Sequence record: LC727697.1
DNA length: 64,000 nt
Strand: one strand, 5' to 3'
Part shown: piece after piece, positions 1 through 64,000 of the stretch
Position numbering within the stretch: position 1 is the stretch's first letter
How the letters are laid out: every line of letters starts with the position of its first letter
Notes under the pieces: model-generated
The model's database searches: none
What the model was told of the DNA's origin: nothing
Seen by the model: only the letters and a program-made list of their open reading frames with translations
Translations under genes and position numbers: made by a program

Positions 1-2133
1 ACCTTGTGCTGTTGTGCTTCCAACTGGCAGTCTAGCATTCGCAATAACACCAGACGTAATATTAGATGCATCATGTGTATGTGATGCAGCAGCATACCAT
101 GTATCAGTTAATGTTCTATTAACCGACAACGTAATATTACTAGATAAATTTCCTCCGCCAGATAGACCAGTTCCTGCAGATACTGTTCTACTAACAGGTA
201 CAGCATTAGTAATATTAGATACATCCAATATGCCGTTTGTCCATTTATTTGTAGACGCATTCCATATTAAAGTATTCCCAGCAGCAGGCGTTGTAACAGC
301 AGCATCTTCTAGATTAGATAGTGTTGCTGAACCAGCAGAAGCTACAGTAGATTTACCAGATATAACTGATATATCTATCGTAGTAGCATATGTTACTTGA
401 GTTCCAGCGGCGTTCCATCTAAGATATCCTAATGGCACAGATGTGCTTGCAGTATCACTTAACCCAACTAGTTGATAATTAGCAGAAGTTGGTTGACCTG
501 TTAAATCGGAATAAGCAAGTCTAGTGTTTACCCATTTAGATGAAGTAGTATCGTATCGCAATGTATTACTAGCGCCAGGTGACGATATAGTTACATCACT
601 AAGAAAACTTAGAGCCCCTTGTCCTGCTTTAGCAACAGAAGATAACCCAGTTAACTGTGCATAATCTATAGTGGATTGATATACTATCTGTGTTCCGGTG
701 GGATTCCATCGTAAATAACCACCCGAAAGTGCAGTATCATTAGTATCATTTAACCCAATAAAACTATACGAATTGTTAGTAGGGGTATTAGAAAGATCAG
801 TATATGATAATACTTGGTTTACCCAATCAGTTCCGTTATATCTTAGTACATTACCGGAGCTAGCAGTTCCTATACTAACATCTGTTAAATAATCTAACGA
901 TCCTTGTCCTGCTTTAGCTACATCAGACAATCCAGTTAACTGTGCATAATCTATAGTGGTTTCATATACTAACTGTGTTCCTGCTGCATTCCATCTTACA
1001 TATCCGTTATTAACAACTGTATTATTTGTATCATTTAATCCAATAAAACTATACGAATTGTTAGTAGGAGTATTTTGAATGTCGGAGTAATTAATTAGTC
1101 TATTAACCCAAGAGGTTCCATTATAAAATAATGCCTGTGTATTAGATAATGATGATAACGTTACATCACTAAGAAAACTTAGAGCCCCTTGTCCTGCTTT
1201 AGCTACATCAGACAATCCAGTTAACTGTGCATAATCTATAGTGGTTTCATATACTAACTGTGTTCCTGCTGCATTCCATCTTACATATCCTCTCGGGACA
1301 GATACACCAGTTACATCCGTTAATCGTATAAACGAATATGGTAAATTTCTCCATTGCGATGTAGAAGAATCGTACTGTAGTATATTTTTATTAGCCGGAG
1401 AAGAAATTGTTACATCAGTAAGTCTATCTAAATAAATATCACCGTCGAGTGCAGCAGTTATGCTATCATTTACATATTTTTTTGTAGAAGCATCGTTGTC
1501 AGCAACTGGTTGCCCTAAGTTAATTATTCTAGGATTTTGTGGTAATTTTTCAGAAAGAATAGGGTTATAATTAAGATCCCAAGATTTTTGCACTTCATTC
1601 CAAACTAATCCAGCAGAAGGCAATTTACCTTGGCCGGGTTCACCGTGACTATTAGTTTCGCCTACGGGAATTCCACGCTGGACTTCAAAGCCAGAATATG
1701 TTGCAGTGACACCCGGACCTACGTCATCTGTATTCACAACCATGATGTTGTCGGAAATAGTTACTTGTCCAGGTGTAGTCCCTGAGCTGCTACCTACTAC
1801 AGTTAAGTTGCCATGTAATGTAACATTCCCGTGAATGAGCATTGCATCTAGAGAATCTCTGTTTACTGTAACTAAACCGTTTACTACCATGTCGTTGTTA
1901 AAGGTAGATGTTTGTCCTACTAGCAATTCATATCCAACTTCTAATGATCCATCAAATTTAGACTGATCACCTGTTACTCTAAGCCCACCTATTGTAGACC
2001 ATTCAGTTGCATACATAGGATGAGTAACAACTAATTGCTGATCATCATTTACTTGCAAATATACTATATTATTAGAAGTTTGCCCAACACTAGATAGGAT
2101 ATATTGATCCGTGAATTTAATTTTACTCGACAT
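1..2133 (-). CDS. Long tail fibre / fibre-shaft protein, C-terminus truncated by the window edge (missing from the ORF track)
   Basis: Manual translation from ATG at 2133 (MSSKIKFTDQYILSSVGQ...) stays open to base 1. It is Gly/Ser/Thr/Asn-rich, has a DNDASTKKYV shaft motif and ~95-aa repeats (GYVRWNAAGTQLVYETTIDYAQLTGLS). A late-promoter motif lies upstream. Confidence 0.85.
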   Translation of the reverse strand, partial: MSSKIKFTDQYILSSVGQTSNNIVYLQVNDDQQLVVTHPMYATEWSTIGGLRVTGDQSKFDGSLEVGYELLVGQTSTFNNDMVVNGLVTVNRDSLDAMLIHGNVTLHGNLTVVGSSSGTTPGQVTISDNIMVVNTDDVGPGVTATYSGFEVQRGIPVGETNSHGEPGQGKLPSAGLVWNEVQKSWDLNYNPILSEKLPQNPRIINLGQPVADNDASTKKYVNDSITAALDGDIYLDRLTDVTISSPANKNILQYDSSTSQWRNLPYSFIRLTDVTGVSVPRGYVRWNAAGTQLVYETTIDYAQLTGLSDVAKAGQGALSFLSDVTLSSLSNTQALFYNGTSWVNRLINYSDIQNTPTNNSYSFIGLNDTNNTVVNNGYVRWNAAGTQLVYETTIDYAQLTGLSDVAKAGQGSLDYLTDVSIGTASSGNVLRYNGTDWVNQVLSYTDLSNTPTNNSYSFIGLNDTNDTALSGGYLRWNPTGTQIVYQSTIDYAQLTGLSSVAKAGQGALSFLSDVTISSPGASNTLRYDTTSSKWVNTRLAYSDLTGQPTSANYQLVGLSDTASTSVPLGYLRWNAAGTQVTYATTIDISVISGKSTVASAGSATLSNLEDAAVTTPAAGNTLIWNASTNKWTNGILDVSNITNAVPVSRTVSAGTGLSGGGNLSSNITLSVNRTLTDTWYAAASHTHDASNITSGVIANARLPVGSTTAQG
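902..1290. repeat. Two identical 104-bp direct repeats (902-1005, 1187-1290) inside the tail fibre gene
   Basis: Direct comparison: CCTTGTCCTGCTTTAGCTACATCAG...CATCTTACATATCC occurs twice, 285 bp apart. More degenerate copies lie near 590-720 and 400-440. Confidence 0.9.
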
Positions 2134-2157
2134 ACACCTTATTCCTTAAGATGCATA

Positions 2158-2166
2158 TATTTATCA
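2158..2166 (-). promoter_or_regulatory. Late promoter motif TGATAAATA
   Basis: T4-like late -10 element directly upstream of a structural gene. The same motif recurs before most structural operons. Confidence 0.65.
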
Positions 2167-2168
2167 AT

Positions 2169-2195
2169 AAAAAAGGAGCATAATGCTCCTTTTTT
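2169..2195. terminator. Rho-independent (bidirectional-type) terminator
   Basis: AAAAAAGGAGCA-TAA-TGCTCCTTTTTT hairpin with flanking A and T tracts. Confidence 0.8.
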
Positions 2196-2499
2196 ATTTT
2201 ATATACTTACCTAAATATGAATCATAATTATATAATATAGATTCGGGACTATCGTCTATCCAAATATCTATATCTATGCCAAGATTTTCCATATACGTTC
2301 TTTTAGCATGTTGACTTGTAAAGTATACCTTATATCCTTTATCTATTAAAAATTGAAGATCTTCTGGATAGCAGGTAGGATTACGGTAAGTAACAATAAC
2401 AACCCTGTATCCAATATGCTCAAGTGCAAGTAATACAGATAACCATCCGTTATCATCTTGTGATATAGTGTCATCATAATCCACGCCTATTGTTTTCAT
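2194..2499 (-). CDS. Small cap-less HAD-superfamily phosphatase
   Basis: Motif I DYDDT, motif II VT, a Lys, and motif IV WIDDSP. Confidence 0.7.
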   Translation of the reverse strand: MKTIGVDYDDTISQDDNGWLSVLLALEHIGYRVVIVTYRNPTCYPEDLQFLIDKGYKVYFTSQHAKRTYMENLGIDIDIWIDDSPESILYNYDSYLGKYIK

Positions 2500-2509
2500 A
2501 TATACACCG

Positions 2510-3208
2510 TTAAGATAATTCTATATAATATACAAAGTTATCTTTGTTTTTATCTCTCATTGTATTCATATAAAATGAATACCTATGATTACCATCAATC
2601 AATTTATTTCCCTTTAGCACACCCATTATCATATCATCATATACATCTAAATGATAGGTATGCTGAGGTTCCATACTTTTATATGCAATAGTAGGAACTA
2701 TATCGTTTATACATACTTTTTTAATAGCCAAGTTTTTACACTCAGAAATTATAGGAGCAATATACCCGTATTCTAACATTAAAACATAATGTAGTTTTTC
2801 TATATCGGTTTTTAATGAAATCATCGTTAAAATATCATCCATTGCATTTTGTTCATTTTCATGGATTATGTCACCTATTTCATCACCGTAATAACCACGT
2901 TCGACAGTTACATAATATAGTGAACCGTCTAAAATTTTATGTTTTGTTATGATTCTTTCTACACAATATTGCTCTATTTGACTATACATATATCTAACAC
3001 ATCTAGGTGTTCCGTTTAAATCGGGTTTATTTACTAACACCTCGACCATATCATACACTTTATAGTTATTGATAGATACTACTACAGGGGATGTTATTAC
3101 AGAACATCTGCATATGCCGCTTTCTATACAATCGTTATTACAATTATGTTGCAGTTCGTAATCTAAATTTGCATAGTATCTGCCATAAAATGTAATGAAT
3201 GTATCCAT
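2510..3208 (-). CDS. Cys-rich N-terminal domain plus C-terminal ParB/Srx-like domain
   Basis: CNNDCIESGICRC and ERGYYGDE motifs, plus a C-terminal LIDGNHR motif typical of ParB N-terminal domains. Confidence 0.55.
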   Translation of the reverse strand: MDTFITFYGRYYANLDYELQHNCNNDCIESGICRCSVITSPVVVSINNYKVYDMVEVLVNKPDLNGTPRCVRYMYSQIEQYCVERIITKHKILDGSLYYVTVERGYYGDEIGDIIHENEQNAMDDILTMISLKTDIEKLHYVLMLEYGYIAPIISECKNLAIKKVCINDIVPTIAYKSMEPQHTYHLDVYDDMIMGVLKGNKLIDGNHRYSFYMNTMRDKNKDNFVYYIELS

Positions 3209-3209
3209 A

Positions 3210-3674
3210 TTATTCCCAAGTTTTAGATAATAAATACACCAATCTGTCTTCTTCGTCAGGTCTGTTTAAAATGTCAATCATGGCAGATTTTAACAAGCCC
3301 TGTTTATCGTGTACTAGATCTCCGCCTTCTTCACCATAGTACCCCGATTCGATATCAAAATAAAAAGAATCTAGTGTATAACCGATAAAATGCATTATTT
3401 TTGCAAAATATTTTCTATCAGATTCAGTGATTTCATAGTAACTATGTTTGTAATCATCATATTTTCCATTATATCCTACTCGTCTCCATACAGACATTTT
3501 AGTTGGAAAAATATATTCGGGATTATCTGGTATACCATTTAGATCTGTATCTTCAAAATGTCCACAACGACATATACCTTCGTCATAACATCCACTATTT
3601 TCGCAATTATTTATGTATTTTATGTCCGAATCGTATCCTACAAACTCAAAACGTATATCAACTATGTCTGACAC
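3210..3674 (-). CDS. Hypothetical Cys-rich protein, paralogous to the N-terminus of 2510-3208
   Basis: GTG start. CENSGCYDEGICRC and ESGYYGEE motifs are shared with the neighbour. Confidence 0.6.
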   Translation of the reverse strand: MSDIVDIRFEFVGYDSDIKYINNCENSGCYDEGICRCGHFEDTDLNGIPDNPEYIFPTKMSVWRRVGYNGKYDDYKHSYYEITESDRKYFAKIMHFIGYTLDSFYFDIESGYYGEEGGDLVHDKQGLLKSAMIDILNRPDEEDRLVYLLSKTWE

Positions 3675-3725
3675 TAAAAACCCCTTTTATTTTTAAAGTA
3701 TAACACAACTCTGTATTTTAAAAAC

Positions 3726-5303
3726 TTATATTTTGTTTTCCCACACCCATTTGGTATTACCACAATCATATAGTCGTCTAAATCCACGCTCTTCCATTAT
3801 CTGGTGTTCTGACTTATTTGAATTAAAACCATGTTCTATTAATTTCTTTTTAGTATAATTAGTCCTATGATATACTTTACAAAAATCCGGACTTACATAC
3901 CAATATCCTATGTTTATTTTAGGTTCTTGTTTGAATCCTAATATACGGTAAACATTGCCTGTATTCCATTCATTTTGTGAATATGAAACTATAGAATTAG
4001 GAATATTATTCTTTACAAAATGAGAAAACAATTTAGATGCACCGCCTAGTACTGAACAAGATGTTGCATATCTAAGCAATTCGTAGTCGTATCTGTTATT
4101 TCCCGAAATGTTTCTGTTAGATGATTTTATAAAACTCATTAATGCAACTAATACATCATTAAAATACAATCCGTATTTTATAGATGACGGAACATAACCT
4201 TGTATATGCGTTTTATTCAAAAATTCTTTTTCTTCTGCAGAAGGCACATCTTTAATAATACATTTTCTAGCATATACTGTTTCTTGTATATAGCCTAATT
4301 TATGGAGTAATCTGTTTTCTATTATAGTTTTTTTAGAGTTATACAAATGTCCATATATAGTAATTAACGATATTCCCTTTTCTTTACAACCTATATATTT
4401 GTCATAATGATACGTTTTGGTTATGTGCGGTAAACGATCGTTATCTATTACATGCCAATAAAGTCCATTATATTCTATTGCAAGATTTTTTTCAGGAAGG
4501 TATATATCTAAACTTTTTCCAGAATCTAATATTTTTCTAGATCCAGTTATTATTTCGCCAGAATAATGTTGTCTTATAAAATTAAATAATTCTTGTTCTT
4601 GTGTTGAATTGCATACTGTCAATTCTGGCATACATATTGCACACGTCGGTATACTACTATATCTAACCTTAGACATAAAAGTGTTATTACAAGTTCCACA
4701 TTTTATACAATATGTTTCTGCCATACCTTTATATTCATGTTCTTGTATAGTAAAAGATAAGTTATTTTCTTTTAGTTTTTCCGATATTTTAGAATACCAT
4801 TTATTACCATTAAAATTTTTGTTACCGTATTTTATTGACTTAGTGTGCTTTATCTTAGACGTTACTTTGTCTACATTTTGTTTATTTTCGTAAAATTTTG
4901 CATGATTTTGTAGAGCAATAGCAGATTGCCCGGTATTTGATACTCCGTATTTTTTTAGATTAGTTTTCTCACGCTTTTTCTTTGATATTTCTTTATTTTC
5001 TATCTTTTTTGATTGCACTAAGTTATTAGATACACTTTCTTTACAACACTTGCACGAGGATGCAGTACCACAAAATCTAAACCCATCGTTTATTGAATTA
5101 AATTTTTTTGTGTTTCCGTATTTGCATTCTTCTTTTTCGCCAGTTATAGCAGTATACACTTTAGCAGCATACACAGTATTAGAGGGATTAGTGCAGTGTT
5201 GTTCTACAAATTCTGCTAATTTTAAATCTTTTTTAATCAAAACACTGAAATGCTTTGGTTTACTTTTTATCAATTCTTTTATTTGTATTATTAAGTCTGA
5301 CAT
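3726..5303 (-). CDS. Hef-like homing endonuclease (Vsr/PD-(D/E)xK) with Zn motifs, fused to a C-terminal GNAT/Mom-like domain
   Basis: KTNLKKYGV motif, CxxC pairs, LDIYLPEKNLAIEYNGLYWH nuclease motif, and C-terminal ELLRYA...GGASKL...VSYS...GNVYRILGF...YDCG acetyltransferase-like motifs. Confidence 0.7.
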   Translation of the reverse strand: MSDLIIQIKELIKSKPKHFSVLIKKDLKLAEFVEQHCTNPSNTVYAAKVYTAITGEKEECKYGNTKKFNSINDGFRFCGTASSCKCCKESVSNNLVQSKKIENKEISKKKREKTNLKKYGVSNTGQSAIALQNHAKFYENKQNVDKVTSKIKHTKSIKYGNKNFNGNKWYSKISEKLKENNLSFTIQEHEYKGMAETYCIKCGTCNNTFMSKVRYSSIPTCAICMPELTVCNSTQEQELFNFIRQHYSGEIITGSRKILDSGKSLDIYLPEKNLAIEYNGLYWHVIDNDRLPHITKTYHYDKYIGCKEKGISLITIYGHLYNSKKTIIENRLLHKLGYIQETVYARKCIIKDVPSAEEKEFLNKTHIQGYVPSSIKYGLYFNDVLVALMSFIKSSNRNISGNNRYDYELLRYATSCSVLGGASKLFSHFVKNNIPNSIVSYSQNEWNTGNVYRILGFKQEPKINIGYWYVSPDFCKVYHRTNYTKKKLIEHGFNSNKSEHQIMEERGFRRLYDCGNTKWVWENKI

Positions 5304-5353
5304 ATATAAAATAGTTTTTTATAATACTAACAAATTATTTTTTTCTAGTCAAT

Positions 5354-5386
5354 AAAAAAGTGTAGTATTTCTACTACACTTTTTTT
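5354..5386 (-). terminator. Terminator after the major capsid gene
   Basis: AAAAAAGTGTAGTA-loop-TACTACACTTTTTTT hairpin. Confidence 0.8.
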
Positions 5387-5421
5387 GGTATTCTTCGAAT
5401 AACAAGTTATACTTGTTATTA

Positions 5422-6609
5422 TTAGAAGAATTTAAGAGTGGATGCATCTATAGCAATCGAACTTAGATAGTCAGCACCGTTACCCAGCGAGTTAGCAGTA
5501 TTGGTGAGTTCTAAGTAACCGTATCTGGACATAAATGATACTACAGGCTCGAAAGTAGTAGGATCAATTACCGGACCAGTGCTCATTAACGGAATATACG
5601 GGCAGAAGAATGCAGCAGCATCAGTTTCGGTCGAACCTTTATAACCGATTAAAACTTTTTCATCTTCGGCAGCATAAGTATCTACATAAATGCGCATAGT
5701 TCCGTTTAAGGTACCTGCAAATTTAACGTTAGTAGGCGCTTCAAATACACCTTCAGTAGTACGAGCAAAAGTCGAAGTAGTTGCAGACTGTAGAACAGTT
5801 AGTGCGTTAGGCGAAATAACAGCCCAGTTAGCAGCGCCGCGACGAGTACGAGCAGCAACTAAGTTAGCCTGTTGGTTGATCATTACAGCTAATGCAGCAT
5901 GTTCATCACCAACATAAGTAGCAGTACCAGATACAGCAGCTTGGTTATAAGTTACAGGAGCCGGACCAGCTAAAATACGTAGACGATTTAGCATTTCTTG
6001 GTCGATTTCGACGGTAATTTCTTGAGCTAAAGCTTGCATGATTTCAGCTTCTATATCTATACCGTGAAGAGCGTTAGCATCCTGTGCAGATTCGAAGGTC
6101 CAGCGAGCGCTTAGACGACGAGTACGTGCTTCTACGGTTTCTTTTAGAATTTGAATGTTCATGCGATTACCAGCAAAACCTTCCATACGAGAAGTGTTGG
6201 CAGCGCCTGGAACTGGGTTAGTGCTGTTGTTTAAAGCTTCGTTACCAGAATATGCTTTTGCAATATCGAACGGGCTTAGTGCTTCAGTGCCAGCTTGAAC
6301 ACCAGATGCAGTATCAGCATAACGAACACGTAGGGTATGTATCTGACCTACGGGACCAGTCATAGGCTGTACACCCATAATTTCGTTAGCAATAACGGAA
6401 GGCATAACACGACGGATTAGGGGTAGCATTACTTTGTTGATAGTAGCTATGTTACCGGCTTGAGTAGCACCGGCGGAAGCATTTTCAACTAAGAAACGCT
6501 TAGTGTTTTCCATTACTGCGTCCATGGTCGACTTACGTTGACCTTTTAGACCTTCAGTGAGGGCGCTTTTAGTAGCAGCCCAGTTGCTTTCAAATAGACG
6601 ATTAGACAT
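5422..6609 (-). CDS. gp23: Major capsid protein, T4 gp23-like (compact, 395 aa)
   Basis: LIRRVMPSVIANEIMGVQPMTGPVGQIHTLR, ARTRRLSARWTFESAQD, FFCPYIPL and FMSRYG motifs. Confidence 0.95.
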   Translation of the reverse strand: MSNRLFESNWAATKSALTEGLKGQRKSTMDAVMENTKRFLVENASAGATQAGNIATINKVMLPLIRRVMPSVIANEIMGVQPMTGPVGQIHTLRVRYADTASGVQAGTEALSPFDIAKAYSGNEALNNSTNPVPGAANTSRMEGFAGNRMNIQILKETVEARTRRLSARWTFESAQDANALHGIDIEAEIMQALAQEITVEIDQEMLNRLRILAGPAPVTYNQAAVSGTATYVGDEHAALAVMINQQANLVAARTRRGAANWAVISPNALTVLQSATTSTFARTTEGVFEAPTNVKFAGTLNGTMRIYVDTYAAEDEKVLIGYKGSTETDAAAFFCPYIPLMSTGPVIDPTTFEPVVSFMSRYGYLELTNTANSLGNGADYLSSIAIDASTLKFF

Positions 6610-6628
6610 TTTTAAGTTATTCTCCTAA

Positions 6629-7735
6629 TTACTTAATGCCTGCCAGGCGTCTTAATTCTTCAACGCCTACAGATGAGTCATCTTGCTGGGCAACGCTAGA
6701 CGCCCTGTTACCAGTTTTTACAGCTCTTGCTGACTCAGTTAGAGCTTCTTTTTTACTTGCCGGTGCTGCACTACAATCTAGCACTGCTGGCAAATATTTG
6801 TTATATGCAACTTTTAAATGTTCTGTTTTTACAGACTCTAAAAGATCTTGCATTACGCTACGCTTTTCTTTATTTAGCGGAGCTAACAATTCAGACATTA
6901 CAGAGCTACGTTTAACACGCTCTTCTAATACAGAAATGCGAGTGCGTAGATTTTCTGCAAGTGCTTCACGTTCTTCTACATGAGATAAAGCTTCATTAAG
7001 GGCTTCTTCTTTTTGTATAAGAATATTTTTGAGTTTCTTAAGTTCACTACCTTCGTTTAGATGCGAAGTCATGTACTCTGCAGCAAAAGCTTCAAATAAA
7101 CGACGTCCAAAGTCATTTCGACGAGCAGCATCAATATCTTCTTTATATTGCTTTATTTCTTCTTGCAATACGCTATTAATGTTTGTGTCTACTATTTGCG
7201 ACGCTTTCTTTATGAACTGCTTTTTAGTTTCTGCTAATTGTTTTTTTGCTTCACTTATTAATTTAACTTTCTGACGAACTAATGCTTGCTTTTCTTCCCG
7301 AAGCTCTTTAACTTCGGTTGCAAGATTAGTGAGTGCAAACTCTTCTAGTTTCTCTAGATTGCCTTTAATTGCACGGCGATCTTCACGAAGTTCTTTGACT
7401 TCTTTAGAAACTGCATCTATTAAGAACTTATCGAGCATTTCGATATGTTCTTTTACTTGCATTTTAGCTTGAACTCGTTCGGCAGCTAGTTCTCGTTTGT
7501 CTTGAGCAAATTCTTCGATTTCACTGCGGATTTTTTCTTCTAAGAATTTGTCCATTGCTTCGACAAGTTGTTCTTTGTCGTGTGCAAACTTACGAGCAAA
7601 TTCTTCACGAAGCTCAGCAGTGAGTTCTTCTTTTACTTGTCCTATACGAGCTTCCCATGCTTCTGTAATAGCAGATTTTACTTCTGCACTTAAAGAAGTT
7701 TGTTCGTTTAGGATATGTTCGAACTTCACTGTCAT
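6629..7735 (-). CDS. gp22: Prohead scaffold / core protein, gp22-like
   Basis: Coiled-coil, Glu/Lys-rich, many LxE protease sites, positioned between the protease and capsid genes. Confidence 0.8.
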   Translation of the reverse strand: MTVKFEHILNEQTSLSAEVKSAITEAWEARIGQVKEELTAELREEFARKFAHDKEQLVEAMDKFLEEKIRSEIEEFAQDKRELAAERVQAKMQVKEHIEMLDKFLIDAVSKEVKELREDRRAIKGNLEKLEEFALTNLATEVKELREEKQALVRQKVKLISEAKKQLAETKKQFIKKASQIVDTNINSVLQEEIKQYKEDIDAARRNDFGRRLFEAFAAEYMTSHLNEGSELKKLKNILIQKEEALNEALSHVEEREALAENLRTRISVLEERVKRSSVMSELLAPLNKEKRSVMQDLLESVKTEHLKVAYNKYLPAVLDCSAAPASKKEALTESARAVKTGNRASSVAQQDDSSVGVEELRRLAGIK

Positions 7736-7747
7736 TTAAATCTCCTA

Positions 7748-8380
7748 CTATTTTTTCAATTCGGATATAAGTTTTATTATTTCCCTACTGAGATATTTAT
7801 CTGCACTAGGATCCTGTGGTGTGTTACGGGCTAAATCCATAATGATTTCGCCGCCTTTCATGTTGTATAAACTTTCATATATAGGTTTAGGATATGCATT
7901 AGGCGCGCTCGGTTGTGCAACAATGTCAACTGTTACAATATCAAAGTCGCTCACTACACCGTCATAACCTACATTACCTGAGCCGCGAGAACTTACGCCC
8001 AATTTGGCTCCGGCAGTTAATAAGCTTTTAGCAATAATTCCAGTAGGAGTATCTAATAATTTTAATTTGCCGTAGCCGCAGTTGCCTTCCATCCACATTT
8101 CTGTGATTATATGAGACACTCTGTCTAAATTAATAGTTAATTCTTCTGGATGATCGAGTTCTCCTAAAACAGAAAACCCTTCCTGTATTTTTGCTTTTAC
8201 TGATTCAACTGCATGAGATATTTCATGTAGGGGATAGATGCGCTGATTATGATTTTTTACATCACCTTGAATAAATATTCCGCGCATGAATAGATCACGG
8301 GCACCGTCAGGTCCGGTGCCGTGTTCTATTATTATCGATCCCTTAGATTGGGACATATATTCGTAAAGCTGTCTAGCCAT
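7748..8380 (-). CDS. gp21: Prohead protease, gp21-like
   Basis: GIFIQGDVKNHNQRIYP, LGELDHP, LGVSSRGSG and DIVAQPSAPNAY motifs. Confidence 0.93.
   Translation of the reverse strand: MARQLYEYMSQSKGSIIIEHGTGPDGARDLFMRGIFIQGDVKNHNQRIYPLHEISHAVESVKAKIQEGFSVLGELDHPEELTINLDRVSHIITEMWMEGNCGYGKLKLLDTPTGIIAKSLLTAGAKLGVSSRGSGNVGYDGVVSDFDIVTVDIVAQPSAPNAYPKPIYESLYNMKGGEIIMDLARNTPQDPSADKYLSREIIKLISELKK
7794..7802 (-). promoter_or_regulatory. Late promoter motif AGATAAATA for the scaffold and capsid genes
   Basis: Motif lies in the 3' end of the protease gene, just upstream of gp22. Confidence 0.55.
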
Positions 8381-8398
8381 ACTTATACTTATCCTAAA

Positions 8399-9211
8399 TT
8401 ACTTCTTAGGTGCTTTAGATAGGGGTGATTCTTTATCTACAGAACCAGTTTTACTTTTATTACCTGTTCCTGCTAATTTGCCTTCTTGTTTCATTGCAGG
8501 ATCGCTAACTTTTTCAGGAGTAGCTTCTGTATTCAAATCACACGATTCGTCTGCTTTTTTTGAAGCTTCGGCGCCTTGATTAGTAGATTTAGCAAATTTA
8601 ACAGGATCTACTCCGTAATTTTTCTTTTGAGTAGGTTTGCTAAAAGGTGATTCTTTATCTACAGAACCAGTTTTACTTTTATTACCTGTTCCTGCTAATT
8701 TACCTTCTTGTTTCATATCTACGTTTACAGAATCACTAAACTTAGTTGCTTCTTCTAAACTTTCAAATTTTTCTAGGGCATCAGCGGCAGCATCATCTAA
8801 ATCTTGTTCTAAATTAGGATGATACGGTTCATCTTCTTCTTGACTTACTAGAGTTTCAAATTCTGCTTTTAATGCAGCTAACTGAGCTTCTAGATCTTCT
8901 ACTTTATCTTCTATATCTTGATCAACATCAGCTTCTTCTTCATCTTCAGAATTTAATTCGCTAGACTGATCATCAAACATTTCATCTGCATCGATTTCTT
9001 CTTCGTCAGATTTAATGTCGTCGATAAACGATTCGCGGCTGTCGCCACCTACTTCTTCATTTACAAAATCTTCTTCAAAATCTGCAGATTCTTGTTCGTA
9101 AATATCACGAGCTTTAGCTACAACAATTTGATGTAATAATGCCGAAGCTTGTTCTGCATTTTCATTTAGTAGAAGATCTAGAACTTTTTCTAGTTCCTTA
9201 CGATGAGACAT
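8399..9211 (-). CDS. Acidic prohead core / internal head protein with a duplicated C-terminal motif
   Basis: Very Asp/Glu-rich, LxE sites, in the head gene cluster. MKQEGKLAGTGNKSKTGSVDKESP occurs twice. Confidence 0.6.
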   Translation of the reverse strand: MSHRKELEKVLDLLLNENAEQASALLHQIVVAKARDIYEQESADFEEDFVNEEVGGDSRESFIDDIKSDEEEIDADEMFDDQSSELNSEDEEEADVDQDIEDKVEDLEAQLAALKAEFETLVSQEEDEPYHPNLEQDLDDAAADALEKFESLEEATKFSDSVNVDMKQEGKLAGTGNKSKTGSVDKESPFSKPTQKKNYGVDPVKFAKSTNQGAEASKKADESCDLNTEATPEKVSDPAMKQEGKLAGTGNKSKTGSVDKESPLSKAPKK

Positions 9212-9242
9212 GTTTTTACTCCTTTAGGAAAACGTTGTATAT

Positions 9243-9250
9243 TATTTATA
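9243..9250 (-). promoter_or_regulatory. Late promoter TATAAATA
   Basis: Exact T4 late consensus upstream of the head operon. Confidence 0.6.
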
Positions 9251-9271
9251 TCGGTATTTACACTTAATATT

Positions 9272-9298
9272 AAAAAAGGGGCATTTATGCCCCAAAAA
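9272..9298 (-). terminator. Terminator after the portal operon
   Basis: GGGGCA-TTTA-TGCCCC stem with flanking A tracts. Confidence 0.7.
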
Positions 9299-9316
9299 CT
9301 AACATTTTTAGAAATT

Positions 9317-9538
9317 TTATCCAAATGCATCGTCCGATTGTGTCGGCTGGCTATACATTTGTCTAACTAACACTAAATGTTCTTCTGTTTCTACTTTACG
9401 CAATTCTCTCATTTTTCTAAGCTTATTTAAATGAGAAAATGTTAGTCTAGGTCTACGTGTGTCTGACTTATGTGCAATTGCACTAGAATCGTCTGCAGGA
9501 TTATAATAACCTTCTGTTATAATATCGTTTATTTTCAT
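9317..9538 (-). CDS. Small head-associated hypothetical protein
   Basis: Start overlaps the portal stop by 1 nt. MKINDIITE N-terminus and basic helix. Confidence 0.65.
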   Translation of the reverse strand: MKINDIITEGYYNPADDSSAIAHKSDTRRPRLTFSHLNKLRKMRELRKVETEEHLVLVRQMYSQPTQSDDAFG

Positions 9539-11253
9539 TATTCTTTCCCAAAGTCTTCTACTGTTTGATCTAAATCAATATCATCGACTATATCGTCATC
9601 ACTAAAGTCAGAACTATCACTAACTGCACTAGTATCAAACTCCCCAACACCAGCTAGCGCAGCCGGTGAAATACCCACTTGTCTCATACCAGCATCAGCT
9701 TTTTTACCACGTTTGTTTTTAAGACTCTGTTCTTCTGCATACATTTTTTCGTTTTCTAGAATTTCAGCTTCTCCCCAACCTAAATAACGTTTTAATGCAA
9801 ACCGCTTACTTATGTAGGGGACATCAGCAATTCCATTAAAAACTGCAACTTGAGCAGAATCCATATCTATTTGTCGATATTTAGCAAAATTTTGTGGCTC
9901 TACAAATGTTATATTAAATATACTATTGTCTATAGTAATGCCACTAAACTTAAGATATAGTTTAAATTCTTTATCTAATGTTTTTACTATCTGGCGTTGA
10001 TGTCTTTTGCATCTTTCACTAAATCTATATTCTTGTATATATGCAGTTCCTACTCTTCCATCATTATATCCTGCTGTACCATCATCGGGCCCTGTAGGCA
10101 GATATGAACTAGGAACTCCTAACGCACGCATCATTTTATTATTAAAATAACGCATATCATCTATTTCGCCTAGATTAGAACCTCCTGGTAAAACATCTAC
10201 TTTCGATCCTCTGCCGTCTGCTGATTGAGCAAAATAATAATCTTCAAGAGTAGAAAGAGGGTTATATGACGAGTCTAGAATATTACTTCCGCCGCCAGTT
10301 TTATTAGGAATCCTTTTTTGTTGTACTTCATATTTAACGCGCTCTAACACTTGCTGAGCTTTGTTAGGAGGCAAGTTACCTGTGTCGATAATAAACACAC
10401 GTCTTTCCGGTGCACGATGAATTCTATATATAAGCATTGCATCTTCAAGCATTTCTTTTTGCTTATATACTTTAAATATAGTCTCTAATTCACTAGTACC
10501 GAATGGCCACGCAGAATTCATACCTTCTGTCATAGAAAAATGAACTATATGCGTTGCATTTATCGGCATAGCTTCGCTGTTAGCTAACGAGCCATTCTGA
10601 CTAGGATTATTTGCAGATGCGTATGGTCCTGCAGGATTTATTCCCATAGTTGCTTGGGGGAAAGCAGATGCTGTGTTTCCGTATCCTATTTGTATTTTAT
10701 TAGTTACATTAGATCCTACTAACTCTGCAGTATTTAAATCGACATCTTTAATGAAATAGGTCTCTATTTCTTTTCCTTTACTTTCGTTAACAATTATTTT
10801 TTCTACTTTGTGCGGGTCTACCCAATATAATTCGTAAGTTTCTGGATCTCTTATAAAGAATTGATCTCCATACTTTATTGTAGATCTAAAAATACCGAAA
10901 AGCCTATCTTCAAACTTATTAAGATGTATCCATCTTTTTAAGCTTTTTGTTAAAATTTTTAATTCTGTTTCGGTAGGTTCTTCTGTAAATTTTATATTTA
11001 ATGGTAATCCAGTTACACCGTCTGGTTGTGTAGAAAACTCTGCTATAGTATCTAATGCAGTGTTTACTTCGTGATCTAGATCCATTTGTTCATATTGAAT
11101 GTACCGCTCCAATCTGTTAGGCGGACCCATATAAACTTCAGGAAGCCATGTGTTATATTTTGAAACAGCAGAAGCATAACCAGATGTATTTTTAGTTTGT
11201 ATAGGCAGCGCTGAATTTGATGCAGGCTTAAAATGTTTTTTCCAACTAGACAT
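9538..11253 (-). CDS. gp20: Portal vertex protein, T4 gp20-like
   Basis: EDAMLIYRIHRAPERRVFIIDTGNLPPNKAQQ, EDYYFAQSADGRGSKVDVLPGGSNLGEIDD and LGVPSSYL motifs. Confidence 0.95.
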   Translation of the reverse strand: MSSWKKHFKPASNSALPIQTKNTSGYASAVSKYNTWLPEVYMGPPNRLERYIQYEQMDLDHEVNTALDTIAEFSTQPDGVTGLPLNIKFTEEPTETELKILTKSLKRWIHLNKFEDRLFGIFRSTIKYGDQFFIRDPETYELYWVDPHKVEKIIVNESKGKEIETYFIKDVDLNTAELVGSNVTNKIQIGYGNTASAFPQATMGINPAGPYASANNPSQNGSLANSEAMPINATHIVHFSMTEGMNSAWPFGTSELETIFKVYKQKEMLEDAMLIYRIHRAPERRVFIIDTGNLPPNKAQQVLERVKYEVQQKRIPNKTGGGSNILDSSYNPLSTLEDYYFAQSADGRGSKVDVLPGGSNLGEIDDMRYFNNKMMRALGVPSSYLPTGPDDGTAGYNDGRVGTAYIQEYRFSERCKRHQRQIVKTLDKEFKLYLKFSGITIDNSIFNITFVEPQNFAKYRQIDMDSAQVAVFNGIADVPYISKRFALKRYLGWGEAEILENEKMYAEEQSLKNKRGKKADAGMRQVGISPAALAGVGEFDTSAVSDSSDFSDDDIVDDIDLDQTVEDFGKE

Positions 11254-11282
11254 GTACTCTATCTCAATATATATTGTGTTTA

Positions 11283-13679
11283 TTACCTAGTTCTTGTAAA
11301 TCCAGTTTCTCTAGTAGCAGCTAATGCTCTGCGCTGAATATCTACAAGCTCTTGTAACTGTCGTATTTGTTCTTCTTGTAAACGTATAAGTTTATCTGTA
11401 CTTCTATTTAGCATGTCTTGAGAACTCATTCCTGTATTTTCTATAGGCTTTATATTGCTAGTAGGATCTACAGGAGTAGGACTTTGTTTTGCTGCGTCTG
11501 CGACATCTGGCTGAGCTGTAGGAATTATAGCAGGAGCTTTCGGAGTTTCTATTTTACCGTATGCAGATGTTTTAGTAGCAGTAGGTCCAGGCGGTGTATA
11601 TGCAGGTTTATTAGTAGTTTCTACTTTTATAGGTATATCTTGTAGACCCAAGAACTGTTGCAAATTAGTATCACTGATGTATTTACTAAATCCATCTGCT
11701 GCTTCATCAGATACTATACCTAATTTGTTAGCTGCCCATGTAAGGGATTTAAACACAGGATCTATTATACCTTCGCCGGCGCCCGATAAAAAATTCAATG
11801 CAGATTCTATTGCATCGCCGCCTTCCGAAATTGATTGACTTAATCTACCTATTCCATTTGTAAACGATACTGCTAGTGCTGCAAATGCCCCTAATCTTCC
11901 TGCTATAGTTTTTACGGTGCCACCTAATGATGACATAGGTCCTGATGCACCTTTAAGCCACGACGATAACGAAGAAATAACAACACCTTTAAATGTAGTC
12001 ATAATAGCAAGAACGCCAACTACTATAGCAGCACCGGAACTTGTTAAAATATCTCCTATTATTTTAGAATAATTTACATTTATATTTCCTGCTACATCTT
12101 TACTAAATAAACCATTTAGATATTCCATAGCATTGTTAACAAATTTAAATAATTCCGGACCTAATTGTTTACCTAAGTCTTCTGCTGTATTATGAATTGT
12201 TTTTAACATTTCATTTGCATTATCTAATAATTTAGCAAATTCATCAGATTCGAATCCTGCTCTCATTATAGATGATACAAACGTATCTAATACAGCTAAT
12301 GCTCTATTTCTTACATCTTCGACTTTTGCTAAATTTGTAGCTTCTGTATTTTGGATTCCTTCATAATGACCATCCATTTTATCTCTAAGGTCTTTTAATC
12401 CATACGCAGCAGCAGCAACATTACTATCTATTAGTCCACGAGCATCTAGCATAGCAAGTCTACGCATTGTACTTTCTGCAAAACTAGTAGATTTTATAAG
12501 TCGTTTCATTGCATCATCTGCCTGACCGTTAGTTATATTACCAGATTTCAGTCCAGATGATACTGCAATTATTTGTCTAGCTAATTCTCCTTGCCCGGAT
12601 TTTATTAAATCGGCGTATTCTTTGGATGCCATAAAAGACGGAGTATCTTTAAGAGCTACCTTAAACATAGTTTGCAATTGTTCCGGCAAAGCGGCATAAA
12701 TTTGGGCGGCGGCTTCTTTAGAATTTGCGTTAACTGATTCTATTGCTACACGAAAGTCTACATCTTTTAAACTTTCATTCATTTTTGCCTGAAGGTCTTC
12801 TGTAGACATTCTTAATGCAGTAGCAAATGCTTGGGTATCTTTAAGTGCTTTAGATGCAAGGGCAGTCATGTTTACTTGGCGCATTTTATCAAATGTACCC
12901 ATTAAACGTTGAGATTCTAAATATTCTCCTACATAATCTGCTGTTTCTTTTAAAGACATACCTAAGCTATTGCCTTGTCTTTTTAAGCTAGAAGACAAAT
13001 CTACAAACGATTTTATTCCGTATTTTTGTATTGCTAATTCATTGCCTTTTAATACTTCAGATAGTGCAGATGAATTTATACCTAAACCTTTTATGGCATA
13101 CGAAATACCGTCTAAGTTGGTAGATTTAATAATACCAGATGCATCGTCTAATACCGTTCCGAAGTTCCAACCTGATTTATATAAATCTCTAGATAAAGTA
13201 AGTTGCGACGATGCAGCTTGCTTTAATGCAGCATATATACTTCCGCCAACTGCAAAAGATGCCATACTTAAAGTAAATTTTGCTACTGCCTTTGAAGCAG
13301 TACCGACGGCAGTAATAAATGCGCCTATAGTATCTGTATCTAATTTAGATTTCTTACTGTCAGGCGGCAATACGGGAGGTTTGTTTCCCCCTTGCTTTGC
13401 AGATAAAGAATTATCAGATTTTTTCTGTTGTTTTAACGAAGAAGATAATCTATTTAATGCTTCTTTTATTTCAGTGTTATTATCTGTTCTAGATGTATCT
13501 TCGTTAGATCTACGGGTTACCCTAACTAGTTCATCTACTGCATCTTTTAGTTCGTCGTTTTCTCTTGTATTAGATCCATTGAGTTTTTTTAACTCAGATA
13601 CTATTTTATTAAGAGTTTCTTCTCGAGCCCAGCCAGGGACACTAGGATCAACGCCAACAATTCTAATATCTTCTGCCAC
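11283..13679 (-). CDS. Tape-measure-like tail protein
   Basis: 798 aa, Ala/Gly/Leu-rich, helical-looking with hydrophobic stretches, divergent from the hub chaperone gene. Confidence 0.6.
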   Translation of the reverse strand: MAEDIRIVGVDPSVPGWAREETLNKIVSELKKLNGSNTRENDELKDAVDELVRVTRRSNEDTSRTDNNTEIKEALNRLSSSLKQQKKSDNSLSAKQGGNKPPVLPPDSKKSKLDTDTIGAFITAVGTASKAVAKFTLSMASFAVGGSIYAALKQAASSQLTLSRDLYKSGWNFGTVLDDASGIIKSTNLDGISYAIKGLGINSSALSEVLKGNELAIQKYGIKSFVDLSSSLKRQGNSLGMSLKETADYVGEYLESQRLMGTFDKMRQVNMTALASKALKDTQAFATALRMSTEDLQAKMNESLKDVDFRVAIESVNANSKEAAAQIYAALPEQLQTMFKVALKDTPSFMASKEYADLIKSGQGELARQIIAVSSGLKSGNITNGQADDAMKRLIKSTSFAESTMRRLAMLDARGLIDSNVAAAAYGLKDLRDKMDGHYEGIQNTEATNLAKVEDVRNRALAVLDTFVSSIMRAGFESDEFAKLLDNANEMLKTIHNTAEDLGKQLGPELFKFVNNAMEYLNGLFSKDVAGNINVNYSKIIGDILTSSGAAIVVGVLAIMTTFKGVVISSLSSWLKGASGPMSSLGGTVKTIAGRLGAFAALAVSFTNGIGRLSQSISEGGDAIESALNFLSGAGEGIIDPVFKSLTWAANKLGIVSDEAADGFSKYISDTNLQQFLGLQDIPIKVETTNKPAYTPPGPTATKTSAYGKIETPKAPAIIPTAQPDVADAAKQSPTPVDPTSNIKPIENTGMSSQDMLNRSTDKLIRLQEEQIRQLQELVDIQRRALAATRETGFTRTR

Positions 13680-13700
13680 AAGAACCTCTATAAAATGCTA

Positions 13701-13730
13701 TGATAAATACGGTATATAGCATATTTATCA
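13701..13730. promoter_or_regulatory. Pair of late promoter motifs serving the divergent genes (TGATAAATA + at 13701-13709; - at 13722-13730)
   Basis: One motif on each strand in the 69-nt intergenic gap. Confidence 0.65.
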
Positions 13731-13748
13731 AAAGAGCATATACACATT

Positions 13749-14603
13749 ATGAGCAACAAATTACATCAATATTACAGAACATTCAAATCTTATATTCGTT
13801 TGCCCAGCGGAAATTCATTTTATCCATCAAATGTTGTAGAATACACCGATTCTGGAGAACTAGGGGTATATGCTATGACAGGAAAAGATGAAGTATTAAT
13901 AAAAAATCCTGATGCATTAGTGAACGGTGAAGGCTTAAAAGAAGTAATTAAGAGTTGTGTACCGGGAATTAAAGATGTAAATAAACTCTTGATTAATGAC
14001 ATTCATATGATATGTGTTGCTATAAAAGCAGCATCATACGGTAACACAATAGATATTTCTTCTACGTGCCCGCATTGTAATCATAAAAATTTATATGGAA
14101 TAGACTTATTAAATGTTATTAATACGTCTACTTATTTAGAAGATCAATACGTCGTGAATCTTGATAACGGTCTATCTATATTTATTAGACCATATGATTT
14201 TTCAGATAATATGACAGTTGCAAAAACTGCATTAGAACAAGCAAAATTTATTAGAATAATGCAAAGCGATATGTATTCAGATGAAGAAAAACTTTCTGCC
14301 TTTTCTAACACAATAAATGAACTGTCATCATTAAATTTCGAATTAATTGCAAAAACAATAGTTCGTATTGTAGATGAAACTAACGGTATAGATATAGTTA
14401 ATAATACTGCTCAGACACTAGCTGATATAAAAGAATTTATAGCAAATATAGATAGAGCAGATGTTAATAAAATAGATAGTCTTTTAAAAGAAATAAATCA
14501 AGTAGGAGTTAATGGCGACTTTGATGCAGTATGCGACAACTGTAATAAAAGTTTTGTAGTACCTGTAGATTTTAACCCAGTAAGTTTTTTCAGAGAATCC
14601 TAG
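13749..14603 (+). CDS. gp26: Baseplate hub / tail assembly chaperone, T4 gp26-like
   Basis: YIRLPSG..FYP, MTGKDEVLIKNPDAL, AIKAASYG, CPHC and CDNC motifs. Confidence 0.75.
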   Translation: MSNKLHQYYRTFKSYIRLPSGNSFYPSNVVEYTDSGELGVYAMTGKDEVLIKNPDALVNGEGLKEVIKSCVPGIKDVNKLLINDIHMICVAIKAASYGNTIDISSTCPHCNHKNLYGIDLLNVINTSTYLEDQYVVNLDNGLSIFIRPYDFSDNMTVAKTALEQAKFIRIMQSDMYSDEEKLSAFSNTINELSSLNFELIAKTIVRIVDETNGIDIVNNTAQTLADIKEFIANIDRADVNKIDSLLKEINQVGVNGDFDAVCDNCNKSFVVPVDFNPVSFFRES

Positions 14604-14812
14604 TATCGGGAACCCCAGATGATATTAGGAACGTTATACAAGAATATGAACAAGAATCACTGGGATTAGAAGGCGAAATAGTCCAAATATGTGATAAAAT
14701 TAATGGATTTGACTGGCACACTGCTTGGTCTTTATCATATCAAGAGCGGGTACGTCTAGGAGAATTTATTAAACAAAAAATTGAAGCAGAAACAGGTAGA
14801 AGCTTCCTATAA
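14588..14812 (+). CDS. Start-less 74-codon frame reached by -1 frameshift from the gp26-like gene (gp51/GT-like extension)
   Basis: Open -1 frame FQRILVSGTPDDIRN...WHTAWSLSYQERVRL...GRSFL* with no in-frame ATG, GTG or TTG. Slippery T TTT TTC at 14585-14591, and a terminator directly after the stop. Confidence 0.75.
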   Translation, partial: FQRILVSGTPDDIRNVIQEYEQESLGLEGEIVQICDKINGFDWHTAWSLSYQERVRLGEFIKQKIEAETGRSFL

Positions 14813-14845
14813 AAAGAAAGGGACAATTAACGTCCCTTTCTTTTT
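14811..14845. terminator. Bidirectional terminator
   Basis: AAAAAGAAAGGGAC-loop-GTCCCTTTCTTTTT. Confidence 0.85.
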
Positions 14846-15279
14846 GACTTTTTAGAAACTCCTGTGTTAAGTTTCTTTGTTTTAACTAATATACTCTGAT
14901 ATGCACCAGTTTTGTTTTGCTCATTATATATTCTAATTAATCGTTTAACTGAATTTAAATGTTTTTCTGGTATGCGAAGTATTTGTGTTGTATTTGCTAC
15001 TTCCTTAACAACTTCCTTATACATACTAAGTTTCGATTCGCAATGTCTGCAATGCGATTTACCAGATAAATTTCTCTTAGTAGCAATAACATCTTCGTAC
15101 ATTTTAGAATTACATCCTATACAACGTTTTATTTCGTCAGGATGTCTATGCTCTAAAATAAACTGATTAGTAATAAATTTTACAGCAGCGTCAGGATATC
15201 CATCATTTATAAGCTGAGTATTTAAATCATATGCTAAAAATATGAAATCTTCCTCTGTGTAATGTGTGTAATCGTTCAT
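14827..15279 (-). CDS. Hypothetical Zn-finger protein with a basic tail
   Basis: CIGC...CRHC and a Lys/Arg-rich C-terminus. Late motif AGATAAATA at 15312-15320. Confidence 0.6.
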   Translation of the reverse strand: MNDYTHYTEEDFIFLAYDLNTQLINDGYPDAAVKFITNQFILEHRHPDEIKRCIGCNSKMYEDVIATKRNLSGKSHCRHCESKLSMYKEVVKEVANTTQILRIPEKHLNSVKRLIRIYNEQNKTGAYQSILVKTKKLNTGVSKKSKRKGR

Positions 15280-15721
15280 TGATGTATACCTCTATACAAT
15301 TTTTACAATATTATTTATCTAATTAAATCTCTAGTTAATTTTCAATTTCGTTCAGTCGTAGTATGCCATAAAACGTTTATAATTATATAGAGATATTTTA
15401 TAGAATTACCGTAATATACAACGTTAGTAAGTATGTGAACTACAGTTCACATATGTATTTTGTTTATATTCGTTTTCGTAAACTACAACTCATATAAACA
15501 AAATACAAGTTACTAAAGTAACAAAATTAAAGTAATTAAACAAATTTGATATAATTTAAGATTATTTTGTATGTCCAATACACTGCTAGAAGCAGTGTAT
15601 TGATGTAGAATGGCCTAAAATGGCGTGTACTGATTATGACATGAGTGTAAACGAAAGTCATAAACATCTACCCCTTTTCGGGGTAGATGCGTACGACATA
15701 TAATTGACAATTATATTTTTT

Positions 15722-15752
15722 AAAAAAAACTAAACAATGACGGCATTATTTA
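15722..15752 (-). terminator. Terminator closing the putative large ncRNA
   Basis: Minus strand CTAAATAATG-CCGT-CATTGTTTAG followed by 8 T. Confidence 0.65.
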
Positions 15753-16627
15753 GGCGTGGGTATACTATCGACTAGCAACGTTTATTGCTAATGAGCGGGG
15801 AGCTAAACTCAAACTTTAACAAATTTCTTTATTAAAGCGCCAATCCTACAATACTCATGTATGCGCCAGTAGTCTAGCCCATTTACACCGTAGCATAAAC
15901 ACGCAACCTACGAAAGCCTCACCCGACGCTTATATTGCCTAAATTAAACATTATAATTAAGCAAACAGCCACCTAAGCTAACATCCACTTTCAACTCCCG
16001 GAACCGCAGTACAGTTTGTAATACCATATCCGTAACCTGCGGCTGTTGTTGGTACAAGTACATATGTCACAAGGATAGTGTCATAAAGTACGTTGATCTT
16101 TTTCTACCAGAGCAACATCCTTTCGTTTACACTTCTGTACATAAATGTAGGAAGAACAGTTGTGTAAACCACTTCGAACACAATAACCCTTACAACCTTC
16201 TTACAGTGTTAATCGATGAATAACATTTGGGACGTCACTCCCGTTAAACACCAATTACCAGGGACTCGTTTTTGCTTAAAAAGCTTTTTCCCGTTCCCGT
16301 TGTGTATACGTAAACTATATTCCTTTTGTTTACGAAAGTGTTCTGCAGCACCCAAAATCATAATTTAAATAACCTTTTTTCCTGCGTTATCTCCGTCTCT
16401 AACGGTACTACAGTAAAGGCACGATGGGGATAGTTTCTACTACCAATATCCAATGATGGAACAAAGCTGCTATGTTAGTTGCCAATGTCTTCATAAGAAC
16501 TAGTCTTAAACAAGAATGCCCGTTACCGTTCACCCTTTAAACATACAACTGGGTCTTCCTAAGCAAAAACTTTAAAACACTTAGGAGAACGTCTGTTTTG
16601 TTACATACGTCCTTTAGTTTTATTATG
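15722..16627 (-). ncRNA. Candidate ~900-nt structured non-coding RNA (family unknown; GOLLD/ROOL size class)
   Basis: No ORF of 60 aa or more, bounded by a consensus promoter and a terminator, GC-enriched (43% in 15841-15900) and G-rich on the minus strand, with many stems. Confidence 0.55.
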
Positions 16628-16633
16628 TTGCGG

Positions 16634-16662
16634 ATTATAGCATACGATATTAATACTGTCAA
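16634..16662 (-). promoter_or_regulatory. Perfect sigma70 promoter TTGACA-17-TATAAT
   Basis: Minus strand TTGACAgtattaatatcgtatgcTATAAT. Confidence 0.85.
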
Positions 16663-16711
16663 CCATTGTACTAAAATCGTTAAAAATAATGCTATAAGTT
16701 ATCTACACACA

Positions 16712-16720
16712 TATTTATCT
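16712..16720 (-). promoter_or_regulatory. Late promoter motif AGATAAATA pointing into the non-coding unit
   Basis: Same motif as found before the structural genes. Confidence 0.5.
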
Positions 16721-16793
16721 CGACAGTATTATATGGGTATAAAATTAACTAAATAATGTAAAATTTAACAGGTATATAAAAGGTTAACAAAAC

Positions 16794-17291
16794 ATGTCTG
16801 GATCGAAAAGTAAAATTAAAGGTAGTAGCTGGGAACGAGATGTAGCAAAAGATCTTACCTCATTTTACAACGAACCCTTTACTAGAACAGCACATTCAGG
16901 TGCCTTTATAGGAGGACAAAATTCTGTCAGAAAAACATCACTAGGCAATAATCAAATCAAATCCTATAAAGGTGATATTTTCCCTCCAGATACATGGGAA
17001 CATTTTAATTCTGAATGTAAATCGTATGCAAAATTTTCATTTACTTCGTTGTTCGAGGGAGAGTGCAAACAATTAGATACATGGATATCACAGGTACGTG
17101 ATACTGCTAGCGAAGGTGATTTTAATATTATTTTTATAAAAATAACTCGGCAAGGCAAATGGGTAGTATTTGAAGAAAAAACCGGGATTAAAGTAAATAA
17201 TAGTATAGATTACAAGGGTTGGGTATTCTGTAGCTGGAATAATTTCTGGACAGAAGAGAATAAAAAGAAAGTAAAACAGCTGAGTAAATAA
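16794..17291 (+). CDS. Holliday junction resolvase, PD-(D/E)xK type
   Basis: KIKGSSWERDVAK, RTAHSGA, KGDI and ECK motifs. Confidence 0.75.
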   Translation: MSGSKSKIKGSSWERDVAKDLTSFYNEPFTRTAHSGAFIGGQNSVRKTSLGNNQIKSYKGDIFPPDTWEHFNSECKSYAKFSFTSLFEGECKQLDTWISQVRDTASEGDFNIIFIKITRQGKWVVFEEKTGIKVNNSIDYKGWVFCSWNNFWTEENKKKVKQLSK

Positions 17292-17293
17292 TA

Positions 17294-18043
17294 ATGAGAT
17301 TTATAGAAGGCGAGATTTTACCGTTTAAGCCTATAGATACAAAATTTAAAAAAATATTAAACAATGTATTGAATAAATATCCATTTTTTAACAATACCGA
17401 GTTGGTAATAGATAATAGGGCTAGATATTCTAAAGAATCGCCCACAGAAGTAGGTATTACTGCAAAGGATTTAGCAAAATCTTTTAATATTAATATAATT
17501 GACGAAACATTATACGACAACCAGGGTAACCGTATAAAAAGACTTAAAGTAAATAAATCTTCTATATTCCCTAATGTAGTAAGAATAATTGTTTACGATT
17601 TTAAAGGATCAGGAGATAGTAGAGACATAATAGCTTCTAATACTGAATCTAGTTTAACAAGAATATCTAACATAGGCAACAACATTAATGCTATTTCTGA
17701 ATCTTATTCAGAAGGTAAACATAGTACAGTAACGCACAATGGCAATGAATATAGATTAGATGATATTTTTAGAAGTACAGAGCATACTCCTGTAGAAAGT
17801 GTTAAAATAAAAGACTTAACATGGATATTACGATATAACAAATTAGCGTCGTCGAGAATAAAAGCTGCCGACGTGAGCATCCCTATAATAGTGTATAAAG
17901 ACAACGGTAAAATATATGTAATAGACGGTGCTCATAGGTTAGCCAAAGCAAAAGATAACAAAAATGTAACAATTAATGTGAAATATATTAGTAAACAGCA
18001 ACTAGATAAAGCAAAAATAGAAACTAATAAAAAAGAGGCTTAA
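17294..18043 (+). CDS. Protein with a C-terminal ParB/Srx-like domain
   Basis: PIIVYKDNGKIYVIDGAHRLAKA motif. Confidence 0.65.
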   Translation: MRFIEGEILPFKPIDTKFKKILNNVLNKYPFFNNTELVIDNRARYSKESPTEVGITAKDLAKSFNINIIDETLYDNQGNRIKRLKVNKSSIFPNVVRIIVYDFKGSGDSRDIIASNTESSLTRISNIGNNINAISESYSEGKHSTVTHNGNEYRLDDIFRSTEHTPVESVKIKDLTWILRYNKLASSRIKAADVSIPIIVYKDNGKIYVIDGAHRLAKAKDNKNVTINVKYISKQQLDKAKIETNKKEA

Positions 18044-18054
18044 GCCTCTTTTTT
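18029..18054. terminator. Bidirectional terminator between convergent genes
   Basis: AAAAAAGAGGCT-TA-AGCCTCTTTTTT. Confidence 0.8.
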
Positions 18055-18055
18055 A

Positions 18056-19810
18056 TTATCCTTCAATTGTATAAGAAGTAAATCCACCTTCTTTTACTGC
18101 TTTTAGTTGAACATCAACTCGTCCAATTAATTCTTCTCTGTGTGACACCAAAAATACTTTTCTGCTAGAATCCCTTGACATTTGTTTTAGAATGCTTAGA
18201 GCAGATTCTACACCTCTGGTATCTAATCCATTGTCTATTAATTCGTCTATATACAGCAGATTTATTTTATAGTTAAGACTTTCAAATACATCCCTGAATG
18301 CCCAACTTAGTGAAAGAATTAAACGGGTGCGTTCACCTCTACTTAAATTATCAAAATCTAATTCTCTGCCGTGTTCTGTAATCTGAACTTCTAGGTCAGA
18401 CATAAATTTTACTTCGTGTGGCAATCCTATTTTTATTAAGTAGTGTGCAAGTCTTGTATTTAGATAAGATAAATTTTGATCTATAATCTTTTTTCTTATA
18501 AAACTATCTTTTGAGGTTAGCAGTTTTAATAAAAATTCTTGATGATCTCGCAGCGAAACTAACGTATTAATAGTTTCAAAATCCACTTGTTTTATACTAT
18601 CCCGTAAAATAGAAACATTTTCTACGTGAGGGTTAGTTAGCATTTCTTCTTTTTCTATAGAATGCTCTAGTGTATTAATCATAGTTTTATGATTATAAAC
18701 GTCATCTAAAGACGAATAAAACGTAGATGGTTTTTCCGGTATAAAAATAGAATTTAATGTATTTAAAATTAATTCTTTTTCATTTTCTTTTTCTTTAAGT
18801 GAATTAGTTGCAGATTCTAACTTTAATTTTAAAGATTCAGTTAATGAAGTATGACTATCATTTAATTCTTGTCCGCACGTAGGACATTCGTTGTGTTCTG
18901 TAGTTTTTAGTAATTGTGACGAAAGGTGAGATACTGTTGTAGATAATGACTGTATTTCTCGTTCTACAATATTATATTCTTTTAAAATATCATTTTTTTC
19001 TCTTTCTTTAATAGAAATCTCTTTTAAAACTTTATGCATTTCTATTTCAGTATCTATATCTATTTTATTTAGATGCTCTAGCGATTCTCTGTATTCTTGT
19101 AAAGTATCTAAATGTCTTTTATCCCAGGCTTTGCTTCTAAGTTCCATAGAAGCAATGTTTTGTTCTATGCTTTTATTTGCTTCTTGGATTGCTTTAATTC
19201 TAAATTCTTCTTCTTTAATTCTATCTTTAGTATCTTTAACTAAATTTTTTAGAATATCTGCTTTTTCACTTAGTTTAGTTATGCCTAGCAGTTGTTCTAT
19301 TAATTCTCTTTGTTCGGTAGTTTTCATAGAGAGAAAAGGAGTGGAATAAGTGTTTAGTGCAATTATGTTTTTAAACATATTATGACTAAAACCTAATTCC
19401 TTTTCTAATGCAAGTTGTGTTTGTCTGCTGTCGCCTTGCGCTTCGTCAGTTTCGTCTGTTTCTAATTCTTTGTTGTTGATTATAACTTTAAATATATTGG
19501 GTTTTCTTCCCCTTTCTATTTTGTACTCTTTATTATTCAACGAAAATTCTAATTTAACATACATATTTTTTTCATTTGTTTTATTAATTAGATTTTCTTT
19601 TCTTATATTAGTTAATGCTGTACCAAAGAGTGCGTACGAAAGTGCATTTAATTTTGCAGTCTTACCGGTTCCGTTTTTACTGTCATTGCCGCCGAGATCT
19701 AAATTTTCTCCTAAAACTAATGTTAGATCGTTTTCGTCTAGCAATATAGTCTGTGTATTATTACCGACAGACATAAAATTTCGCATTGATATAGATTTAA
19801 ATTTTAACAT
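18056..19810 (-). CDS. gp46: Recombination ATPase, gp46/Rad50/SbcC-like
   Basis: Walker A NGTGKT, Zn hook CPTCG, signature LSRGE, Walker B LLYIDE, and SH loop. Confidence 0.93.
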   Translation of the reverse strand: MLKFKSISMRNFMSVGNNTQTILLDENDLTLVLGENLDLGGNDSKNGTGKTAKLNALSYALFGTALTNIRKENLINKTNEKNMYVKLEFSLNNKEYKIERGRKPNIFKVIINNKELETDETDEAQGDSRQTQLALEKELGFSHNMFKNIIALNTYSTPFLSMKTTEQRELIEQLLGITKLSEKADILKNLVKDTKDRIKEEEFRIKAIQEANKSIEQNIASMELRSKAWDKRHLDTLQEYRESLEHLNKIDIDTEIEMHKVLKEISIKEREKNDILKEYNIVEREIQSLSTTVSHLSSQLLKTTEHNECPTCGQELNDSHTSLTESLKLKLESATNSLKEKENEKELILNTLNSIFIPEKPSTFYSSLDDVYNHKTMINTLEHSIEKEEMLTNPHVENVSILRDSIKQVDFETINTLVSLRDHQEFLLKLLTSKDSFIRKKIIDQNLSYLNTRLAHYLIKIGLPHEVKFMSDLEVQITEHGRELDFDNLSRGERTRLILSLSWAFRDVFESLNYKINLLYIDELIDNGLDTRGVESALSILKQMSRDSSRKVFLVSHREELIGRVDVQLKAVKEGGFTSYTIEG

Positions 19811-20823
19811 TATAGGTTTGTGTAAATGCTTATAAGTATGTTTTTATCAAAGTTATCACTTTGGATATTAGTTAGTTCGGAAATAACAATTTCATCTACA
19901 GTTTCGAATTCAGTTTCAGTATCACTTTCTATTTCGTGTTCGCTATATTTAGACTGTAATAATTTAAATTCTCTAACTTTATATGAAGACAAGAATGTTT
20001 CACGTAAGAAATTGGCTTCTTCGTATGTTATATCTACATCTATAGTTGCTTTTACGTGAGTTTTTGGCTTAAGATAATAATCTGGATTTTCTAGTATTTG
20101 TTTCAATGTAGTGGATATGAATCTAGGTCCGTCTTCGTAATTAACATATTCAGGCTCCCCTCCCCATTCTAAAAACATTGCACCCCTATCAAAATCCCAT
20201 ACATCAGAATAGTTGTGACCAAATGGATTGCCGATATAATTAATTTTTCCATTTACTTGTCTCTTATGAAAATGTCCAGAAAATACATATGTTTGATTAA
20301 CAAAATGTTCGGATTTTATTTCTCCTACATCGGGCATTTCTACCATTGCATTTAGTTTAAATCCTGGAATTTCTAAATGCCCAAACAAATATTTTGCTTT
20401 TATTTTAGGAACGTCTTTCCATTCATCTCCTACTAACCACGGTAGAATAGATACATCTCCTTGTTCGAACGGATCTTCTATCATAACTATATTAGGATAT
20501 TTGTGACCCATCGGAATAGAATGTACTTCTCTTTTTTCTCTATACATAAGGTCATGATTGCCAGTGATAAAATATACTTTTTCGAACGTATCGTTTAGTA
20601 GTTCTAAACTAGACATGGTGTAGTTTAGTGTAGATACATTAATGGTGTTTCTTGTATGATGCCAATCGCCTAAAAATATACATGTTTCTGCATTTTTTTC
20701 TTTAGCAGTTTTACAAAACCACTTAATGAAATCTTCACAGTCTTGATTGTGAATTTTAGAGTTATGATGCAATCCGAAGTGAATATCACTAAAACATGCA
20801 ACTTTCTTAAATAAATTACCCAC
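19810..20823 (-). CDS. gp47: Recombination nuclease, gp47/Mre11/SbcD-like
   Basis: SDIHFG, GDWHH, GNHD, GHLE and SGHFH metallophosphoesterase motifs. Confidence 0.93.
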   Translation of the reverse strand: MGNLFKKVACFSDIHFGLHHNSKIHNQDCEDFIKWFCKTAKEKNAETCIFLGDWHHTRNTINVSTLNYTMSSLELLNDTFEKVYFITGNHDLMYREKREVHSIPMGHKYPNIVMIEDPFEQGDVSILPWLVGDEWKDVPKIKAKYLFGHLEIPGFKLNAMVEMPDVGEIKSEHFVNQTYVFSGHFHKRQVNGKINYIGNPFGHNYSDVWDFDRGAMFLEWGGEPEYVNYEDGPRFISTTLKQILENPDYYLKPKTHVKATIDVDITYEEANFLRETFLSSYKVREFKLLQSKYSEHEIESDTETEFETVDEIVISELTNIQSDNFDKNILISIYTNL

Positions 20824-20834
20824 TTTAAATCCTT

Positions 20835-21677
20835 TTAATCATCTTTAGAATCATTTAATTCTCTGAGCAACCGAATTTGCTCATCGTGTTCTAATTGTCT
20901 AGTAAGGCTAGGATTTTGTCCCATATTTTGTAATAAATCATCCCTGATTATTTGATTACGTTTTTCTATGTTGAATACCCTAGTAAAAGAATTGTTTATA
21001 GACGAAGTGTAATATGCAAAGGGATTATCACTTAAATGTTCGTCGAATTGCAACCCCATAGACGCTAACTGAAGTAAAGCTTGTCCCTTCATTTCATCTA
21101 GATATGAATATCCACGCCAGTTGCTTTTTTGACCGAATTTGTCAATTAACAACATAAACATTTTTGCTAATCTATCTGATATAGATCCTCCAGTTAAGCA
21201 AAACTCTCCTTTTTTGCTGTGGCTTCTGCCTACTTCTACTAAGTTATTATTTTCGTCTATAATAAAATGCTTAAAAGGAGTAAAATTTAACTTAACATGA
21301 TAGTCTTTAATTGATTTTTTTGTCTTTTTCCTATCATGATCTTCTGGAATATGTTCGTATGTGATAACACGAAAAACAACATCATGTTTATTTATTGTTG
21401 CAGGATCTACTTGGGTTATAGATGCTTTTGCTTTTTTAGAACTAGTATTTGTTCTTAATGCATATTCATCTATCTGTACTTGAGTTAAACGCTCTGCTCG
21501 TTTAAGTATTGCTGCGTTTATATTTTCTTGTTTCAGACAGTCTTCTTTTGAAGTAAAGATAATATCGTAATCTTTATACTCTGGGGAAATATATTCGCAG
21601 AATGAATTTTTACTACGATGTATTTCCTTTAACATTTCTTTATTATTAATATAATTAACTACAATTTTTGTATTCAT
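20835..21677 (-). CDS. gp55: Late-transcription sigma factor, T4 gp55-like
   Basis: NYINNKEML, NWRGYSYLDEM and FDEHLSDNPFAYYT...EKR motifs, adjacent to gp47/gp46 as in T4. Confidence 0.8.
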   Translation of the reverse strand: MNTKIVVNYINNKEMLKEIHRSKNSFCEYISPEYKDYDIIFTSKEDCLKQENINAAILKRAERLTQVQIDEYALRTNTSSKKAKASITQVDPATINKHDVVFRVITYEHIPEDHDRKKTKKSIKDYHVKLNFTPFKHFIIDENNNLVEVGRSHSKKGEFCLTGGSISDRLAKMFMLLIDKFGQKSNWRGYSYLDEMKGQALLQLASMGLQFDEHLSDNPFAYYTSSINNSFTRVFNIEKRNQIIRDDLLQNMGQNPSLTRQLEHDEQIRLLRELNDSKDD

Positions 21678-21701
21678 TGTGCATCCATGCTTTTTATTAT
21701 T

Positions 21702-21730
21702 ATTTTACAACAAAATATTTTCAAAGTCAA
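21702..21730 (-). promoter_or_regulatory. Sigma70 promoter TTGACT-17-TAAAAT for the gp55-gp47-gp46 operon
   Basis: Near-consensus hexamers with a 17-nt spacer. Confidence 0.7.
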
Positions 21731-21750
21731 ATATTAGCATATAAACCTAC

Positions 21751-21759
21751 TGATAAATA
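21751..21759 (+). promoter_or_regulatory. Late promoter TGATAAATA for the baseplate operon
   Basis: 20 nt upstream of the GTG start at 21780. Confidence 0.65.
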
Positions 21760-21779
21760 TATAAAAGAGATTATATATC

Positions 21780-22415
21780 GTGGATAGTAGAGCAATTTTA
21801 AAACCAAAGAATGCGTTAGCTGCAAATGATTTATTTGGAGAAAGTAACGACCAGCTTGTTAACATTCTTGCACCTCTAAAAAAGACAGGCGGTTTGATAT
21901 TTCCGTTCAGACCGATAGTTACATTAGCAGCAGATGCAGAATACGATGAATCCTTTCATTTTACTCATACTAACTACAAATACCTTGCATATGTTAAATC
22001 TGCACCTCAGCCTATATCAGTAGAAGCAATATTTACATCACAAACAGATGTAGAGGCAAGATATACATTAGCAGCAATGCATTTTATGCGAACAGTAACA
22101 AAAAATTACTTCGGACAAACAGATTTAGTAAGAGCAGGTACGCCGCCGCCTATTTTATCATTTAATTACTTAGGAACATACATGTTCAAAAATGTACCAG
22201 TGGTTGTTAAAAATTTCAGTATTATTTTAGACAACAAAGTAGATTATGTCCCTGTAAGATTTAACAACATAAGTGAAAATACAGATGTTCCTACTCAATT
22301 AACTATGACGATAACGTTAGAACCTCAATATAATCCACAAGAGGTTAGGCAGACATTTGATCTAAGTAAATTTAGGACAGGTGAGTTACTGAAGAATAAT
22401 AAAGGATTTATATAA
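21780..22415 (+). CDS. Baseplate tail-tube initiator/cap protein (gp48/gp54-like)
   Basis: LIFPFRP, HFMRTVTK.YFG, GTPPP, NVPVVV and VDYV motifs of contractile-tail tube-like proteins. Confidence 0.7.
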   Translation: MDSRAILKPKNALAANDLFGESNDQLVNILAPLKKTGGLIFPFRPIVTLAADAEYDESFHFTHTNYKYLAYVKSAPQPISVEAIFTSQTDVEARYTLAAMHFMRTVTKNYFGQTDLVRAGTPPPILSFNYLGTYMFKNVPVVVKNFSIILDNKVDYVPVRFNNISENTDVPTQLTMTITLEPQYNPQEVRQTFDLSKFRTGELLKNNKGFI

Positions 22416-22714
22416 TGGCAAATAACATTTCTTCTACGAAAAGTCGATATTATGATACACCTATAAAAGATTTTTATTTAGATTTATGGGTTCCTAGGAA
22501 AATATTACCTAATATAACTGATGAATTAATTGTTATTGCACCTAAATATGATCAAAGACCCGATTTGCTTTCGTATGATTTATACGGAACAGAAGAACTT
22601 TGGTGGGTATTTGCGGTAAGAAATATGGATGAATTAATCGATCCTATATACGATTTTACTGCTGGAAAATCTATATATGCACCCACTATAGAATCGTTAG
22701 AAGGTATAATTTAA
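22415..22714 (+). CDS. gp53: Baseplate wedge LysM-like protein, gp53-like
   Basis: QRPDLLSYDLYGTEELWWVF motif. Confidence 0.8.
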   Translation: MANNISSTKSRYYDTPIKDFYLDLWVPRKILPNITDELIVIAPKYDQRPDLLSYDLYGTEELWWVFAVRNMDELIDPIYDFTAGKSIYAPTIESLEGII

Positions 22715-24738
22715 TGTCATTAAACAAACCTACTCCTACTAATACGGATACAAATATGTATCCGTTTTTACCTAATCCATTAGATTCTATAACTAGCACT
22801 ACTTATCATTTGCGACTATATATGTGCTCTATAGAAGATATAGTAAACAATAATGTATTAGACAGGTCCAGGCAAATAACAATTGCAGAATCGGGTGTTA
22901 CTGGATTAGGTATAGATGACTTCATATTAACAACTGTTCCCGGAATGACAGTAGAAACTGGCACGGGTGAGTCTACAACATTATCTTTTAAAATTCAAGA
23001 ACCTCATGGCAGTAGTATGTTAGATCAGTTATATGCATCTGCTGTTAGTTTAGGTATAGATAATTACTTAAAAGCACCATATTTTATGGAATTGACTTTT
23101 AAAGGTAGAACAACAACTTCTTCGTTGCCGTCTGTTATGAAGGCAAAATGGGTATTTCCTATTACTATAACTAAAATGGATATGGTTGTTACAGGATCGG
23201 GTACAACTTATGATTTTGTAGGAGCAGTATACAGTGAACTAGGATATACAAACCAATACGGCGATATGCAACAAGGTATATCTCTTTCTGGCAAAACTGT
23301 AGGCGAAATGTTAGAAAAATTAAAACAATCACTCAATGATAGACAGCCACAGCGAGCATCTAATAAACAATTGAAGCCAGATAAGTACGAAATAATAATT
23401 TCGGATGAGAGATTAATAAATGCTCCGTTAAAAATATCTAATTCCGACCAAACAATTGACAGATTATCTGACTATGTAGTGGATGATAACTCAGTAACTA
23501 CTGTTCAATTTTATGATAATACTAGTATTCAGTATATAATTGAAACTATAATAAATTCTACAGAAGTTATTGAAAAGGAAATTGCAGGTTCGGATGTTCC
23601 GGCTCACCCCCAATTTAATCCAGATCCGAATAGGTCTATGGTTAAAAAATTATATAGGGTTTTGTCTCAAGTAGACACGCTAGAATATGACCCAGGAAGA
23701 GGGGATTATGCTAGGAATTTTAGGTATGTTATCGTACCGTACGATACAATGACAATAGTTGCATCGAAGGATGAATCTAGAGTTACACCCGAGTCTTCAG
23801 AAAACAGATTTAATGAATATTTAGGTAGAAGTGTTCTAAGAAAGCATTATAATTATCTATTTACTGGATTAAATGATCAAATATTAGATTTTAATTTGAA
23901 ATTTAATTTCATGTGGTATGCTACGCTACCTAGACAAACAGGAACAGTAGATACTTATACATCTGTTGATCCAGGTAGAAGAATGTCTCCCGATCAGTTA
24001 TTATTAAAACAGAAGATGTCAACAAGTGCATCTGTGAAAAGCAAATTTAATTCAACAGTTACTCCTGGTACAGATCGCCAGGATCCTAGAAATGTATCTA
24101 CTGTAGATACAAATACAGAACAATCGTCTCTAGTGTCAAAAGGAAGGCAAGCAAGGATTAGAGAAAATACAAATGCAGATCCCGACACAGATCAAGAAAC
24201 TGAAGTAAGGCAAAATGCCATACAATTTATAGAAGATGCTACTGCAGATTCATTAAGTAAACTTCCTATTACAACTATAGAAACCCCAGATACTTCAAAT
24301 GATGATATAGGTGTAGAAGACAACTATCATGCAGGTAAATCTTTTTTATCTTCATTATTTTCTCAAATAATGTATGATGATAATGCCGAATTGCTTAAAA
24401 TAGATTTATCTATAAAAGGAGATCCTTATTGGCTAGGTCCGCCCACAACTAATAAAATAAGTACAGTAGAGGATAGGATAAACAGTACAAATACATCTTA
24501 TGTTAATCCTACTTCGTCTCAGGTATTCTTTTTGTTTACTAGTCAGACTCCTAATTTAAATTATATAGAAGGAACAGTAACATCTTCCATGAAACAAAAT
24601 ACTATTATAAATGGCATATATCAAGTTATAGTAGTGAAGCATGTTTTTTCCAAAGGCATATTCCGCCAAGAATTGCAAGCAGTAAGAGATAAATTAACTG
24701 ATATAACAGACATAGACATCCAAAGGTTTAATCAATAA
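22714..24738 (+). CDS. Baseplate hub protein (gp27-like)
   Basis: Lies between the LysM and spike genes. IDLSIKGDPYWL and C-terminal GIYQVIVVKHVFSKGIFRQEL motifs. Confidence 0.6.
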   Translation: MSLNKPTPTNTDTNMYPFLPNPLDSITSTTYHLRLYMCSIEDIVNNNVLDRSRQITIAESGVTGLGIDDFILTTVPGMTVETGTGESTTLSFKIQEPHGSSMLDQLYASAVSLGIDNYLKAPYFMELTFKGRTTTSSLPSVMKAKWVFPITITKMDMVVTGSGTTYDFVGAVYSELGYTNQYGDMQQGISLSGKTVGEMLEKLKQSLNDRQPQRASNKQLKPDKYEIIISDERLINAPLKISNSDQTIDRLSDYVVDDNSVTTVQFYDNTSIQYIIETIINSTEVIEKEIAGSDVPAHPQFNPDPNRSMVKKLYRVLSQVDTLEYDPGRGDYARNFRYVIVPYDTMTIVASKDESRVTPESSENRFNEYLGRSVLRKHYNYLFTGLNDQILDFNLKFNFMWYATLPRQTGTVDTYTSVDPGRRMSPDQLLLKQKMSTSASVKSKFNSTVTPGTDRQDPRNVSTVDTNTEQSSLVSKGRQARIRENTNADPDTDQETEVRQNAIQFIEDATADSLSKLPITTIETPDTSNDDIGVEDNYHAGKSFLSSLFSQIMYDDNAELLKIDLSIKGDPYWLGPPTTNKISTVEDRINSTNTSYVNPTSSQVFFLFTSQTPNLNYIEGTVTSSMKQNTIINGIYQVIVVKHVFSKGIFRQELQAVRDKLTDITDIDIQRFNQ

Positions 24739-26171
24739 TGAGTACATATTCTAGAACAGTAGGTGTAAATCCGTCTGCTAGCAAAACACCGACAGGCAGA
24801 GCACAAAAATATTACGGAATGTATATTGGGTTTGTCAAAGATAATGTCGATAGCAACAGAATGGGAAGACTTAGGGTTTGGGTACCGGAATTCGGTACTG
24901 ATCCGAGCGATGAATCTGGTTGGTTGTTAGTTGGATACTGTTCGCCATTTGCTGGCGCAACTAATCCTATGACAATCGGCGGCTCACAAGATGTATCTGC
25001 ATTCCACGAAACACAAACATCTTACGGTATGTGGGCAGTTCCGCCAGATCTTGAAAATCAGGTAGCTGTAATGTTTGCTAACGGCGACCCTGCAAAGGGA
25101 TTTTGGTTTGGATGCATATGGCAACAACAGATGAATCATATGATTCCTGCAGTTGCTGGCAGTGTTAATAATTATGAGACAGCAGGCAAATCTCTACCTG
25201 TAGGCGAATATAATAAAAACACACTAGAAAAAGTAAATGCACAAACTATTAATAAACCTGTTGCTAGTCTTGCCCAAGGATTAAAAACGCAAGGGCTTAT
25301 TAACGATAATATACGGGGTGTATCTTCATCATCTGCACGCAGGGAAGCACCTAGTCAGGTATTCGGTATTCTTACCCCAGGTCCAGTAATAGACGGTGCA
25401 AATGCAAGAAGGCATGGCGGTCATCAGTTCGTTATGGATGATGCACCCACATCCGAACATATCACATTAAGAACTAGATCTGGTGCTCAAATAAGATTAG
25501 ATGAAACTAATGGAATAATTTATATAATTAATAAATTGGGCACTGCTTGGATAGAATTAGATAACTCGGGCAACGTAGATGTATTTGGTGCAAAATCCGG
25601 ATCTTTACGTTTTATGGAAGATTTTAATATACGAGCAGATAGAGATATTAATATAGAGGCAGGAAGAAATATAAACATTAAAGCATCTAAAGACTATACT
25701 ACTGTTTCTACCGGAGGCATAGCACCGGAACTAACAGGTCAAGGCGGAGATATATTTATACAAGCTAATAATAATTTAAATATTCAATCACAAAAAGATA
25801 CATTACTAAATCAATTAGGAGGCAGTTTGCATAACACTGCCGGAGTTGATATATCTTTAAAAGCAGGTTCTAATTATAATTTACAAGCTGCAGGACAGAT
25901 AGCAACTGCTACTAACGGAACATATGGGTTAAGTGCAGGCGGGGATATTATCGAGTTAGGTGCTAATATACATATGAACGGTCCGCAGCCGCCTGCGCCT
26001 GATTCTCCTACTGAAGCAAGTACACCTACTACTAATGGCAAAACTAATATATTGCCTGAGTTTAGTGATGCAAATAGATATAATAGAATGTCTCAGCCAG
26101 GAGTAACTACTATAGTATCTAGATTTAATACATTCGAACCGTGCCCTGAGCACAAAAATAAAGGAGCATAA
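24738..26171 (+). CDS. gp5: Baseplate central spike, gp5/VgrG-like, without a lysozyme domain
   Basis: OB-fold N-terminus (GFVKDNVDSNRMGRLRVWVP, VPPDLENQVAVMFANGD), GHQFVMDD, and beta-helix repeats. Confidence 0.8.
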   Translation: MSTYSRTVGVNPSASKTPTGRAQKYYGMYIGFVKDNVDSNRMGRLRVWVPEFGTDPSDESGWLLVGYCSPFAGATNPMTIGGSQDVSAFHETQTSYGMWAVPPDLENQVAVMFANGDPAKGFWFGCIWQQQMNHMIPAVAGSVNNYETAGKSLPVGEYNKNTLEKVNAQTINKPVASLAQGLKTQGLINDNIRGVSSSSARREAPSQVFGILTPGPVIDGANARRHGGHQFVMDDAPTSEHITLRTRSGAQIRLDETNGIIYIINKLGTAWIELDNSGNVDVFGAKSGSLRFMEDFNIRADRDINIEAGRNINIKASKDYTTVSTGGIAPELTGQGGDIFIQANNNLNIQSQKDTLLNQLGGSLHNTAGVDISLKAGSNYNLQAAGQIATATNGTYGLSAGGDIIELGANIHMNGPQPPAPDSPTEASTPTTNGKTNILPEFSDANRYNRMSQPGVTTIVSRFNTFEPCPEHKNKGA

Positions 26172-26183
26172 TGCTCCTTTATA
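26158..26183. terminator. Bidirectional terminator, same core as 2169-2195
   Basis: AAAGGAGCATAATGCTCCTTT. Confidence 0.75.
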
Positions 26184-26463
26184 AATCGTCATTAAAATAA
26201 TTGTATCTTCTGTCGTACAATAATTCTAAATGTGTTGCCAACATTCTAGCAAAAGTAAATAAATCGAATTTGCAATATACATCGTAGAAATTATCTTTTA
26301 TATAGCGTACACTATAAAAATTGATTTCATTAAATATATATTCTTCGTCTAAGTCTTCGGATAAAGCTATGCATACATATTGTCCTTTGTGGGAATCTTT
26401 TGCGATAACATAGACGCCGTATATAAAGTCATAGCTATTATGATACTTTAATTTTCCGGGCAT
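26179..26463 (-). CDS. Hypothetical protein, antisense insert in the baseplate operon
   Basis: ORF track; no recognisable motif. Confidence 0.55.
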   Translation of the reverse strand: MPGKLKYHNSYDFIYGVYVIAKDSHKGQYVCIALSEDLDEEYIFNEINFYSVRYIKDNFYDVYCKFDLFTFARMLATHLELLYDRRYNYFNDDL

Positions 26464-26507
26464 AAAAATAGGGGGTTAGTTACTTAACCCCCTCCCTTCT
26501 GTTTAAG

Positions 26508-26750
26508 TTACTTTCCTGAAATCATAGATTCCATTTCTTTTATACAATCATCCATTGTATAATGGCGTGTATCTACTAGTACATATTTCTTATCTTTAGT
26601 ATCGTACAGTCCAACTTCTATGAGCTGAGTTCCTTTAAACTTAGACATAACTTGAAACCGTTGTGTCTTAGTTTTAGAATTATATTTGTCAGCCATTTCT
26701 GCAATGCGGTTGAATTTATAGATAGGGAAAGTTACTTTTTCTTTTGCCAT
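26508..26750 (-). CDS. Hypothetical small protein with its own sigma70 promoter
   Basis: ORF track; promoter upstream and GGGGGTTA/TAACCCCC hairpin at 26471-26494 downstream. Confidence 0.65.
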   Translation of the reverse strand: MAKEKVTFPIYKFNRIAEMADKYNSKTKTQRFQVMSKFKGTQLIEVGLYDTKDKKYVLVDTRHYTMDDCIKEMESMISGK

Positions 26751-26802
26751 TTTCTTTTTCTTAGCTTGGTTACTGTTAAGCGGAATTACTTAACATGCAC
26801 AC

Positions 26803-26831
26803 AGTATACTAATTTTACTGTTATCCGTCAA
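26803..26831 (-). promoter_or_regulatory. Sigma70 promoter TTGACG-17-TATACT
   Basis: Near-consensus. A late motif AGATAAATA on + at 26855-26863 restarts the baseplate operon. Confidence 0.75.
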
Positions 26832-26886
26832 GTTAAGTATGTAGAAAAATATCCAGATAAATATTGAAATAAACAGGAATAATAAA

Positions 26887-27279
26887 GTGGCAAAAGTGTT
26901 TATTGGATTTTCTACGGTAGGTAAAGTTAGGCCACCGTATCAAGTAAATGATATAGATTTAGTTAAAGTAGATTTAATGAATCATTTCTATACAAGAAAG
27001 GGCGAACGAGTTATGTTACCCGAATTCGGAAGTATCATACACGACTATGTAATGGATCCCCTAGACGAATATACAGTAGGAATAGTTGTAGATGATGTCA
27101 AGGACGTAATTGGTTCTGATCCGAGAGTTCAATTAAATAGCGATGACGATATAAAAGTAATACAACTTCACAACGGAATAAGAATAGAGGTATTACTTAC
27201 ATTTTTGCCATACCAAACACCAGAAAGGCTTATTGCTATTTTTACTCAAGAAAATAGTTCTAACATAGATAGATTATAA
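26887..27279 (+). CDS. gp25: Baseplate wedge / sheath initiator, gp25-like
   Basis: TRKGERVMLPEFGS and DPRV motifs. Confidence 0.85.
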   Translation: MAKVFIGFSTVGKVRPPYQVNDIDLVKVDLMNHFYTRKGERVMLPEFGSIIHDYVMDPLDEYTVGIVVDDVKDVIGSDPRVQLNSDDDIKVIQLHNGIRIEVLLTFLPYQTPERLIAIFTQENSSNIDRL

Positions 27280-27293
27280 GTAGGAATTAATTC

Positions 27294-30200
27294 ATGTCAC
27301 AAGACGTAAGACAATCTAATCTGTTCGCAGCGGAAGATTATAGAAAAATATATAAAAGTTTTAAGGACGTCGATTTCAAAGCATATGATTTTGATTCCTT
27401 AAAGACTGCGTTAGTTAATTATGTTCAAATTCATTATCCTGAAGATTTTAATGATTACATAGAAAGCTCTGAATTTATTGCTATTATAGAATTACTTGCA
27501 TATCTAGGAACTAGTCTTGCATTCAGAATGGATTTAAATTCTAGAGAAAACTTTATGGATACTGCTGAGCGTAGGGATAGCATTATACGTTTAGCTAGAA
27601 TGATAAACTATCAACCTAAACGAAATATACCTGCTAAAGGGTTATTTAAATTAATAGGTGTGCAAACGTCAGAACCAGTTACAGATTCTCAAGAAAGGAA
27701 TTTAAATAATAGAACTGTGTTTTGGAATGATCCAAACGATATAGATAGTTATGACAAGTTTATAACTATATTAAATGCGGCATTTGCTTCTACTAATCCA
27801 TTCGGTAGACCATTTAAAAGTGGAACAGTAGGTAATATACCTACTAGCTTATATCAATTAAACAACGTAAAAAGGGTAAACGTTGCATTTCCTATACCGA
27901 TAGTTGTTAATAATGTCTCCCTACCGTTTGAAGTAGTTAACTCAGATTTTGACGAAACATTTACGGAAAGACAACCCGATCCAGACGATGCGTTTCATGT
28001 TATATACAGGAACGATGGTCAGGGGTTAGATTCTGCAAACACAGGTTTCTTTTTGCAATTTAAACAAGGTACTCTTGCATTTAAAGATTTTGCATTCGAT
28101 TTTCCTGTTCAAAATAGAATTATAGATATAAATGATAGAAATATAAACGAAACTGATGTGTGGGTCCAAGAGATTAACGAAATTGGAACTGTTGAAGAAA
28201 AATGGACTAAGGTACCTAACGTTTCTGGCGGAACAAATATAATTTATAATAGTATTAACTTAGGTATAAGAAATATATTTGAAGTAGTTTCTAGAGTTAA
28301 TGATCAAATTTCTGTTAAATTCTCTGATGGAAATTTCGGTACTATTCCTACAGGTACATTTAGAGTATGGTATAGAGTTTCATCTAACACTACTTTTACT
28401 TTACGTCCGGAAGAAGCATCCGGGATGGAATTAGTAATACCGTATATAGGTGCGGATTCTCAACAATATGATCTTCGATTAATTTTTAGTTTAGAACAAA
28501 CTATATCTAATTCTTCGCCTACAGAAACAAACGATGAGATAAAAACCAGAGCACCGCAAGTATACTATACCCAAGATAGAATGGTAAACAACGAGGATTA
28601 TAATGTTTTCCCGTTAACGCAGGGTAGTTCTATTGCAAAAGTTCATGCTATCAATAGAACTCATTCTGGACATTCTAGATACATAGATATTAACGATCCC
28701 ACTGGATTTCATCAAAATTTAAATATTTTCGGCGAAGATGGTTCTATATACAATCAGAGTACTGTGCCTTCTACTACAGTAGCAATGGGTGATAAATTAG
28801 TTAGCGAAAATATAGTAGTTAGAAATAATTTACAGACATTTATCAGAAATCAAGATTTAATCAACTTTTATTGGAATAATTACCTAAGTGAGTATATAAG
28901 ATATAGACAAAACCCAACTCCTAACCCCATAAATACCTCTATTGTTCGTCCCGGAGTTCCTAATATATTTAGATACACTTCTACTCAAGCAAAGTGGGTA
29001 ACGTATCCGTCGTCTGATGCAACTAATACAGGATACTTAGTTAAAGGATCTACCAACTATATATATCCTACGAATTATAATAATAGACCAGAAGGGGAAT
29101 TTAGATTCCTTTCTGTCGGATCTAAAATTAAATTTACAAACGGTACAGAATATAAAGAAGTAACAGTTAAAAGTATTACTAACCCAGTGTCACAAGGGGA
29201 TGCAACTACAGATAATGAGTTTATTGCAACTAGATTAAACGCAAGTTTATTTGTATTTGATATAGAAATTCCAGCCAATTGGTATGTAGATAGTGTATAT
29301 CCTAGATATAAAACAACGTTTGATACAGAAGAAACTACAGATATAGCAAATCAACTATTTAGAAGAAATGAATTTGGATTAAAGTACGATATAGATGTAG
29401 ATCCAGAAGGTTCGTGGTTTATTGTATTGGGCGTACCCACTACAAATTTAGATAATTTTGAATTCGATTTATCTTTATCTCAACCTGCAGTTAGAAAAGA
29501 CTGGATGCTTGTTTTGACGTATTCTACCGAAACAGATAATTACACATTTTTATCAAGAGGAACAAAGTTTATATTTGAAACAAATGGTACCGTAGAATTT
29601 TACTACGATACTGACGAAACCGAATTTGATATAAACACCGGTTCTGCACAAAGAGATGAAATAGAAATATTAGGAATTAACACAGGTCCTACTATAGTAG
29701 AAAATTGGCAGTTTATCGGAAACGGTCAATGGCGTTTGGTTAACGGTATAGTTAGTTTAACATATCCCGACAACAAAATAATTTTAAAATACAGAGATAC
29801 TTTACCTAAAGAAATTCAGTATTGGCAAAACGGCATATTATTACCGGGTGCATTGCCAACCGGAGCTGCATCTGCTGGCGTTTTAGATGCAGAATATGTA
29901 GGGCAACAAGTTAACGATATTATACGAATATTTTATTCTAATCAAGGCCAATTGGGTAATTCTATTGTCTGGAATTCTTTCCAAACATTTATAGAATCTG
30001 ACGGCTATAGTGATCCCAGAAAAATAGTAGTAGTTCCTGCAGACAGAGATAGAGACGGTATACCAGATAATACTTTTATTTTTGAACAATTTGTTTCACC
30101 TACGGATTTAGTTTTTCACGAAAAAACCACAGATTACGACGGGTATGAATATAATAGATTATGGCAAGCATCTTGGTTAGATCTTCGCCAACAGAATCCT

Positions 30201-31253
30201 AATAGTTTAGATTTTAATTATAATGATGTTGTTGCAAGGGACTTAGTTTTAATTGCAAGTGCAGCAGAATCATCTTTTAAATCATTGCTAAGGACTAAAG
30301 TATTAGAAGCAATATATTCTGATAATTATAATAGTAATAATAGTGTTGATGGGACAACTATTTTTATAGAACGCATAGAAAATGACGGAATAAATATTGT
30401 AACACAGAATTTAGATTCTCCTGGTAGTCGTATTTTTGAAACAATACGCATTAACAATGGAAATAATCAAACTATTAACGAAATAACAGGTATAACCGCA
30501 GCAAAGGCTAATTCGTCTTCATTAGCACAGTTTATGACATTAACTGCAAGTTATGCTGTATTATCATATGTGTTTGATGATGACCATAGTGTTAGTAACG
30601 GAAGGGGTTATACACAGAATGAGGATTCTCAGTTTTATCCGTTGCATTATAAATGGAAACATTATGCTCCTTCAGATAACAGAATAGATCCTAGTATAAG
30701 TAATATTGTAGATATGGTAACTTTAACACAATCGTATTATGACGATATCCTTAAATGGAAAAATCAAAATTTACCTATCGAACGTTTCCCTGAATCGCCT
30801 ACTACTGAAGAACTAAGAATACAATTTGGTGATCTTAGTACATACAAAATGCTGTCAGACCAAATTGTATTCCAGCCTGCTAGATTTAAAGTATTATTTG
30901 GTCAGCAAGCAAGAGAAGAATACAAATGTACATTCAAAGTAGTTAAAGTAGGTTCCACTACTTTAACTGATAACGAAATAAAATCTAAAGTTGTTTCTGC
31001 AATAGACGAATATTTTAACATAAACAACTGGGATTTCGGTGAATCATTCTATTATACAGAATTAGCAGCATACATTCACCAAACCCTAGCGGGAGTTATA
31101 GGTTCGGTTGTTATAGTACCTATAGAACAAACTTCTAAATTTGGTAATTTATTCCAAATTAGAGCAGAATCGGATGAATTGTTTATATCTACTGCAACTG
31201 TAGCTAATGTAGAGATAGTAAATAACTTAACAGAAATGAATATGAGAATTTAA
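27294..31253 (+). CDS. gp6: Baseplate wedge protein, gp6-like (extended)
   Basis: DFDSLK, DYIESSE, FSDGNFG, QDRMVNNEDY and NWDFGESFY motifs. Confidence 0.85.
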   Translation: MSQDVRQSNLFAAEDYRKIYKSFKDVDFKAYDFDSLKTALVNYVQIHYPEDFNDYIESSEFIAIIELLAYLGTSLAFRMDLNSRENFMDTAERRDSIIRLARMINYQPKRNIPAKGLFKLIGVQTSEPVTDSQERNLNNRTVFWNDPNDIDSYDKFITILNAAFASTNPFGRPFKSGTVGNIPTSLYQLNNVKRVNVAFPIPIVVNNVSLPFEVVNSDFDETFTERQPDPDDAFHVIYRNDGQGLDSANTGFFLQFKQGTLAFKDFAFDFPVQNRIIDINDRNINETDVWVQEINEIGTVEEKWTKVPNVSGGTNIIYNSINLGIRNIFEVVSRVNDQISVKFSDGNFGTIPTGTFRVWYRVSSNTTFTLRPEEASGMELVIPYIGADSQQYDLRLIFSLEQTISNSSPTETNDEIKTRAPQVYYTQDRMVNNEDYNVFPLTQGSSIAKVHAINRTHSGHSRYIDINDPTGFHQNLNIFGEDGSIYNQSTVPSTTVAMGDKLVSENIVVRNNLQTFIRNQDLINFYWNNYLSEYIRYRQNPTPNPINTSIVRPGVPNIFRYTSTQAKWVTYPSSDATNTGYLVKGSTNYIYPTNYNNRPEGEFRFLSVGSKIKFTNGTEYKEVTVKSITNPVSQGDATTDNEFIATRLNASLFVFDIEIPANWYVDSVYPRYKTTFDTEETTDIANQLFRRNEFGLKYDIDVDPEGSWFIVLGVPTTNLDNFEFDLSLSQPAVRKDWMLVLTYSTETDNYTFLSRGTKFIFETNGTVEFYYDTDETEFDINTGSAQRDEIEILGINTGPTIVENWQFIGNGQWRLVNGIVSLTYPDNKIILKYRDTLPKEIQYWQNGILLPGALPTGAASAGVLDAEYVGQQVNDIIRIFYSNQGQLGNSIVWNSFQTFIESDGYSDPRKIVVVPADRDRDGIPDNTFIFEQFVSPTDLVFHEKTTDYDGYEYNRLWQASWLDLRQQNPNSLDFNYNDVVARDLVLIASAAESSFKSLLRTKVLEAIYSDNYNSNNSVDGTTIFIERIENDGINIVTQNLDSPGSRIFETIRINNGNNQTINEITGITAAKANSSSLAQFMTLTASYAVLSYVFDDDHSVSNGRGYTQNEDSQFYPLHYKWKHYAPSDNRIDPSISNIVDMVTLTQSYYDDILKWKNQNLPIERFPESPTTEELRIQFGDLSTYKMLSDQIVFQPARFKVLFGQQAREEYKCTFKVVKVGSTTLTDNEIKSKVVSAIDEYFNINNWDFGESFYYTELAAYIHQTLAGVIGSVVIVPIEQTSKFGNLFQIRAESDELFISTATVANVEIVNNLTEMNMRI

Positions 31254-31259
31254 CCAAAA

Positions 31260-34200
31260 ATGGCAACATTAAAAACGTTTAACAAGTTACCTGGTATATT
31301 TAGAACAGATACCCAAAAAAGATTCTTTTTAGCTACATTTGAGCAACTATTTTCTAAAAAGAATGTAGAGGATATAACTGCTTACATAGGTAGAAGAGTT
31401 CCTGGTAGACATGATCCTATAAACGATTATTACTTAGCAGAACCTACTAAAGAACGGACTTGGTATCAGTTAGAAGCAACCTCGTATAGTATTGATTCTA
31501 CTACGTTAGATCAAACAAATATAATGTTTTACCAAGACTTGTTAAACAGGTTAAATTATTATGGTGCCAATACAAAGAATAATGACACTTTATTTTCTGG
31601 CGGATATTATTCTTTCGGTCCGCCGATAGATTTAGATAAATTTATAAATTTCCAAAATTATTATTGGATAGAAGATCGGCTGCCTGTTATTATGTTAACA
31701 GTAGAAAACGAAAGTGGTATAAACGCAGACGAATGGATAATAAACAATATAATAGGAAAAAAGAACGCCAGTATAACATTAGAAAACGGTAATACTATTC
31801 AGCTTTCTAACGGACTCAGAATACAATATACTAACTCGTCTTCATTTAATAGACCATTAACTGTAGAAGGTGTCGGAAAAGGTATTATTTTAGTAAAAGA
31901 TGAATCTCACTTAGTAGATACTGTTGGCTCTGTAGATTATATCACTATAGAACGCGGCTGCAGAGATGGCAACGCATGGTCCCGCACTAACAAATGGTAT
32001 CATAAATCTGTAATGGCAACTTCTGCCTCTGCAACCAATACATCTACGTATAACAACGCAGTTAAGGCAAGAAGACCTATTATAGAGTTTGATAGAGATA
32101 TAGAGTTATTTAAATCTGGAAATAATTACTTAGGTGAAGTTAATCTAGTAGCCGAGTCTGATAGTATTTCTAGTATATCAAATTCTGCATCATACACTAT
32201 TGATGGAAAACTATTAGAAGATCAAGATAAGTTAATTTTCTTATCTAATAGCACAATAACTTATCCAATTGTAGATACATTTATTGCAGATGCAGCGCCA
32301 TACAATATAATATTACGAAAACCATTTACTGATACAGATGATATATTTGTAATTGTAAAACGTGGTAACAAAATGTTTTACAATCCCGAATGGTATTCGT
32401 ACGAAGATGAATTAAACCAAATGAATTTCATTGCAGACACAAAAGGATTGCAATGGAATCCCATTTCGTATGATATAAACAATGTTAGTTTTGAAAACAT
32501 AACAAATGGCGTTGAATATAAATTTTATACACCATCTAGCGTAGGAACTATTAAGACTATAGATGTAGTTAACAGAGGAACATCTATAAGACAGCCGAGA
32601 ACTTCGTTTACATTTAATGTAGAAACATTAAATACACCTGTTGGTAAGAATAATAGCATTGTAACCATTACAGGAACTACCTTACCTACTAATTTAGCAT
32701 TTGATGTAATCATAAATGATAACATAGATGGGTTATTGCCTGGTGACCAAGTAGAAATAAATGTAAACAATAAAGTAAACATGTATAAGAAGCCTGCTGC
32801 TGAAGCAATAGAAGGCCCAGGCGCCAGAAGAACATTTTTATTTAATAATGATTTTACTTTTAATTTTACTCAACAAAATATAGGTAATCATATAATAGGT
32901 ATTCAAATAGATGCATATACAAGAGATGCAAACAATGATCCAGTATCGTATGACTACTTATATAATCCTGCAGATGATTTTGTTAGTTTTACAATAGAAC
33001 AAGATAATGCACTATTAGTAGAATTTAAAAATATAGTGCCCGACGATAGTATTGTTAAATTAATAGTAAGAGATAACGAAACTCTTACACTAAATGCAAC
33101 AGACTATATATGGAAAATAGTTAAAGTAGAACAGCCAGACAATACTGTAGTAAACAGTATAATCCCTGTTCCTAACAAATACACAAAAGTTGCTAAAGGA
33201 GATGTAGTATTAGTAACTGAAGGAGATACATTTGCAGGAGACATGTTCTATTATACTGGAGTACAATGGGAAAGGACTTATAATAGAAAAACAAATGCTA
33301 ACCAAGCTCCTTTATTTAATTTATATTATACCGATTTAGACTCTAATAACAATGCAATTTCGTTGGATAGTTTCCCGCAATCTACATTTGCTGGATCTAA
33401 GATTTTTTCGTATAAAATAAATGAAGAAAGTGCATACGACGATGAAATACTAGGATTTCCTATTGAAGTAAAAAACTTAGGTCAAATATCCGATATTGTG
33501 TTTAGACACGATCTTCACATGGATGTATTCCAATACTTTAACGGAAATGAATTCGAACCAATAAAAGGTTATTATTATTTTAAACAATGGAATTATACAA
33601 TATCTGGCTCTAATCCCACATATGAGCATACCTGGGTGCCATTTGACGGAAATTCTAAACAAAGAGTAATAGATAGATTTGTAGTATCGGATTCTTCGCA
33701 AAAAGAATACGAACTAAGCGTAACACCCGAAGAATTGGAACCGGGTATATTTGACATAAGAGTAGAATACAATAAATCTACCCTTGCACAGAATGTGGAA
33801 TTTACTATAGTCCTAGATAACGACGGGAAACCTACTAAAACTATAAAAATATTGAGATCACTCTCTGCAACTGATGTTATTCAAACATACACCTATTCTA
33901 AAGAAGCTTTGCCAGATAACGCACTAGGGTATTATCAAATTCCACAACAATTAGAGAATAACCCTAACAACTTAGAAGTAAATGAATACTCGTCGAATGA
34001 GTTAACAAACCATTTTGTTAGTATAATGACTAATCAAATAGGATTTAAAGGAGATCCTTATAGTTCTAATAATAATTACAGAGATACTGCTGAAGACAAA
34101 TCTTTAGGTACATTTATTCTACAAAACAGAAGTCCATTGTTAAAAACAATGCTTGTATCTTCTAGCGAAGAATTAAATATAAATTCTGCTATAAGATTTG

Positions 34201-37200
34201 CACGCGACGAGTATACTAGATATAAAGATAAGTTCATAAAATATGCAAAAGAATTAATAGCAGCGCCTTTAAATCAAAATACAAACCCAGTAAACATAGA
34301 TGCATTGTTTACGTATGTGATAAATCGCGTTACTAGTACGTTCGAATACAATGGTGCCTTCACACAGTCATATATGGCTGCATGGGGTGATGTATACGAT
34401 GAATACAATTTCTCTAGCGCATCGGTAGGAAATACATTATTGGTGCCGACTAATAACATATTAGGTAAAATGGATTCTTCTGTTCTTGTATTTAGAAGAT
34501 CTGGTACTTCTGTTGATTACAATACATTAACAATAGATAAAGACTATACACTATCGTATTCTAATAATAATTTAGTTGTTAAACTGTCTAGCACACTTTC
34601 GAATACGTCGTATATTGTTCGTATATACAATAACATACTTTCTGCAAAAATACCTGCAACACCTTCTAAAATAGGATGTTATCCTGTATATCAACCTAAA
34701 ATAATTGTAGATACTAGTTATGTTACTCCTACAGAAGTAATTTTAGGTCATGATGGTTCTAAAATACCCACCTACGGCGATATTAGGGATGATCTATTAT
34801 TAGAATTCGAAACAAGAATATATAACAATATTGCCGACAAATTTAGACTAGATTACAATTTATTACTTAAATTAGACGATGTAAAACCGACAAAATTTTA
34901 TGAAAACGGGTATACTCTGCAACAATATAATGAAATAGTAAAACCTTATTTCTTAAAATGGTGTTTAAAGAATAGTCTTAATTATAAATTATATTCTGGA
35001 TTTAATTCGTTAAACTGGAAAACCTGGAATTATCGTCCGGTTAGTAACGATTCTATCGGATCTTGGCGCGGATTATACAAATACTACTATAACACACTAA
35101 CACCTAATAAAACACCATGGGAAATGTTAGGGTTTGTAGAAAAGCCGACCTGGTGGGATGAAGAATATAATGGAGATTATACTTCACAAAATACTGATAT
35201 GTGGACTGACATTGAAAACGGTATAATTCGCCGTGGCAATAGAGCAGGCACCCATGAAAAGTATAAAAGGACTGGATTAGTTCCAAATCTAATACCGTCA
35301 GATACTTCTGGTGATTTAAAAACACCAGAGGAGTTAGGTATAGTTCCGCAGCTTTCTAATCAAGAAATAGAAACACTTCAAGACGAATGGATATTCGGGG
35401 ACAATAGTCCTGTAGAAGAAGCATGGTATACTAATTCGGAATGGCCATTTGTTCAGTTAGAATTGTTATATTTAATGAAACCTGCAGATTTCGGAGAAAG
35501 ATACTGGAATCCACTTGACGATACAAGAGCATCCATAAACGCGAAGCAGTATATATCAAGTTCTACGTATACCAGAATTGCTAATAGTAACACATATGCC
35601 CACGGCGAAGTAGTAAATGGAAATATAGTGTTAAACTCTGGATATCAACAATATGTATTTGATAGATTGTCCTTCATGGGTAAACAAGATATTACATACA
35701 ATTTCGGTAGTAAGATACGTTCGTTAGATGTTTGTTTAGCACATAGACTTGCAGGATATACTAATGTAGATACATTGAATGTATATGCCGATAGTATATC
35801 CGGTGGCTCTACTAATTCTAGCATGTTGTTACCTAACGAAAATATACATGTAAGAGTATACACCGGCAAACCTATAACCGAATACGTATTCAGCGGTGTT
35901 GCAATACGTGTAAACGAATATGGTAAATTTGAAGTAAGAGGATATGATGTATTAAATCCTGTATTTAAAGTTGTTCCTAGAAGTACGTTAGTATCTGGAA
36001 CTACAATAAATGTAGGCGGAACAACTTCTAATTTCACAATTTATGACACTAATGTTCAGTACAATTACGGAGATGTAGTTCGATACAATGGAGTCTACTA
36101 TCAATGCGTTGTCATTGCAGCACAAGGAAAATTTAATCAAGATAACTGGATGCGTCTAAAATCGCTTCCTGCAACTGGCGGTATAACAGTAAACTATATT
36201 AATGAAGGTGATTATAGCGAATTCTACGAAATAGAATACGGAAGTGAATTAGATACTCCTCAGGATGTATTTGATTTCCTAATAGGATATGGTCAGTATT
36301 TAGAATTAAACGGATGGAAATTTAACGAAATAGACCAAACTACAGGAGAAGTATTAAATTGGGTTACTTCTGCTAAGGGATTCTTATTCTGGGCAACTAC
36401 TCAATGGGCACCAAATAACACTTTATTCGTCGCACCTGGCGCTTCTAAAATTACATTAGAAGTAAACGAAGGTTATCCTGAGAAGGTAGAAAGAATATCA
36501 AATGGTGTTTATAGTATATTAGATCAAAACGGATATGCCATATCGCCCAATGATACTATTATAGATAGGGACAGAAGAACTATCTCTGTATCTCACGAAA
36601 GCGATCAAATTGGAATATATCTATTCCGTGTTTCTACAAGCGATACAGAACACGCTATATTATTTGATAACAAAACTATATTTAATGATACTATATACGA
36701 TCCGTTACTATACTCTAGGCAAAAAAGACTTCAGTTGCGCGGCATTCGCACAAACGATTGGTACGGTAAATTTGAGGCGGATGGTTATTTAATACAAGAT
36801 GATAATCTATTACAAAACTTTGAAAATTTAACTGATTCGATATGGCATTATTACGATACTGAAAATACATTAGATAATCCTATAATAGAACAAACTGCTA
36901 GACATTTAATAGGATTCCAAGATAGAGAGTATTTAAACAATCTACGTATTACAGGCGATCAGCAATATCTATTCTATAAAGGCATGATTTCTCAGAAAGG
37001 TACAAAGCAGTCTGTAGATAAACTCTTACGATCTGAATTTATTAAAAGTAATGAAAATATTCAGATTTACGAGGAATTTGCATTTAAGTTAGCAGATTTT
37101 GGTGCTACTAATAGTAATGCACAATTAGAAGTATTAATTGACGGCGATTTAGTAAAAAGTGATCCGCAAATAGTAGAATTATCATATCCTGTATCATATG

Positions 37201-40200
37201 GTACAGGTAAAGTTTCTGAAGTTAGAGTATTAAGTTCAGAAATGATTTATACTACTACACCTATAATAGTATTTGCTACACCCGAAGAAGCTAATGCTGG
37301 CTTAGATCCTAATGTAGATGCATATTTGCAAGGCAATCAATTAAATAGCCCCAATAATAGTATTGTAGAGGAAATTAGAGCAACAGGACAGGTTGTATTA
37401 AAAAATGGAAGAATTGATTCTGTTACTATAACTGAACCGGGATACGGTTATATAAAACCTCCCAAAATAGCAATAATTTATAACCAGACTGTCATAACTA
37501 TCGATAAGTTAATTTCTATTATAAAAAATAAAATAGACGAAGATAGTCCATATGATATGATTATTACTATAGATAGCGATGACAACGAGCGTTGGCTATC
37601 TAAACCTAATGGCAGAATGCCAGTAATTGTAGGTAATGAGATTAAGTATAATGATAGATTAGTTCCTACTACAAAACAGCTAGACGGAAATATACCTACA
37701 GCTGGGTATGTAAACACCAAAGATGTTACTCATCAAATACTATATCCTAAAAATATATTTACATTGTGGGAAAGAAAAGATGTTTCTAAACCGAGTCTAA
37801 CTAGTTACATTTGGGTAGGTAATGCCTCGTCAGTAGGTATCGACTGGGGTGTATTTGTTATATACTCTGGACTAACACCTGCTACTAATGCGCTATATCC
37901 GTATTGTGTTATAAACAATATGGTATATTCGTATACTGTAGATTCGGACGGTGTTATAGATGCAATATTTGATAAAGAAGGTAAACAAGTAACTAATGTA
38001 CCTATACAGAATCCTTTATTCTTTAAAAATGTGAGATTTAAAAATAATGCAACTGTTAACGTAACATCAGGTAAAGTATGGATTGATAGTATAAATTCAG
38101 ATAATGACTGGGCTGTTGCTGTTGTTTCCGGATCTACTATAACAAATATTCGTTCTAGACAAAATTTAGTAGATAGTAAATTATTTGAAAATGCATACTT
38201 CTATGATAAAGACACTAAACAAACTATAGATTTTCTACCAGTTTACGATCCAGTTAAAGGATTAATACCCGGAACTGCTGATAGAAACATTCACTATAAA
38301 TCAGAAATAGATCCTACTACATATTCTGTTTCGGCTAATTCTGCAAATATAGACGACGAATTAGCATTTACAGATTCTGAAGTGGGGAGATTATGGTGGG
38401 ATACATCTACTTGCAGGTATTTACAATATGAACAACCCGGAAAACTAGATGGATCTGAAACCAAAGAACAAATTCTAGAATATAGAAGAGATAATTGGGG
38501 TAAACTATTCCCGGGTTCAGTAATAAATGTCTACGAATGGGTTTCAAGTCCGTTTACGCCTGATTTATACAACGGCACTGGCACACCGAAATCGTTAACA
38601 GATTATGTTGTCAGGTATGACACTAATTCTGCAGGCCAAGCAACACCTATATATTATTATTGGGTAAAAGGTAAACAAGAAATACCTAATAATATAAAAA
38701 GTAGAAATATGACTTCTACTAGTGTAGAGAATCTTATAACTAATCCTAAATCACAGGGTTATAAATGGTTCTCGTTTATAGGAAATAATTCGTTTGTATT
38801 TTCTAATGTATCAAAAACTATTAATGGAAAAACACCAGTATTCCAGGTTAATTATAGATACACTAAAAATATAAACGAGAAACATACAGAATGGAAACTA
38901 CTAAGGGAAGGCGACGAAGTTTCGGTTATCCCTACATATCTATGGAATAGATTAGTAGATAGTTTAGTTGGATATAACATAAACGGAGATATAGTTCCTG
39001 ACCCTACGTTGTCTGAATTTAGTAAATTGGGTATAAAAGTAAGACCTAGACAATCTATGATAGATAATAGAATGGCAGCAAGAAAAGTATTTGTTCAAAA
39101 TGCAAACAGTCTTCTGTCTACTATATCTATAAAAGATTTTAATCCTGCATGGGCTGACGGATTAGCGTCTTCTGTTCTTTGGAGATATGTAAACTGGTAT
39201 GCCGACGGATTTAATCAATTTAATACAACACCTGTAAAACAGGTGTCTACTGTAGGTGAATTAACGGGACTTGTAGGAAAACTAAAAGACGGCGATATAG
39301 TTAAATTAGTAAGACCTGAAGAATTTACACTTTATCAATACAGTAATCAAAATTTTACGCTAATTGGACGTCAGAACAGTGCTATTCAGTTGTTGCCTGC
39401 AATCTATACAGTATCTAGATCATATACAAATGATAATGCACTGCGAGAACTAATATTTGCTCTTTATAACAATGTATTTAAAGACGCAAACTTAGTAATG
39501 AGGAACTTAGTGTTCTTTGCGTTAATAAATTATATTTTATCTGAGCAACAAAACTTAGATTGGGTATTCAAGACTACTTATATAAAAGTTAATCAAGAAG
39601 GAGAAAGTTTAACTCAGCAAGAATCGGTTACAACTGATCCTATACAGAGTTTTATTTCTTATATAAAAGAAATTAAACCGTATACTACAAAAATAAGAGA
39701 CTTAGGGGTAAAATATAATGTTCCTATGGATATCGCGAACGGAACAGCGTATGACTATGATTCATTATATGATTGGCCAGACGATCACGAGGGAGAACAA
39801 GCACCATTCCGTCCGATAGAAGTACCCAGATTATTTGATATAAATTCGTTATACGATCGAGTACAATGCGGTTACATAACTAAACCGAATTATATAGACT
39901 TAGGCGACCAAACATTTATCGGTACCGGTGGCCAAGTAGTTCTTATAGCAAATACTCCTAATGATGAATTTATAGCATTAGATGGAATTTCTCAATATCA
40001 ATTAGGTGCTAATAAAGATATTTCTAGAATAACATCTGTAACAATAAATGGGCAAGAAATAGAAGGTTACACATTCACTACAATATTAAATGCAACATTT
40101 ATAATACTTCCTTCTACTCCTGATGCAGGTGATGTAATAATAGTAAACTACACCGATATAAAATCTGTTTGGAAAATTAAGGTAGATGGAAAAACTATTA

Positions 40201-42833
40201 CTAAAGAGCAATATGATGTAGAAATAAACGAGAATGGTTATCTACAAGTAACATTTAAATCAAATACTCTTATTAAAATAGGATCTAAAATAAAATTATA
40301 TTCTGGTACAGAATTCACCCAAACTCCGTTAGAGGAAATGAGGTTAGAATATAATGCTAGACAACCCGGTAAAGTGCTTAAACCTATATTTGATTTAGCA
40401 ATAGATCCAGCTGGTAAAATCGCAGGCGGCTGGGGTATACCTAAGTGGGGTCAATTACGTTGGGGTATACCGGGCACAATACAAGAAGGTAATCGTCAAT
40501 TATGGACTGAATACTTACAATATTCTGGCGCTGCTGGAAGATATATATTATATCAAACTGACTTGCAACGGGATATTTTAAGTGCCGCACCCATAAACGG
40601 TTCATATCCATACAGTTCGTTTACTGAACGTCTATACGAAAGTTCAGCCGGCGAGAGAGATGTTTTATTCCAATTTAACGAACGATTCGGCGACGAATAC
40701 GGGTGTGACTATGAAGGCAAGGTCATAGATGCTAAAGATTTTGAGTACATATTTAGCAGACCGTGGGATAGTACAAAATGGGACGAATACGCATGGGATG
40801 CCTCTACTGCTACGTATGTTATTACTCCTAATTATACCGAAACAAGTGCAACAGTCATATCGGAAGGAAAAACAACATTTGTCATACGATATGTAGTAGA
40901 TATAACTAGCGTAACACTAAATGGATCTTCTACACAATACACTGCTACAAAAGGTTCTAATTTTACATCTATAGAAGTTCCTGGCGCAGTAGAAGGTGAC
41001 GAAATAGTGTTTACTTTTAATCCTGTTACTAATACATTTAACAGTGACACTAGTAAGCCTATAATAGATGGTGCATATTTTGAAGATACTGACGTAAGAG
41101 AAGGCATCCCAGAAGAACAAGCATTAGTATCTCCTACAGAGAACATGGTTATTATTGTAGATTCTAATGCGAAGACTACAGAAGTTCAGTATGTTGTTAC
41201 TAATACAGATACTTCGAACCCGTTTGTTAAAATAGTATTAACTGAAAAAATAGTGTTACAGGATATAATAGGGTTAGTTATAAACGGAGATCCTAATACT
41301 GAAGACAAATTGAAGTTTAATATAGATAACAACGGCATTAATACCGTAGTCATTGCATATCCTACTAGTTTCAGTACAGGTGATATTATATCAGTAGTCT
41401 ATAAAGATAATTATACTTCACAAACTACTGTAGCTAACGATTATAGGTTTGATACTAATTCAGTAGTAAGGGATAATACTCAAGGATACATAACTGTAGA
41501 TTTAAGAAATACAAAACAAAATAAAGATATAAACACATGGGATACATTTGCTTGGGATCCAAGCATAGATTCTCCAGAAAATGCAGATAGTGTGTATCTA
41601 CTACCTATAGATATGCCAACTATTGCTAATCCTGACGAAGTAGTCGCACAGGCATCGGGACAACTTACATACAAGTTCGTAGATATTACTGCAAATGGTG
41701 TAGATACTATGATACATACAGGTATGAATATTCTCCCCAACAGAATCCAGGGTGTTTATTCGAGCGGAGTTGCAATGTATGGCTATACAGTAGTTGTAGA
41801 TAATAGTGGAATTACTCCTGAACTTGTTATTAATTTTGAAATTGCACCGAGTGCAGGAACTGTAATTACAGTTAAATATCAATCTTATTCTATAATGAAG
41901 TTAGATGATTATGTTTCGTATGTAATGAACAAATATAACATAACTTCTGTTACTGCATCTGAATATAAGTTGCAGACATTAGACATGTTTGTTGCTGCTA
42001 ACAAAAGAATGATCAGTGTGTCTAATAATTTATATACTCGTAAGAGTAAAGAAATGTTGTATACAAATACAAAACTTTTCACTGTAGATACTAGTATACG
42101 TAATTTTGTAGGAGAGACAGTTTATATAAATGGAATTAGTAAAACTAAAGACAAAGACTACACTATAGAATTCACAAATATAACAGGTGATAATGCTAAA
42201 TTATTAGTAGTATATAAGGGTACTCTTAACGCAGGCGATATTATACGAATCGATTGGACTGAAACAAACATTCAAAAAGTAACCGATATTGTTAATAATT
42301 CGTGGGTAGCTGTATTTAATGAACAACACAATTTCATAAATCCAGTTACAATGCAAGGTGATAATGTTGTAATCAAATATCCTGCCAAACCGCTAAGCTT
42401 CAGGGTACACCTAGATGAAATGGGCGAAACACACTATGTTAGGATTTCTGATTATTATAGCACTAGATTAGCTAAACCATTAAAACTTACAGATAAATCT
42501 ATAGAGTTAGTAGATGCATCTGCAATAGTAGATCCGTCTAATAGTAAACCCGGTGTAGTTTGGATAGGAACCGAACGTATAGAATTCTTATATAAACGCG
42601 GTAATAAATTACACGGATTGACTAGGGGATCATTAGGGACATCTGTATATACCGGAACAAATGGAGATACAACTGTGCCTTTATATACTAGAGTATTTGA
42701 CGGTTCGTATAAACAAGAACAAGAAGATACAGGTAAGTACATATGGGAAAATAATAACGGTGGACTTGCTCTAAGTACAACTCCCTGGGCTATATTCTTA
42801 CAAAACAGACCTGGAAGTGGATTAACTCCGTAG
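31260..42833 (+). CDS. Giant baseplate / structural protein (gp7-like position), 3857 aa
   Basis: Single uninterrupted 11.5-kb ORF after gp6, beta-rich, with KGMISQKGT and YIKEIKPYTTKIR wedge-like motifs. Confidence 0.75.
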   Translation: MATLKTFNKLPGIFRTDTQKRFFLATFEQLFSKKNVEDITAYIGRRVPGRHDPINDYYLAEPTKERTWYQLEATSYSIDSTTLDQTNIMFYQDLLNRLNYYGANTKNNDTLFSGGYYSFGPPIDLDKFINFQNYYWIEDRLPVIMLTVENESGINADEWIINNIIGKKNASITLENGNTIQLSNGLRIQYTNSSSFNRPLTVEGVGKGIILVKDESHLVDTVGSVDYITIERGCRDGNAWSRTNKWYHKSVMATSASATNTSTYNNAVKARRPIIEFDRDIELFKSGNNYLGEVNLVAESDSISSISNSASYTIDGKLLEDQDKLIFLSNSTITYPIVDTFIADAAPYNIILRKPFTDTDDIFVIVKRGNKMFYNPEWYSYEDELNQMNFIADTKGLQWNPISYDINNVSFENITNGVEYKFYTPSSVGTIKTIDVVNRGTSIRQPRTSFTFNVETLNTPVGKNNSIVTITGTTLPTNLAFDVIINDNIDGLLPGDQVEINVNNKVNMYKKPAAEAIEGPGARRTFLFNNDFTFNFTQQNIGNHIIGIQIDAYTRDANNDPVSYDYLYNPADDFVSFTIEQDNALLVEFKNIVPDDSIVKLIVRDNETLTLNATDYIWKIVKVEQPDNTVVNSIIPVPNKYTKVAKGDVVLVTEGDTFAGDMFYYTGVQWERTYNRKTNANQAPLFNLYYTDLDSNNNAISLDSFPQSTFAGSKIFSYKINEESAYDDEILGFPIEVKNLGQISDIVFRHDLHMDVFQYFNGNEFEPIKGYYYFKQWNYTISGSNPTYEHTWVPFDGNSKQRVIDRFVVSDSSQKEYELSVTPEELEPGIFDIRVEYNKSTLAQNVEFTIVLDNDGKPTKTIKILRSLSATDVIQTYTYSKEALPDNALGYYQIPQQLENNPNNLEVNEYSSNELTNHFVSIMTNQIGFKGDPYSSNNNYRDTAEDKSLGTFILQNRSPLLKTMLVSSSEELNINSAIRFARDEYTRYKDKFIKYAKELIAAPLNQNTNPVNIDALFTYVINRVTSTFEYNGAFTQSYMAAWGDVYDEYNFSSASVGNTLLVPTNNILGKMDSSVLVFRRSGTSVDYNTLTIDKDYTLSYSNNNLVVKLSSTLSNTSYIVRIYNNILSAKIPATPSKIGCYPVYQPKIIVDTSYVTPTEVILGHDGSKIPTYGDIRDDLLLEFETRIYNNIADKFRLDYNLLLKLDDVKPTKFYENGYTLQQYNEIVKPYFLKWCLKNSLNYKLYSGFNSLNWKTWNYRPVSNDSIGSWRGLYKYYYNTLTPNKTPWEMLGFVEKPTWWDEEYNGDYTSQNTDMWTDIENGIIRRGNRAGTHEKYKRTGLVPNLIPSDTSGDLKTPEELGIVPQLSNQEIETLQDEWIFGDNSPVEEAWYTNSEWPFVQLELLYLMKPADFGERYWNPLDDTRASINAKQYISSSTYTRIANSNTYAHGEVVNGNIVLNSGYQQYVFDRLSFMGKQDITYNFGSKIRSLDVCLAHRLAGYTNVDTLNVYADSISGGSTNSSMLLPNENIHVRVYTGKPITEYVFSGVAIRVNEYGKFEVRGYDVLNPVFKVVPRSTLVSGTTINVGGTTSNFTIYDTNVQYNYGDVVRYNGVYYQCVVIAAQGKFNQDNWMRLKSLPATGGITVNYINEGDYSEFYEIEYGSELDTPQDVFDFLIGYGQYLELNGWKFNEIDQTTGEVLNWVTSAKGFLFWATTQWAPNNTLFVAPGASKITLEVNEGYPEKVERISNGVYSILDQNGYAISPNDTIIDRDRRTISVSHESDQIGIYLFRVSTSDTEHAILFDNKTIFNDTIYDPLLYSRQKRLQLRGIRTNDWYGKFEADGYLIQDDNLLQNFENLTDSIWHYYDTENTLDNPIIEQTARHLIGFQDREYLNNLRITGDQQYLFYKGMISQKGTKQSVDKLLRSEFIKSNENIQIYEEFAFKLADFGATNSNAQLEVLIDGDLVKSDPQIVELSYPVSYGTGKVSEVRVLSSEMIYTTTPIIVFATPEEANAGLDPNVDAYLQGNQLNSPNNSIVEEIRATGQVVLKNGRIDSVTITEPGYGYIKPPKIAIIYNQTVITIDKLISIIKNKIDEDSPYDMIITIDSDDNERWLSKPNGRMPVIVGNEIKYNDRLVPTTKQLDGNIPTAGYVNTKDVTHQILYPKNIFTLWERKDVSKPSLTSYIWVGNASSVGIDWGVFVIYSGLTPATNALYPYCVINNMVYSYTVDSDGVIDAIFDKEGKQVTNVPIQNPLFFKNVRFKNNATVNVTSGKVWIDSINSDNDWAVAVVSGSTITNIRSRQNLVDSKLFENAYFYDKDTKQTIDFLPVYDPVKGLIPGTADRNIHYKSEIDPTTYSVSANSANIDDELAFTDSEVGRLWWDTSTCRYLQYEQPGKLDGSETKEQILEYRRDNWGKLFPGSVINVYEWVSSPFTPDLYNGTGTPKSLTDYVVRYDTNSAGQATPIYYYWVKGKQEIPNNIKSRNMTSTSVENLITNPKSQGYKWFSFIGNNSFVFSNVSKTINGKTPVFQVNYRYTKNINEKHTEWKLLREGDEVSVIPTYLWNRLVDSLVGYNINGDIVPDPTLSEFSKLGIKVRPRQSMIDNRMAARKVFVQNANSLLSTISIKDFNPAWADGLASSVLWRYVNWYADGFNQFNTTPVKQVSTVGELTGLVGKLKDGDIVKLVRPEEFTLYQYSNQNFTLIGRQNSAIQLLPAIYTVSRSYTNDNALRELIFALYNNVFKDANLVMRNLVFFALINYILSEQQNLDWVFKTTYIKVNQEGESLTQQESVTTDPIQSFISYIKEIKPYTTKIRDLGVKYNVPMDIANGTAYDYDSLYDWPDDHEGEQAPFRPIEVPRLFDINSLYDRVQCGYITKPNYIDLGDQTFIGTGGQVVLIANTPNDEFIALDGISQYQLGANKDISRITSVTINGQEIEGYTFTTILNATFIILPSTPDAGDVIIVNYTDIKSVWKIKVDGKTITKEQYDVEINENGYLQVTFKSNTLIKIGSKIKLYSGTEFTQTPLEEMRLEYNARQPGKVLKPIFDLAIDPAGKIAGGWGIPKWGQLRWGIPGTIQEGNRQLWTEYLQYSGAAGRYILYQTDLQRDILSAAPINGSYPYSSFTERLYESSAGERDVLFQFNERFGDEYGCDYEGKVIDAKDFEYIFSRPWDSTKWDEYAWDASTATYVITPNYTETSATVISEGKTTFVIRYVVDITSVTLNGSSTQYTATKGSNFTSIEVPGAVEGDEIVFTFNPVTNTFNSDTSKPIIDGAYFEDTDVREGIPEEQALVSPTENMVIIVDSNAKTTEVQYVVTNTDTSNPFVKIVLTEKIVLQDIIGLVINGDPNTEDKLKFNIDNNGINTVVIAYPTSFSTGDIISVVYKDNYTSQTTVANDYRFDTNSVVRDNTQGYITVDLRNTKQNKDINTWDTFAWDPSIDSPENADSVYLLPIDMPTIANPDEVVAQASGQLTYKFVDITANGVDTMIHTGMNILPNRIQGVYSSGVAMYGYTVVVDNSGITPELVINFEIAPSAGTVITVKYQSYSIMKLDDYVSYVMNKYNITSVTASEYKLQTLDMFVAANKRMISVSNNLYTRKSKEMLYTNTKLFTVDTSIRNFVGETVYINGISKTKDKDYTIEFTNITGDNAKLLVVYKGTLNAGDIIRIDWTETNIQKVTDIVNNSWVAVFNEQHNFINPVTMQGDNVVIKYPAKPLSFRVHLDEMGETHYVRISDYYSTRLAKPLKLTDKSIELVDASAIVDPSNSKPGVVWIGTERIEFLYKRGNKLHGLTRGSLGTSVYTGTNGDTTVPLYTRVFDGSYKQEQEDTGKYIWENNNGGLALSTTPWAIFLQNRPGSGLTP

Positions 42834-42843
42834 TTTAAAACAC

Positions 42844-42852
42844 AGATAAATA
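42844..42852 (+). promoter_or_regulatory. Late promoter AGATAAATA
   Basis: Immediately upstream of the fibre operon. Confidence 0.6.
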
Positions 42853-42857
42853 TCGAT

Positions 42858-42983
42858 ATGGATGATAAGAAAGATAACAGTAACAATAAAAAACCAGACG
42901 AGGACGTGCTCGGTCACGCCCTCGATCACGTTAAAATTGTAGATCTGAAAACAAATAAAGAATTATTAAATAAAAGGGGTTAA
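42858..42983 (+). CDS. 41-aa ORF below the track cutoff (MDDKKDNSNNKKPDEDVLGHALDHVKIVDLKTNKELLNKRG)
   Basis: Fills the gap after the late promoter and ends 1 nt before the next ATG. Resembles the N-terminus of the next gene. Confidence 0.65.
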   Translation: MDDKKDNSNNKKPDEDVLGHALDHVKIVDLKTNKELLNKRG

Positions 42984-42984
42984 T

Positions 42985-43590
42985 ATGCAAGATAGTGGAA
43001 CTATCCGTGCTATTGGGCATCTTACTATTGTAGATAAAGACACGGGTGAAATACTTCTTAGCAAAAAGAATGCAATTCATTTCGGTAATTTGGCTGCTGC
43101 TATAGTATCTGCATTGGCTGGACAAGATAACGGGCACGTAAGATATATGGCTTTCGGCAACGGCGGTACTCGAGTGACTGCTGAGGGTGAAATAATTTAT
43201 AGGGAACCCAATGTTTCTATTATACGTAATCCCGACGATTCGTTATATAACGAAACATTTAAAAAAGAAATAGATAATACACTTCAAAATAAAATAGAAG
43301 TTATTTTAGGAAGTACAAACTTTTCAGATTTAAAAGTAACCACTACTCTTGCATATGATGAAGCAGGACTACAACAACAAATTATAGACAGAGCACCCAG
43401 TTTTGCAGAAGATAATAAAGATAGTTCTGTATTCGATGAAATTGCGTTATATGTAGGTCCGCCCAGTATAGCTGGAAATTTAGATCAAAGTGAAGCTATA
43501 ATGATTACTCATGTAATATTCCATCCTATACAAAAATCATCTAATAGAGCATTACAAATACAATATACTGTTAGAGTGCAAATGGGGTAA
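42985..43590 (+). CDS. Virion structural protein (baseplate/fibre attachment)
   Basis: KNAIH, MAFGNGG, FDEIAL, THVIFHPIQKSSNR motifs, in late operon context. Confidence 0.6.
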   Translation: MQDSGTIRAIGHLTIVDKDTGEILLSKKNAIHFGNLAAAIVSALAGQDNGHVRYMAFGNGGTRVTAEGEIIYREPNVSIIRNPDDSLYNETFKKEIDNTLQNKIEVILGSTNFSDLKVTTTLAYDEAGLQQQIIDRAPSFAEDNKDSSVFDEIALYVGPPSIAGNLDQSEAIMITHVIFHPIQKSSNRALQIQYTVRVQMG

Positions 43591-43593
43591 TTT

Positions 43594-45339
43594 ATGTCAT
43601 ATAATATTTCCAAAAGTAACGGCACCCCTATTACTGTTGCAGACCAAACGATATTAGAGAATTATACTTTGCCATTACTAGGCAAAGACATATCACCATA
43701 TGGCGGAGAAATAGCACAGAGTACAATTAGGCATTTAGAAAATTTTGCCAATACAATTCCGCCTCGGGGGGCCATTAAGGGCCAACTGTGGTATGATACT
43801 CAGCAGGAAATACTTAAAGTATGGAAAGGAGCAGACCCTCTATCTCCCAACGATAACACTAGTGCAGATAGATCTAACGAAATGTGGGCTCCTATTGGCG
43901 GAGCATTAATACAAGATCTATTGCCAAAGGTTGATAATACAATTAATATAGGGTCTCCTACCCTTAGATTTAAAAATATCTATGCAGTAGGCTTTTTCGG
44001 AACAGAAGCAACTTTAAGAAAATGTACATCTAGTTCTAACAGAACTGCTCTTACAGTTGTAGGAAATACTTCAGTTCAAGGCGACATATTACCCGAAACC
44101 CAATCGACTATGCCGAATCCTTGTCAGTTTATAACATCGTCTAGTTTGGGTTCGTCTGCAAAACAATGGGATAATTTATATACAAAGAAAGCATGGATTA
44201 ATTCCGGTGGTATAACTTTTACTAATGGTTCTTCTGTTATAGCATTAGAAAACGGACCTAATAACGATTTATTCTGTAGGGGCACATGGATTATAGGTGG
44301 TACTTCATATAGAGTAACAAGATTCTTCGGCCAAGATGTAAATACGACGTTATTAACACTAGGAACTGGCACAAATCAAGGTTTAAATTCTCATTTGATG
44401 CCTGTAATAGATAATACGTATGACTTAGGTTCTACTGCTCGGCGCTATAGAAACATGTATTCTGTAAATTTCGTAGGTAATGCATCAAGTGCGACTAATG
44501 CAACCAGAGCAGCTTCTGCAGATAAATGGACGTTTGGCAGAACATTAACACTAACTGGAAATGTTTTAGGTTCAGTAGTATTAGACGGTACTACAAACGT
44601 TACAATGAACACAACTGTAGTTGGATTAGGCACAGCAGCGTCACACGATGTTATAGCACCTGGTGTTCCTGGAAATATGGCTAACAAGATTCCTGTTGTT
44701 AGTACATCTGGTGTTACAGAAATAGCTAGGTATTTAGATTTTCACCATGCCACGAACTCTTCTACTGATTACGATGTTCGACTGCATACAGATGGCGTAA
44801 ACGACGGCGCACTATATATAAACGGTCAAAGAATATGGCATACTGGCAATCTTCCTACCGTTTATACCCAAGACCAGGTAGATCAGAAAATTTTAACTGC
44901 CATTGCAGCTACTAGAGAATTAGTATATCCTATAGGTTCTGTATACATTAACGCAACTAATTCGGCAAACCCAGCAACTTATTTAGGATTCGGGGTCTGG
45001 AATCCGTATGCACAGGGCAGATCTATAGTCGGGAACGGATCTACTACTGATGCAAATGGAGATTCGGGTGGATATGCTGCCGGATCAACAGGAGGAACTT
45101 ATTTCCATAAACTTACTGTAGCAGAGATGCCAGCGCATCAGCATATACAAGGTTTCGGAAATAACGTTTCGCAATCGGGTAGATTCGGTTCAGTCGGCGG
45201 TCAATCTGCTAGGGTCGAAGACGGTTACGGATTCCAGAGCGTTACTACAGCGCCTCTAACTTCTTCTGTCGGCGGCGACGGAAAACATAATAACCAATCT
45301 CCGTGGCAATGTGCATACGTATGGATTAGGGTAGGTTAA
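43594..45339 (+). CDS. Tail fibre protein with a gp10/gp12-like C-terminal tip domain
   Basis: LENFAN...GQLWYD N-terminus, DNTYDLGS repeats, and YPIGSVY...HKLTVAEMPAHQH...HNNQSPW..YVWIRV C-terminus. Confidence 0.75.
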   Translation: MSYNISKSNGTPITVADQTILENYTLPLLGKDISPYGGEIAQSTIRHLENFANTIPPRGAIKGQLWYDTQQEILKVWKGADPLSPNDNTSADRSNEMWAPIGGALIQDLLPKVDNTINIGSPTLRFKNIYAVGFFGTEATLRKCTSSSNRTALTVVGNTSVQGDILPETQSTMPNPCQFITSSSLGSSAKQWDNLYTKKAWINSGGITFTNGSSVIALENGPNNDLFCRGTWIIGGTSYRVTRFFGQDVNTTLLTLGTGTNQGLNSHLMPVIDNTYDLGSTARRYRNMYSVNFVGNASSATNATRAASADKWTFGRTLTLTGNVLGSVVLDGTTNVTMNTTVVGLGTAASHDVIAPGVPGNMANKIPVVSTSGVTEIARYLDFHHATNSSTDYDVRLHTDGVNDGALYINGQRIWHTGNLPTVYTQDQVDQKILTAIAATRELVYPIGSVYINATNSANPATYLGFGVWNPYAQGRSIVGNGSTTDANGDSGGYAAGSTGGTYFHKLTVAEMPAHQHIQGFGNNVSQSGRFGSVGGQSARVEDGYGFQSVTTAPLTSSVGGDGKHNNQSPWQCAYVWIRVG

Positions 45340-45341
45340 TA

Positions 45342-46778
45342 ATGTCATATACAATTACAAAGTCAAACGGAAATATAATAGCAATACCTGATGGTACTAT
45401 ATCTAACGTATATTCTACTAGCTTAGTTGGTAGAATAACACCTGCATATGGACAATCTTTAGCACAGTCTACAATAAGAACATTAGAAAACTTTGCAAAT
45501 AATACATCTCCTCGGGGTGCAATAAAAGGGCAACTTTGGTTTGATACTAGAACTAATGTAATGAAAGTATGGATAGGAAACGATCCTGTCAATTCTACAG
45601 ACAACACTAGTGCAAACCCAAATCATGCATCGTGGAAATCATTAATAAGTACAGTAGATTCTACAATAATTCCTGCAACAAATACAGTAGATTTGGGCGC
45701 CGCCGCAAATAGATTCAGAGTCGGTTATTTCAGTACAGTTAATACAACTAATTTAGTTGCTGGAACAACCCAATTAGGTGCTACTACTATAGGCGGTAAT
45801 GTACTACCCAGTACAACTTCTCAGTATTCTATAGGTTCGGCAAGTTTAACATTTGCAGATGTATATGCAAGAAGATTTCTTGCAACACAAGAAATTGTAT
45901 TTTCTAGATCAAACGGTAATATTACTTTAGGTTTTATACCTCTTAGTGATACAGCAGTTGGGATGAAAAACACAACTGATACTCTAGGTAGTGCTTCGAG
46001 TAGAATTGCAGGTATATATGCAAGCGGGATGTATGCTAATAGTTTATCGGTCGGATCTGGGCAGCCAGGTTATGGTGTTATTACTAACTTAATACCTAGC
46101 ACAACTAATGCGTTTACTTTAGGTTCAGATACAAATAGATATTCTAAAATATACGGTATGGAATTATATGCAAGAGATAAGATAATTCCCGGTGTACCTG
46201 ATACTACCACAATGGGCGATGTTAATAATGCATTTGGCCTATCATACATAAACGAAATAACAACATCTAAAATAAATGCTAGAACAACTACTTCTTCTAT
46301 AGGAAGTCAAACTAGTCCTTTCCAAAATATTTATGGAACTAATTTAATAGGTACGTCTACATCAAGTAAATATGCAGATCTTGCAGAAAGATATGAAGCT
46401 GATGGAGAATTAGATACAGGAACTGTAGTTAAATTGGGTGGTTCTAAAGAAATAACAATGACAACACTTGATGCAGATACAGAAGTATTCGGTGTAATAA
46501 GTACAAGTGCAGGCATAATGATGAATGCCGACGCAGGGACTGATGAAACTCATCCGTTTGTCGCATTAGCAGGAAGAGTACCCGTGAAAGTAATAGGACC
46601 CATATCTAAGGGCGATAGATTAGTTGCTAGTGATGTTCCTGGTGTTGCTCGTAGAATAACAATGTCAGAATTGCAACAGTTAGGTCCTATGGGTGTATAT
46701 AGTATTATAGGACGTGCCATTAGTTCTAAATCAACATCGGATGTAGAATTAGTTTTATGTGCAATAGGCTCTAAATAA
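45342..46778 (+). CDS. Tail fibre protein with a C-terminal autocleaving intramolecular chaperone (peptidase G2-like)
   Basis: N-terminus paralogous to the previous gene. YADLAERY...VALAGRVPVKVIG...KGDRLV C-terminus. Confidence 0.75.
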   Translation: MSYTITKSNGNIIAIPDGTISNVYSTSLVGRITPAYGQSLAQSTIRTLENFANNTSPRGAIKGQLWFDTRTNVMKVWIGNDPVNSTDNTSANPNHASWKSLISTVDSTIIPATNTVDLGAAANRFRVGYFSTVNTTNLVAGTTQLGATTIGGNVLPSTTSQYSIGSASLTFADVYARRFLATQEIVFSRSNGNITLGFIPLSDTAVGMKNTTDTLGSASSRIAGIYASGMYANSLSVGSGQPGYGVITNLIPSTTNAFTLGSDTNRYSKIYGMELYARDKIIPGVPDTTTMGDVNNAFGLSYINEITTSKINARTTTSSIGSQTSPFQNIYGTNLIGTSTSSKYADLAERYEADGELDTGTVVKLGGSKEITMTTLDADTEVFGVISTSAGIMMNADAGTDETHPFVALAGRVPVKVIGPISKGDRLVASDVPGVARRITMSELQQLGPMGVYSIIGRAISSKSTSDVELVLCAIGSK

Positions 46779-47998
46779 TGTACGCAAGAAATCAGGTAAT
46801 ACAGGCTGCTGATTATAATCTATTTTCTTCTAAAATACAAAATATTTTAGGTACAGGAACAGGTAGCTACGGATACGGACAGACTGTTCCTGTACAACAA
46901 GTTGCTATAGGAAATATAATCAGTGCATCTAACTGGAATACACTGTTTTCTACTATGCAAACTATTGCATTACATCAAGGCACATCGTTACTAGGCGCAG
47001 CCTGGCCAGCAATTGTATCTTCAAATAATACAATTGCTGCATATAACTATGATGTAATGCAACCGCCCGGTACATTATTACCATTAGGCGATGCATTATC
47101 TTTATTAGAAGCTAATAGAGGTAAATTAGCAAATCCGACTTATACTACTAAACTAACATCTAGTAGACCGACGAGTGCTCCGTGGGATCAATCTGTATAT
47201 TCAGAGTTTACTGTCACATTTAATGATAATAATCATGCAAGACAATTTTTCAATACAGGTGGTGCAATAAGAATAACGCCTCAGTTAACCTCGCCGAGCA
47301 CTACTATTTCTACAAAGATGAAGGAGCTTTTAGAAAATATAAATTCTGTTGTATTTTTCGGAATATCTGCACCAAGCGTACCAACTAACAGCAAACCATG
47401 TACTAAAACGTTCTATGAATTAAATAATACATATCAAACAGTTTTTATACTTAAAATAGACAACGTCCAGATGTCTGTTCAAGCAAAGTTAAACAGTCCA
47501 TCTGTTATATCATTTTATGTAATATTTACGGAATTTGACACACAAACTATAGTTCAAGGAAATTTGCAATTTACAGTAATAGAACATATTTCTAGTGCAA
47601 TATATCCTGTTATATCGCCTACTTATGCACTGTTATATAATTTAACAAATAGTGCAGCAATAGTTCCTACTATGAACATTTCCGGTCCTAACCAAGTACA
47701 GCAGGGTGCTAGTGTAACCGGATCTGCAATATTTACATTCGGCTATCAAGCAATCGTATCTGAAGAAATAGTATTTGACGGAGTTGCATACCCTCTGCCT
47801 GTAGGATCTAATACAACTAGAACAAATTCAAAGGGCTCTGTTAATTATGTAAGACCAAATGATCCTGTTGTAGTTAACAGAACATGGACTTTTTCGTCAA
47901 ATTCCGGCACAGTGGGACAGACGCAAGACATAACATGGCGAGTAACTACATACGACAATAATACGTATACTTATACAAAAACAATTTTAATAATATAA
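46778..47998 (+). CDS. Virion structural / fibre-associated protein
   Basis: VIQAADYN N-terminus, FFNTGG motif, beta-rich C-terminus; last gene of the late operon. Confidence 0.6.
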   Translation: MYARNQVIQAADYNLFSSKIQNILGTGTGSYGYGQTVPVQQVAIGNIISASNWNTLFSTMQTIALHQGTSLLGAAWPAIVSSNNTIAAYNYDVMQPPGTLLPLGDALSLLEANRGKLANPTYTTKLTSSRPTSAPWDQSVYSEFTVTFNDNNHARQFFNTGGAIRITPQLTSPSTTISTKMKELLENINSVVFFGISAPSVPTNSKPCTKTFYELNNTYQTVFILKIDNVQMSVQAKLNSPSVISFYVIFTEFDTQTIVQGNLQFTVIEHISSAIYPVISPTYALLYNLTNSAAIVPTMNISGPNQVQQGASVTGSAIFTFGYQAIVSEEIVFDGVAYPLPVGSNTTRTNSKGSVNYVRPNDPVVVNRTWTFSSNSGTVGQTQDITWRVTTYDNNTYTYTKTILII

Positions 47999-48030
47999 AA
48001 GAAAAGAAGATTTAATCTTCTTTTCTTTTT
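47997..48030. terminator. Bidirectional terminator at the structural/accessory boundary
   Basis: AAAAGAAAAGAAGAT-TTA-ATCTTCTTTTCTTTTT. Confidence 0.8.
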
Positions 48031-48989
48031 ATTATACTTTCTTTTATTTTATCAATCGAATCAATTAATAAAGTTCTTTTGTCTTTATCTTTTATTTTAA
48101 AATCTATCTGTCGTACTATTCTAGCTAATGAGTCGAGATGGCCAACTAAAAAGGTCATATCGGTATTTGATGTATCATTTAACGATATATAAAGATCGCA
48201 CATCATTTTTAATTGTTTCATAGCATGTTTTAACGATATGTTAATACTTTCTATAGACCCGACGAACGTATTACTAGTATAGAGTGTACTGTGTAGTGAC
48301 TGTCCTATACTTAGTGCAATAGAAATGTTTGTTTTTTCTATATAATATTGGTTTCTAAGAATTTTTGATTTATAAAAATACGGATCAGAAGGATTTTTTA
48401 TTTTTTGTTCAAGTTTATTTTTAACTACAGAATTAACATTAGTTTCAATGTAATCTATAATTACATTTTCTAAATTTATAGAATACACCGATTTTCCGGA
48501 ACTTACGTTGTACGGATCTGGCAAAAATACAGGCATTGCATGCTTTCTTAGCATTTCGTCTTCAATACTTTCGAGCTTATTTTGTATGACAATTTGGATT
48601 GTATCTTCTTTGTATTTTGTCTTGGCATAGCACTCAGAATAAAGATTTAAATATCCTTTATCTATTTCATTACATAGTTTAAATGTGTCATAATCTTGAA
48701 CAGACAATATAGTATTATCTACAGAATGAATATAATGAGAAACATAATGAATATATGTTATTATTGTGTACTGTTTAGTTTCTATGTCGTCTTTAGATGC
48801 ATAAAATTCTATCAAACCATTACTTTTTACTGCATGTTCTTTTATTCCGTCATGTATAGCAAAATCGACAGAAATAATAGGTTTTCCGTTATTTTGCCTA
48901 GGGATTGCTGTATTATTGTTAAACAGATATGCACTAGTTCTAACTACAAAAACATCATTTTTTATTTCATGTGCATATACTATAGTCAT
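48012..48989 (-). CDS. Hypothetical protein
   Basis: 325-aa ORF with no recognised motif. Confidence 0.7.
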   Translation of the reverse strand: MTIVYAHEIKNDVFVVRTSAYLFNNNTAIPRQNNGKPIISVDFAIHDGIKEHAVKSNGLIEFYASKDDIETKQYTIITYIHYVSHYIHSVDNTILSVQDYDTFKLCNEIDKGYLNLYSECYAKTKYKEDTIQIVIQNKLESIEDEMLRKHAMPVFLPDPYNVSSGKSVYSINLENVIIDYIETNVNSVVKNKLEQKIKNPSDPYFYKSKILRNQYYIEKTNISIALSIGQSLHSTLYTSNTFVGSIESINISLKHAMKQLKMMCDLYISLNDTSNTDMTFLVGHLDSLARIVRQIDFKIKDKDKRTLLIDSIDKIKESIIKRKED

Positions 48990-48992
48990 TTC

Positions 48993-49178
48993 TTAACCCT
49001 TCTGCGGAATATATCCAATTTTAACAGGTAATGTACGTGACAACATTACCATCGTTTGTACTTTTTTACCTAGATAAACTCTTATATTACTACCTGGCAT
49101 TTCCCTTAGCAACATAGATGCCCTAAAAAGGCATGTAGTATTTACATATGCCAATTCTACTGATGAAATTGTTAACAT
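48993..49178 (-). CDS. Hypothetical small protein
   Basis: Strong RBS (GGAG...AAGGA) before the ATG. Confidence 0.6.
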   Translation of the reverse strand: MLTISSVELAYVNTTCLFRASMLLREMPGSNIRVYLGKKVQTMVMLSRTLPVKIGYIPQKG

Positions 49179-49278
49179 TCCTTGTTATCTCCGTTGTTGC
49201 GATCCTTGCAACAATACTTAATAATACACTATGTAATACAATTATGTAAACATTTGTTTATAAGCAAATATGAAACGA

Positions 49279-49464
49279 TTACTTAGCAATATTATCTGTT
49301 ATTAATTTGTTGAATAATGTATGACCGTGACTAGTATATACTAGCCATGCGTAGTGGTATTTTATTAATGAAAAACGTACATTAATGGAATGTGTGTTAA
49401 TATATATTATAGATTTTATTATAGATTTGTAGGAATAAAAATATTGCAGGTCTATTATATACAT
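49279..49464 (-). CDS. Possible AT-rich microprotein
   Basis: ORF track only; no clear RBS. Confidence 0.3.
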   Translation of the reverse strand: MYIIDLQYFYSYKSIIKSIIYINTHSINVRFSLIKYHYAWLVYTSHGHTLFNKLITDNIAK

Positions 49465-49603
49465 ATCAATTATAAAATCCTATAATGTTGAATAGTACGT
49501 TAATAAGTAAGATTATTAGGCATTCGTATATACAATGAACATAAATTTAGATGATTCTCGATCATGTTATAAAACTATAATCTTTTTATTATAATATAAA
49601 AAG

Positions 49604-49843
49604 TTATACACAACGTATTTCACATATTTTTAAAGAATTTACATTAGTAAACATATAAATTTCATCTTTATTAAACAATTTTTTTGTTGTTAACTTAACG
49701 TGATGCAAATCGACACAATATACACCTTTAACATAACATAAAGACGTTATGTTAGCTAAATGTGCATTACATATATTGCAGTGCATGGCATGTGATATAG
49801 AAAATGTATTAACTAATGTAAAGAGTTCGGTATGATAATTCAT
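49604..49843 (-). CDS. Microprotein, array 1
   Basis: ATGA overlap with the upstream ORF. Confidence 0.5.
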   Translation of the reverse strand: MNYHTELFTLVNTFSISHAMHCNICNAHLANITSLCYVKGVYCVDLHHVKLTTKKLFNKDEIYMFTNVNSLKICEIRCV

Positions 49844-50061
49844 TCATTATACCTAGTTACATAATACGCATCGTCTACTACGAAAAATATATTTTTCGAT
49901 ATTCTATTATAATAGTCTGTAACTATAATAAAATGCGGTTTAACATCTTTATTTTTATCCGTATTGTAAAATTTTACAAATGCAGATATAAGTTTATCAT
50001 TTACAATAATATAATGGGATAAAAATAGGATATTGGTAACACTGTCAAAAAATTTAATCAT
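49840..50061 (-). CDS. Microprotein, array 1
   Basis: Overlaps both neighbours by 4-8 nt. Confidence 0.5.
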   Translation of the reverse strand: MIKFFDSVTNILFLSHYIIVNDKLISAFVKFYNTDKNKDVKPHFIIVTDYYNRISKNIFFVVDDAYYVTRYNE

Positions 50062-50311
50062 GTCTTATATACACTGCATATCCATTTAAGTAGTTAAGTA
50101 CGGCACTGTCTGTTACAAAAGTAAACTCATATTTTATGTGGTTTGAGGTAGCTTTGGAAAAATGTATATTTACATTTAGAAGTTTTATGTTTTTGAACGG
50201 CATTTCTAAAGGAGCAAGATTTGAATTTACTGTTAGCATAGGACAAATAGATGCAATCGACTTTCCTTTATTAAAGAAATTAGATAAAATTAGTATATCC
50301 TTTATTGACAT
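50054..50311 (-). CDS. Microprotein, array 1
   Basis: Overlaps both neighbours. Confidence 0.5.
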   Translation of the reverse strand: MSIKDILILSNFFNKGKSIASICPMLTVNSNLAPLEMPFKNIKLLNVNIHFSKATSNHIKYEFTFVTDSAVLNYLNGYAVYIRHD

Positions 50312-50496
50312 ACTATACCTATACTATATCTTAAATTGTTGTTTTCTATTATAGAAAGGAAAACTCTAGACGATTTATCTATTTTTATTTTTATATGCTT
50401 ACTATTAACCGTTAAAAACGCAAGATAAATTAACATATACACGGCATTAGTCCTTCTGCCGAAACGTGCTGAATAATCTAATATATCTATATGCAT
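50302..50496 (-). CDS. Microprotein, array 1
   Basis: Overlaps both neighbours by 10 nt. Confidence 0.5.
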   Translation of the reverse strand: MHIDILDYSARFGRRTNAVYMLIYLAFLTVNSKHIKIKIDKSSRVFLSIIENNNLRYSIGIVCQ

Positions 50497-50702
50497 CTGT
50501 ATATAACCGGCTTACTATAACACCCGTAAATACCTACAATATAAAATTTAGCTCTCACAATTAAATATTTTCCATCAAAATCATGAATAACTTCTGTTAT
50601 GTATATACTAAAATGTTTCACTCGCTTATTAATAATTTTATTAATAGAACAGACGCTTAATACCTTGATGTATGCGTGAATATATTCTGCTTGTTTATTC
50701 AC
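50487..50702 (-). CDS. Microprotein, array 1 (probable GTG start at 50702)
   Basis: TAGTG stop/start overlap with the upstream ORF. Confidence 0.5.
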   Translation of the reverse strand: MNKQAEYIHAYIKVLSVCSINKIINKRVKHFSIYITEVIHDFDGKYLIVRAKFYIVGIYGCYSKPVIYRCI

Positions 50703-50917
50703 TATACTAAACCTATTTTTATAGGAAAACTGCATGTTCTATATTCTAGTGTTGCACTAGGTTTACTAGTTACACTAGTTTTATATGTTACTATCTTTAT
50801 ATTGATAAAATCAAAGTTATTTAACTTTTCAGGTCCTGATATTAATTGCAATAAATATAAGACTGATATTCTATCAAAAACACTATTATAGTCTTGTATT
50901 CTCTCTATTATATTCAT
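50702..50917 (-). CDS. Microprotein, array 1 (probable ATG start at 50917)
   Basis: ATGA overlap with the stop of 50914-51288. Confidence 0.55.
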   Translation of the reverse strand: MNIIERIQDYNSVFDRISVLYLLQLISGPEKLNNFDFINIKIVTYKTSVTSKPSATLEYRTCSFPIKIGLV

Positions 50918-51288
50918 ATACTTCCCCAAAATTTAAAATTGCCAGGAAGATAAGGCGCCCAGGCGCTATCGAAATAGCAATTATCCGATGCAGTAACAAA
51001 CAGCGGAGCTATTTCGTTATCAGTGAAACCTGCTAGACCACACCCAATTCGGGTTACTTGAAATTGCAATTGTGGATTATTTTTCGCATATTCTAAAAAC
51101 TGCTTAACATATTTTTCTATATCAGCATACGGTAGTGTAATTATGTTATGATCTTTAGTAGGAATTGCATAACTTTGTCCATGATGACCTACACCGATAC
51201 CGTAGATTGCACCTTTACGCTGTAGTGCAAATTTTGCTGCGCCTGCGCCATGACGACCCGCTTCATTACTACCAAAAACAAATATCAT
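50914..51288 (-). CDS. Conserved FVFGSN-family phage protein (A1S_2505-like; fold uncertain, possibly Macro-like)
   Basis: IFVFGSNEAGRHGAGAA, SYAIPTK and FQVTRIGCGLAG motifs recalled from a widespread family. Confidence 0.65.
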   Translation of the reverse strand: MIFVFGSNEAGRHGAGAAKFALQRKGAIYGIGVGHHGQSYAIPTKDHNIITLPYADIEKYVKQFLEYAKNNPQLQFQVTRIGCGLAGFTDNEIAPLFVTASDNCYFDSAWAPYLPGNFKFWGSI

Positions 51289-51425
51289 TTTAAAATTCCG
51301 TTATATTAGATTAAATATAATAATATTATAGCAAAACTGCATACATTCGCATAGCAAGATTTTATTTTTTTAGAATGGTGGAGCTAGCACGCATTTTTTT
51401 AAATCAATTGTGCTAGTAGATAATC

Positions 51426-51508
51426 CACTTCATTCCACTTCATTTCACTTCACCGCCATCACTTCACCGCCATCACTTCACTCCCTTCACTTCACTCCCA
51501 ACACTTCA
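51426..51508. repeat. Seven exact CACTTCA heptamers with 10,10,14,14,14,14-nt spacing
   Basis: Direct reading: copies start at 51426, 51436, 51446, 51460, 51474, 51488 and 51502. Confidence 0.9.
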
Positions 51509-51643
51509 CTACAGCATAATCACACATATAACCCATTCCTACATGTTTATTCATTTTATCATGTATGATCCACTTTCTTATATACAAGTTTCAATCTTAT
51601 ACTATTCACCTTTCACCCTAGTGTATATTTGTTTAATATAGAG

Positions 51644-51871
51644 TTATGCTTTGTTACTTCTATATTTGGCTAAAATAAATGTATTATCTGCAAAGGTTTC
51701 GACAGAGAAATTTACCCGTGTGTAATTATTGTCTCTGAAACACTCGCACGATACGCTGCGTACAGCAGACCAGGTATGATTACGCTTACTACTGATAGCC
51801 GAGAGTATATTAAAAAAAGAATTTATAGTTTCGTATGATAGAATTCTAGATCTTAATAAAATACTATTCAT
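51644..51871 (-). CDS. Microprotein, array 2
   Basis: Overlaps the upstream ORF by 8 nt. Confidence 0.5.
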   Translation of the reverse strand: MNSILLRSRILSYETINSFFNILSAISSKRNHTWSAVRSVSCECFRDNNYTRVNFSVETFADNTFILAKYRSNKA

Positions 51872-52049
51872 GTGTGAGTATTATATAATTCATATTATCA
51901 AAGATAATGTATACTTCAAATTTTGAATCATTTAAATATACTATAGAAACAGTCTTTATAGGTACATGTTGGGGTATTGTAATATATCGAAGCAATGTAT
52001 TTAATTGCATTGTTTCATAAGATAAAACACTAATTTTAAATATATTCAT
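51864..52049 (-). CDS. Microprotein, array 2
   Basis: Starts 2 nt after the upstream stop. Confidence 0.5.
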   Translation of the reverse strand: MNIFKISVLSYETMQLNTLLRYITIPQHVPIKTVSIVYLNDSKFEVYIIFDNMNYIILTHE

Positions 52050-52051
52050 AA

Positions 52052-52246
52052 TTATCGAATTATACGAAAAAGTATATCTGAATCAAAGTCTCTATACATT
52101 AAACTTAAACTTCCATAATAGCCAAGCTCGTTATTAAGCTGTATATATAAACTTTTAAACTCACATTTATAAAATACAACAATGTATTTTCGTATTCTGT
52201 TCATCCCTACAATACGCGAGCAGTGTATCATCTTATTCGTAGTCAT
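52052..52246 (-). CDS. Microprotein, array 2
   Basis: Overlapping tandem ORF. Confidence 0.5.
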   Translation of the reverse strand: MTTNKMIHCSRIVGMNRIRKYIVVFYKCEFKSLYIQLNNELGYYGSLSLMYRDFDSDILFRIIR

Positions 52247-52448
52247 ATTGTTTCCTAACCTTTATTCTACAATTTAGAAATAACAACTCCAGAATAATTG
52301 CATTGCCTCCTGTAAATGTTATTTCAATATCGTAGCTTCTATCCTTCCAGAATTTATGTGTATTAACTGCAATAGCAGAATAATAATAGTAAAGTATGTT
52401 ATACTTCATTAAATTAATATTGTTAGAAATTAAAAATATCTTGTTCAT
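52233..52448 (-). CDS. Microprotein, array 2
   Basis: Overlapping tandem ORF. Confidence 0.5.
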   Translation of the reverse strand: MNKIFLISNNINLMKYNILYYYYSAIAVNTHKFWKDRSYDIEITFTGGNAIILELLFLNCRIKVRKQYDYE

Positions 52449-52608
52449 ATGTTTGGTAAACTATTATAGATATAACGTTATCATCAACATCAATGCCTAT
52501 TTTATACATGCTTAAATTCGGTATACTATTAAAAAGTGTGTATTTAGCATTAAGGAATGTATGATATCGTATAACCCTTATTCTACTAGATATTTCTAAT
52601 ATTAACAT
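52423..52608 (-). CDS. Microprotein, array 2
   Basis: Overlapping tandem ORF. Confidence 0.45.
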   Translation of the reverse strand: MLILEISSRIRVIRYHTFLNAKYTLFNSIPNLSMYKIGIDVDDNVISIIVYQTYEQDIFNF

Positions 52609-52795
52609 TAATTTTTATACCATATTTACTTACACTTAATGTAACATACGTTTTATTGCGTATTAAAGATATATTTAAATTTCCAACGTGTGAAAATTCT
52701 TTTAACCTATATGTTGTAGCCAGTTTAATAATTGCAACATAAGAAGATATATTAATATTATTATAATACACAGATGTTTTTATTATACCACTCAT
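52586..52795 (-). CDS. Microprotein, array 2
   Basis: Overlapping tandem ORF. Confidence 0.5.
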   Translation of the reverse strand: MSGIIKTSVYYNNINISSYVAIIKLATTYRLKEFSHVGNLNISLIRNKTYVTLSVSKYGIKINVNIRNI

Positions 52796-52801
52796 TTTTA
52801 T

Positions 52802-53035
52802 TTAATAGCCTCTATATAGTGCTCTACATAATGAGTATCGTGTAATATATCTATAAATGTTTCTTTCACCGTATACCCATTTTAATGAGTTATAGTAATT
52901 TTTTATAAAGTTACTTTGTTTATTACGTATACGCCTAGATAAAGAAAATACGTAACTATGAGACATAAAGTAGAACAGCCGAGACAGATTTGGAAAGTTA
53001 AACAACAATATGAGATTAGGAATATTGTATAGCAA
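52802..53035 (-). CDS. Possible microprotein, array 2 (start uncertain)
   Basis: TTG start in the track; ends 7 nt before the next ORF. Confidence 0.35.
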   Translation of the reverse strand: MLYNIPNLILLFNFPNLSRLFYFMSHSYVFSLSRRIRNKQSNFIKNYYNSLKWVYGERNIYRYITRYSLCRALYRGY

Positions 53036-53145
53036 TCATACTATACTTACTATAATACACTATACAACATTTCTACGCATAATAACATAGATTGTTTACT
53101 AGCAGCATGATAAAGAAGAAAATTGTATGAAGTATATATGATACG

Positions 53146-53346
53146 GTACAGTACAGTACAGTACAGTGAAATGACTTATAGGTTTGAATGTGTGTAGTAA
53201 CAGTATTGAATGTGACCTATAAATGAAAGTGAGAAAGTGGCTTATAAGTGAAAGTGTTATAAGCGAACCTATAAACGAAAGTGACTTATAAGTGAAAGTG
53301 ACTTATAAGTGAACCTATAGACGAACCTATAGACGAACCTATAGAC
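53146..53346. repeat. Compound tandem-repeat tract: (GTACA)x4, GAAAGTGACTTATAAGT x2 plus variants, GAACCTATAGAC x3
   Basis: Exact 17-mers at 53277 and 53294; exact 12-mers at 53311, 53323 and 53335. Confidence 0.9.
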
Positions 53347-53604
53347 GGTGGATTTCAAAATCTACCCGCGTAACAATCCACCACTCACCGAATGTCAACC
53401 GTCTCAGCTTACAGCCACCCGGTGTTGGAATTCATCACTTTCAAAATTTGTCAACTATATTTTTCTATAACAATTTTCAGTATAATAGAATTATCCTATA
53501 CCTGCTATTGTCAAGAAAATATTTTTATTAATCCCTCCCAGTTAATAGAATTGTTCTATATAGTATACAACTAACATCATACACTATATAGAGCAACCAT
53601 TATA

Positions 53605-53901
53605 TTACTTATTATCGAATGTCGGAAACATTGAATACCAAACTGATATCAACCTAACACAATCTATCATAGTTCGGTTGGAATAACACTCAGTATCATA
53701 CAACGGGTAATTACTGCCCATAGTATAACACATAACTGATCCGGTGTTATTTCCAACATATCTGATAGTACCGAAAGCAGTATCGGCAATAACTACTACC
53801 AATTCTTCGAGGTTATCAGAAGACGGTTGAATAGTACTCTTAATGTGGTACAGGGACAGAAGTTCTTTTACTGCACTGAGGAAAAAATGTTCGCAATTCA
53901 T
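53605..53901 (-). CDS. Hypothetical protein (probable start MNCEHFF)
   Basis: AGGAG RBS upstream of the ATG at 53901. Confidence 0.6.
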   Translation of the reverse strand: MNCEHFFLSAVKELLSLYHIKSTIQPSSDNLEELVVVIADTAFGTIRYVGNNTGSVMCYTMGSNYPLYDTECYSNRTMIDCVRLISVWYSMFPTFDNK

Positions 53902-53902
53902 T

Positions 53903-54007
53903 TTAGTTCTCCTGCTTGCCTGTGTTTTGAAACTTAACTTCATTATTGGAAAGATAATGACCAGCTTCTATGTTATATAGTTTCTTTATTAGTTCTGCGT
54001 ATGTCAT
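53903..54007 (-). CDS. 34-aa ORF MTYAELIKKLYNIEAGHYLSNNEVKFQNTGKQEN
   Basis: GAGGA RBS upstream of the ATG at 54007. Confidence 0.4.
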   Translation of the reverse strand: MTYAELIKKLYNIEAGHYLSNNEVKFQNTGKQEN

Positions 54008-54041
54008 TATCTTATCCTCAGTAAGATCCAGTGGGATTGGA

Positions 54042-54206
54042 TTACTTACTGTGATGTTCTCGGATGCACTTGGATTCGTCGTGCAGATTGCGGGCTTGTT
54101 CTGCCCAGGGGTGACCTGCAAAACAGAATCCGTGCCATTTGCTGCAAAGCATCCGGCGAAGTAACATGCAACGTTCGTTTTGAAGTCTGGCCAGTGCAGC
54201 ATTCAT
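54042..54206 (-). CDS. 54-aa Cys/His-rich ORF MNAALARLQNERCMLLRRMLCSKWHGFCFAGHPWAEQARNLHDESKCIREHHSK
   Basis: GGAGATAA RBS before the ATG. Lies in a different frame from track ORF 53903-54202. Confidence 0.6.
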   Translation of the reverse strand: MNAALARLQNERCMLLRRMLCSKWHGFCFAGHPWAEQARNLHDESKCIREHHSK

Positions 54207-54238
54207 GAACTTATCTCCAGGGCGTAGGGTTGTAGAGG

Positions 54239-54439
54239 TTACTCGCTAGCCACAAGCTGCACAAGCTGGCGCTGTGTGCCGTCGGGGCGGTTGCGAACGA
54301 TGCAGAACAGGGTAGCGGTGCGTCCGCAGCTACGATGCAATTCAGCTTCCTGCATCAACCAGCGCACCATGACCGCATTGTAGGCCGGGCGACGGTTTGC
54401 ATCAATTGCAATTTGCTTGACATCTACGATCTGGCTCAT
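54239..54439 (-). CDS. Hypothetical small high-GC protein
   Basis: GGAG RBS and its own promoter. Confidence 0.65.
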   Translation of the reverse strand: MSQIVDVKQIAIDANRRPAYNAVMVRWLMQEAELHRSCGRTATLFCIVRNRPDGTQRQLVQLVASE

Positions 54440-54478
54440 GGTTGCGCCCTCCGGGGCTTGCTGTGTTGCGTTGTAATT

Positions 54479-54507
54479 ATTATGCGCCCTTCGCTCGGCT
54501 ACGTCAA
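54479..54507 (-). promoter_or_regulatory. Early sigma70 promoter TTGACG-17-CATAAT
   Basis: Shares TTGACGTAG and CATAATAATTACAAC with 55890-55918. Confidence 0.75.
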
Positions 54508-54580
54508 CTTTTATTTATTGTTCCGCCGGGCGGTCAGCTAGCACCTTCCGGGCAATGTTTGCTCGCGGTGGCCAGTTGAG

Positions 54581-54829
54581 TTATTTCGTACCCTCCATCT
54601 TTGTGCAACTGTGTTTGGAAAAGCCCACGGCGATACCGCTCGTATCGCCAGAGCTACCGAAGTTCCTTGCCCGGATGTTCTTCACAACCGTTTCTCGCTC
54701 ACGCTTGAGCGCCTCGCAGTCTTCCTTGCTAAGGTCACGAACCACAATGGTGTCTGCTGTCGTCGAACGAGCGTAGGTGTTGTTGTTGAAGACAATGGTG
54801 GACAACAAGAGGTAGCTTGCAATGCTCAT
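54581..54829 (-). CDS. Hypothetical protein with a hydrophobic N-terminus (start MSIASY)
   Basis: ATGA-coupled to an upstream 19-aa ORF at 54826-54885. Confidence 0.55.
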   Translation of the reverse strand: MSIASYLLLSTIVFNNNTYARSTTADTIVVRDLSKEDCEALKRERETVVKNIRARNFGSSGDTSGIAVGFSKHSCTKMEGTK

Positions 54830-54906
54830 GGCTGTTCCATAGTCGCGCACTGGCGCAAACAATGCTTGGAGAGGTGCAGGTTCATCGTGTTATCTCCGGG
54901 GCTATA

Positions 54907-55398
54907 TTACTGAAGGATGAGAATCTTGCGAACGGGGCGGACCAACCAGGCGCTGCTCTTGATAGCGACACTAGCCTCGCCGTCGCCGAAGTGCATGCGG
55001 AAGGCGCCGCATGCGGAGTACTGCGAACTCGACCAGTACCAGCGATCTGCGAAACCAGACAGCTCGCCTGCTTGCTTGGCGGAGAACAGAAGAGCCAGTT
55101 CCAGAACAGAAGGAATGAATACGCCTTCTCCGATCTCCATAGCTTGCTTGGCAATCGGGCTGCCAGCTTCAGCCATGGCGACCGTGTTCGAAGCTCCGTC
55201 TCGGTAGCTGGCGGTGCCGTTCACATCCTGCCCATACTCGCCCCATTCTCCAGTGAACTCGGCGCTTTTGCCGAGATCGACGTAGGCGTATTCCTTGCCA
55301 TTGAGCCATTGGCGGGCAAAGAAGGTTCCATCAGCCAGGGGCTGGCCGATTTCGGGAAGGTCACTCGGATGAATCGAATCGGGGATGGTAGTGCTCAT
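54907..55398 (-). CDS. DUF1566 (Lcl C-terminal-like) domain protein
   Basis: IPSVLEL, WYWSSSQY and VRPVR motifs; high GC. Confidence 0.75.
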   Translation of the reverse strand: MSTTIPDSIHPSDLPEIGQPLADGTFFARQWLNGKEYAYVDLGKSAEFTGEWGEYGQDVNGTASYRDGASNTVAMAEAGSPIAKQAMEIGEGVFIPSVLELALLFSAKQAGELSGFADRWYWSSSQYSACGAFRMHFGDGEASVAIKSSAWLVRPVRKILILQ

Positions 55399-55431
55399 GG
55401 TTGGTTTCCTTGTCGGGTTGTGCGTGGTGGG

Positions 55432-55641
55432 TTATTGTGCGAACAGGGCGTGCAGGGCGGCTTCTTCGGACTTGCGCATTTCCAGGCACTGGGCATTTGC
55501 AATTGCCAGTTCCAAGGCTTCACACAATTCCCTGGCGTGGGCATGCAACTCGCTAGCGACGCGTCCGGTGTAGCGCAGTTTTTCGAGTTGGTTCATGCGC
55601 ATGCGTTGCGCTACGAGCATGTCTTTCAGTTGTTCGATCAT
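55432..55641 (-). CDS. Hypothetical helical protein
   Basis: AAGGA RBS; high-GC codon usage. Confidence 0.65.
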   Translation of the reverse strand: MIEQLKDMLVAQRMRMNQLEKLRYTGRVASELHAHARELCEALELAIANAQCLEMRKSEEAALHALFAQ

Positions 55642-55657
55642 GATCTTTTCCTTTAGT

Positions 55658-55682
55658 AAAGCCCCGCCTGGGGCGGGGCTTT
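55658..55682 (-). terminator. Terminator
   Basis: AAAGCCCCGCC-TGG-GGCGGGGCTTT hairpin. Confidence 0.75.
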
Positions 55683-55690
55683 AGTTGGTG

Positions 55691-55840
55691 TTAGGCTACG
55701 ATATCATAGCCGAGCCAAACCTGGGTGAGGACTTGGCCATGCCGGAAGATAACTTCGTAGCAGATATCGTTATCACTATCGCTCCAAATCCATGCGTAGG
55801 ACTCGCCGGCTTTGCTGTTCATGCATTGGATGTTGCACAT
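55691..55840 (-). CDS. 49-aa ORF MCNIQCMNSKAGESYAWIWSDSDNDICYEVIFRHGQVLTQVWLGYDIVA
   Basis: AGGAGG RBS, bracketed by a promoter and a terminator. Confidence 0.7.
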   Translation of the reverse strand: MCNIQCMNSKAGESYAWIWSDSDNDICYEVIFRHGQVLTQVWLGYDIVA

Positions 55841-55889
55841 AGTTTTGCCCTCCTGGGCTGGTTGCGTTGTGTTGCACTGTGTTGTAATT

Positions 55890-55918
55890 ATTATGTGTCC
55901 AATGCTAGTCTACGTCAA
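55890..55918 (-). promoter_or_regulatory. Early sigma70 promoter TTGACG-17-CATAAT
   Basis: Near-consensus with a 17-nt spacer. Confidence 0.75.
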
Positions 55919-55948
55919 CCTTTTTATCTGCAGGCGAGGCAGAGGATG

Positions 55949-56218
55949 TCAAAACTTGACACCGTGCTCGATATACCACTTAGCGGCATCCTCTGTCACA
56001 AAATCGCAACAGGCCAAAATTGTTTCGACGCTGCGGAGCCAACAATCGACAAAAGCGTCTGTATAACGGTTGGTTCCGTCTTCGTGGACTTTTACCCCGT
56101 CGGTGTGGGCGGCATTGTCCAGAGCTTCAAAATTGACTCGATGAACAATATCCATTGTGCTGCCGAAGACAGCTATAGGGAGGTCTTCGATAAGGCTAAG
56201 CAGACTACGCGCATCCAT
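55949..56218 (-). CDS. Hypothetical protein
   Basis: ORF track; same strand as its neighbours. Confidence 0.5.
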   Translation of the reverse strand: MDARSLLSLIEDLPIAVFGSTMDIVHRVNFEALDNAAHTDGVKVHEDGTNRYTDAFVDCWLRSVETILACCDFVTEDAAKWYIEHGVKF

Positions 56219-56305
56219 CCCTTTGTACTCCGTATGTTCTGTATGTATACAGTATGCATCCAGTGAGTACCTTTGTCTACCAAAATATGAAAATTAATAT
56301 GCTTA

Positions 56306-56521
56306 TTAGTTTCTACCGGTTTTGATACCGATGATAAAAGAAGTTCTCATATTAGTTGGTAAGGAATTGAAATATCGAAAGAAGTCAGTTAGGATAGCTT
56401 TGCCTTCTTTTATTTGAGTGCCTGCTTTTAATCCTTCAGTAAAAGCAATTTCTTTTGTCATGATAATGTACTCATGATTGTGTATATGTTTTAGCATACA
56501 TGTATATTTGTAAATATGCAA
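56306..56521 (-). CDS. Hypothetical protein (true start probably internal, MTKEIAF)
   Basis: ORF track; GAG upstream of the internal ATG. Confidence 0.45.
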   Translation of the reverse strand: MHIYKYTCMLKHIHNHEYIIMTKEIAFTEGLKAGTQIKEGKAILTDFFRYFNSLPTNMRTSFIIGIKTGRN

Positions 56522-56525
56522 CTGG

Positions 56526-56849
56526 CTATTGTTTGATCTTAGATAAATGCTTTATTGTAGATTCATAGTCTTTAAACGAAGTAGGTATGTAGCTAGTCTT
56601 ATATTCACTAGCATTATATAATGACATTAGTAATAAGGTAACCGCTTGATTAATATTGTATGCTGTTTTTGATTTTATACTGAATACATGAATGTAACTA
56701 GTTGGATCATCATTAATTCCAGGCAGAATATTCCAACTAGTTATAGTTGCATAAGGTTTTACTACCTGGCGCATTTGAGTAATAAATGCTGCAAATGCGC
56801 CAGGACGGGGTGATTCATTACATATAATGCATTTAATTACTTCAATCAT
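56526..56849 (-). CDS. Hypothetical protein
   Basis: ORF track. Confidence 0.6.
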   Translation of the reverse strand: MIEVIKCIICNESPRPGAFAAFITQMRQVVKPYATITSWNILPGINDDPTSYIHVFSIKSKTAYNINQAVTLLLMSLYNASEYKTSYIPTSFKDYESTIKHLSKIKQ

Positions 56850-57033
56850 ATATGTTTTACCATTATTATTGAATATAATTATAAGAAATAAAAAACACTA
56901 TATGTATAATAACACATAGTGTTTTAGATACAACTGGAATTACTTCTTAGGTACTTTTTAGTATTCAAAGTTCATTGTAGTAAGCCATTTCATCCAAGTT
57001 AGTAATGTTATTGGAATGGATGGTCTGATCTGT

Positions 57034-57058
57034 GCAAATAAGAATAATTTGTATTTGC
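57034..57058. promoter_or_regulatory. Fur-box-like palindrome GCAAATAAGAAT-A-ATTTGTATTTGC
   Basis: Member of a repeated intergenic palindrome family (see findings). Confidence 0.55.
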
Positions 57059-57076
57059 ATTTGCATTTGACTTAAT

Positions 57077-57106
57077 AAAAAGAAAGGGGCATTGCCCCTT
57101 TCTTTT
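57077..57106 (-). terminator. Terminator
   Basis: AAAGAAAGGGGCA-T-TGCCCCTTTCTTT. Confidence 0.8.
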
Positions 57107-57114
57107 GTCACTAA

Positions 57115-57348
57115 CTAAACTGTTTCACCGAAATCAATAATTACACCTAATTCTAAATTATTTTTTCGGATATGTTTTGATAGGAGTGTTTGTGCATCGA
57201 GACGCCCAAACGCATGTAATGTAATAGTTCTTTTTTTGAACAAACTTTCTGTTGCTTTATTCCGTGCAGTGTACTGAATGACAAATTTAGTTGGAATTGC
57301 CTTTGTTTTTGGCATTGGGCGTGGATTTGTATTCAGTTTGCGGTACAT
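57115..57348 (-). CDS. Hypothetical basic protein
   Basis: AGGAG RBS; TTGACA-17-TATGCT promoter at 57376-57404. Confidence 0.7.
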   Translation of the reverse strand: MYRKLNTNPRPMPKTKAIPTKFVIQYTARNKATESLFKKRTITLHAFGRLDAQTLLSKHIRKNNLELGVIIDFGETV

Positions 57349-57420
57349 GTATATCTACTCCTTGCTGTTTTATACAGCATAATATGATCTTATGTACATG
57401 TCAATCATTTTTATTATATT

Positions 57421-57909
57421 TCAACTAATAAAATATGGTTTAGGTGTCTTTGTATATGTAGCATAAATGGGTCTGTTAGATCTCGATGCCCATTCTTTAA
57501 ATTTGTCATTTAAATATAACTGATATGAATGTGTTACATTACCTGTTTTAAATTCGTCTGGCATAACTAAGACAAACTCTGTTCTTTCTATATTAGGGAG
57601 TTTTGGTATAGTTTTTAATGACGAAAGGTGAATTTTAGTTGCATGTTGTTTGTCAAATCTATATTCAAATTCATTTATAAGACTTGTAAGAAGTTCATAA
57701 GTCCATTCATAGTTTTTTGAACTTTCTCTAATCCAAACGGCACATGGATGATTTTTATGAGTAGGTTTATATGCAGGAGTATATCCGTTTATTATATAAT
57801 GAGTAGTGCTTAACAATTGTGCTGTTTCTACTATCATCTTTCTTAGATGAACATCACAATGATGTTTGGCACATACATAAGGATTTGTGTCAGTCACAAA
57901 TATATTCAA
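57421..57909 (-). CDS. denV: Pyrimidine-dimer DNA glycosylase family (T4 endonuclease V-like)
   Basis: MNIF...HCDVHLRKMIVETAQLLS and YKPTHKNHPCAVWIRES..NYEW motifs. Confidence 0.75.
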   Translation of the reverse strand: MNIFVTDTNPYVCAKHHCDVHLRKMIVETAQLLSTTHYIINGYTPAYKPTHKNHPCAVWIRESSKNYEWTYELLTSLINEFEYRFDKQHATKIHLSSLKTIPKLPNIERTEFVLVMPDEFKTGNVTHSYQLYLNDKFKEWASRSNRPIYATYTKTPKPYFIS

Positions 57910-58065
57910 TTTATATTACCTACAATGTTTAATGTGTAAAATACAGTATTCAGTATGATTTGTAAATAAGAGTTATTATTATGTCAGAATAGATGCAAAT
58001 AAGAATATTTGTTATTAACAGTCATAGAGAAAGCACCTTTCGGTGCTTTCTCGGTGTAGTCCGGA

Positions 58066-58503
58066 TTATGCTTCCGGCTGGGCTTCTTTGCGCTTCTTCG
58101 AGCTGCCTTTCTTCGCCGGGGCAGCGTCGCCGGACTGGACTGCGTGGTCGGCGACCTGGACTACTGCCTTGACCAGGTTGTGGGCTTGCTCTTCCTTGCT
58201 CAGCGTGCTGGCCGGCATCTCGGCGCCTTCTTTGCCGTCGGTCAGGATGAACAGGATTGCTTGTTCCATCGCCCGGGCGATCCGGATCGCGCTGAACACG
58301 CCTTTCTGTTCGAGGACGATGTCCTTGCCGTTGATGTTGGCGTCGATCTTCGCCGACCAGGTGCGCTGGGTTTTGGTCTTGTAGAACGCTTCGCTGCTGC
58401 CTACTTCGACGCCGTTCAGCAGCAGGGCTTGCCGGTGCCCTTCCAGGTTGCGGCGGACCAGTTTGATTGCGGATTGCTCGACGGTAACGGTTGCTTTGGT
58501 CAT
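58066..58503 (-). CDS. Hypothetical high-GC early protein in its own cassette
   Basis: AGGAG RBS, TTGTAC-18-TATACT promoter at 58569-58598, and a GAAAGCACC/GGTGCTTTC terminator at 58027-58052. Confidence 0.75.
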   Translation of the reverse strand: MTKATVTVEQSAIKLVRRNLEGHRQALLLNGVEVGSSEAFYKTKTQRTWSAKIDANINGKDIVLEQKGVFSAIRIARAMEQAILFILTDGKEGAEMPASTLSKEEQAHNLVKAVVQVADHAVQSGDAAPAKKGSSKKRKEAQPEA

Positions 58504-58670
58504 GATTTGGAACTCCTAGCTGTATTTGGGTTTGTCTATGAAGCGCTGTTTGCTTGCTTCATGTGTGTAGTATATGCAGATCTGGCCACCATGTACAATT
58601 GAACGTTTTAATGGACTTTGTAGATTCTAATAGATTTTATCTAACGAAGATTAGGTACAGTAGCCTGCTG

Positions 58671-58695
58671 GATAATAAGAATTATTCGCATTTGC
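58671..58695. promoter_or_regulatory. Fur-box-like palindrome GATAATAAGAAT-T-ATTCGCATTTGC
   Basis: 14/19 match to the E. coli Fur consensus GATAATGATAATCATTATC. Confidence 0.55.
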
Positions 58696-58835
58696 ATTTG
58701 CTTGCAAATAATTAAAATTAAATAAGGAACGGAACTATAGGTGCTAAGCCAAACATTAACAATGAAATAATAATGAATATCAGTAGTATGCCAACACTGA
58801 CAACTGAAGTTAATAAAAGGGATTTTAATATAAAT

Positions 58836-59144
58836 TCAATCATGTAACTTAAATATCCTTCTACACAGGTAATATTCAATACATTCATTTATATCAGGTG
58901 ATGTAACTCTAAAACCTGATACTACATATTCTTTTTTCGATAAATTTAATTCTAATTCTAATATGTTCTTTTTAGTATTTAATCCAGAAACAATTAATCG
59001 TGTGTTTGGTACCATATGTTCTTTAAAATTAAGAAACTTTGCTACAGCATGGAAGTCGTTACTTGTAATGTAACGTTCTATATCACAAATATTAGTCTCA
59101 ACGCCTGTGTTGACTATTCCGTGGACTACATATACATTATACAT
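58836..59144 (-). CDS. Hypothetical protein
   Basis: Starts 1 nt after the upstream stop. Confidence 0.6.
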   Translation of the reverse strand: MYNVYVVHGIVNTGVETNICDIERYITSNDFHAVAKFLNFKEHMVPNTRLIVSGLNTKKNILELELNLSKKEYVVSGFRVTSPDINECIEYYLCRRIFKLHD

Positions 59145-59145
59145 A

Positions 59146-59517
59146 CTATTTCTTATATATTTCTAAAGTATTACCAACCCTTTCCATACAACCGTTAAAT
59201 ATGGCTAGAGGGATAATCTTTCTTTCTTCAGTAGATGAAAACTCATATACGTTATCAATTAATTTTGAAATATTTGCTTGAGCCTGCAAGAACGCAAGCC
59301 ATTTACTATTATTATTCTTATATAAATTAGATACAATATCCATATGAGATGCAATTTGTATTGCATTCATATGTTCATTTACTACCATATCGACATGAAT
59401 CTTAGATAATTCCAGAAGTGTAAGGCATGTTTCGTTAGTTATCTTAACTTCAGTAATAGATTCTGCAGAAACTAGTGTAGACAAAGACAATGCAATAGAA
59501 GCAATAACAAATTTCAT
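59146..59517 (-). CDS. Predicted exported protein
   Basis: Sec-type signal peptide MKFVIASIALSLSTLVSA. Confidence 0.6.
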   Translation of the reverse strand: MKFVIASIALSLSTLVSAESITEVKITNETCLTLLELSKIHVDMVVNEHMNAIQIASHMDIVSNLYKNNNSKWLAFLQAQANISKLIDNVYEFSSTEERKIIPLAIFNGCMERVGNTLEIYKK

Positions 59518-59597
59518 AATTAGCCTAATACGGGAAGTTATACACTAAGCTATTATATTTTTAATTATTATTTTTTGTCAAATGAATAATATTGGTC

Positions 59598-59755
59598 AAA
59601 AAAAAGCTGCTCCGGGCAAGCCCTTTGCAGCTCAAGAACGGTACACCCAAACCAGTGTACCAAGAACCAAGTCAGGAGCATTAGCTCAACACATACTTGG
59701 TAGCAGGAGTTACAACTAACAGCAAAACAAATTAATACGTCTTGCTGCAAACTTG
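59598..59755 (-). ncRNA. Candidate ~160-nt structured small RNA
   Basis: TTGCAT-17-TATTAT promoter (59761-59789), stacked hairpins, U-tract terminator, and no RBS-led ORF. Confidence 0.55.
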
Positions 59756-59790
59756 AGTACATAATACATATACGTTACAGCTAATGCAAG

Positions 59791-60171
59791 TTATTTTTTA
59801 AAATCAATATAAGTGACGTTTTCTTCTTTCTTTATTACATGTTTCTTTTCTTCACAATCAATTGCATTAGAAATTTGACCGTGAAGTTCGTTAACATACT
59901 TCTCATCAAGAACAATGTACATGATGATCCCGGCGGGACTAATAATCCGGTGACTATGGCTTATATAGTTTCCCAAATAGGCCAATACTTCGATTTCTGC
60001 ACGTAATCCAATTTTAACTTCTGCTATACTTGCATCAATTTTGTTTTTGATCCATTCTTTCAGTTGATCTTGAGCAGACACAAAATTGATATGAGCTTTA
60101 AGATATCGAACATAGTCGAACTTATCGCCTTCTTTGTCATATGCAGTTGCGACTAATGCTATGAGTGCCAT
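59791..60171 (-). CDS. Hypothetical protein
   Basis: AGGAG RBS; TTGACA-17-CATTAT promoter at 60198-60226. Confidence 0.7.
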   Translation of the reverse strand: MALIALVATAYDKEGDKFDYVRYLKAHINFVSAQDQLKEWIKNKIDASIAEVKIGLRAEIEVLAYLGNYISHSHRIISPAGIIMYIVLDEKYVNELHGQISNAIDCEEKKHVIKKEENVTYIDFKK

Positions 60172-60354
60172 AATGGTATCTCCTGCTTTGTGTGTGCATA
60201 ATGTAGCCTACAGCAAGGAATGTCAAGAGGAAAATTCTACAAAAAATGCTTGCATGCAGATACAAATATGCTATTATCTTTATACAGAGACCAGTAATAG
60301 GGCGGGGGAGACAATCACCCAGGCTGCCTAAAATTTAGGCAGATAGGTAGGAAT

Positions 60355-60379
60355 GCAAATGCGAATAATTCTTATTTGC
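60355..60379. promoter_or_regulatory. Fur-box-like palindrome GCAAATGCGAAT-A-ATTCTTATTTGC between divergent promoters
   Basis: Near-perfect 12-1-12 inverted repeat. Confidence 0.6.
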
Positions 60380-60524
60380 AAAACATGAAGTCGTAGAAAA
60401 TGTTATAACAGAATAGATGCTAATAATATTTTATTTGAAAGAAAATGGAAGAAAATTCTTGCATTAGCACACGAATAGCGTATACTACACATAACAAAGC
60501 AAAACAACGCAGGAGTAACAGAAA

Positions 60525-60764
60525 ATGATGCAACTACGCGCACATAACGCTAACAAGGAAAATTTCAATTACTGCGTGTTTATCGAAGCGTTCCAGGAAG
60601 GTAGTCAAATTGTTGCAAATGTGGTACGCAACTATGAAGACGGGACTACTGAAATACTGTATAGCTTCAAAGGTCCCAACAGCCTGAACGTAAGAACGCA
60701 AATGCGCAAAAAGAAAGTACGTATGATGCAAGTCAAAAGTGGCAAGCATTTGTTGGGACTATAA
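60525..60764 (+). CDS. Hypothetical protein; the only plus-strand gene supported in the accessory region
   Basis: AGGAG RBS, TTGCAT-16-TATACT promoter at 60459-60486, and a terminator at 60764-60790. Confidence 0.7.
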   Translation: MMQLRAHNANKENFNYCVFIEAFQEGSQIVANVVRNYEDGTTEILYSFKGPNSLNVRTQMRKKKVRMMQVKSGKHLLGL

Positions 60765-60807
60765 GAAAAGGGGCAATGCCCCTTTTCTTATGACTATAAT
60801 TTCTGCA

Positions 60808-60990
60808 TTATAATACTTCTTCAAATTCTTCGTCGTAGTCGACTGTCACATAAGATGTGAGTTTAGCCAAAGTATTTACTAGTGTAATATCTATTGCACA
60901 CCGACCTTTAGAAATTTTCTGGATAGTCATTTTCATGCCATTGTAGAAAACAACATCACCTACAGCTAACTCAGTTGCTTTGGTTTGCAT
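60808..60990 (-). CDS. Small beta-rich (SH3/KOW-like) hypothetical protein
   Basis: LAVGDVV motif, AGGAG RBS, and TTGCAT-17-TAGTAT promoter at 61021-61049. Confidence 0.65.
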   Translation of the reverse strand: MQTKATELAVGDVVFYNGMKMTIQKISKGRCAIDITLVNTLAKLTSYVTVDYDEEFEEVL

Positions 60991-61120
60991 GTATAACGCT
61001 CCTGACTTTATTTTTTTAATATACTAGCACAGTGCCGCTAGCTATGCAACTAGAATTTGCTTTTATTTTAAAAGTAAACAAGAATTTATTATAATTGCAA
61101 ATAAGAATTATTATTATATT

Positions 61121-61172
61121 TCCAATTATCAAATCCAATTATCAAATCCAATTATCAAATCCAATTATCAAT
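61121..61172. repeat. Four tandem 13-mers TCCAATTATCAAA
   Basis: Three exact copies plus one with a final mismatch. Confidence 0.9.
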
Positions 61173-61455
61173 CGGTCATTACACTTACTGATAGAATAGT
61201 AGATGGCATTTCATCTTTCTTAAACTTGATAGGCACAATATCTACATAAACAAGTTTTGAACCTAATGTGTGTTCTAATGGTTTGTATATACGGGCAAAT
61301 ACCAAATTACGTTTTGTAGAACTATTTTCACATTCTATCTTATAATGGAAGTCTACTCTTTTATACTGAGTTTTTACTACAGTACGTAAAGAGACTATCT
61401 TAATTTTATTAGATAAGATAGTCTTCGAAACAATATTTTTTAAATCATCTTCCAT
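61168..61455 (-). CDS. Hypothetical protein
   Basis: ORF track. Confidence 0.6.
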   Translation of the reverse strand: MEDDLKNIVSKTILSNKIKIVSLRTVVKTQYKRVDFHYKIECENSSTKRNLVFARIYKPLEHTLGSKLVYVDIVPIKFKKDEMPSTILSVSVMTD

Positions 61456-61466
61456 ATTATATTATA

Positions 61467-61874
61467 TTAATTGTCTTTTTCAACACAAGTAAGGAAATAA
61501 AGTTCACACTCTTCTTTCCAGTTAGATAAAAACGTCGGTTTAAAAACACCCAAAATATTTGTGCTAGGGAGAATGTCTTTATATTGATCAACGTAACTAT
61601 TGACATCTTTGAGTTCGATGTCAATGCGCCCGTCCATAACCATTTTTAATGCTGCCGATTTAACGCATAGTGGACTATGAGGATTATTTACTATCCTATT
61701 TGCGCATGCCAATTCTGCGTCAGAAATAATACGCTTTATTTGGCTACACACATTTATGTCACTTTCGAGCCATATTTGTTGAGTGTAGCAAAGGTTGTTA
61801 TAAACAGGATCTATTACAAACAATTTGCATTTGAACATGGTTAACACTCCTGTAGTAATATAATTTATAAACAC
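61467..61874 (-). CDS. Hypothetical protein (true start probably MFKCKLF)
   Basis: AGGAG RBS before the internal ATG. Confidence 0.6.
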   Translation of the reverse strand: MFINYITTGVLTMFKCKLFVIDPVYNNLCYTQQIWLESDINVCSQIKRIISDAELACANRIVNNPHSPLCVKSAALKMVMDGRIDIELKDVNSYVDQYKDILPSTNILGVFKPTFLSNWKEECELYFLTCVEKDN

Positions 61875-62056
61875 ATTGTGCTATATTCTACATATAGGTG
61901 TCAAGTTAATTTTATTCTTGCTTTTGTAATATACTTGTGTTATAAGTGCGGGATCGTGCAAATAAGAATTATTCTAATTTTAATTAAATAAAATTAATTC
62001 TTATTTATAAGTATATTATACATAAAAGGAAAGGGGAATTAATCCCCTTTCCTTTA

Positions 62057-62362
62057 TTATGCTATTTGATAACTTACTTCATTACCGTTAGTAATCTTTA
62101 CACAAACATCAATGTCAACCATTCCTGTGTAGTCTGGTTCCTGAATAGTAATGAAAATATACATGCTGTTTTGTTCCAGGCTGCAAGTTGGATCACCCTT
62201 ACATTGCCATTCAGCATTACCTGCATTAACAGCATTGGATACCTGTTCTAAAGTAACACTACCCGTAGCCTTCCAAACATCAATGCCATATGCCCCTTCA
62301 GCATAAATGAATGATTTAAAGGTTGGAAAAATCTCTAACAACCGCTTCAATTCTGCTGACAT
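62057..62362 (-). CDS. Hypothetical protein
   Basis: AGGAG RBS, TTGCAA-17-TATTAT promoter at 62394-62422, and a terminator at about 62024-62057. Confidence 0.7.
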   Translation of the reverse strand: MSAELKRLLEIFPTFKSFIYAEGAYGIDVWKATGSVTLEQVSNAVNAGNAEWQCKGDPTCSLEQNSMYIFITIQEPDYTGMVDIDVCVKITNGNEVSYQIA

Positions 62363-62511
62363 GTTATATCTCCTGTTTTGTGTTGCTGTACATATAATAT
62401 TGTCATTGCCTTAGCATTGCAACATATAAAATGTAACAAGCAAACAAGACTTAATCTTATCCGGTATACACATACACTATGTTAGGAGAAAAATCAAGTG
62501 AATATTTGTTC

Positions 62512-62571
62512 TAAGATTAGTTCTTATTTGCGTGGCGGGGATATTATCATTGCAAATAAGAACTAATCTTA
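62512..62571. repeat. Perfect 20-bp inverted repeat TAAGATTAGTTCTTATTTGC / GCAAATAAGAACTAATCTTA
   Basis: Arms at 62512-62531 and 62552-62571 with a 20-nt spacer. Confidence 0.9.
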
Positions 62572-62804
62572 ACAAATGCATATTAAAAAGGGCTTACAAA
62601 TTGCAAGCTCTTTGTGTTACGCTGCAGGGTTATTTTTTCAGAATTATTCTTATTCAGTTTCTTTGTTGTTAATAAGAACTTATTATCAGGCCTAATCAAG
62701 AATGCGTCTTATTTGCATTGTGCTTTTACCACAACCGTAATAGTTCTTATTTGCACAGAAATTGCAGACAAAAGAAAAGGGCTTGCGCCCCTTCCTTTTT
62801 TGTG

Positions 62805-63125
62805 CTAGCTGTTAGCTTCCAGAAAGTCCATTACACCCTTTGCAGTGCCGTTGTCAAAGAAAAGGTGCGTGTCCATGCGTTCCACAACAAATCCGTAGTA
62901 GTCCCAGCCTACTATCCATCCTGCATACTTGTCAACCAATTTGTAGCAGGGATAGTCTGAATCCTCGTAGTGCGGCAGTTCCTGGGACAGCTGGACTAAC
63001 ACATAGTCTATGCCGTTGTCAACAAAACTTTGTAGGAGTTCCTCGTAGTGATTTTTAATGGAAACTGTAGAAACGTTGTCCTCTGGGACTAGTGCGTCCC
63101 AGTTAAAACCTTTAAAGTCAACCAT
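62805..63125 (-). CDS. Hypothetical acidic protein
   Basis: AGGA RBS, TTGCGT-16-TAGTAT promoter at 63168-63195, and a terminator at about 62770-62800. Confidence 0.7.
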   Translation of the reverse strand: MVDFKGFNWDALVPEDNVSTVSIKNHYEELLQSFVDNGIDYVLVQLSQELPHYEDSDYPCYKLVDKYAGWIVGWDYYGFVVERMDTHLFFDNGTAKGVMDFLEANS

Positions 63126-63343
63126 TTTCTTATCCTGCTATTAATGTTTATAGGTACTGCAATACACATACTAGCACCTGTGTAGCATAACGCAAGCTTT
63201 TTCTTTTTGTGAACAATTCTTATCACCCAGCCGTATCAAGAATGCCTCTTGTTTGCATTCGCATCTCACTGCCCTGTGCAAATAAGAATAATTTGCATTT
63301 ACACTTAGGACATAAAAGGAAAGGGGCAGTTGCCCCCTTTCCT

Positions 63344-63646
63344 TTAGTAATTGCGCTGGTACCCGGCAACTACACTGACGTCTCTGCCTTTAATGTAGAT
63401 CTTGCGTGCGCCGCCGAACCAGTGTCCACAACAGTCTCTCGAGCAGCTACAGCTTTGCTCCATGAGCTGGTACACTGCCTTACGGAGTGCCCAACTGCTA
63501 GCACGAACACCACGGGGCAGACGCAGTCGAACAACGTCGATAGTCTCGATATCGATCGGACTGTTCGGATTGCGGACAGTGTGTTTACTGACAACCTTGC
63601 GGGCAGTCACAACACGCCCGTTGATCCACAGATGAACGAGATTCAT
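63344..63646 (-). CDS. Hypothetical protein with a CSCSRDCCGH motif
   Basis: AGGAG RBS; terminator at about 63313-63345. Confidence 0.7.
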   Translation of the reverse strand: MNLVHLWINGRVVTARKVVSKHTVRNPNSPIDIETIDVVRLRLPRGVRASSWALRKAVYQLMEQSCSCSRDCCGHWFGGARKIYIKGRDVSVVAGYQRNY

Positions 63647-63657
63647 GGTGTCTCTCC

Positions 63658-63906
63658 TTAGTTGCTATCTTCGGCAATGACGTACAAAGTAACGCCGCAG
63701 CCCGGAGGAACTAGGCGCCACTGCACGTCGTACGCTCTCAGTGCGTCGTAATGGCTAGCAAACACGGGAGCGTTGGGACCAACAACCTTAACCTTGCCCA
63801 TCATTGCACAGCGCTTGATTGCGTGCAACAAGGCGCTGTCGAGGTCTACAGATGTAAACACTTCGGCGATGTTGCCGATGCTGTTAACATGCAATACTTT
63901 AGCCAT
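63658..63906 (-). CDS. Hypothetical protein
   Basis: AGGAG RBS; TTGCAT-16-TAGTAT promoter at 63947-63974. Confidence 0.7.
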   Translation of the reverse strand: MAKVLHVNSIGNIAEVFTSVDLDSALLHAIKRCAMMGKVKVVGPNAPVFASHYDALRAYDVQWRLVPPGCGVTLYVIAEDSN

Positions 63907-64000
63907 TGTCTGTTGCTCCTGCTAGTTATGTGTTACTGCTAAACACATACTAACATCTTACCGCAGTAATGCAACAGGAGATTGACTTGTGCAAATGCAA

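What the first reader, a model, noticed from the sequence alone, without database searches (positions are those of the whole stretch)
13749..14812. Programmed -1 frameshift turns the gp26-like gene into a lambda G/GT-like chaperone pair
Seen: an in-phase slippery heptamer T TTT TTC (14585-14591) sits four codons before the TAG. After a 7-nt spacer comes a 9-bp stem, CCUAGUAUC/GAUAUUAGG (14599-14607 / 14621-14629), with GGG-AA-CCC in the loop. The -1 frame is closed at 14573 and then open for 74 codons with no start codon, ending right at a terminator. Predicted products are 284 aa and about 354 aa. Established: tail assembly chaperones next to tape-measure genes use -1 frameshifts (lambda G/GT), while T4 encodes gp26 and gp51 separately. 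Inference: this links T4 gp26/gp51 to the G/GT system in a jumbo myophage; the gene is divergent from the tape measure here.
Basis: partly seen in the sequence, partly recalled or inferred. Interest (0 to 1): 0.8.

Follow-up and report, generated by a model that had tools for sequence, protein, structure and literature searches.

The report
Conserved -1 frameshift in gp26/gp51-family gene
This phage tail-assembly gene most likely makes a short and a longer protein from one gene by a programmed ribosome slip, and phage T4 appears to make the same two proteins from two separate genes (26 and 51).

Summary
The window comes from a PA5oct-like Pseudomonas jumbo phage. ORF 13749-14603 (284 aa) belongs to Pfam PF12322 (T4 gp26/gp51). 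An in-phase slippery heptamer lies at 14585-14591 and a hairpin starts 6 nt later. The -1 frame then runs 73 codons with no ATG, GTG or TTG and ends at a terminator.

Comparative evidence makes a programmed -1 frameshift very likely. I found the same layout in 28 lineages that share only 25-56% protein identity, including T4-like phages that are not jumbo. The wobble base before the heptamer is always T although the amino acid varies. The -1 peptide is conserved from the shift site onward. The hairpin keeps its pairing through compensatory changes. No in-frame fusion appears among 120 close homologues.

T4 lacks the site. T4 gp26 and gp51 are both full-length PF12322 proteins, and gp51 carries about 48 extra C-terminal residues. 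These align collinearly with the -1 extension (best P 1.9e-5). So gp26 resembles the short product and gp51 the long one.

The likeness to lambda G/GT is one of architecture, not demonstrated homology. No annotation or paper I could search describes this frameshift. No expression data were available.

The parts
13749..14603 (+). ORF0, 284 aa: a gp26/gp51-family (Pfam PF12322 T4_baseplate) baseplate-hub assembly protein, the short product. It has two conserved Cys-x-x-Cys pairs.
   Evidence: Pfam E 2.9e-25, profile positions 16-219 of 219, ending at residue 282. phrog_150 'baseplate hub' E 3.7e-23. AlphaFold2 pLDDT 92.5, pTM 0.87. BFVD fold matches to T4-like baseplate hub assembly proteins down to E 1e-26. 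C107, C110, C262 and C265 are invariant.
14585..14591 (+). Slippery heptamer T TTT TTC in X XXY YYZ phase with ORF0. This is the proposed -1 recoding site, a signal and not a gene break.
   Evidence: The same in-phase heptamer class is present in all 28 lineages examined that have the two-frame layout.
14598..14630 (+). RNA hairpin 6 nt downstream of the heptamer, the candidate frameshift stimulator. The ORF0 stop codon lies in its 5' arm.
   Evidence: MFE -13.8 kcal/mol, z -2.1 to -2.8. Hairpins sit at the same codon-aligned position in 7 relatives, with different sequences and compensatory pair changes.
14591..14812 (+). -1 frame extension: 73 codons plus TAA, with no ATG, GTG or TTG. It is predicted to fold as a three-helix domain and is related to the C-terminal tail of T4 gp51.
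   Evidence: The family alignment is essentially gap-free. All 5 variable sites among near-identical genomes are synonymous in this frame. AlphaFold2 pLDDT 81 with helices at 9-36, 42-46 and 50-68. hhalign to the gp51 family is collinear, with P from 1.9e-5 to 7e-3.
14810..14846 (.). Intrinsic terminator hairpin (15 bp) with T tracts. It starts at the -1 stop codon and is shared with the convergent 150-aa ORF.
   Evidence: One site was found against 0.6 expected from shuffles.
11283..13679 (-). Context: a 798-aa virion protein gene transcribed divergently from ORF0. It is syntenic in nearly all relatives. It is a candidate tape measure protein, unproven.
   Evidence: Synteny of portal, large protein and gp26-like gene. 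Found by virion mass spectrometry in PA5oct (note) and in CBB (29 peptides). The RaK2 record notes a tape-measure similarity. No Pfam, PHROG or PDB match and no match to T4 gp29.
9538..11253 (-). Context: portal protein gene (T4 gp20-like).
   Evidence: phrog_213 E 6.7e-104. RefSeq annotation.

Best explanation
The gene at 13749-14812 is a single recoded gene of the T4 gp26/gp51 family (Pfam PF12322).

Most ribosomes stop at the TAG at 14601-14603 and make a 284-aa protein. This short product corresponds to T4 gp26, which ends at the same motif. A fraction of ribosomes slip back one base on T TTT TTC (14585-14591), helped by the hairpin 6 nt downstream. They continue for 73 codons in the -1 frame and make a protein of about 354 aa. 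Its extra three-helix tail corresponds to the C-terminal tail of T4 gp51.

Both products probably act in assembly of the baseplate hub and tail tube initiation complex, not as major virion parts. The shared body would bind one partner and the tail of the long form a second partner. That is the logic of lambda G/GT.

T4 itself, and at least one metagenomic lineage, make the two forms from two paralogous genes instead.

Shown here: the sequence anatomy, its conservation, family membership, and the collinear similarity to gp51. Inferred: that slippage occurs, its efficiency, and the chaperone mechanism.
For: 1. Anatomy.

2. Conservation of the site.
- 28 lineages have an in-phase slippery heptamer near the ORF0 end: T TTT TTC in 20, T TTT TTT in 3, A AAT TTT in 5.
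- They share 25-56% ORF0 identity with the window, or less for the T4-like phages.
- In each, the -1 frame is open for 57-80 codons and the +1 frame is closed.
- The codon before the T run encodes S, H, N, R, Y, A or D, but its third base is always T.

3. Coding signal.
- The -1 peptide is conserved from the first codon after the heptamer, whereas the frame-0 tails differ in length and sequence.
- The first ATG in the -1 ORF lies anywhere from codon 2 to codon 57, and there is none in the window.
- All 5 variable sites in the extension among PA5oct-like genomes are synonymous in the -1 frame.

4. Hairpin. Eight members of the PA5oct-proximal clade fold a hairpin 5-6 nt after the heptamer, with z from -1.8 to -4.0. 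Pairs switch between A-U and G-C, and between U-A and C-G.

5. No in-frame version among close homologues.
- The 120 best ORF0 homologues are 234-301 aa long.
- An exhaustive profile search with the extension gives 235 hits, and the best 150 are 40-167 aa long.

6. Link to T4.
- gp26 residues 1-206 and gp51 residues 1-201 each cover the whole PF12322 profile (E 8.8e-64 and 3.9e-52).
- All gp51 homologues carry an extra C-terminal domain, recorded as PF28602 in the precomputed annotation.
- That tail aligns collinearly with the extension in six comparisons: P 1.9e-5 with probability 78% for the cyanophage extension, P 4.6e-4 for the jumbo-clade profile, and P 5.8e-4, 0.003, 0.005 and 0.007 for the others.

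7. A natural in-frame form exists. P0320 (338 aa, present in 32 blocks of the contig collection) has PF12322 plus the extension domain (hhalign probability 96.9%) and no T run at the junction. It sits beside a paralogue that lacks the tail.

8. Chaperone role.
- Current records name T4 gp26 'baseplate hub assembly chaperone'.
- The window's gene product carries no virion mass-spectrometry note in PA5oct, and its CBB homologue is not in the part of the CBB virion table I read.
- 11 of 57 homologues weakly match the PHROG of P1 PmgB. That gene lies next to the P1 tape measure gene and its loss gives tail-less particles.
Against: - No expression evidence was available: no peptide, ribosome footprint or protein band.
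- In the Rak2-like branch the downstream structure is weak or absent, with z near 0. The stimulator is therefore not universal.
- The T run could also support transcriptional slippage, which would give the same long protein.
- The similarity of the jumbo-clade extension to the gp51 tail is only moderately significant (hhalign probabilities 10-33%).
- The G/GT analogy lacks homology support. Foldseek to the HK97 tail assembly chaperone gave E 1.9, and tail-assembly-chaperone PHROG hits do not recur among homologues.
- The GenBank record for CBB calls the homologue a 'structural protein'.
Confidence: 0.85

Rival explanations
1. The long product is made by transcriptional slippage, not ribosomal slippage. 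RNA polymerase changes the length of the U run in a fraction of transcripts, and these are then read straight through.
For: The site is a homopolymeric run of 6-7 T in 23 of 28 lineages. The protein made would be the same as by ribosomal slippage.
Against: - Five lineages have only 5 T but keep a canonical in-phase A AAT TTT heptamer.
- The run is always placed in X XXY YYZ phase through a constrained wobble T, rather than simply as two TTT codons.
- A covarying hairpin sits at the 5-6 nt spacing typical of ribosomal stimulators.
- From my own knowledge, known bacterial transcriptional slippage sites usually need longer runs.
Confidence: 0.08
2. The -1 ORF is an independent small gene, as annotated in most relatives. 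It would be translated by its own initiation or by termination-reinitiation coupling, giving a free peptide of about 40-70 aa.
For: Annotators call a separate small ORF in 12 relatives. In 121Q, Serratia BF and fHe-Yen9-04 the annotated start overlaps the ORF0 stop. PHROGs has a family for it, phrog_18291.
Against: - The window's -1 ORF has no ATG, GTG or TTG at all, and its closest relative has its first ATG at codon 54 of 73.
- Start positions are scattered and mostly lack Shine-Dalgarno-like sequence.
- Conservation begins at the heptamer, upstream of every annotated start.
- The small ORF is in the -1 frame in every case.
- In-frame natural fusions exist: P0320 and T4 gp51.
Confidence: 0.05
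3. It is an artefact or decay: a homopolymer sequencing error, or a recent frameshift mutation that has left a dying 3' end.
For: Homopolymer runs are error-prone in some sequencing chemistries.
Against: Eleven independent PA5oct-like genomes and 27 other lineages have the same layout. Some of these lineages were assembled on dozens of contigs. The downstream frame shows purifying selection. The heptamer class is conserved across families.
Confidence: 0.01

Closest known systems
Lambda G/GT and the conserved -1 frameshift of tail assembly chaperone genes in long-tailed phages (Xu, Hendrix and Duda 2004; cited in PMC9024508)
   Same: - A canonical X XXY YYZ site near the 3' end of a tail-assembly gene.
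- A major short product and a minor long product that share the same N-terminal body.
- A downstream -1 ORF with no start of its own.
- The product is probably absent from virions.
- The gene lies next to a large candidate tape-measure gene.
   Different: - No detectable sequence or fold homology to tail assembly chaperone families.
- The body is larger (about 280 aa, with a four-Cys site) and the extension smaller (about 70 aa).
- The gene is transcribed divergently from the candidate tape measure gene and is not between tube and tape-measure genes.
- Its T4 relatives act in hub assembly, not in tube or tape-measure chaperoning as currently described.
T4 gp26 and gp51 (baseplate hub assembly proteins)
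   Same: - ORF0, gp26 and gp51 all belong to PF12322.
- gp26 ends a few residues after the same Phe-Phe motif where the window's heptamer lies.
- gp51 continues in frame into a tail of about 48 aa that aligns with the -1 extension.
- Genes 26 and 51 are adjacent and divergent, next to genes 27-28-29.
   Different: - T4 uses two genes and has no slippery site. Its two Phe codons are not slippery, and the -1 frame is closed until 7 nt before the stop.
- T4 gene 26 is followed by gene 25.
- Sequence identity to the window protein is low, so the relationship is visible only at profile level.
P1 PmgB (phrog_1854)
   Same: - Weak but collinear profile matches from 11 of 57 ORF0 homologues (best E 6.4e-5).
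- pmgB lies immediately upstream of the P1 tape measure gene sit.
- Its deletion gives no tails, and the protein is not detected in virions. The authors propose it is a tape-measure chaperone.
   Different: The window protein itself does not reach significance against this family. I did not examine whether pmgB has a frameshift.

Membership tests
Canonical -1 programmed ribosomal frameshift (tandem slippage) | An X XXY YYZ heptamer in phase with the upstream frame | tested here: met
   T TTT TTC at 14585-14591. In phase in all 28 lineages with the two-frame layout.
Canonical -1 programmed ribosomal frameshift (tandem slippage) | An overlapping -1 ORF that is conserved as protein and cannot be explained by its own start codon | tested here: met
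   No ATG, GTG or TTG in the window. Conservation begins at the site. All near-relative substitutions are synonymous in the -1 frame.
Canonical -1 programmed ribosomal frameshift (tandem slippage) | A stimulatory RNA structure 5-9 nt downstream | tested here: inconclusive
   Present and covarying in the 8-member PA5oct-proximal clade, and in the XacN1 group. Weak or absent in Rak2-like phages. No Rfam match.
Canonical -1 programmed ribosomal frameshift (tandem slippage) | The trans-frame protein is observed | not testable with these tools
   No proteomic or ribosome-profiling data could be analysed here.
Pfam PF12322 T4_baseplate (T4 gp26/gp51 family) | Profile match above the curated threshold over the whole domain | tested here: met
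   89.7 bits against a cut-off of 24.5, profile positions 16-219 of 219. T4 gp26 and gp51 match the same profile.
Pfam PF12322 T4_baseplate (T4 gp26/gp51 family) | A fold shared with T4-like hub assembly proteins | tested here: met
   Foldseek against BFVD: 67 matches with E up to 1e-3, top TM-scores 0.86-0.88, named baseplate hub assembly protein or chaperone.
T4 gp51 long form (PF12322 plus C-terminal tail) | A C-terminal tail homologous to the gp51 tail | tested here: inconclusive
   Six collinear hhalign matches to gp51 residues about 206-250. The best is P 1.9e-5 with probability 78% (cyanophage extension). The jumbo-clade profile gives P 4.6e-4 with probability 33%. The local Pfam copy appears to lack PF28602, since gp51 itself did not hit it, so I could not scan against it.
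Lambda G/GT-type tail assembly chaperones | Sequence or structural homology to known tail assembly chaperone families | tested here: not met
   No Pfam or NCBIfam hit. Single weak PHROG hits (E 0.011 and 0.3) do not recur among 57 homologues. Foldseek to the HK97 chaperone 2ob9 gave E 1.9.
Lambda G/GT-type tail assembly chaperones | The gene lies between the tail tube gene and the tape measure gene on the same strand | tested here: not met
   The gene is transcribed divergently from the 798-aa neighbour, which lies next to the portal gene. The tail sheath gene is more than 15 kb away.
Lambda G/GT-type tail assembly chaperones | Two products share an N-terminal body through a 3'-proximal -1 frameshift | tested here: met
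   Met at the sequence level only.
Lambda G/GT-type tail assembly chaperones | Needed for tail assembly, binds tape measure and tube proteins, and is absent from virions | not testable with these tools
   Indirect evidence only: no virion mass-spectrometry note for the PA5oct gene, and the homologue is not in the part of the CBB virion table I read.

The most novel reading that the evidence does not exclude
A single recoded gene is the usual, and probably ancestral, way in which T4-superfamily myoviruses make both a gp26-like and a gp51-like hub assembly protein. These include jumbo Rak2-like, PA5oct-like and Atu_ph07-like phages, cyanomyoviruses, Pootjesviridae and some Straboviridae. T4's genes 26 and 51 would then be a duplicated, 'resolved' version of that gene. 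On this reading the conserved tail-assembly frameshift of long-tailed phages extends to the T4 lineage, which has looked like an exception. It also gives gp26/gp51 a G/GT-like division of labour: a shared body, with the long form's tail recruiting a second partner.
Probability: 0.5. Interest if true: 0.85.

Novelty: new variant of a known kind. Interest (0 to 1): 0.72.

Why it matters
- How T4 gp26 and gp51 act in hub assembly is still poorly defined. A published discussion calls them chaperones or cofactors only as a proposal. Showing that most relatives encode them as nested products of one gene suggests fixed-ratio co-production and a shared body with a differential tail. That is a concrete hypothesis for their mechanism.
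- It corrects annotation in the records I examined. The small 'hypothetical protein' downstream of the hub gene is probably not a gene of its own. The same applies to the small ORF labelled gp51 or 'hub assembly catalyst' in phages such as OLIVR5. About a hundred jumbo-phage records hold this subfamily, and many T4-like records may be affected.
- It offers natural comparators for how recoded genes evolve: frameshifting lineages, two heptamer types, and two independent two-gene solutions.

Tried and rejected
- tblastn with the extension finds nothing outside PA5oct-like phages. It is too short and divergent.
- The search for related loci with the ORF0 alignment failed because there was no conserved stretch to back-translate.
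- Single-sequence hhalign of the extension gave probabilities below 1% against T4 gp51, gp25 and gp28. The gp51 register later proved right once family alignments were used. gp25 and gp28 remain negative.
- Searches of the PDB sequence set and Foldseek against the PDB were not significant for ORF0 or the extension.
- Tests of whether the 798-aa neighbour is the tape measure gave only coiled-coil noise. These used Pfam, PHROGs, PDB profile search and hhalign against T4 gp29.
- Rfam gave nothing near its thresholds.
- NCBIfam gave nothing for either piece.
- Seven literature searches for a described gp26/gp51 frameshift found none. Subscription journals are not covered, so prior description cannot be excluded.
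Natural in-frame relatives (T4 gp51 and P0320) were used instead.

Full report
**1. Source and observation**

The window matches Pseudomonas jumbo phage sp. 30-2 at 100% over the 2.5 kb I tested, and ten other PA5oct-like (Wroclawvirus) genome records at 98.7-99.6%.

- ORF0 (13749-14603, 284 aa) ends in TAG.
- The heptamer T TTT TTC (14585-14591) is in X XXY YYZ phase.
- The -1 frame opens at 14576 and runs to the TAA at 14810-14812. That is 73 codons after the shift site, with no ATG, GTG or TTG.
- The +1 frame closes after 6 codons.
- RNAfold predicts a hairpin at 14598-14630, 6 nt after the heptamer. It has a 10-bp stem with one G-U pair plus three G-C pairs, at -13.8 kcal/mol and z -2.1 to -2.8.
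- A 15-bp terminator hairpin starts at the -1 stop codon.
- Of 57 ORFs of at least 100 aa in the window, only this one combines an in-phase 3' heptamer with a long open -1 frame.
- RefSeq and GenBank annotate only the 284-aa 'baseplate hub' and leave the extension unannotated.

**2. The gene**

- ORF0 is a full-length member of Pfam PF12322 (E 2.9e-25) and of phrog_150 'baseplate hub'.
- AlphaFold2 with 57 homologues gives a confident model (pLDDT 92.5, pTM 0.87).
- The model has no significant PDB neighbour.
- It has 67 BFVD neighbours with E up to 1e-3. Most named ones are T4-like baseplate hub assembly proteins or chaperones.
- Two Cys-x-x-Cys pairs are invariant, which suggests a zinc site.
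- The extension is predicted as three helices (pLDDT 81) with no PDB neighbour.

**3. Comparative test of the frameshift**

tblastn with ORF0 finds 97 phage records. They are PA5oct-like, Rak2-like (RaK2, 121Q, GAP32, CBB, Serratia BF and others), Atu_ph07, XacN1-like, XaC1 and a Vibrio phage. I fetched 14 of these, plus 10 metagenomic relatives found by protein search.

- Every one has an in-phase slippery heptamer at the conserved Phe-Phe motif near the ORF0 end.
- In every one the -1 frame is open for 69-80 codons from the shift and the +1 frame is closed.
- Every annotated downstream 'hypothetical protein' lies in the -1 frame.
- The residue before the T run varies (S, H, N, R, Y, A, D), but its wobble base is always T, and the first Phe codon is always TTT.
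- Five related metagenomic lineages have a shorter T run and instead carry an in-phase A AAT TTT one codon upstream. One of these proteins is indexed in 43 blocks of the contig collection and another in 40.
- The -1 peptides align over about 70 residues almost without gaps, starting at the first codon after the heptamer. The frame-0 tails vary in length from 1 to 11 residues and are unrelated across clades.
- The first ATG of the -1 ORF lies anywhere between codon 2 and codon 57.
- Among four PA5oct-like genomes, the 5 variable sites in the extension are all synonymous in the -1 frame. All 11 PA5oct-like records encode an identical extension.
- None of the 120 best ORF0 homologues is longer than 301 aa.
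- An exhaustive profile search with the extension returns 235 small proteins. The best 150 are 40-167 aa long.

**4. Stimulator**

In the PA5oct-proximal clade (the window, L018, L019 and L026-L030), all eight sequences fold a hairpin at the same codon-aligned position, 5-6 nt after the heptamer. Energies are -9.7 to -15.4 kcal/mol and z is -1.8 to -4.0. The arm sequences differ, and pairs switch between A-U and G-C and between U-A and C-G. The XacN1 group has a strong hairpin at the same spacing (z about -4.4). Most Rak2-like phages do not have one. The hairpin is therefore clade-specific support and not a universal feature.

**5. Beyond jumbo phages, and the T4 link**

Using T4 gp26 as a tblastn query, I sampled distant T4-like phages.

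- Synechococcus phage S-WAM1, Agrobacterium phage OLIVR5 and Cronobacter phage LPCS28 (a Straboviridae phage) all have the in-phase T TTT TTC and a -1 ORF running 57-65 codons from the shift site.
- In OLIVR5 the small -1 ORF is annotated 'baseplate hub assembly catalyst', which is the gp51 name.
- A published comparison table lists such a 'gp51' next to gp26 in phage DLP6. It scores about 29-49% identity to the cyanophage and PhiM12 entries in its row, but about 5-23% to T4 and the other enteric-phage entries where a value is given.
- T4 itself and an Aeromonas phage lack the site. In both, gene 25 follows gene 26.
- T4 gp26 (residues 1-206) and gp51 (residues 1-201) each match the entire PF12322 profile, so they are paralogues.
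- gp51 and all 92 near-full-length homologues (of 94 found) carry an additional C-terminal domain, PF28602 in the precomputed annotation.
- In the gp51 family alignment the chain continues in frame from the end of the PF12322 domain into a helical tail. That tail shares a conserved aromatic position and a Pro-x-Glu-Arg motif with the extension family.
- Profile comparisons always place the extension on gp51 residues about 206-250. The values are P 1.9e-5 with probability 78% (S-WAM1 extension), then P 4.6e-4, 5.8e-4, 0.003, 0.005 and 0.007.
- A metagenomic relative, P0320 (338 aa), carries PF12322 and the extension domain in one frame (hhalign probability 96.9%). It has no T run at the junction. 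It sits in tandem with a 336-aa paralogue that lacks the tail, beside the syntenic 793-aa protein and portal genes.
- So at least two lineages (T4 and this one) make the long and short forms from two genes, while the other sampled lineages use one recoded gene.

**6. Function**

- Current records name T4 gp26 a hub assembly chaperone. A published discussion treats gp26 and gp51 as proposed chaperones or cofactors.
- The PA5oct gene product has no virion mass-spectrometry note, while its neighbours do.
- In the part of the CBB virion table I read, the 722-aa neighbour has 29 peptides and the gp26-like protein is not listed. The GenBank record nevertheless calls it 'structural protein'.
- Eleven of 57 homologues weakly match the PHROG of P1 PmgB. 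That is a tail-essential, non-virion protein encoded next to the P1 tape measure gene.
- The 798-aa neighbour is of a size that could fit a tape measure. MIJ3 has a tail of about 140 nm, and T4 gp29 has 590 aa for a tail of about 100 nm (my own knowledge). Nothing else identifies it.
- The G/GT comparison is therefore one of architecture and probable role, not of family membership.

**7. Novelty**

None of the records I inspected annotates a frameshift here, and seven full-text searches found no description of one. Some elements were already implicit. Pfam groups gp26 and gp51 together, and cyanophage-type 'gp51' small ORFs are annotated next to gp26.
Noticed in passing
window 13689-13696: TATAAAAT about 50 nt upstream of the ORF0 start. 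It resembles the T4 late-promoter box (my own knowledge), and the phage encodes a late sigma factor. No sigma-70-like promoter was found upstream of ORF0.
   Followed up: no
window 13000-15500: The 2.5-kb query has two matching places in each of the 11 PA5oct-like genomes. This implies a second, partial copy or a repeat of some part of the stretch elsewhere in these genomes.
   Followed up: no
L035:3639-4601: An IS605 OrfB/TnpB-like gene lies between the 793-aa protein gene and the tandem PF12322 paralogues in a metagenomic relative.
   Followed up: no
L016:2489-3364 (Yersinia phage fHe-Yen9-04): The gp26-like gene is annotated as a 'Lead, cadmium, zinc and mercury transporting ATPase'. This is probably a mis-annotation driven by its Cys-x-x-Cys motifs.
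   Followed up: no
window 14590-14721 (minus strand): The PAC2 record annotates a 43-aa minus-strand ORF at the position corresponding to window 14590-14721, inside the extension region. It is probably spurious, given the -1 plus-strand coding signal.
   Followed up: partly
L017:7405-7805 (T4 genes 26/25): T4 gene 25 starts on the last base of the gene 26 stop codon and is in the -1 frame relative to gene 26. It has its own ATG, and there is no slippery site. The Aeromonas phage has the same layout.
   Followed up: yes
L005 (CBB gp250): The GenBank and RefSeq records call the CBB homologue a 'structural protein', but the part of the published virion mass-spectrometry table I read goes from CBB_247 to CBB_251 without it. 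'CBB_250' in the paper's text looks like a slip for CBB_240.
   Followed up: partly
BFVD matches to the ORF0 model: Several fold relatives are much longer (384-596 aa). They include proteins of Erwinia phage Special G, Klebsiella phage Eowyn and Ralstonia phage phiRSL1. The PF12322-like body may therefore carry other in-frame C-terminal domains in other myovirus groups.
   Followed up: no

Follow-up and report, generated by a model that had tools for sequence, protein, structure and literature searches.

The window analysed here, a stretch of 64,000 nucleotides, forms the end of the sequence record LC727697.1 (100% match) of Pseudomonas phage 30-2, a strictly lytic, PA5oct-like jumbo phage with a genome of 287 kb that uses the host RNA polymerase and shows a 96–98% match to PA5oct and nine relatives. 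Inside the early long-terminal-repeat region of this phage lies a zone of ca. 27 kb in which a 25-bp palindrome of 12-1-12 geometry, GCAAATAAGAAT-N-ATTCTTATTTGC, recurs, taking the form GCAAAT-RMGAAT-N-ATTCTT-ATTTGC across the zone. The motif run extends ca. 20 kb further in the record past the window, and the zone holds ca. 23–24 sites in total. There is about one site per early transcription unit. Because the zone lies inside the long terminal repeat, the packaged genome holds two sets of sites.

Between 57034 and 64000 we found eight or nine full sites and five half sites, for which we give the match to the consensus (x/24) and the score in bits on a Fur matrix built solely from 19 published iron-responsive Acinetobacter baumannii Fur boxes (PMC3055841), i.e., an Acinetobacter-derived matrix applied to a phage with a Pseudomonas host. 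The full, Fur-box-like palindrome at 57034–57058 (22/24; 15.5 bits) lies ca. 14 nt past a terminator (57083–57100) in the direction of minus-strand transcription. The one at 57995–58019 (20/24; 10.8 bits) has a perfect left and a degenerate right arm, comes right after a hairpin terminator (58027–58052), and has a weaker secondary site beside it (57962–57986; 18/24; 10.4 bits). Upstream of the GC-rich, minus-strand gene P2 (58066–58503; 145 aa), a full palindrome at 58671–58695 (20/24; 16.9 bits) is followed by extra ATTTGC hexamers. The full palindrome at 60355–60379 (22/24; 19.6 bits) is inverted, its orientation following that of the only plus-strand gene (60525–60764), and lies ca. 80 nt upstream of a promoter-like TTGCAT (60459)-16 nt-TATACT (60486). 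A further palindrome (61097–61121; 20/24; 18.5 bits) adjoins a 13-bp tandem repeat (61121–61171, repeat family D6), and two adjoining sites (61958–61982 and 61984–62008; 17.2 and 14.3 bits) lie past a terminator (62030–62049) at a cassette junction. In a large inverted repeat at 62507–62576, the conserved arms of two half sites (0.4 and 2.0 bits) face each other across a 20-nt spacer, and symmetric C-to-T and G-to-A changes occur there in the related phages Ettore and Cassandra. Two single conserved arms (62692–62716 and 62730–62754; 5.4 and −4.5 bits) lie past the terminator at 62775–62795, and a half site (63232–63256) together with a full palindrome (63278–63302; 18.7 bits) past the one at 63320–63339, with the ca. 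70-bp site-plus-terminator module at 63232–63302 repeating at neighbouring junctions (families D1, D8, and D9).

The original prediction had listed palindromes at most of these coordinates, and each listed position does hold the motif. Those at 62512/62552 and 62696–62755, as well as the entry at 63232, are single copies of the conserved arm TCTTATTTGC (<6 bits) and not full palindromes. The partial site suspected at the right edge exists as well. It begins at ca. 63997 and is truncated at 64000, where window and record end; positions 1–19 of L002, with which the phage record opens, complete it (family D4 of L002), and its sequence equals that of the site at L002 581 (12.9 bits).

Sites matching GCAAATAAGAAT-N-ATTCTTATTTGC at 20/24 or better are those at 57034, 57995, 58671, 60355, 61097, 61958, and 63278, and elsewhere in the 64-kb window no position exceeds 18/24. 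Allowing at most two mismatches, the 12-mer has 36 occurrences where 16.1 are expected, a count reached in none of 100 shuffles, and every exact copy, as well as every one-mismatch copy except one, falls within 57034–63289. The motif is not above chance in positions 1–57000 of the window, nor in the remaining 223 kb of the genome. All sites are intergenic, as had been claimed, and none is overlapped by an annotated CDS or an ORF.

Many sites are preceded by a conserved family of intrinsic terminators, AAAGGGGC..GCCCCTTT followed by a T run, exemplified by the one at 57083–57100 on the minus strand and also comprising 62592–62608 and those at 58027–58052, 62030–62049, 62775–62795, and 63320–63339. 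A terminator scan found 18 against 7.2 expected, and repeat families D3 and D4 belong to these elements. The general layout is an intrinsic terminator, a site or small site cluster, and then the sigma-70-type promoter of the next unit. Judged by eye, the gap between a site and the following -35-like hexamer varies from ca. 16–22 nt up to ca. 100 nt; the upstream placement that had been predicted is correct, but the range is wider than the proposed 50–130 nt. The sites are located upstream of the promoter and not over it, which argues against classical occlusion or simple repression. Classical Fur boxes overlap promoters, and the position seen here fits anti-silencing, iron gating, or Fur titration better than occlusion.

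The A. baumannii Fur motif is a 25-nt palindrome (PMC3055841) and the Fur box of Xanthomonas campestris reads AATGAgAATcATTctCATT (PMC1790865). The phage sites resemble published Fur boxes of Gamma- and Betaproteobacteria in length, register, and 12-1-12 geometry (9-1-9 core), and some of these boxes, e.g., GCGAATAATAATAATTCTTATTTAT and GATAATAAGAATTATTTTTATTTGT, are nearly identical to them. When the whole 287-kb genome was scanned with the Fur matrix, the check proposed with the original prediction, the 11 best positions were all motif sites in the exact 25-nt register (15.3–22.3 bits), scores typical of real boxes, as the true A. baumannii boxes give 12.4–25.9 bits in a leave-one-out analysis. 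At the true-box threshold, 16 matches fall in the 27.1-kb zone and 4 in the other 260 kb, a 38-fold higher density (Poisson, 3e-20), and unrelated viral contigs (1.07 Mb) yield ca. 4 Fur-matrix matches per 100 kb. Besides, when 185,579 bacterial species were scanned with the phage consensus, 10 isolated single copies turned up, mostly in GC-rich genomes, and in 5 of these the near-identical 25-mer lies directly upstream of an iron gene, namely TonB-dependent receptors (L131, L134, and L136), feoA-feoB (L138), and tonB (L139). The matrix and the chromosomal context together show the motif to be identical to Fur boxes as far as sequence can tell. With the enrichment in the zone, they support the proposed reading of the palindromes as Fur-box-like elements placed upstream of early promoters.

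Site 58671 does match the Escherichia coli Fur 19-mer at 14/19, as had been stated. Judged by the 19-mer, the Fur idea looks weak, but this comparison is in the wrong register: the 19-mer needs a 3-bp shift, a known register problem (PMC1790865) that explains the low similarity. On the other hand, the best-conserved arm reads AATAAG, with an A replacing the G of AATGA that is contacted by Fur Arg57. This distinguishes the near-invariant arm from most Fur boxes, since the A is present in 3 of the 19 published real boxes, a minority. Fur binding is a prediction. Also against Fur, the host responses described in the PA5oct omics paper include no mention of iron genes, although the paper may simply not discuss them. 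The phage sites further differ from published boxes in being carried by a lytic phage, upstream of the -35/-10 elements, and not before iron genes.

The same Fur-box evidence (matrix, enrichment, and bacterial contexts) would also be expected if the sites bound host Fur mainly for titration. In such a scheme, ca. 46 strong boxes per genome, multiplied by replication, would draw Fur away from the chromosome and thereby relieve the repression of the PrrF RNAs and of iron uptake through siderophores, haem, and Feo, providing iron for the phage-encoded, iron-dependent NrdAB (nrdA/nrdB) and radical-SAM enzyme QueE (queE). The variable distance to the -35 box, the position of the sites off the promoters, the doubling of the dose by the terminal repeat, and the tandem arrays of 3–5 sites spaced 29–47 bp apart in phage 30-2 and relatives are in agreement with it. 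Nevertheless, about one site per unit, always at a terminator-promoter junction, looks cis-regulatory rather than like a decoy, and at a single genome copy ca. 46 sites are few against the thousands of Fur molecules in an E. coli cell. An iron-regulon response also goes unmentioned for PA5oct-infected PAO1, with the above caveat on what that paper discusses, and we regard titration as the main purpose as unlikely.

The dyad symmetry of the sites is real: in 14 of the 24, eight or more of the 12 pairs are self-complementary (background probability 0.007). Deviations in the weak arm are rarely compensated in the opposite arm (4 of 87), which indicates a protein site and not a hairpin. One arm is nearly invariant and the other much looser, and 19 of the 24 sites share the same orientation relative to transcription; this looks less like a symmetric dimer site under selection than like a junction module inherited by copying, or the target of an asymmetric binder. 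A candidate alternative binder is the three-paralogue P1/P2/P3 family, which combines a beta-rich domain of ~85 aa with an acidic linker and a basic tail. The only two multi-site arrays of phage 30-2 (L002 1463–1573 and 19908–20025) are both upstream of family members (L002 659–1114 and 18824–19528, respectively), and the third member, P2, follows site 58671. The arrangement recurs in diverged metagenomic relatives, where arrays of 4 and 5 sites stand before genes of the family (L126, 2683–2805 before 3089–3568; L128, 3189–3310 before 3762–4181). Such a phage protein could bind the sites instead of Fur, switching delayed-early units on or off and regulating itself through the arrays fronting its own genes, with the likeness to Fur boxes being coincidence or mimicry. 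The asymmetric, oriented sites would suit it, P1 is a virion protein packaged in PA5oct, and the initial 8.6 kb of this repeat region, where genes are present and sites absent, is what an immediate-early class able to encode a regulator would look like. However, DNA binding by the family is putative. Sequence comparison with Pfam, PHROG, and PDB gave no match, no significant structural neighbour was found, and the linkage of arrays and genes may reflect inherited synteny. Moreover, a factor made after infection would come too late for the first transcription unless injected, and the motif already equals chromosomal Fur boxes, which makes a new protein superfluous. We thus consider a phage-encoded binder improbable.

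Among PA5oct-like phages, gene cassettes come and go at the terminator-site-promoter junctions, with indels beginning at or beside sites. Alignments with MIJ3, PAC2, and Cassandra break exactly past the conserved arm at 61969, a duplicated site-plus-terminator module flanks an extra gene at the 61958–62008 junction, PAC2 has an additional cassette of three genes flanked by copies of the 63232–63302 module, and Ettore carries a deletion between the single arms at 62692–62716 and 62730–62754. The duplicated modules flanking extra cassettes come with or without the promoter, and phage 30-2 and contig L126 have their cassettes in different orders with the junctions kept. These junctions recall the promoter-early stem-loops (PeSLs) of T4-type phages, which have the stem-loop consensus A3-4G3..C3T3-4 (PMC2839356, PMC4122927): both are composites of terminator and sigma-70 promoter between small ORFan genes of a hyperplastic early region, with similar stem-loops and with indels and cassette swaps among close relatives. 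Unlike PeSLs, which lack a third conserved element, those of phage 30-2 have the 25-bp palindrome between stem-loop and promoter. The motif could be conceived as the core of a PeSL-like, self-propagating junction that spreads with cassettes by recombination and has no binding function, its Fur-like look being a by-product of AT-rich palindromy. The junction rearrangements, the longer repeat families that take in spacer and terminator, and the predominance of one arm and one orientation speak for this. Yet the motif edges are sharp, the information content of the flanks falling to ca. 0 bits at most copies, and dyad symmetry is maintained. The motif and the junction architecture are the same in diverged metagenomic relatives of 47–51% GC, and the core is identical where the surrounding DNA can no longer be aligned. 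The in-register match to the Fur matrix and to bacterial iron-gene promoters would also be unexpected for a mere junction repeat, and we deem this origin very unlikely.

We estimate the chances to be about even that the palindromes are genuine Fur boxes at which host Fur acts upstream on the phage early units, with the junctions doubling as cassette joints. Existing host Fe2+-Fur would bind the sites once the phage DNA enters the cell and, given their position 16 to ca. 100 nt upstream of the -35 box and not over the promoter, would work from upstream, in the role of anti-silencer, boundary, or activator rather than as an occluding repressor. It may keep the xenogeneic silencers MvaT/MvaU off this 33% GC DNA, which would tie early expression to an iron-replete host physiology, and the conserved junctions would act as joints at which recombination adds, removes, and reorders small cassettes. 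A precedent is E. coli ftnA, where Fur at tandem upstream boxes displaces H-NS (Nandal et al. 2010, as cited in PMC6922518). The phage boxes, some of them in arrays of 3–5, resemble this case in lying far ahead of a promoter, in AT-rich, silencer-prone DNA. They differ in that the silencer would be MvaT/MvaU, whose binding is putative, as is any effect of Fur, and in that the arrays are 290–450 nt from the genes they precede.

Host Fur boxes on phage genomes have precedents as well. The stx1 promoter belongs to Fur-regulated cargo on a temperate phage. Lambdoid coliphages carry the Fur-regulated cargo sitABCD (PMC6969025). In those phages a single box serves one iron-related or toxin operon in a lysogen, whereas phage 30-2 has about two dozen boxes across the early region of a lytic jumbo phage, before function-unassigned genes. 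In the Bacillus phage SPO1, likewise, a long terminal repeat full of host-takeover genes has many specific protein-binding sites close to early promoters; its terminal redundancy contains sites for TF1, a phage-encoded, HU-like protein that prefers hydroxymethyluracil DNA, unlike phage 30-2, for which the best candidate binder is a host regulator. Overall, the presence of Fur boxes before nearly every early unit points to a phage that reads or manipulates the iron regulator of its host.

The right part of the window (56500-64000) matches the end of the Pseudomonas phage 30-2 record LC727697.1 at 100% identity (window position = record position minus 223165), and PA5oct, MIJ3, Ettore, Paride, and six more Wroclawvirus jumbo phages of P. 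aeruginosa at 96-98%. In PA5oct, the equivalent of this region falls within the 39-kb long terminal repeat, which contains 105 small genes, many of them with strong early transcription by the host RNA polymerase. The omics paper on PA5oct reported 32 sigma-70-like promoters and 36 terminators, and its text mentions neither a palindrome nor iron. The GC content of the phage is 33% vs 66% in the host.

We detected a 25-bp imperfect palindrome, GCAAATAAGAAT-N-ATTCTTATTTGC, at seven positions of the window with a match of at least 20/24 (57034, 57995, 58671, 60355, 61097, 61958, and 63278), and no other position in the 64 kb exceeded 18/24. The original prediction had placed about ten Fur-box-like palindromes here, all of them intergenic and none in the structural region. 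Every position that it listed carries the palindrome or its conserved arm, and the sites are indeed all intergenic. The seven sites hold as full palindromes, while the entries at 62507/62552, 62692/62730, and 63232 proved to be single conserved arms. The partial site suspected at the right edge is real: the record ends within it, and the remainder stands at the record's start. The two ends of the deposited record (window 64000 / L002 1, L002 being the stretch that starts at the first bases of the record) thus fall within one palindrome inside the terminal-repeat region, so that they are assembly cuts and not the physical ends of the genome. The series continues in L002 at 581, 1463-1573 (four sites), ~3950, 6519, 7945, 9824, 13772, 18192, and 19908-20025 (three sites). 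In the remaining 223 kb of the genome and in window 1-57000, palindrome matches occur at chance level only. In PA5oct coordinates, the sites cover ~8.67-35.47 kb of the repeat, and the first 8.6 kb of the repeat carry genes and no sites.

The information content of the element is sharply limited to the palindrome, with flanks at ~0 bits. The arm TCTTATTTGC(A) is almost invariant, and the opposite arm is looser, often consisting of two GCAAAT-like hexamers (e.g., GCAAATGCGAAT). The dyad symmetry is real, with at least 8/12 complementary pairs in 14 of the 24 sites (background probability 0.007). An RNA or DNA hairpin was ruled out, as only 4 of 87 deviations in the weak arm are compensated, which argues for a protein site; a search of Rfam returned phage tRNAs only. 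The invariant arm faces the downstream gene in 19/24 sites, and the site of the sole plus-strand gene (60525) is inverted. In the comparison for purifying selection on the sites, divergence among the 11 close relatives was low.

Several other repeats were observed around the sites. A 13-bp unit, TCCAATTATCAAA, is present in four head-to-tail copies at 61121-61171, adjoining site 61097, and its copy number seems variable among relatives since the alignments stop there. The large inverted repeat at 62507-62576 shows mirror-image arm changes in Ettore and Cassandra, with C replaced by T where the left arm ends and G by A where the right arm begins; either selection for symmetry or gene conversion between the arms could account for them. 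Besides, purine-rich low-complexity direct repeats of 12-18 bp border both multi-site arrays upstream (L002 1578-1661 and 20018-20125); the PA5oct annotation has an 'extensin-like protein' CDS, probably spurious, at one of them. GC islands of 54-60% were found in the 33% GC phage at window 54000-56000, 58040-58510, and 63340-63900. In the first of these, a plus-strand ORF of 279 aa (54817-55656) stops exactly at a strong terminator (55657-55683). No CDS on the matching strand was seen there in the PA5oct annotation, and a Pfam search of the ORFs of the 54000-56000 island gave nothing except a sub-threshold Lcl_C match for the minus-strand ORF 54907-55398.

The Fur motif of A. baumannii has been described as a 25-nt palindrome centered on position 13, with its boxes tabulated (Eijkelkamp et al., PMC3055841). 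A scan with proteobacterial Fur matrices had been proposed as a check of the original prediction, and we carried it out with a symmetrised matrix built from 19 of these published boxes, the training genus thus being Acinetobacter and not that of the host. The motif sites were the 11 best positions of the whole phage genome (15.3-22.3 bits), and the sites overall scored 10.8-22.3 bits in the exact register, compared with 12.4-25.9 bits (median 19.7) for the training boxes after leave-one-out. Positions scoring at least 12.4 bits numbered 16 in the 27.1-kb zone that holds all sites vs 4 in the other 260 kb, a 38-fold difference in density (Poisson 3e-20). Unrelated viral contigs (1.07 Mb), a set biased upward, gave 4 matches per 100 kb. 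The single-arm sites scored below 6 bits on the A. baumannii matrix. A matrix of the X. campestris 19-mer was weaker and also showed enrichment (5 vs 3 matches).

The chromosomal context of the motif was obtained by scanning one genome for each of 185,579 bacterial species with the pattern GCRAAYRMGAATNANTCTTATTYGC. This yielded 10 isolated copies, nine of them within genomes of 47-68% GC, for a chance expectation of ~0.5 as estimated with equal base frequencies. Five copies lie directly upstream of iron-uptake genes, as assigned by Pfam searches of the neighbouring genes, i.e., TonB-dependent receptors (L131, L134, and L136), feoA-feoB (L138), and tonB (L139). The others comprise one Cytophagales terminator hairpin and four uninformative copies. 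The published geometry, the independent matrix, and this context all support the reading of the palindromes as Fur boxes, and, judged from sequence, the full sites are predicted Fur boxes whose quality is ordinary to good.

The match to the E. coli 19-mer is lower. PMC6922518 quotes a rule for Fur boxes of at least 14/19 matches, and against GATAATGATAATCATTATC only 2 of 23 sites reach 14 (range 9-14/19, median 11-12), while matches of at least 12/19 occur ~22 times per 10 kb of the phage genome. This low match results from a comparison that is off-register and covers only part of the 25-mer. The 14/19 rule is known to misjudge boxes whose center is displaced by 3 bp: the Fur box of X. campestris, AATGAgAATcATTctCATT, fits the E. 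coli consensus only with a 3-bp shift (Blanvillain et al., PMC1790865). In the central 19 bp of the phage element, AATAAGAAT-N-ATTCTTATT, each arm has a single mismatch to the X. campestris consensus. The best-conserved arm lacks the G contacted by Arg57 of Fur. In an informal comparison, sites for IHF, DnaA, Fis, GacA, Zur, PsrA, and similar proteins were rejected for mismatches in spacing or sequence. In IMG/VR, a collection without PA5oct-like contigs, the full pattern had no matches, and a looser pattern gave just single chance matches across 113 contigs.

In the order of transcription, an intrinsic terminator is followed, typically 5-20 nt on, by the site and then by a promoter of the type TTGCAT/TTGACA-N16-17-TAnnnT, with approximately one site or cluster per transcription unit. 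The gap between site and promoter is 16-22 nt in one promoter family and 36 to ~100 nt elsewhere. The predicted position upstream of early promoters is borne out at the sequence level, the sites ending 16 to ~100 nt before the nearest -35-like hexamer, with promoters called by consensus only and a promoter scan not above chance in this AT-rich DNA. Terminators were enriched (18 vs 7.2; 34 vs 13.4). Classical repression by Fur needs an overlap of its box with the -35/-10 elements, and no such overlap was found for the sites. A fixed-spacing promoter element (MotA-box-like, or with the -35 within the site) was also discarded, given that no consistent -10 occurs at a set distance. Two abundant 'ncRNAs' of PA5oct, at 2-5% of phage reads, have their ends upstream of palindrome sites: 8263-8498 (L002 ~20200-20500) at a distance of 170 nt, and 21951-22401 (L002 6575-7025) at 32 nt.

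Instead of host Fur, a phage-encoded protein might bind the sites, the best candidate being a family of three GC-rich paralogues on the minus strand: P2 (window 58066-58503), behind site 58671, and P3 (L002 659-1114) and P1 (L002 18824-19528, the PA5oct virion protein EST35_0038), which lie behind the sole two multi-site arrays of the phage 30-2 genome. The three share a domain of ~85 aa modelled as six predicted strands plus a helix (pLDDT ~90), followed C-terminally by an acidic Pro/Ala linker and a basic tail. A word-index homology search for the P2 family returned orthologues only, and Pfam, PDB profiles, and Foldseek (PDB, BFVD) gave no informative neighbour. Among ~48 early proteins searched against Pfam and PHROG, a DNA-binding match was absent apart from a DenV-like pyrimidine-dimer DNA glycosylase (window 57421-57909, minus strand; phrog_624, E 7e-52; Pfam Pyr_excise just under the cut-off). 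In the annotations of Ettore, Paride, and Cassandra, this gene is labelled 'DNA binding protein'; it is not a regulator.

An exhaustive HMMER search recovered remote homologues of the P family only on uncultured phage-like metagenome contigs, i.e., L126 (ENA ERZ28573244 scaffold_1384), L127 and L128 (Logan SRR27947012), and L129 (Logan SRR15882454). These have 47-51% GC and rows of small same-strand genes, are mostly unalignable to phage 30-2, and probably represent uncultured relatives with a GC-richer early region. The motif is present in three of the four (L126, L128, and L129), L127 having one edge site only. In L126, the motif core occurs 11 times vs 0.47 expected, and the terminator and promoter families are the same as in PA5oct-like phages. 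Both L126 and L128 carry arrays of 4-5 sites with 29-bp spacing, 290-450 nt upstream of a P-family gene. The linkage of these genes to site arrays, seen in phage 30-2 and in the diverged contigs, is striking and speaks for a phage-encoded binder; however, it could also stem from inherited synteny or from strong control of these genes by Fur. The fold has no known structural neighbour, and we consider binding by P1-P3 or another phage protein rather unlikely. Between the arrays and the P3-type gene lies a GC-rich, GCGC-laden leader of 300-450 nt (L002 1115-1460, L128 3310-3760), in which the element GTCTATTA..N..TAATAGA..CAATTGTACAA is common to phage 30-2 and the diverged L128. Either a second operator or a structured leader may be present here.

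The sites also coincide with breaks in gene content. Alignments with PA5oct, Ettore, PAC2, MIJ3, and Cassandra are interrupted at or beside them. At 61969|62026, an additional gene in MIJ3, PAC2, and Cassandra is bordered by duplicated site-plus-terminator modules, and PAC2 has an additional three-gene cassette between two promoter-site-terminator repeats of ~130 bp. A deletion in Ettore falls between two arms (62717|62745), an additional GC-rich gene follows just downstream of site 57034 in MIJ3 and Cassandra, and the indel at 56988|57022 has a site at one side only. Phage 30-2 and L126 have cassettes in common at 74-86% identity, in permuted order. As in the promoter-early stem-loop (PeSL) of T4-type phages, a stem-loop terminator and an early sigma-70 promoter recur together between small genes, and these elements bound indels and cassette swaps among close relatives. 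Unlike the T4-type PeSL, the junctions of phage 30-2 have a third element, a Fur-box-like site. The invariant arm and the orientation bias may have arisen as recombination copied the junctions. Overall, this shows that regulatory junctions are the units of cassette exchange in PA5oct-like phages and their uncultured relatives.

In P. aeruginosa, the xenogeneic silencers MvaT and MvaU coat AT-rich foreign DNA, and at least one Pseudomonas phage, LUZ24, encodes an inhibitor of MvaT. A genome of 33% GC transcribed by the host polymerase from the first minute would need a factor that pre-exists in the cell, and Fur would be one. Since the sites lie upstream of promoters and such a factor would be needed, we rank first that host Fur acts there by anti-silencing, as a boundary, or by iron gating, a proposal to which we give about equal credence for and against. 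Displacement of a silencer by Fur from upstream, sometimes tandem, boxes has been described for ftnA and bfr (cited in PMC6922518). Titration of Fur by the sites ranks second, and we judge it improbable. A more far-reaching reading, which we regard as doubtful, is that a strictly lytic jumbo phage builds the iron sensor of its host into its early programme genome-wide. The ~46 Fur boxes per packaged genome would then form a sponge derepressing the host iron regulon, or would be read by virion-delivered P1-P3 with an evolved Fur-box specificity, which could compete with Fur on phage DNA and on the host chromosome. The boxes would double as recombination joints of an integron-like early cassette array.

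Fur boxes are textbook elements, and single ones are known on prophage cargo genes. Our literature search turned up no lytic phage described as having its early region organised by two dozen Fur boxes, and a search with the exact motif strings found nothing relevant. In the literature searched, a lytic jumbo phage whose early gene junctions carry ~23 predicted Fur boxes, a number doubled by the terminal repeat, is undescribed. PA5oct-like phages are candidates for therapy, Paride kills dormant cells, and infection sites are iron-scarce. If Fur binds these sites, they would offer a cheap test of how a 33% GC, host-polymerase-dependent jumbo phage transcribes in an AT-silencing host of 66% GC, and infection by PA5oct-like phages would be predicted to depend on iron and possibly to rewire host iron uptake.

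Follow-up and report, generated by a model that had tools for sequence, protein, structure and literature searches.

A candidate non-coding RNA between two early genes in the terminal repeat of Pseudomonas phage phi30-2 and other Wroclawvirus genomes

What occupies the 273-nt gap between two small early genes of Pseudomonas phage phi30-2: a regulatory RNA with a promoter of its own, the tail of the upstream mRNA, or a small protein gene? An earlier note on this DNA had proposed a phage sRNA with two anti-Shine-Dalgarno (anti-SD) motifs that, by analogy with the Fur-controlled PrrF RNAs of Pseudomonas, represses host mRNAs or the AGGAG-led phage early genes around it. The window analyzed here is the final 64 kb (64,000 nucleotides) of phi30-2 (LC727697.1), a Wroclawvirus and relative of PA5oct. 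The 1.1 kb around the candidate RNA is 100% identical to phi30-2 (LC727697.1) and 97-98.6% identical to nine further Wroclawvirus genomes, and the ten-genome set comprises phi30-2, PA5oct, MIJ3, Paride, Ettore, Deifobo, Cassandra, Callisto, PAC2 and phi30-3. In PA5oct, whose plus strand corresponds to the minus strand of the window, the counterpart of the candidate RNA lies at about 32,700-32,860 (~32702-32859), within the 39-kb terminal repeat. The genes of this repeat are highly transcribed early in infection, by the host RNA polymerase (PMC7318152). PA5oct has been put forward as a model jumbo phage, and Paride and other relatives are candidates for therapy. The terminal repeat of early genes in these phages has hardly been characterised. 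If a conserved regulatory RNA is encoded there, control of the early genes would gain a post-transcriptional layer. The data presented here indicate that the stretch is probably a small regulatory RNA or a regulatory mRNA tail and not a small protein.

Anatomy and transcription of the unit

All sequence features that had been listed for this locus were found, on the minus strand at 59789-59598, including the two CUCCUG motifs at 59709-59704 and 59678-59673. The unit occupies the gap between a 126-aa gene (60171..59791) on one side and a 123-aa gene (59517..59146) on the other, and its elements are the following:

60198..60226, minus strand: promoter of the upstream gene, TTGACA-17-CATTAT, 10/12 consensus match, conserved
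59791..60171, minus strand: upstream early gene, 126 aa, homologue of PA5oct EST35_0095; its transcript may end in the candidate RNA
59761..59789, minus strand: promoter-like pair read from the sequence, TTGCAT (59789-59784), 17-nt spacer, TATTAT (59766-59761)
59568..59762, minus strand: overlapping 64-aa ORF, ATG (59762-59760) inside the -10 box, without SD, 29 nt past the upstream stop codon
59598..59755, minus strand: body of the candidate RNA, ~158 nt; 5' end placed near 59754 from the -10 box, 3' end at the U8 tract
59719..59748, minus strand: hairpin 1 (predicted fold), 11 bp including 3 G.U pairs, loop UAUUAAUU
59702..59712, minus strand: single-stranded linker AACUCCUGCUA with seed 1, CUCCUGCU (59709-59702; RNA nt 47-54), unpaired probability 0.5-0.95
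59666..59701, minus strand: hairpin 2, CCAAGU/ACUUGG around GAGC-UAAU-GCUC, with the second CUCCUG (59678-59673) partly paired inside
59640..59661, minus strand: hairpin 3 (predicted fold), GGUACACU/GGUGUACC, 8 bp (GGUACAC/GUGUACC)
59598..59633, minus strand: intrinsic terminator, GAGCUGC...GCAGCUU, a 7-bp stem with a 3x3 internal loop and GGG-CUUG-CCC, followed by U8; -15.5 kcal/mol
59552..59581, minus strand: promoter of the downstream gene (59517..59146), a perfect TTGACA-18-TATAAT (12/12) that marks the end of the unit

The candidate RNA folds with a minimum free energy (MFE) of -56.9 kcal/mol (z -3.9), a value that none of 200 shuffles equalled, and after adjustment for GC its MFE is among the top 0.3% of 5108 windows taken from both strands. 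The plus strand reaches only -44.6 kcal/mol, 12 kcal/mol worse than the minus strand, because five pairs of the minus-strand RNA are G.U pairs that have no equivalent on the other strand. The terminator is conserved and ends in a U tail, a feature expected of base-pairing sRNAs. Two CUCCUG motifs in 158 nt have a probability of ~6e-4 per segment, with ~0.24 such cases expected per window, so that the doubled motif moderately exceeds chance. Hairpin 1 (59748-59719) and the terminator (59633-59604) have GCAGC/GCUGC arms in common; judged from the sequence, these could in principle pair with each other in an alternative fold, in competition with the terminator. The strongest-folding place of the window on both strands is elsewhere, at 15451-15733, where two imperfect palindromes are found (15454-15507 and 15657-15697).

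Contigs from PA5oct infection RNA-seq (2020 study) cover the candidate RNA in six runs, in which the contig reads are PA5oct-type by sequence and 95-99% like the window. All sampled words of the RNA body are present in the RNA contigs of runs X2 and X4. Two contigs, 59414-60869 in X2 and 59623-59979 in X4, join the upstream gene to the candidate RNA across the putative promoter, although one contig does not prove that the RNA was one molecule. In X4, contig ends joined to adapter fall within the terminator loop, at 59620 and 59623. The region is transcribed, and in the contigs it is continuous with the RNA of the upstream gene. Since the contigs run through from this gene, the candidate RNA may be its 3'UTR, and the position between the upstream stop codon and the terminator, together with the bridging contigs, is what a 3'UTR-derived RNA co-transcribed with this gene would show.

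The promoter that had been assigned to the RNA itself is only putative. TTGCAT-17-TATTAT matches the consensus at 8/12 positions, with only 3/6 in the -35 box, and lies below the threshold of the promoter scan. This is chance level: the minus strand of the window holds 1653 sites with at least 8/12 matches, and sites that combine TTGnnn with a 5/6 -10 box occur at 1.1 per kb. In Callisto the -35 box reads TTGCGT instead of TTGCAT and is weaker still. The pair is unlike both the phage's own consensus, TTGAC and TATAATA (PMC7318152), and the neighbouring strong promoters. These observations, and the contigs that bridge the promoter, speak against the reading in which the RNA is an independent trans-acting sRNA that starts near 59754 from its own promoter, would be bound by Hfq via the U8 tail and would repress host and/or phage mRNAs through its CUCCU seeds. 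Its anatomy does fit (a promoter-like pair, a length of ~155 nt and a terminator ending in U8), and its seed is accessible. Summed over 59672-59838, contig depth exceeds that of the upstream gene by a factor of 10 in X1 and 7 in X3 and shows no excess in X2 and X4; this measure is a poor one and strandless. We regard an independent sRNA as possible, although on the unlikely side.

The perfect promoter of the downstream gene is placed directly after the terminator of the candidate RNA, and RNA depth in the infection RNA-seq contigs is very high over this gene (59517..59146). [quoted passage not shown] The read-through contigs are consistent with such a role, and so are the fact that the authors of the RNA-seq study called no ncRNA here and the target statistics given below, which are not significant. 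However, neighbouring early units manage with a terminator immediately after the stop codon (for example 62056-62025 and 60792-60760), and in six other Pseudomonas phages 3'UTRs are mostly shorter than 100 nt (PMC10914365). [quoted passage not shown] Two CUCCUG motifs in 31 nt are likewise unusual, and the constraint described in the next section spans all 157 nt, including the linker. A purely passive tail thus seems rather unlikely to us.

Constraint across ten genomes and the overlapping ORF

The body of the candidate RNA has 6 variable columns out of 157 in the ten genomes (3.8%). At third codon positions of the two flanking genes 32 of 251 columns vary (12.7%; Fisher p 0.0025 against the RNA body), and the adjacent intergenic stretch, which holds promoter and 5'UTR, has 9 variable columns out of 80. 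The candidate RNA therefore evolves slower than the neighbouring silent sites. All 45 base pairs are kept in each of the ten genomes, as every change is either unpaired or converts G.U to A-U; the only variable pair in hairpin 1 is such a G.U to A-U change, in Deifobo. The linker with seed 1 is invariant in 10/10 genomes. Compensatory changes or covariation were not seen among the ten genomes, which at 97-100% identity give little statistical power. No relatives beyond Wroclawvirus were found with both flanking proteins in IMG/VR, the upstream protein has no relatives in metagenome contigs and only Wroclawvirus ones in 5.8 billion proteins, and RNA pattern searches of viral, metagenome and genome collections gave 0 matches.

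The same stretch carries the 64-aa ORF, which is annotated as a hypothetical protein of 55, 56 or 64 aa in Paride, Deifobo, PAC2, Cassandra and Ettore. That its start lies in the -10 box and that it lacks a ribosome-binding site, as had been remarked, is borne out by the sequence. If the annotations of these five relatives were right, a gene for a small protein (55-64 aa) could account for the constraint on the sequence and for the ATG-started ORF that is open in all ten genomes. Such a gene would have to be translated without an SD from an ATG within a -10 box, at a distance of 29 nt from the stop codon of the upstream gene. Furthermore, the changes read in the ORF frame are 1 synonymous and 3 non-synonymous (few events, so that the power is weak), while the variable sites of the true upstream gene (126 aa) are distributed 0/1/13 over the three codon positions. 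A CAA-to-TAA stop gain drops eight codons in four genomes, two of which carry the CDS annotation, and Ettore has a frameshift in a T run. The ORF has no match in Pfam or PHROG, and in the PA5oct annotation, which was curated with RNA-seq, no CDS is called at this place. The earlier note had named a translated leaderless peptide, conserved at the protein rather than the structure level, as one of the observations that would speak against an sRNA; neither the substitution pattern nor the length of the ORF is protein-like. We consider a protein gene here very improbable, and from its sequence the ORF is most likely spurious and not a gene. If so, a spurious protein annotation in five deposited genomes would be corrected.

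Pairing of the exposed seed with ribosome-binding sites

Seed 1, CUCCUGCU, is situated in the only long single-stranded linker of the RNA, where opening it is predicted to cost 0.5 kcal/mol. The second CUCCUG is buried in a hairpin, and opening RNA nt 73-87 costs 9.2 kcal/mol. Every base of seed 1 is complementary to AGCAGGAG, the octamer around the SD of three early genes, one of which is the RNA's own upstream gene. The sites considered here are:

60180..60187, minus strand: AGCAGGAG, SD context of the upstream gene, conserved in ten genomes; duplex with seed 1 -18.6 kcal/mol
63916..63923, minus strand: AGCAGGAG at the SD of an 82-aa early gene (63906..63658); 9 bp with seed 1, -18.4 kcal/mol
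53909..53916, minus strand: AGCAGGAG at the SD of a 98-aa early gene (53901..53605); duplex -18.8 kcal/mol
60994..61008, minus strand: ribosome site of a 60-aa gene (60990..60808); uninterrupted 15-bp complementarity to RNA nt 73-87, restricted to phi30-2

The repeat of PA5oct holds 4 copies of AGCAGGAG against 0.46 expected, and all three sense copies are SDs. Among the AGGAG-led genes of this repeat (PA5oct 1-40000; window 53600-64000) a C precedes the motif at position -1 in 10 of 20 (p 0.002). Pairing with the 3' end of 16S rRNA does not explain this C. The longest match, to the ribosome site of the 60-aa gene, was rejected as a target, since it is specific to phi30-2; it involves the buried second motif. 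In the nine other genomes the duplex of this site with RNA nt 73-87 contains two G.U pairs and a mismatch. The CAGGAG SD of this gene is flanked by T and C in phi30-2 only and by A and T in the nine relatives, and both flank changes in phi30-2 raise the complementarity to RNA nt 73-87, turning an interrupted duplex into a continuous one.

In the fold of the putative 595-nt mRNA, the SD of the upstream gene pairs with seed 1 with a probability of 0.92-0.997, and the same SD-seed pairing appears in the mRNA folds of PA5oct, Ettore and Paride (P 0.94-0.99). In a control with shuffled 3'UTRs (n=45) the SD is paired with a mean probability of 0.57 and 2/45 reach 0.9. Because of this control the pairing of the 5' and 3' ends in cis loses most of its weight. 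In the wider comparison, the RNA shows no overall enrichment of 8-mers complementary to the 103 annotated ribosome sites (9 versus 5.1 +/- 2.5, P 0.095), and genomic 158-mers have a mean of 8.3 8-mer matches to ribosome sites. For a bare anti-SD pentamer, ~2.5 eight-base matches were estimated among 20 AGGAG sites, where 4 are observed. Extended complementarity to ribosome sites is about that of any CUCCU-bearing RNA, or little above it. A ranking of targets by whole-length duplexfold produced unrealistically long duplexes and was set aside. Of the repressor of AGGAG-led phage early genes that had been suggested, what stands is an exposed seed 1 that complements three SDs; the second motif is buried and the enrichment over controls is not significant. 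An anti-SD role is a plausible and reasonable hypothesis and not a finding.

Taken together, we place at about an even chance the reading that 59755-59598 (minus strand) is a functional non-coding RNA, a 3'-end species of the upstream unit whose seed pairs with three early SDs. The segment has four conserved hairpins, the last being the intrinsic terminator, and belongs to the early region of the terminal repeat. An RNA of ~155-190 nt would accumulate from the transcription unit of the upstream gene, and the short species might arise via a weak internal promoter, or through processing or greater stability. The exposed CUCCUGCU would then pair with AGCAGGAG at three SDs, that of its own gene and those of two further early genes, and this pairing, in cis and/or in trans, may lower the translation of the three genes as infection proceeds. 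If the self-targeting by an anti-SD is true, the locus would be a simple, testable case of a lytic phage that times its own early genes by RNA.

A more specific version holds that the 3'-end RNA of the early transcript is an anti-SD element tuned to the extended motif (AG)CAGGAG of phage early genes, with damping in cis and trans as the RNA accumulates. We judge this version distinctly unlikely. In phage T4, early mRNAs are shut off by the protein endoribonuclease RegB, which acts via GGAG ribosome sites. The tuned element, if true, would be an RNA counterpart of such RegB-type early shut-off. The likeness could only be a functional analogy, as RegB is a nuclease and the candidate RNA would pair.

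Known systems and the surrounding early region

The candidate RNA has no match among 4227 Rfam families, at gathering or at permissive thresholds, and neither a tRNA nor a tmRNA was found. No paralogue of it exists in the window or in ncRNA001/002 of PA5oct. The supposed analogy with PrrF could not be upheld: the Rfam PrrF model (RF00444) scores 14.3 bits against a gathering threshold of 90 (E = 8), and this at 59478-59581, off the RNA body. The link to Fur fails as well, as the best Fur-box match is 12/19, which 20% of background windows equal. With PrrF and other Hfq-dependent sRNAs the candidate RNA shares its size, a terminator with U tail and a pyrimidine-rich single-stranded seed; it differs from them in the missing model match, the missing Fur box and a promoter of its own that is only putative. 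Of the sRNA originally proposed, there stands a stretch that behaves like a constrained, structured and transcribed non-coding RNA; its own promoter is putative and the PrrF/Fur analogy fails.

In Staphylococcus aureus, an anti-SD motif in the 3'UTR of the icaR mRNA pairs with the SD of the same mRNA. The resemblance lies in a long 3'UTR with a C/U-rich motif complementary to the mRNA's own ribosome-binding site; for the candidate RNA the predicted P of this pairing is 0.99. However, the shuffled-3'UTR control is weak here, and icaR is a host gene while the candidate RNA belongs to a phage.

In their hand curation of the genome, the authors of the PA5oct RNA-seq study listed four ncRNAs, none of them at this locus (PMC7318152). 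These four, ncRNA001-004, neither lie at the same locus nor show sequence similarity to the candidate RNA. The closest in setting are ncRNA001 and ncRNA002 (8263-8498 and 21951-22401; candidate RNA ~32702-32859), which come from the same genus and the same terminal repeat of early genes and are transcribed without a plausible ORF (Lood et al. 2020, PMC7318152). In contrast to the candidate RNA, which is unannotated, they were defined by a very high read share; they have no sequence similarity to it and are without CUCCUG. A second likeness is found in ncRNA1 and ncRNA2 of phage PAK_P3 (PMC10914365), which are short structured RNAs at the 3' end of an upstream transcript with which they share the terminator. 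Their ends were mapped and Northern blots were made, and no TSS was found (PMC10914365), whereas the ends of the candidate RNA are those inferred here; a relation in sequence between the PAK_P3 RNAs and the candidate RNA is not to be expected. The candidate is credible as a previously unannotated phage ncRNA, either embedded in a 3'UTR or independent, with putative targeting.

Several observations concern the early region around the unit. The minus-strand intergenic unit at 61875-62056 has a strong terminator right after the stop codon (AAAGGAAAGGGGAUUAAUUCCCCUUUCCUUUU), then a ~45-nt AT-rich palindrome and a TTGACA promoter, with a fold z of -7.2. The stretch 60525-60764 is annotated differently among relatives, as a plus-strand 79-aa ORF in PA5oct, phi30-2, phi30-3, MIJ3, Callisto and Ettore and as a minus-strand 216-nt ORF instead in Paride, Deifobo, PAC2 and Cassandra; a hairpin at 60760-60792 resembles a bidirectional terminator. 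Against a background of ~0.30 GC, GC-rich islands (0.49-0.58) are found at 54200-56200, 58000-58600 and 63400-63800, and these may have been acquired from a high-GC source. One of them contains a 145-aa ORF (58066-58503, minus strand) with very high RNA depth and no Pfam match, and PA5oct has a 24-nt insertion after window position 58121. The 105 small early genes in the terminal repeat of PA5oct are separated in ~30 places by intergenic gaps that measure 150-980 nt (12809-13721, 29138-30121 and 37572-38555 among others). An ncRNA is annotated in just two of these gaps, and further unannotated RNAs or small genes are likely to be present in them.
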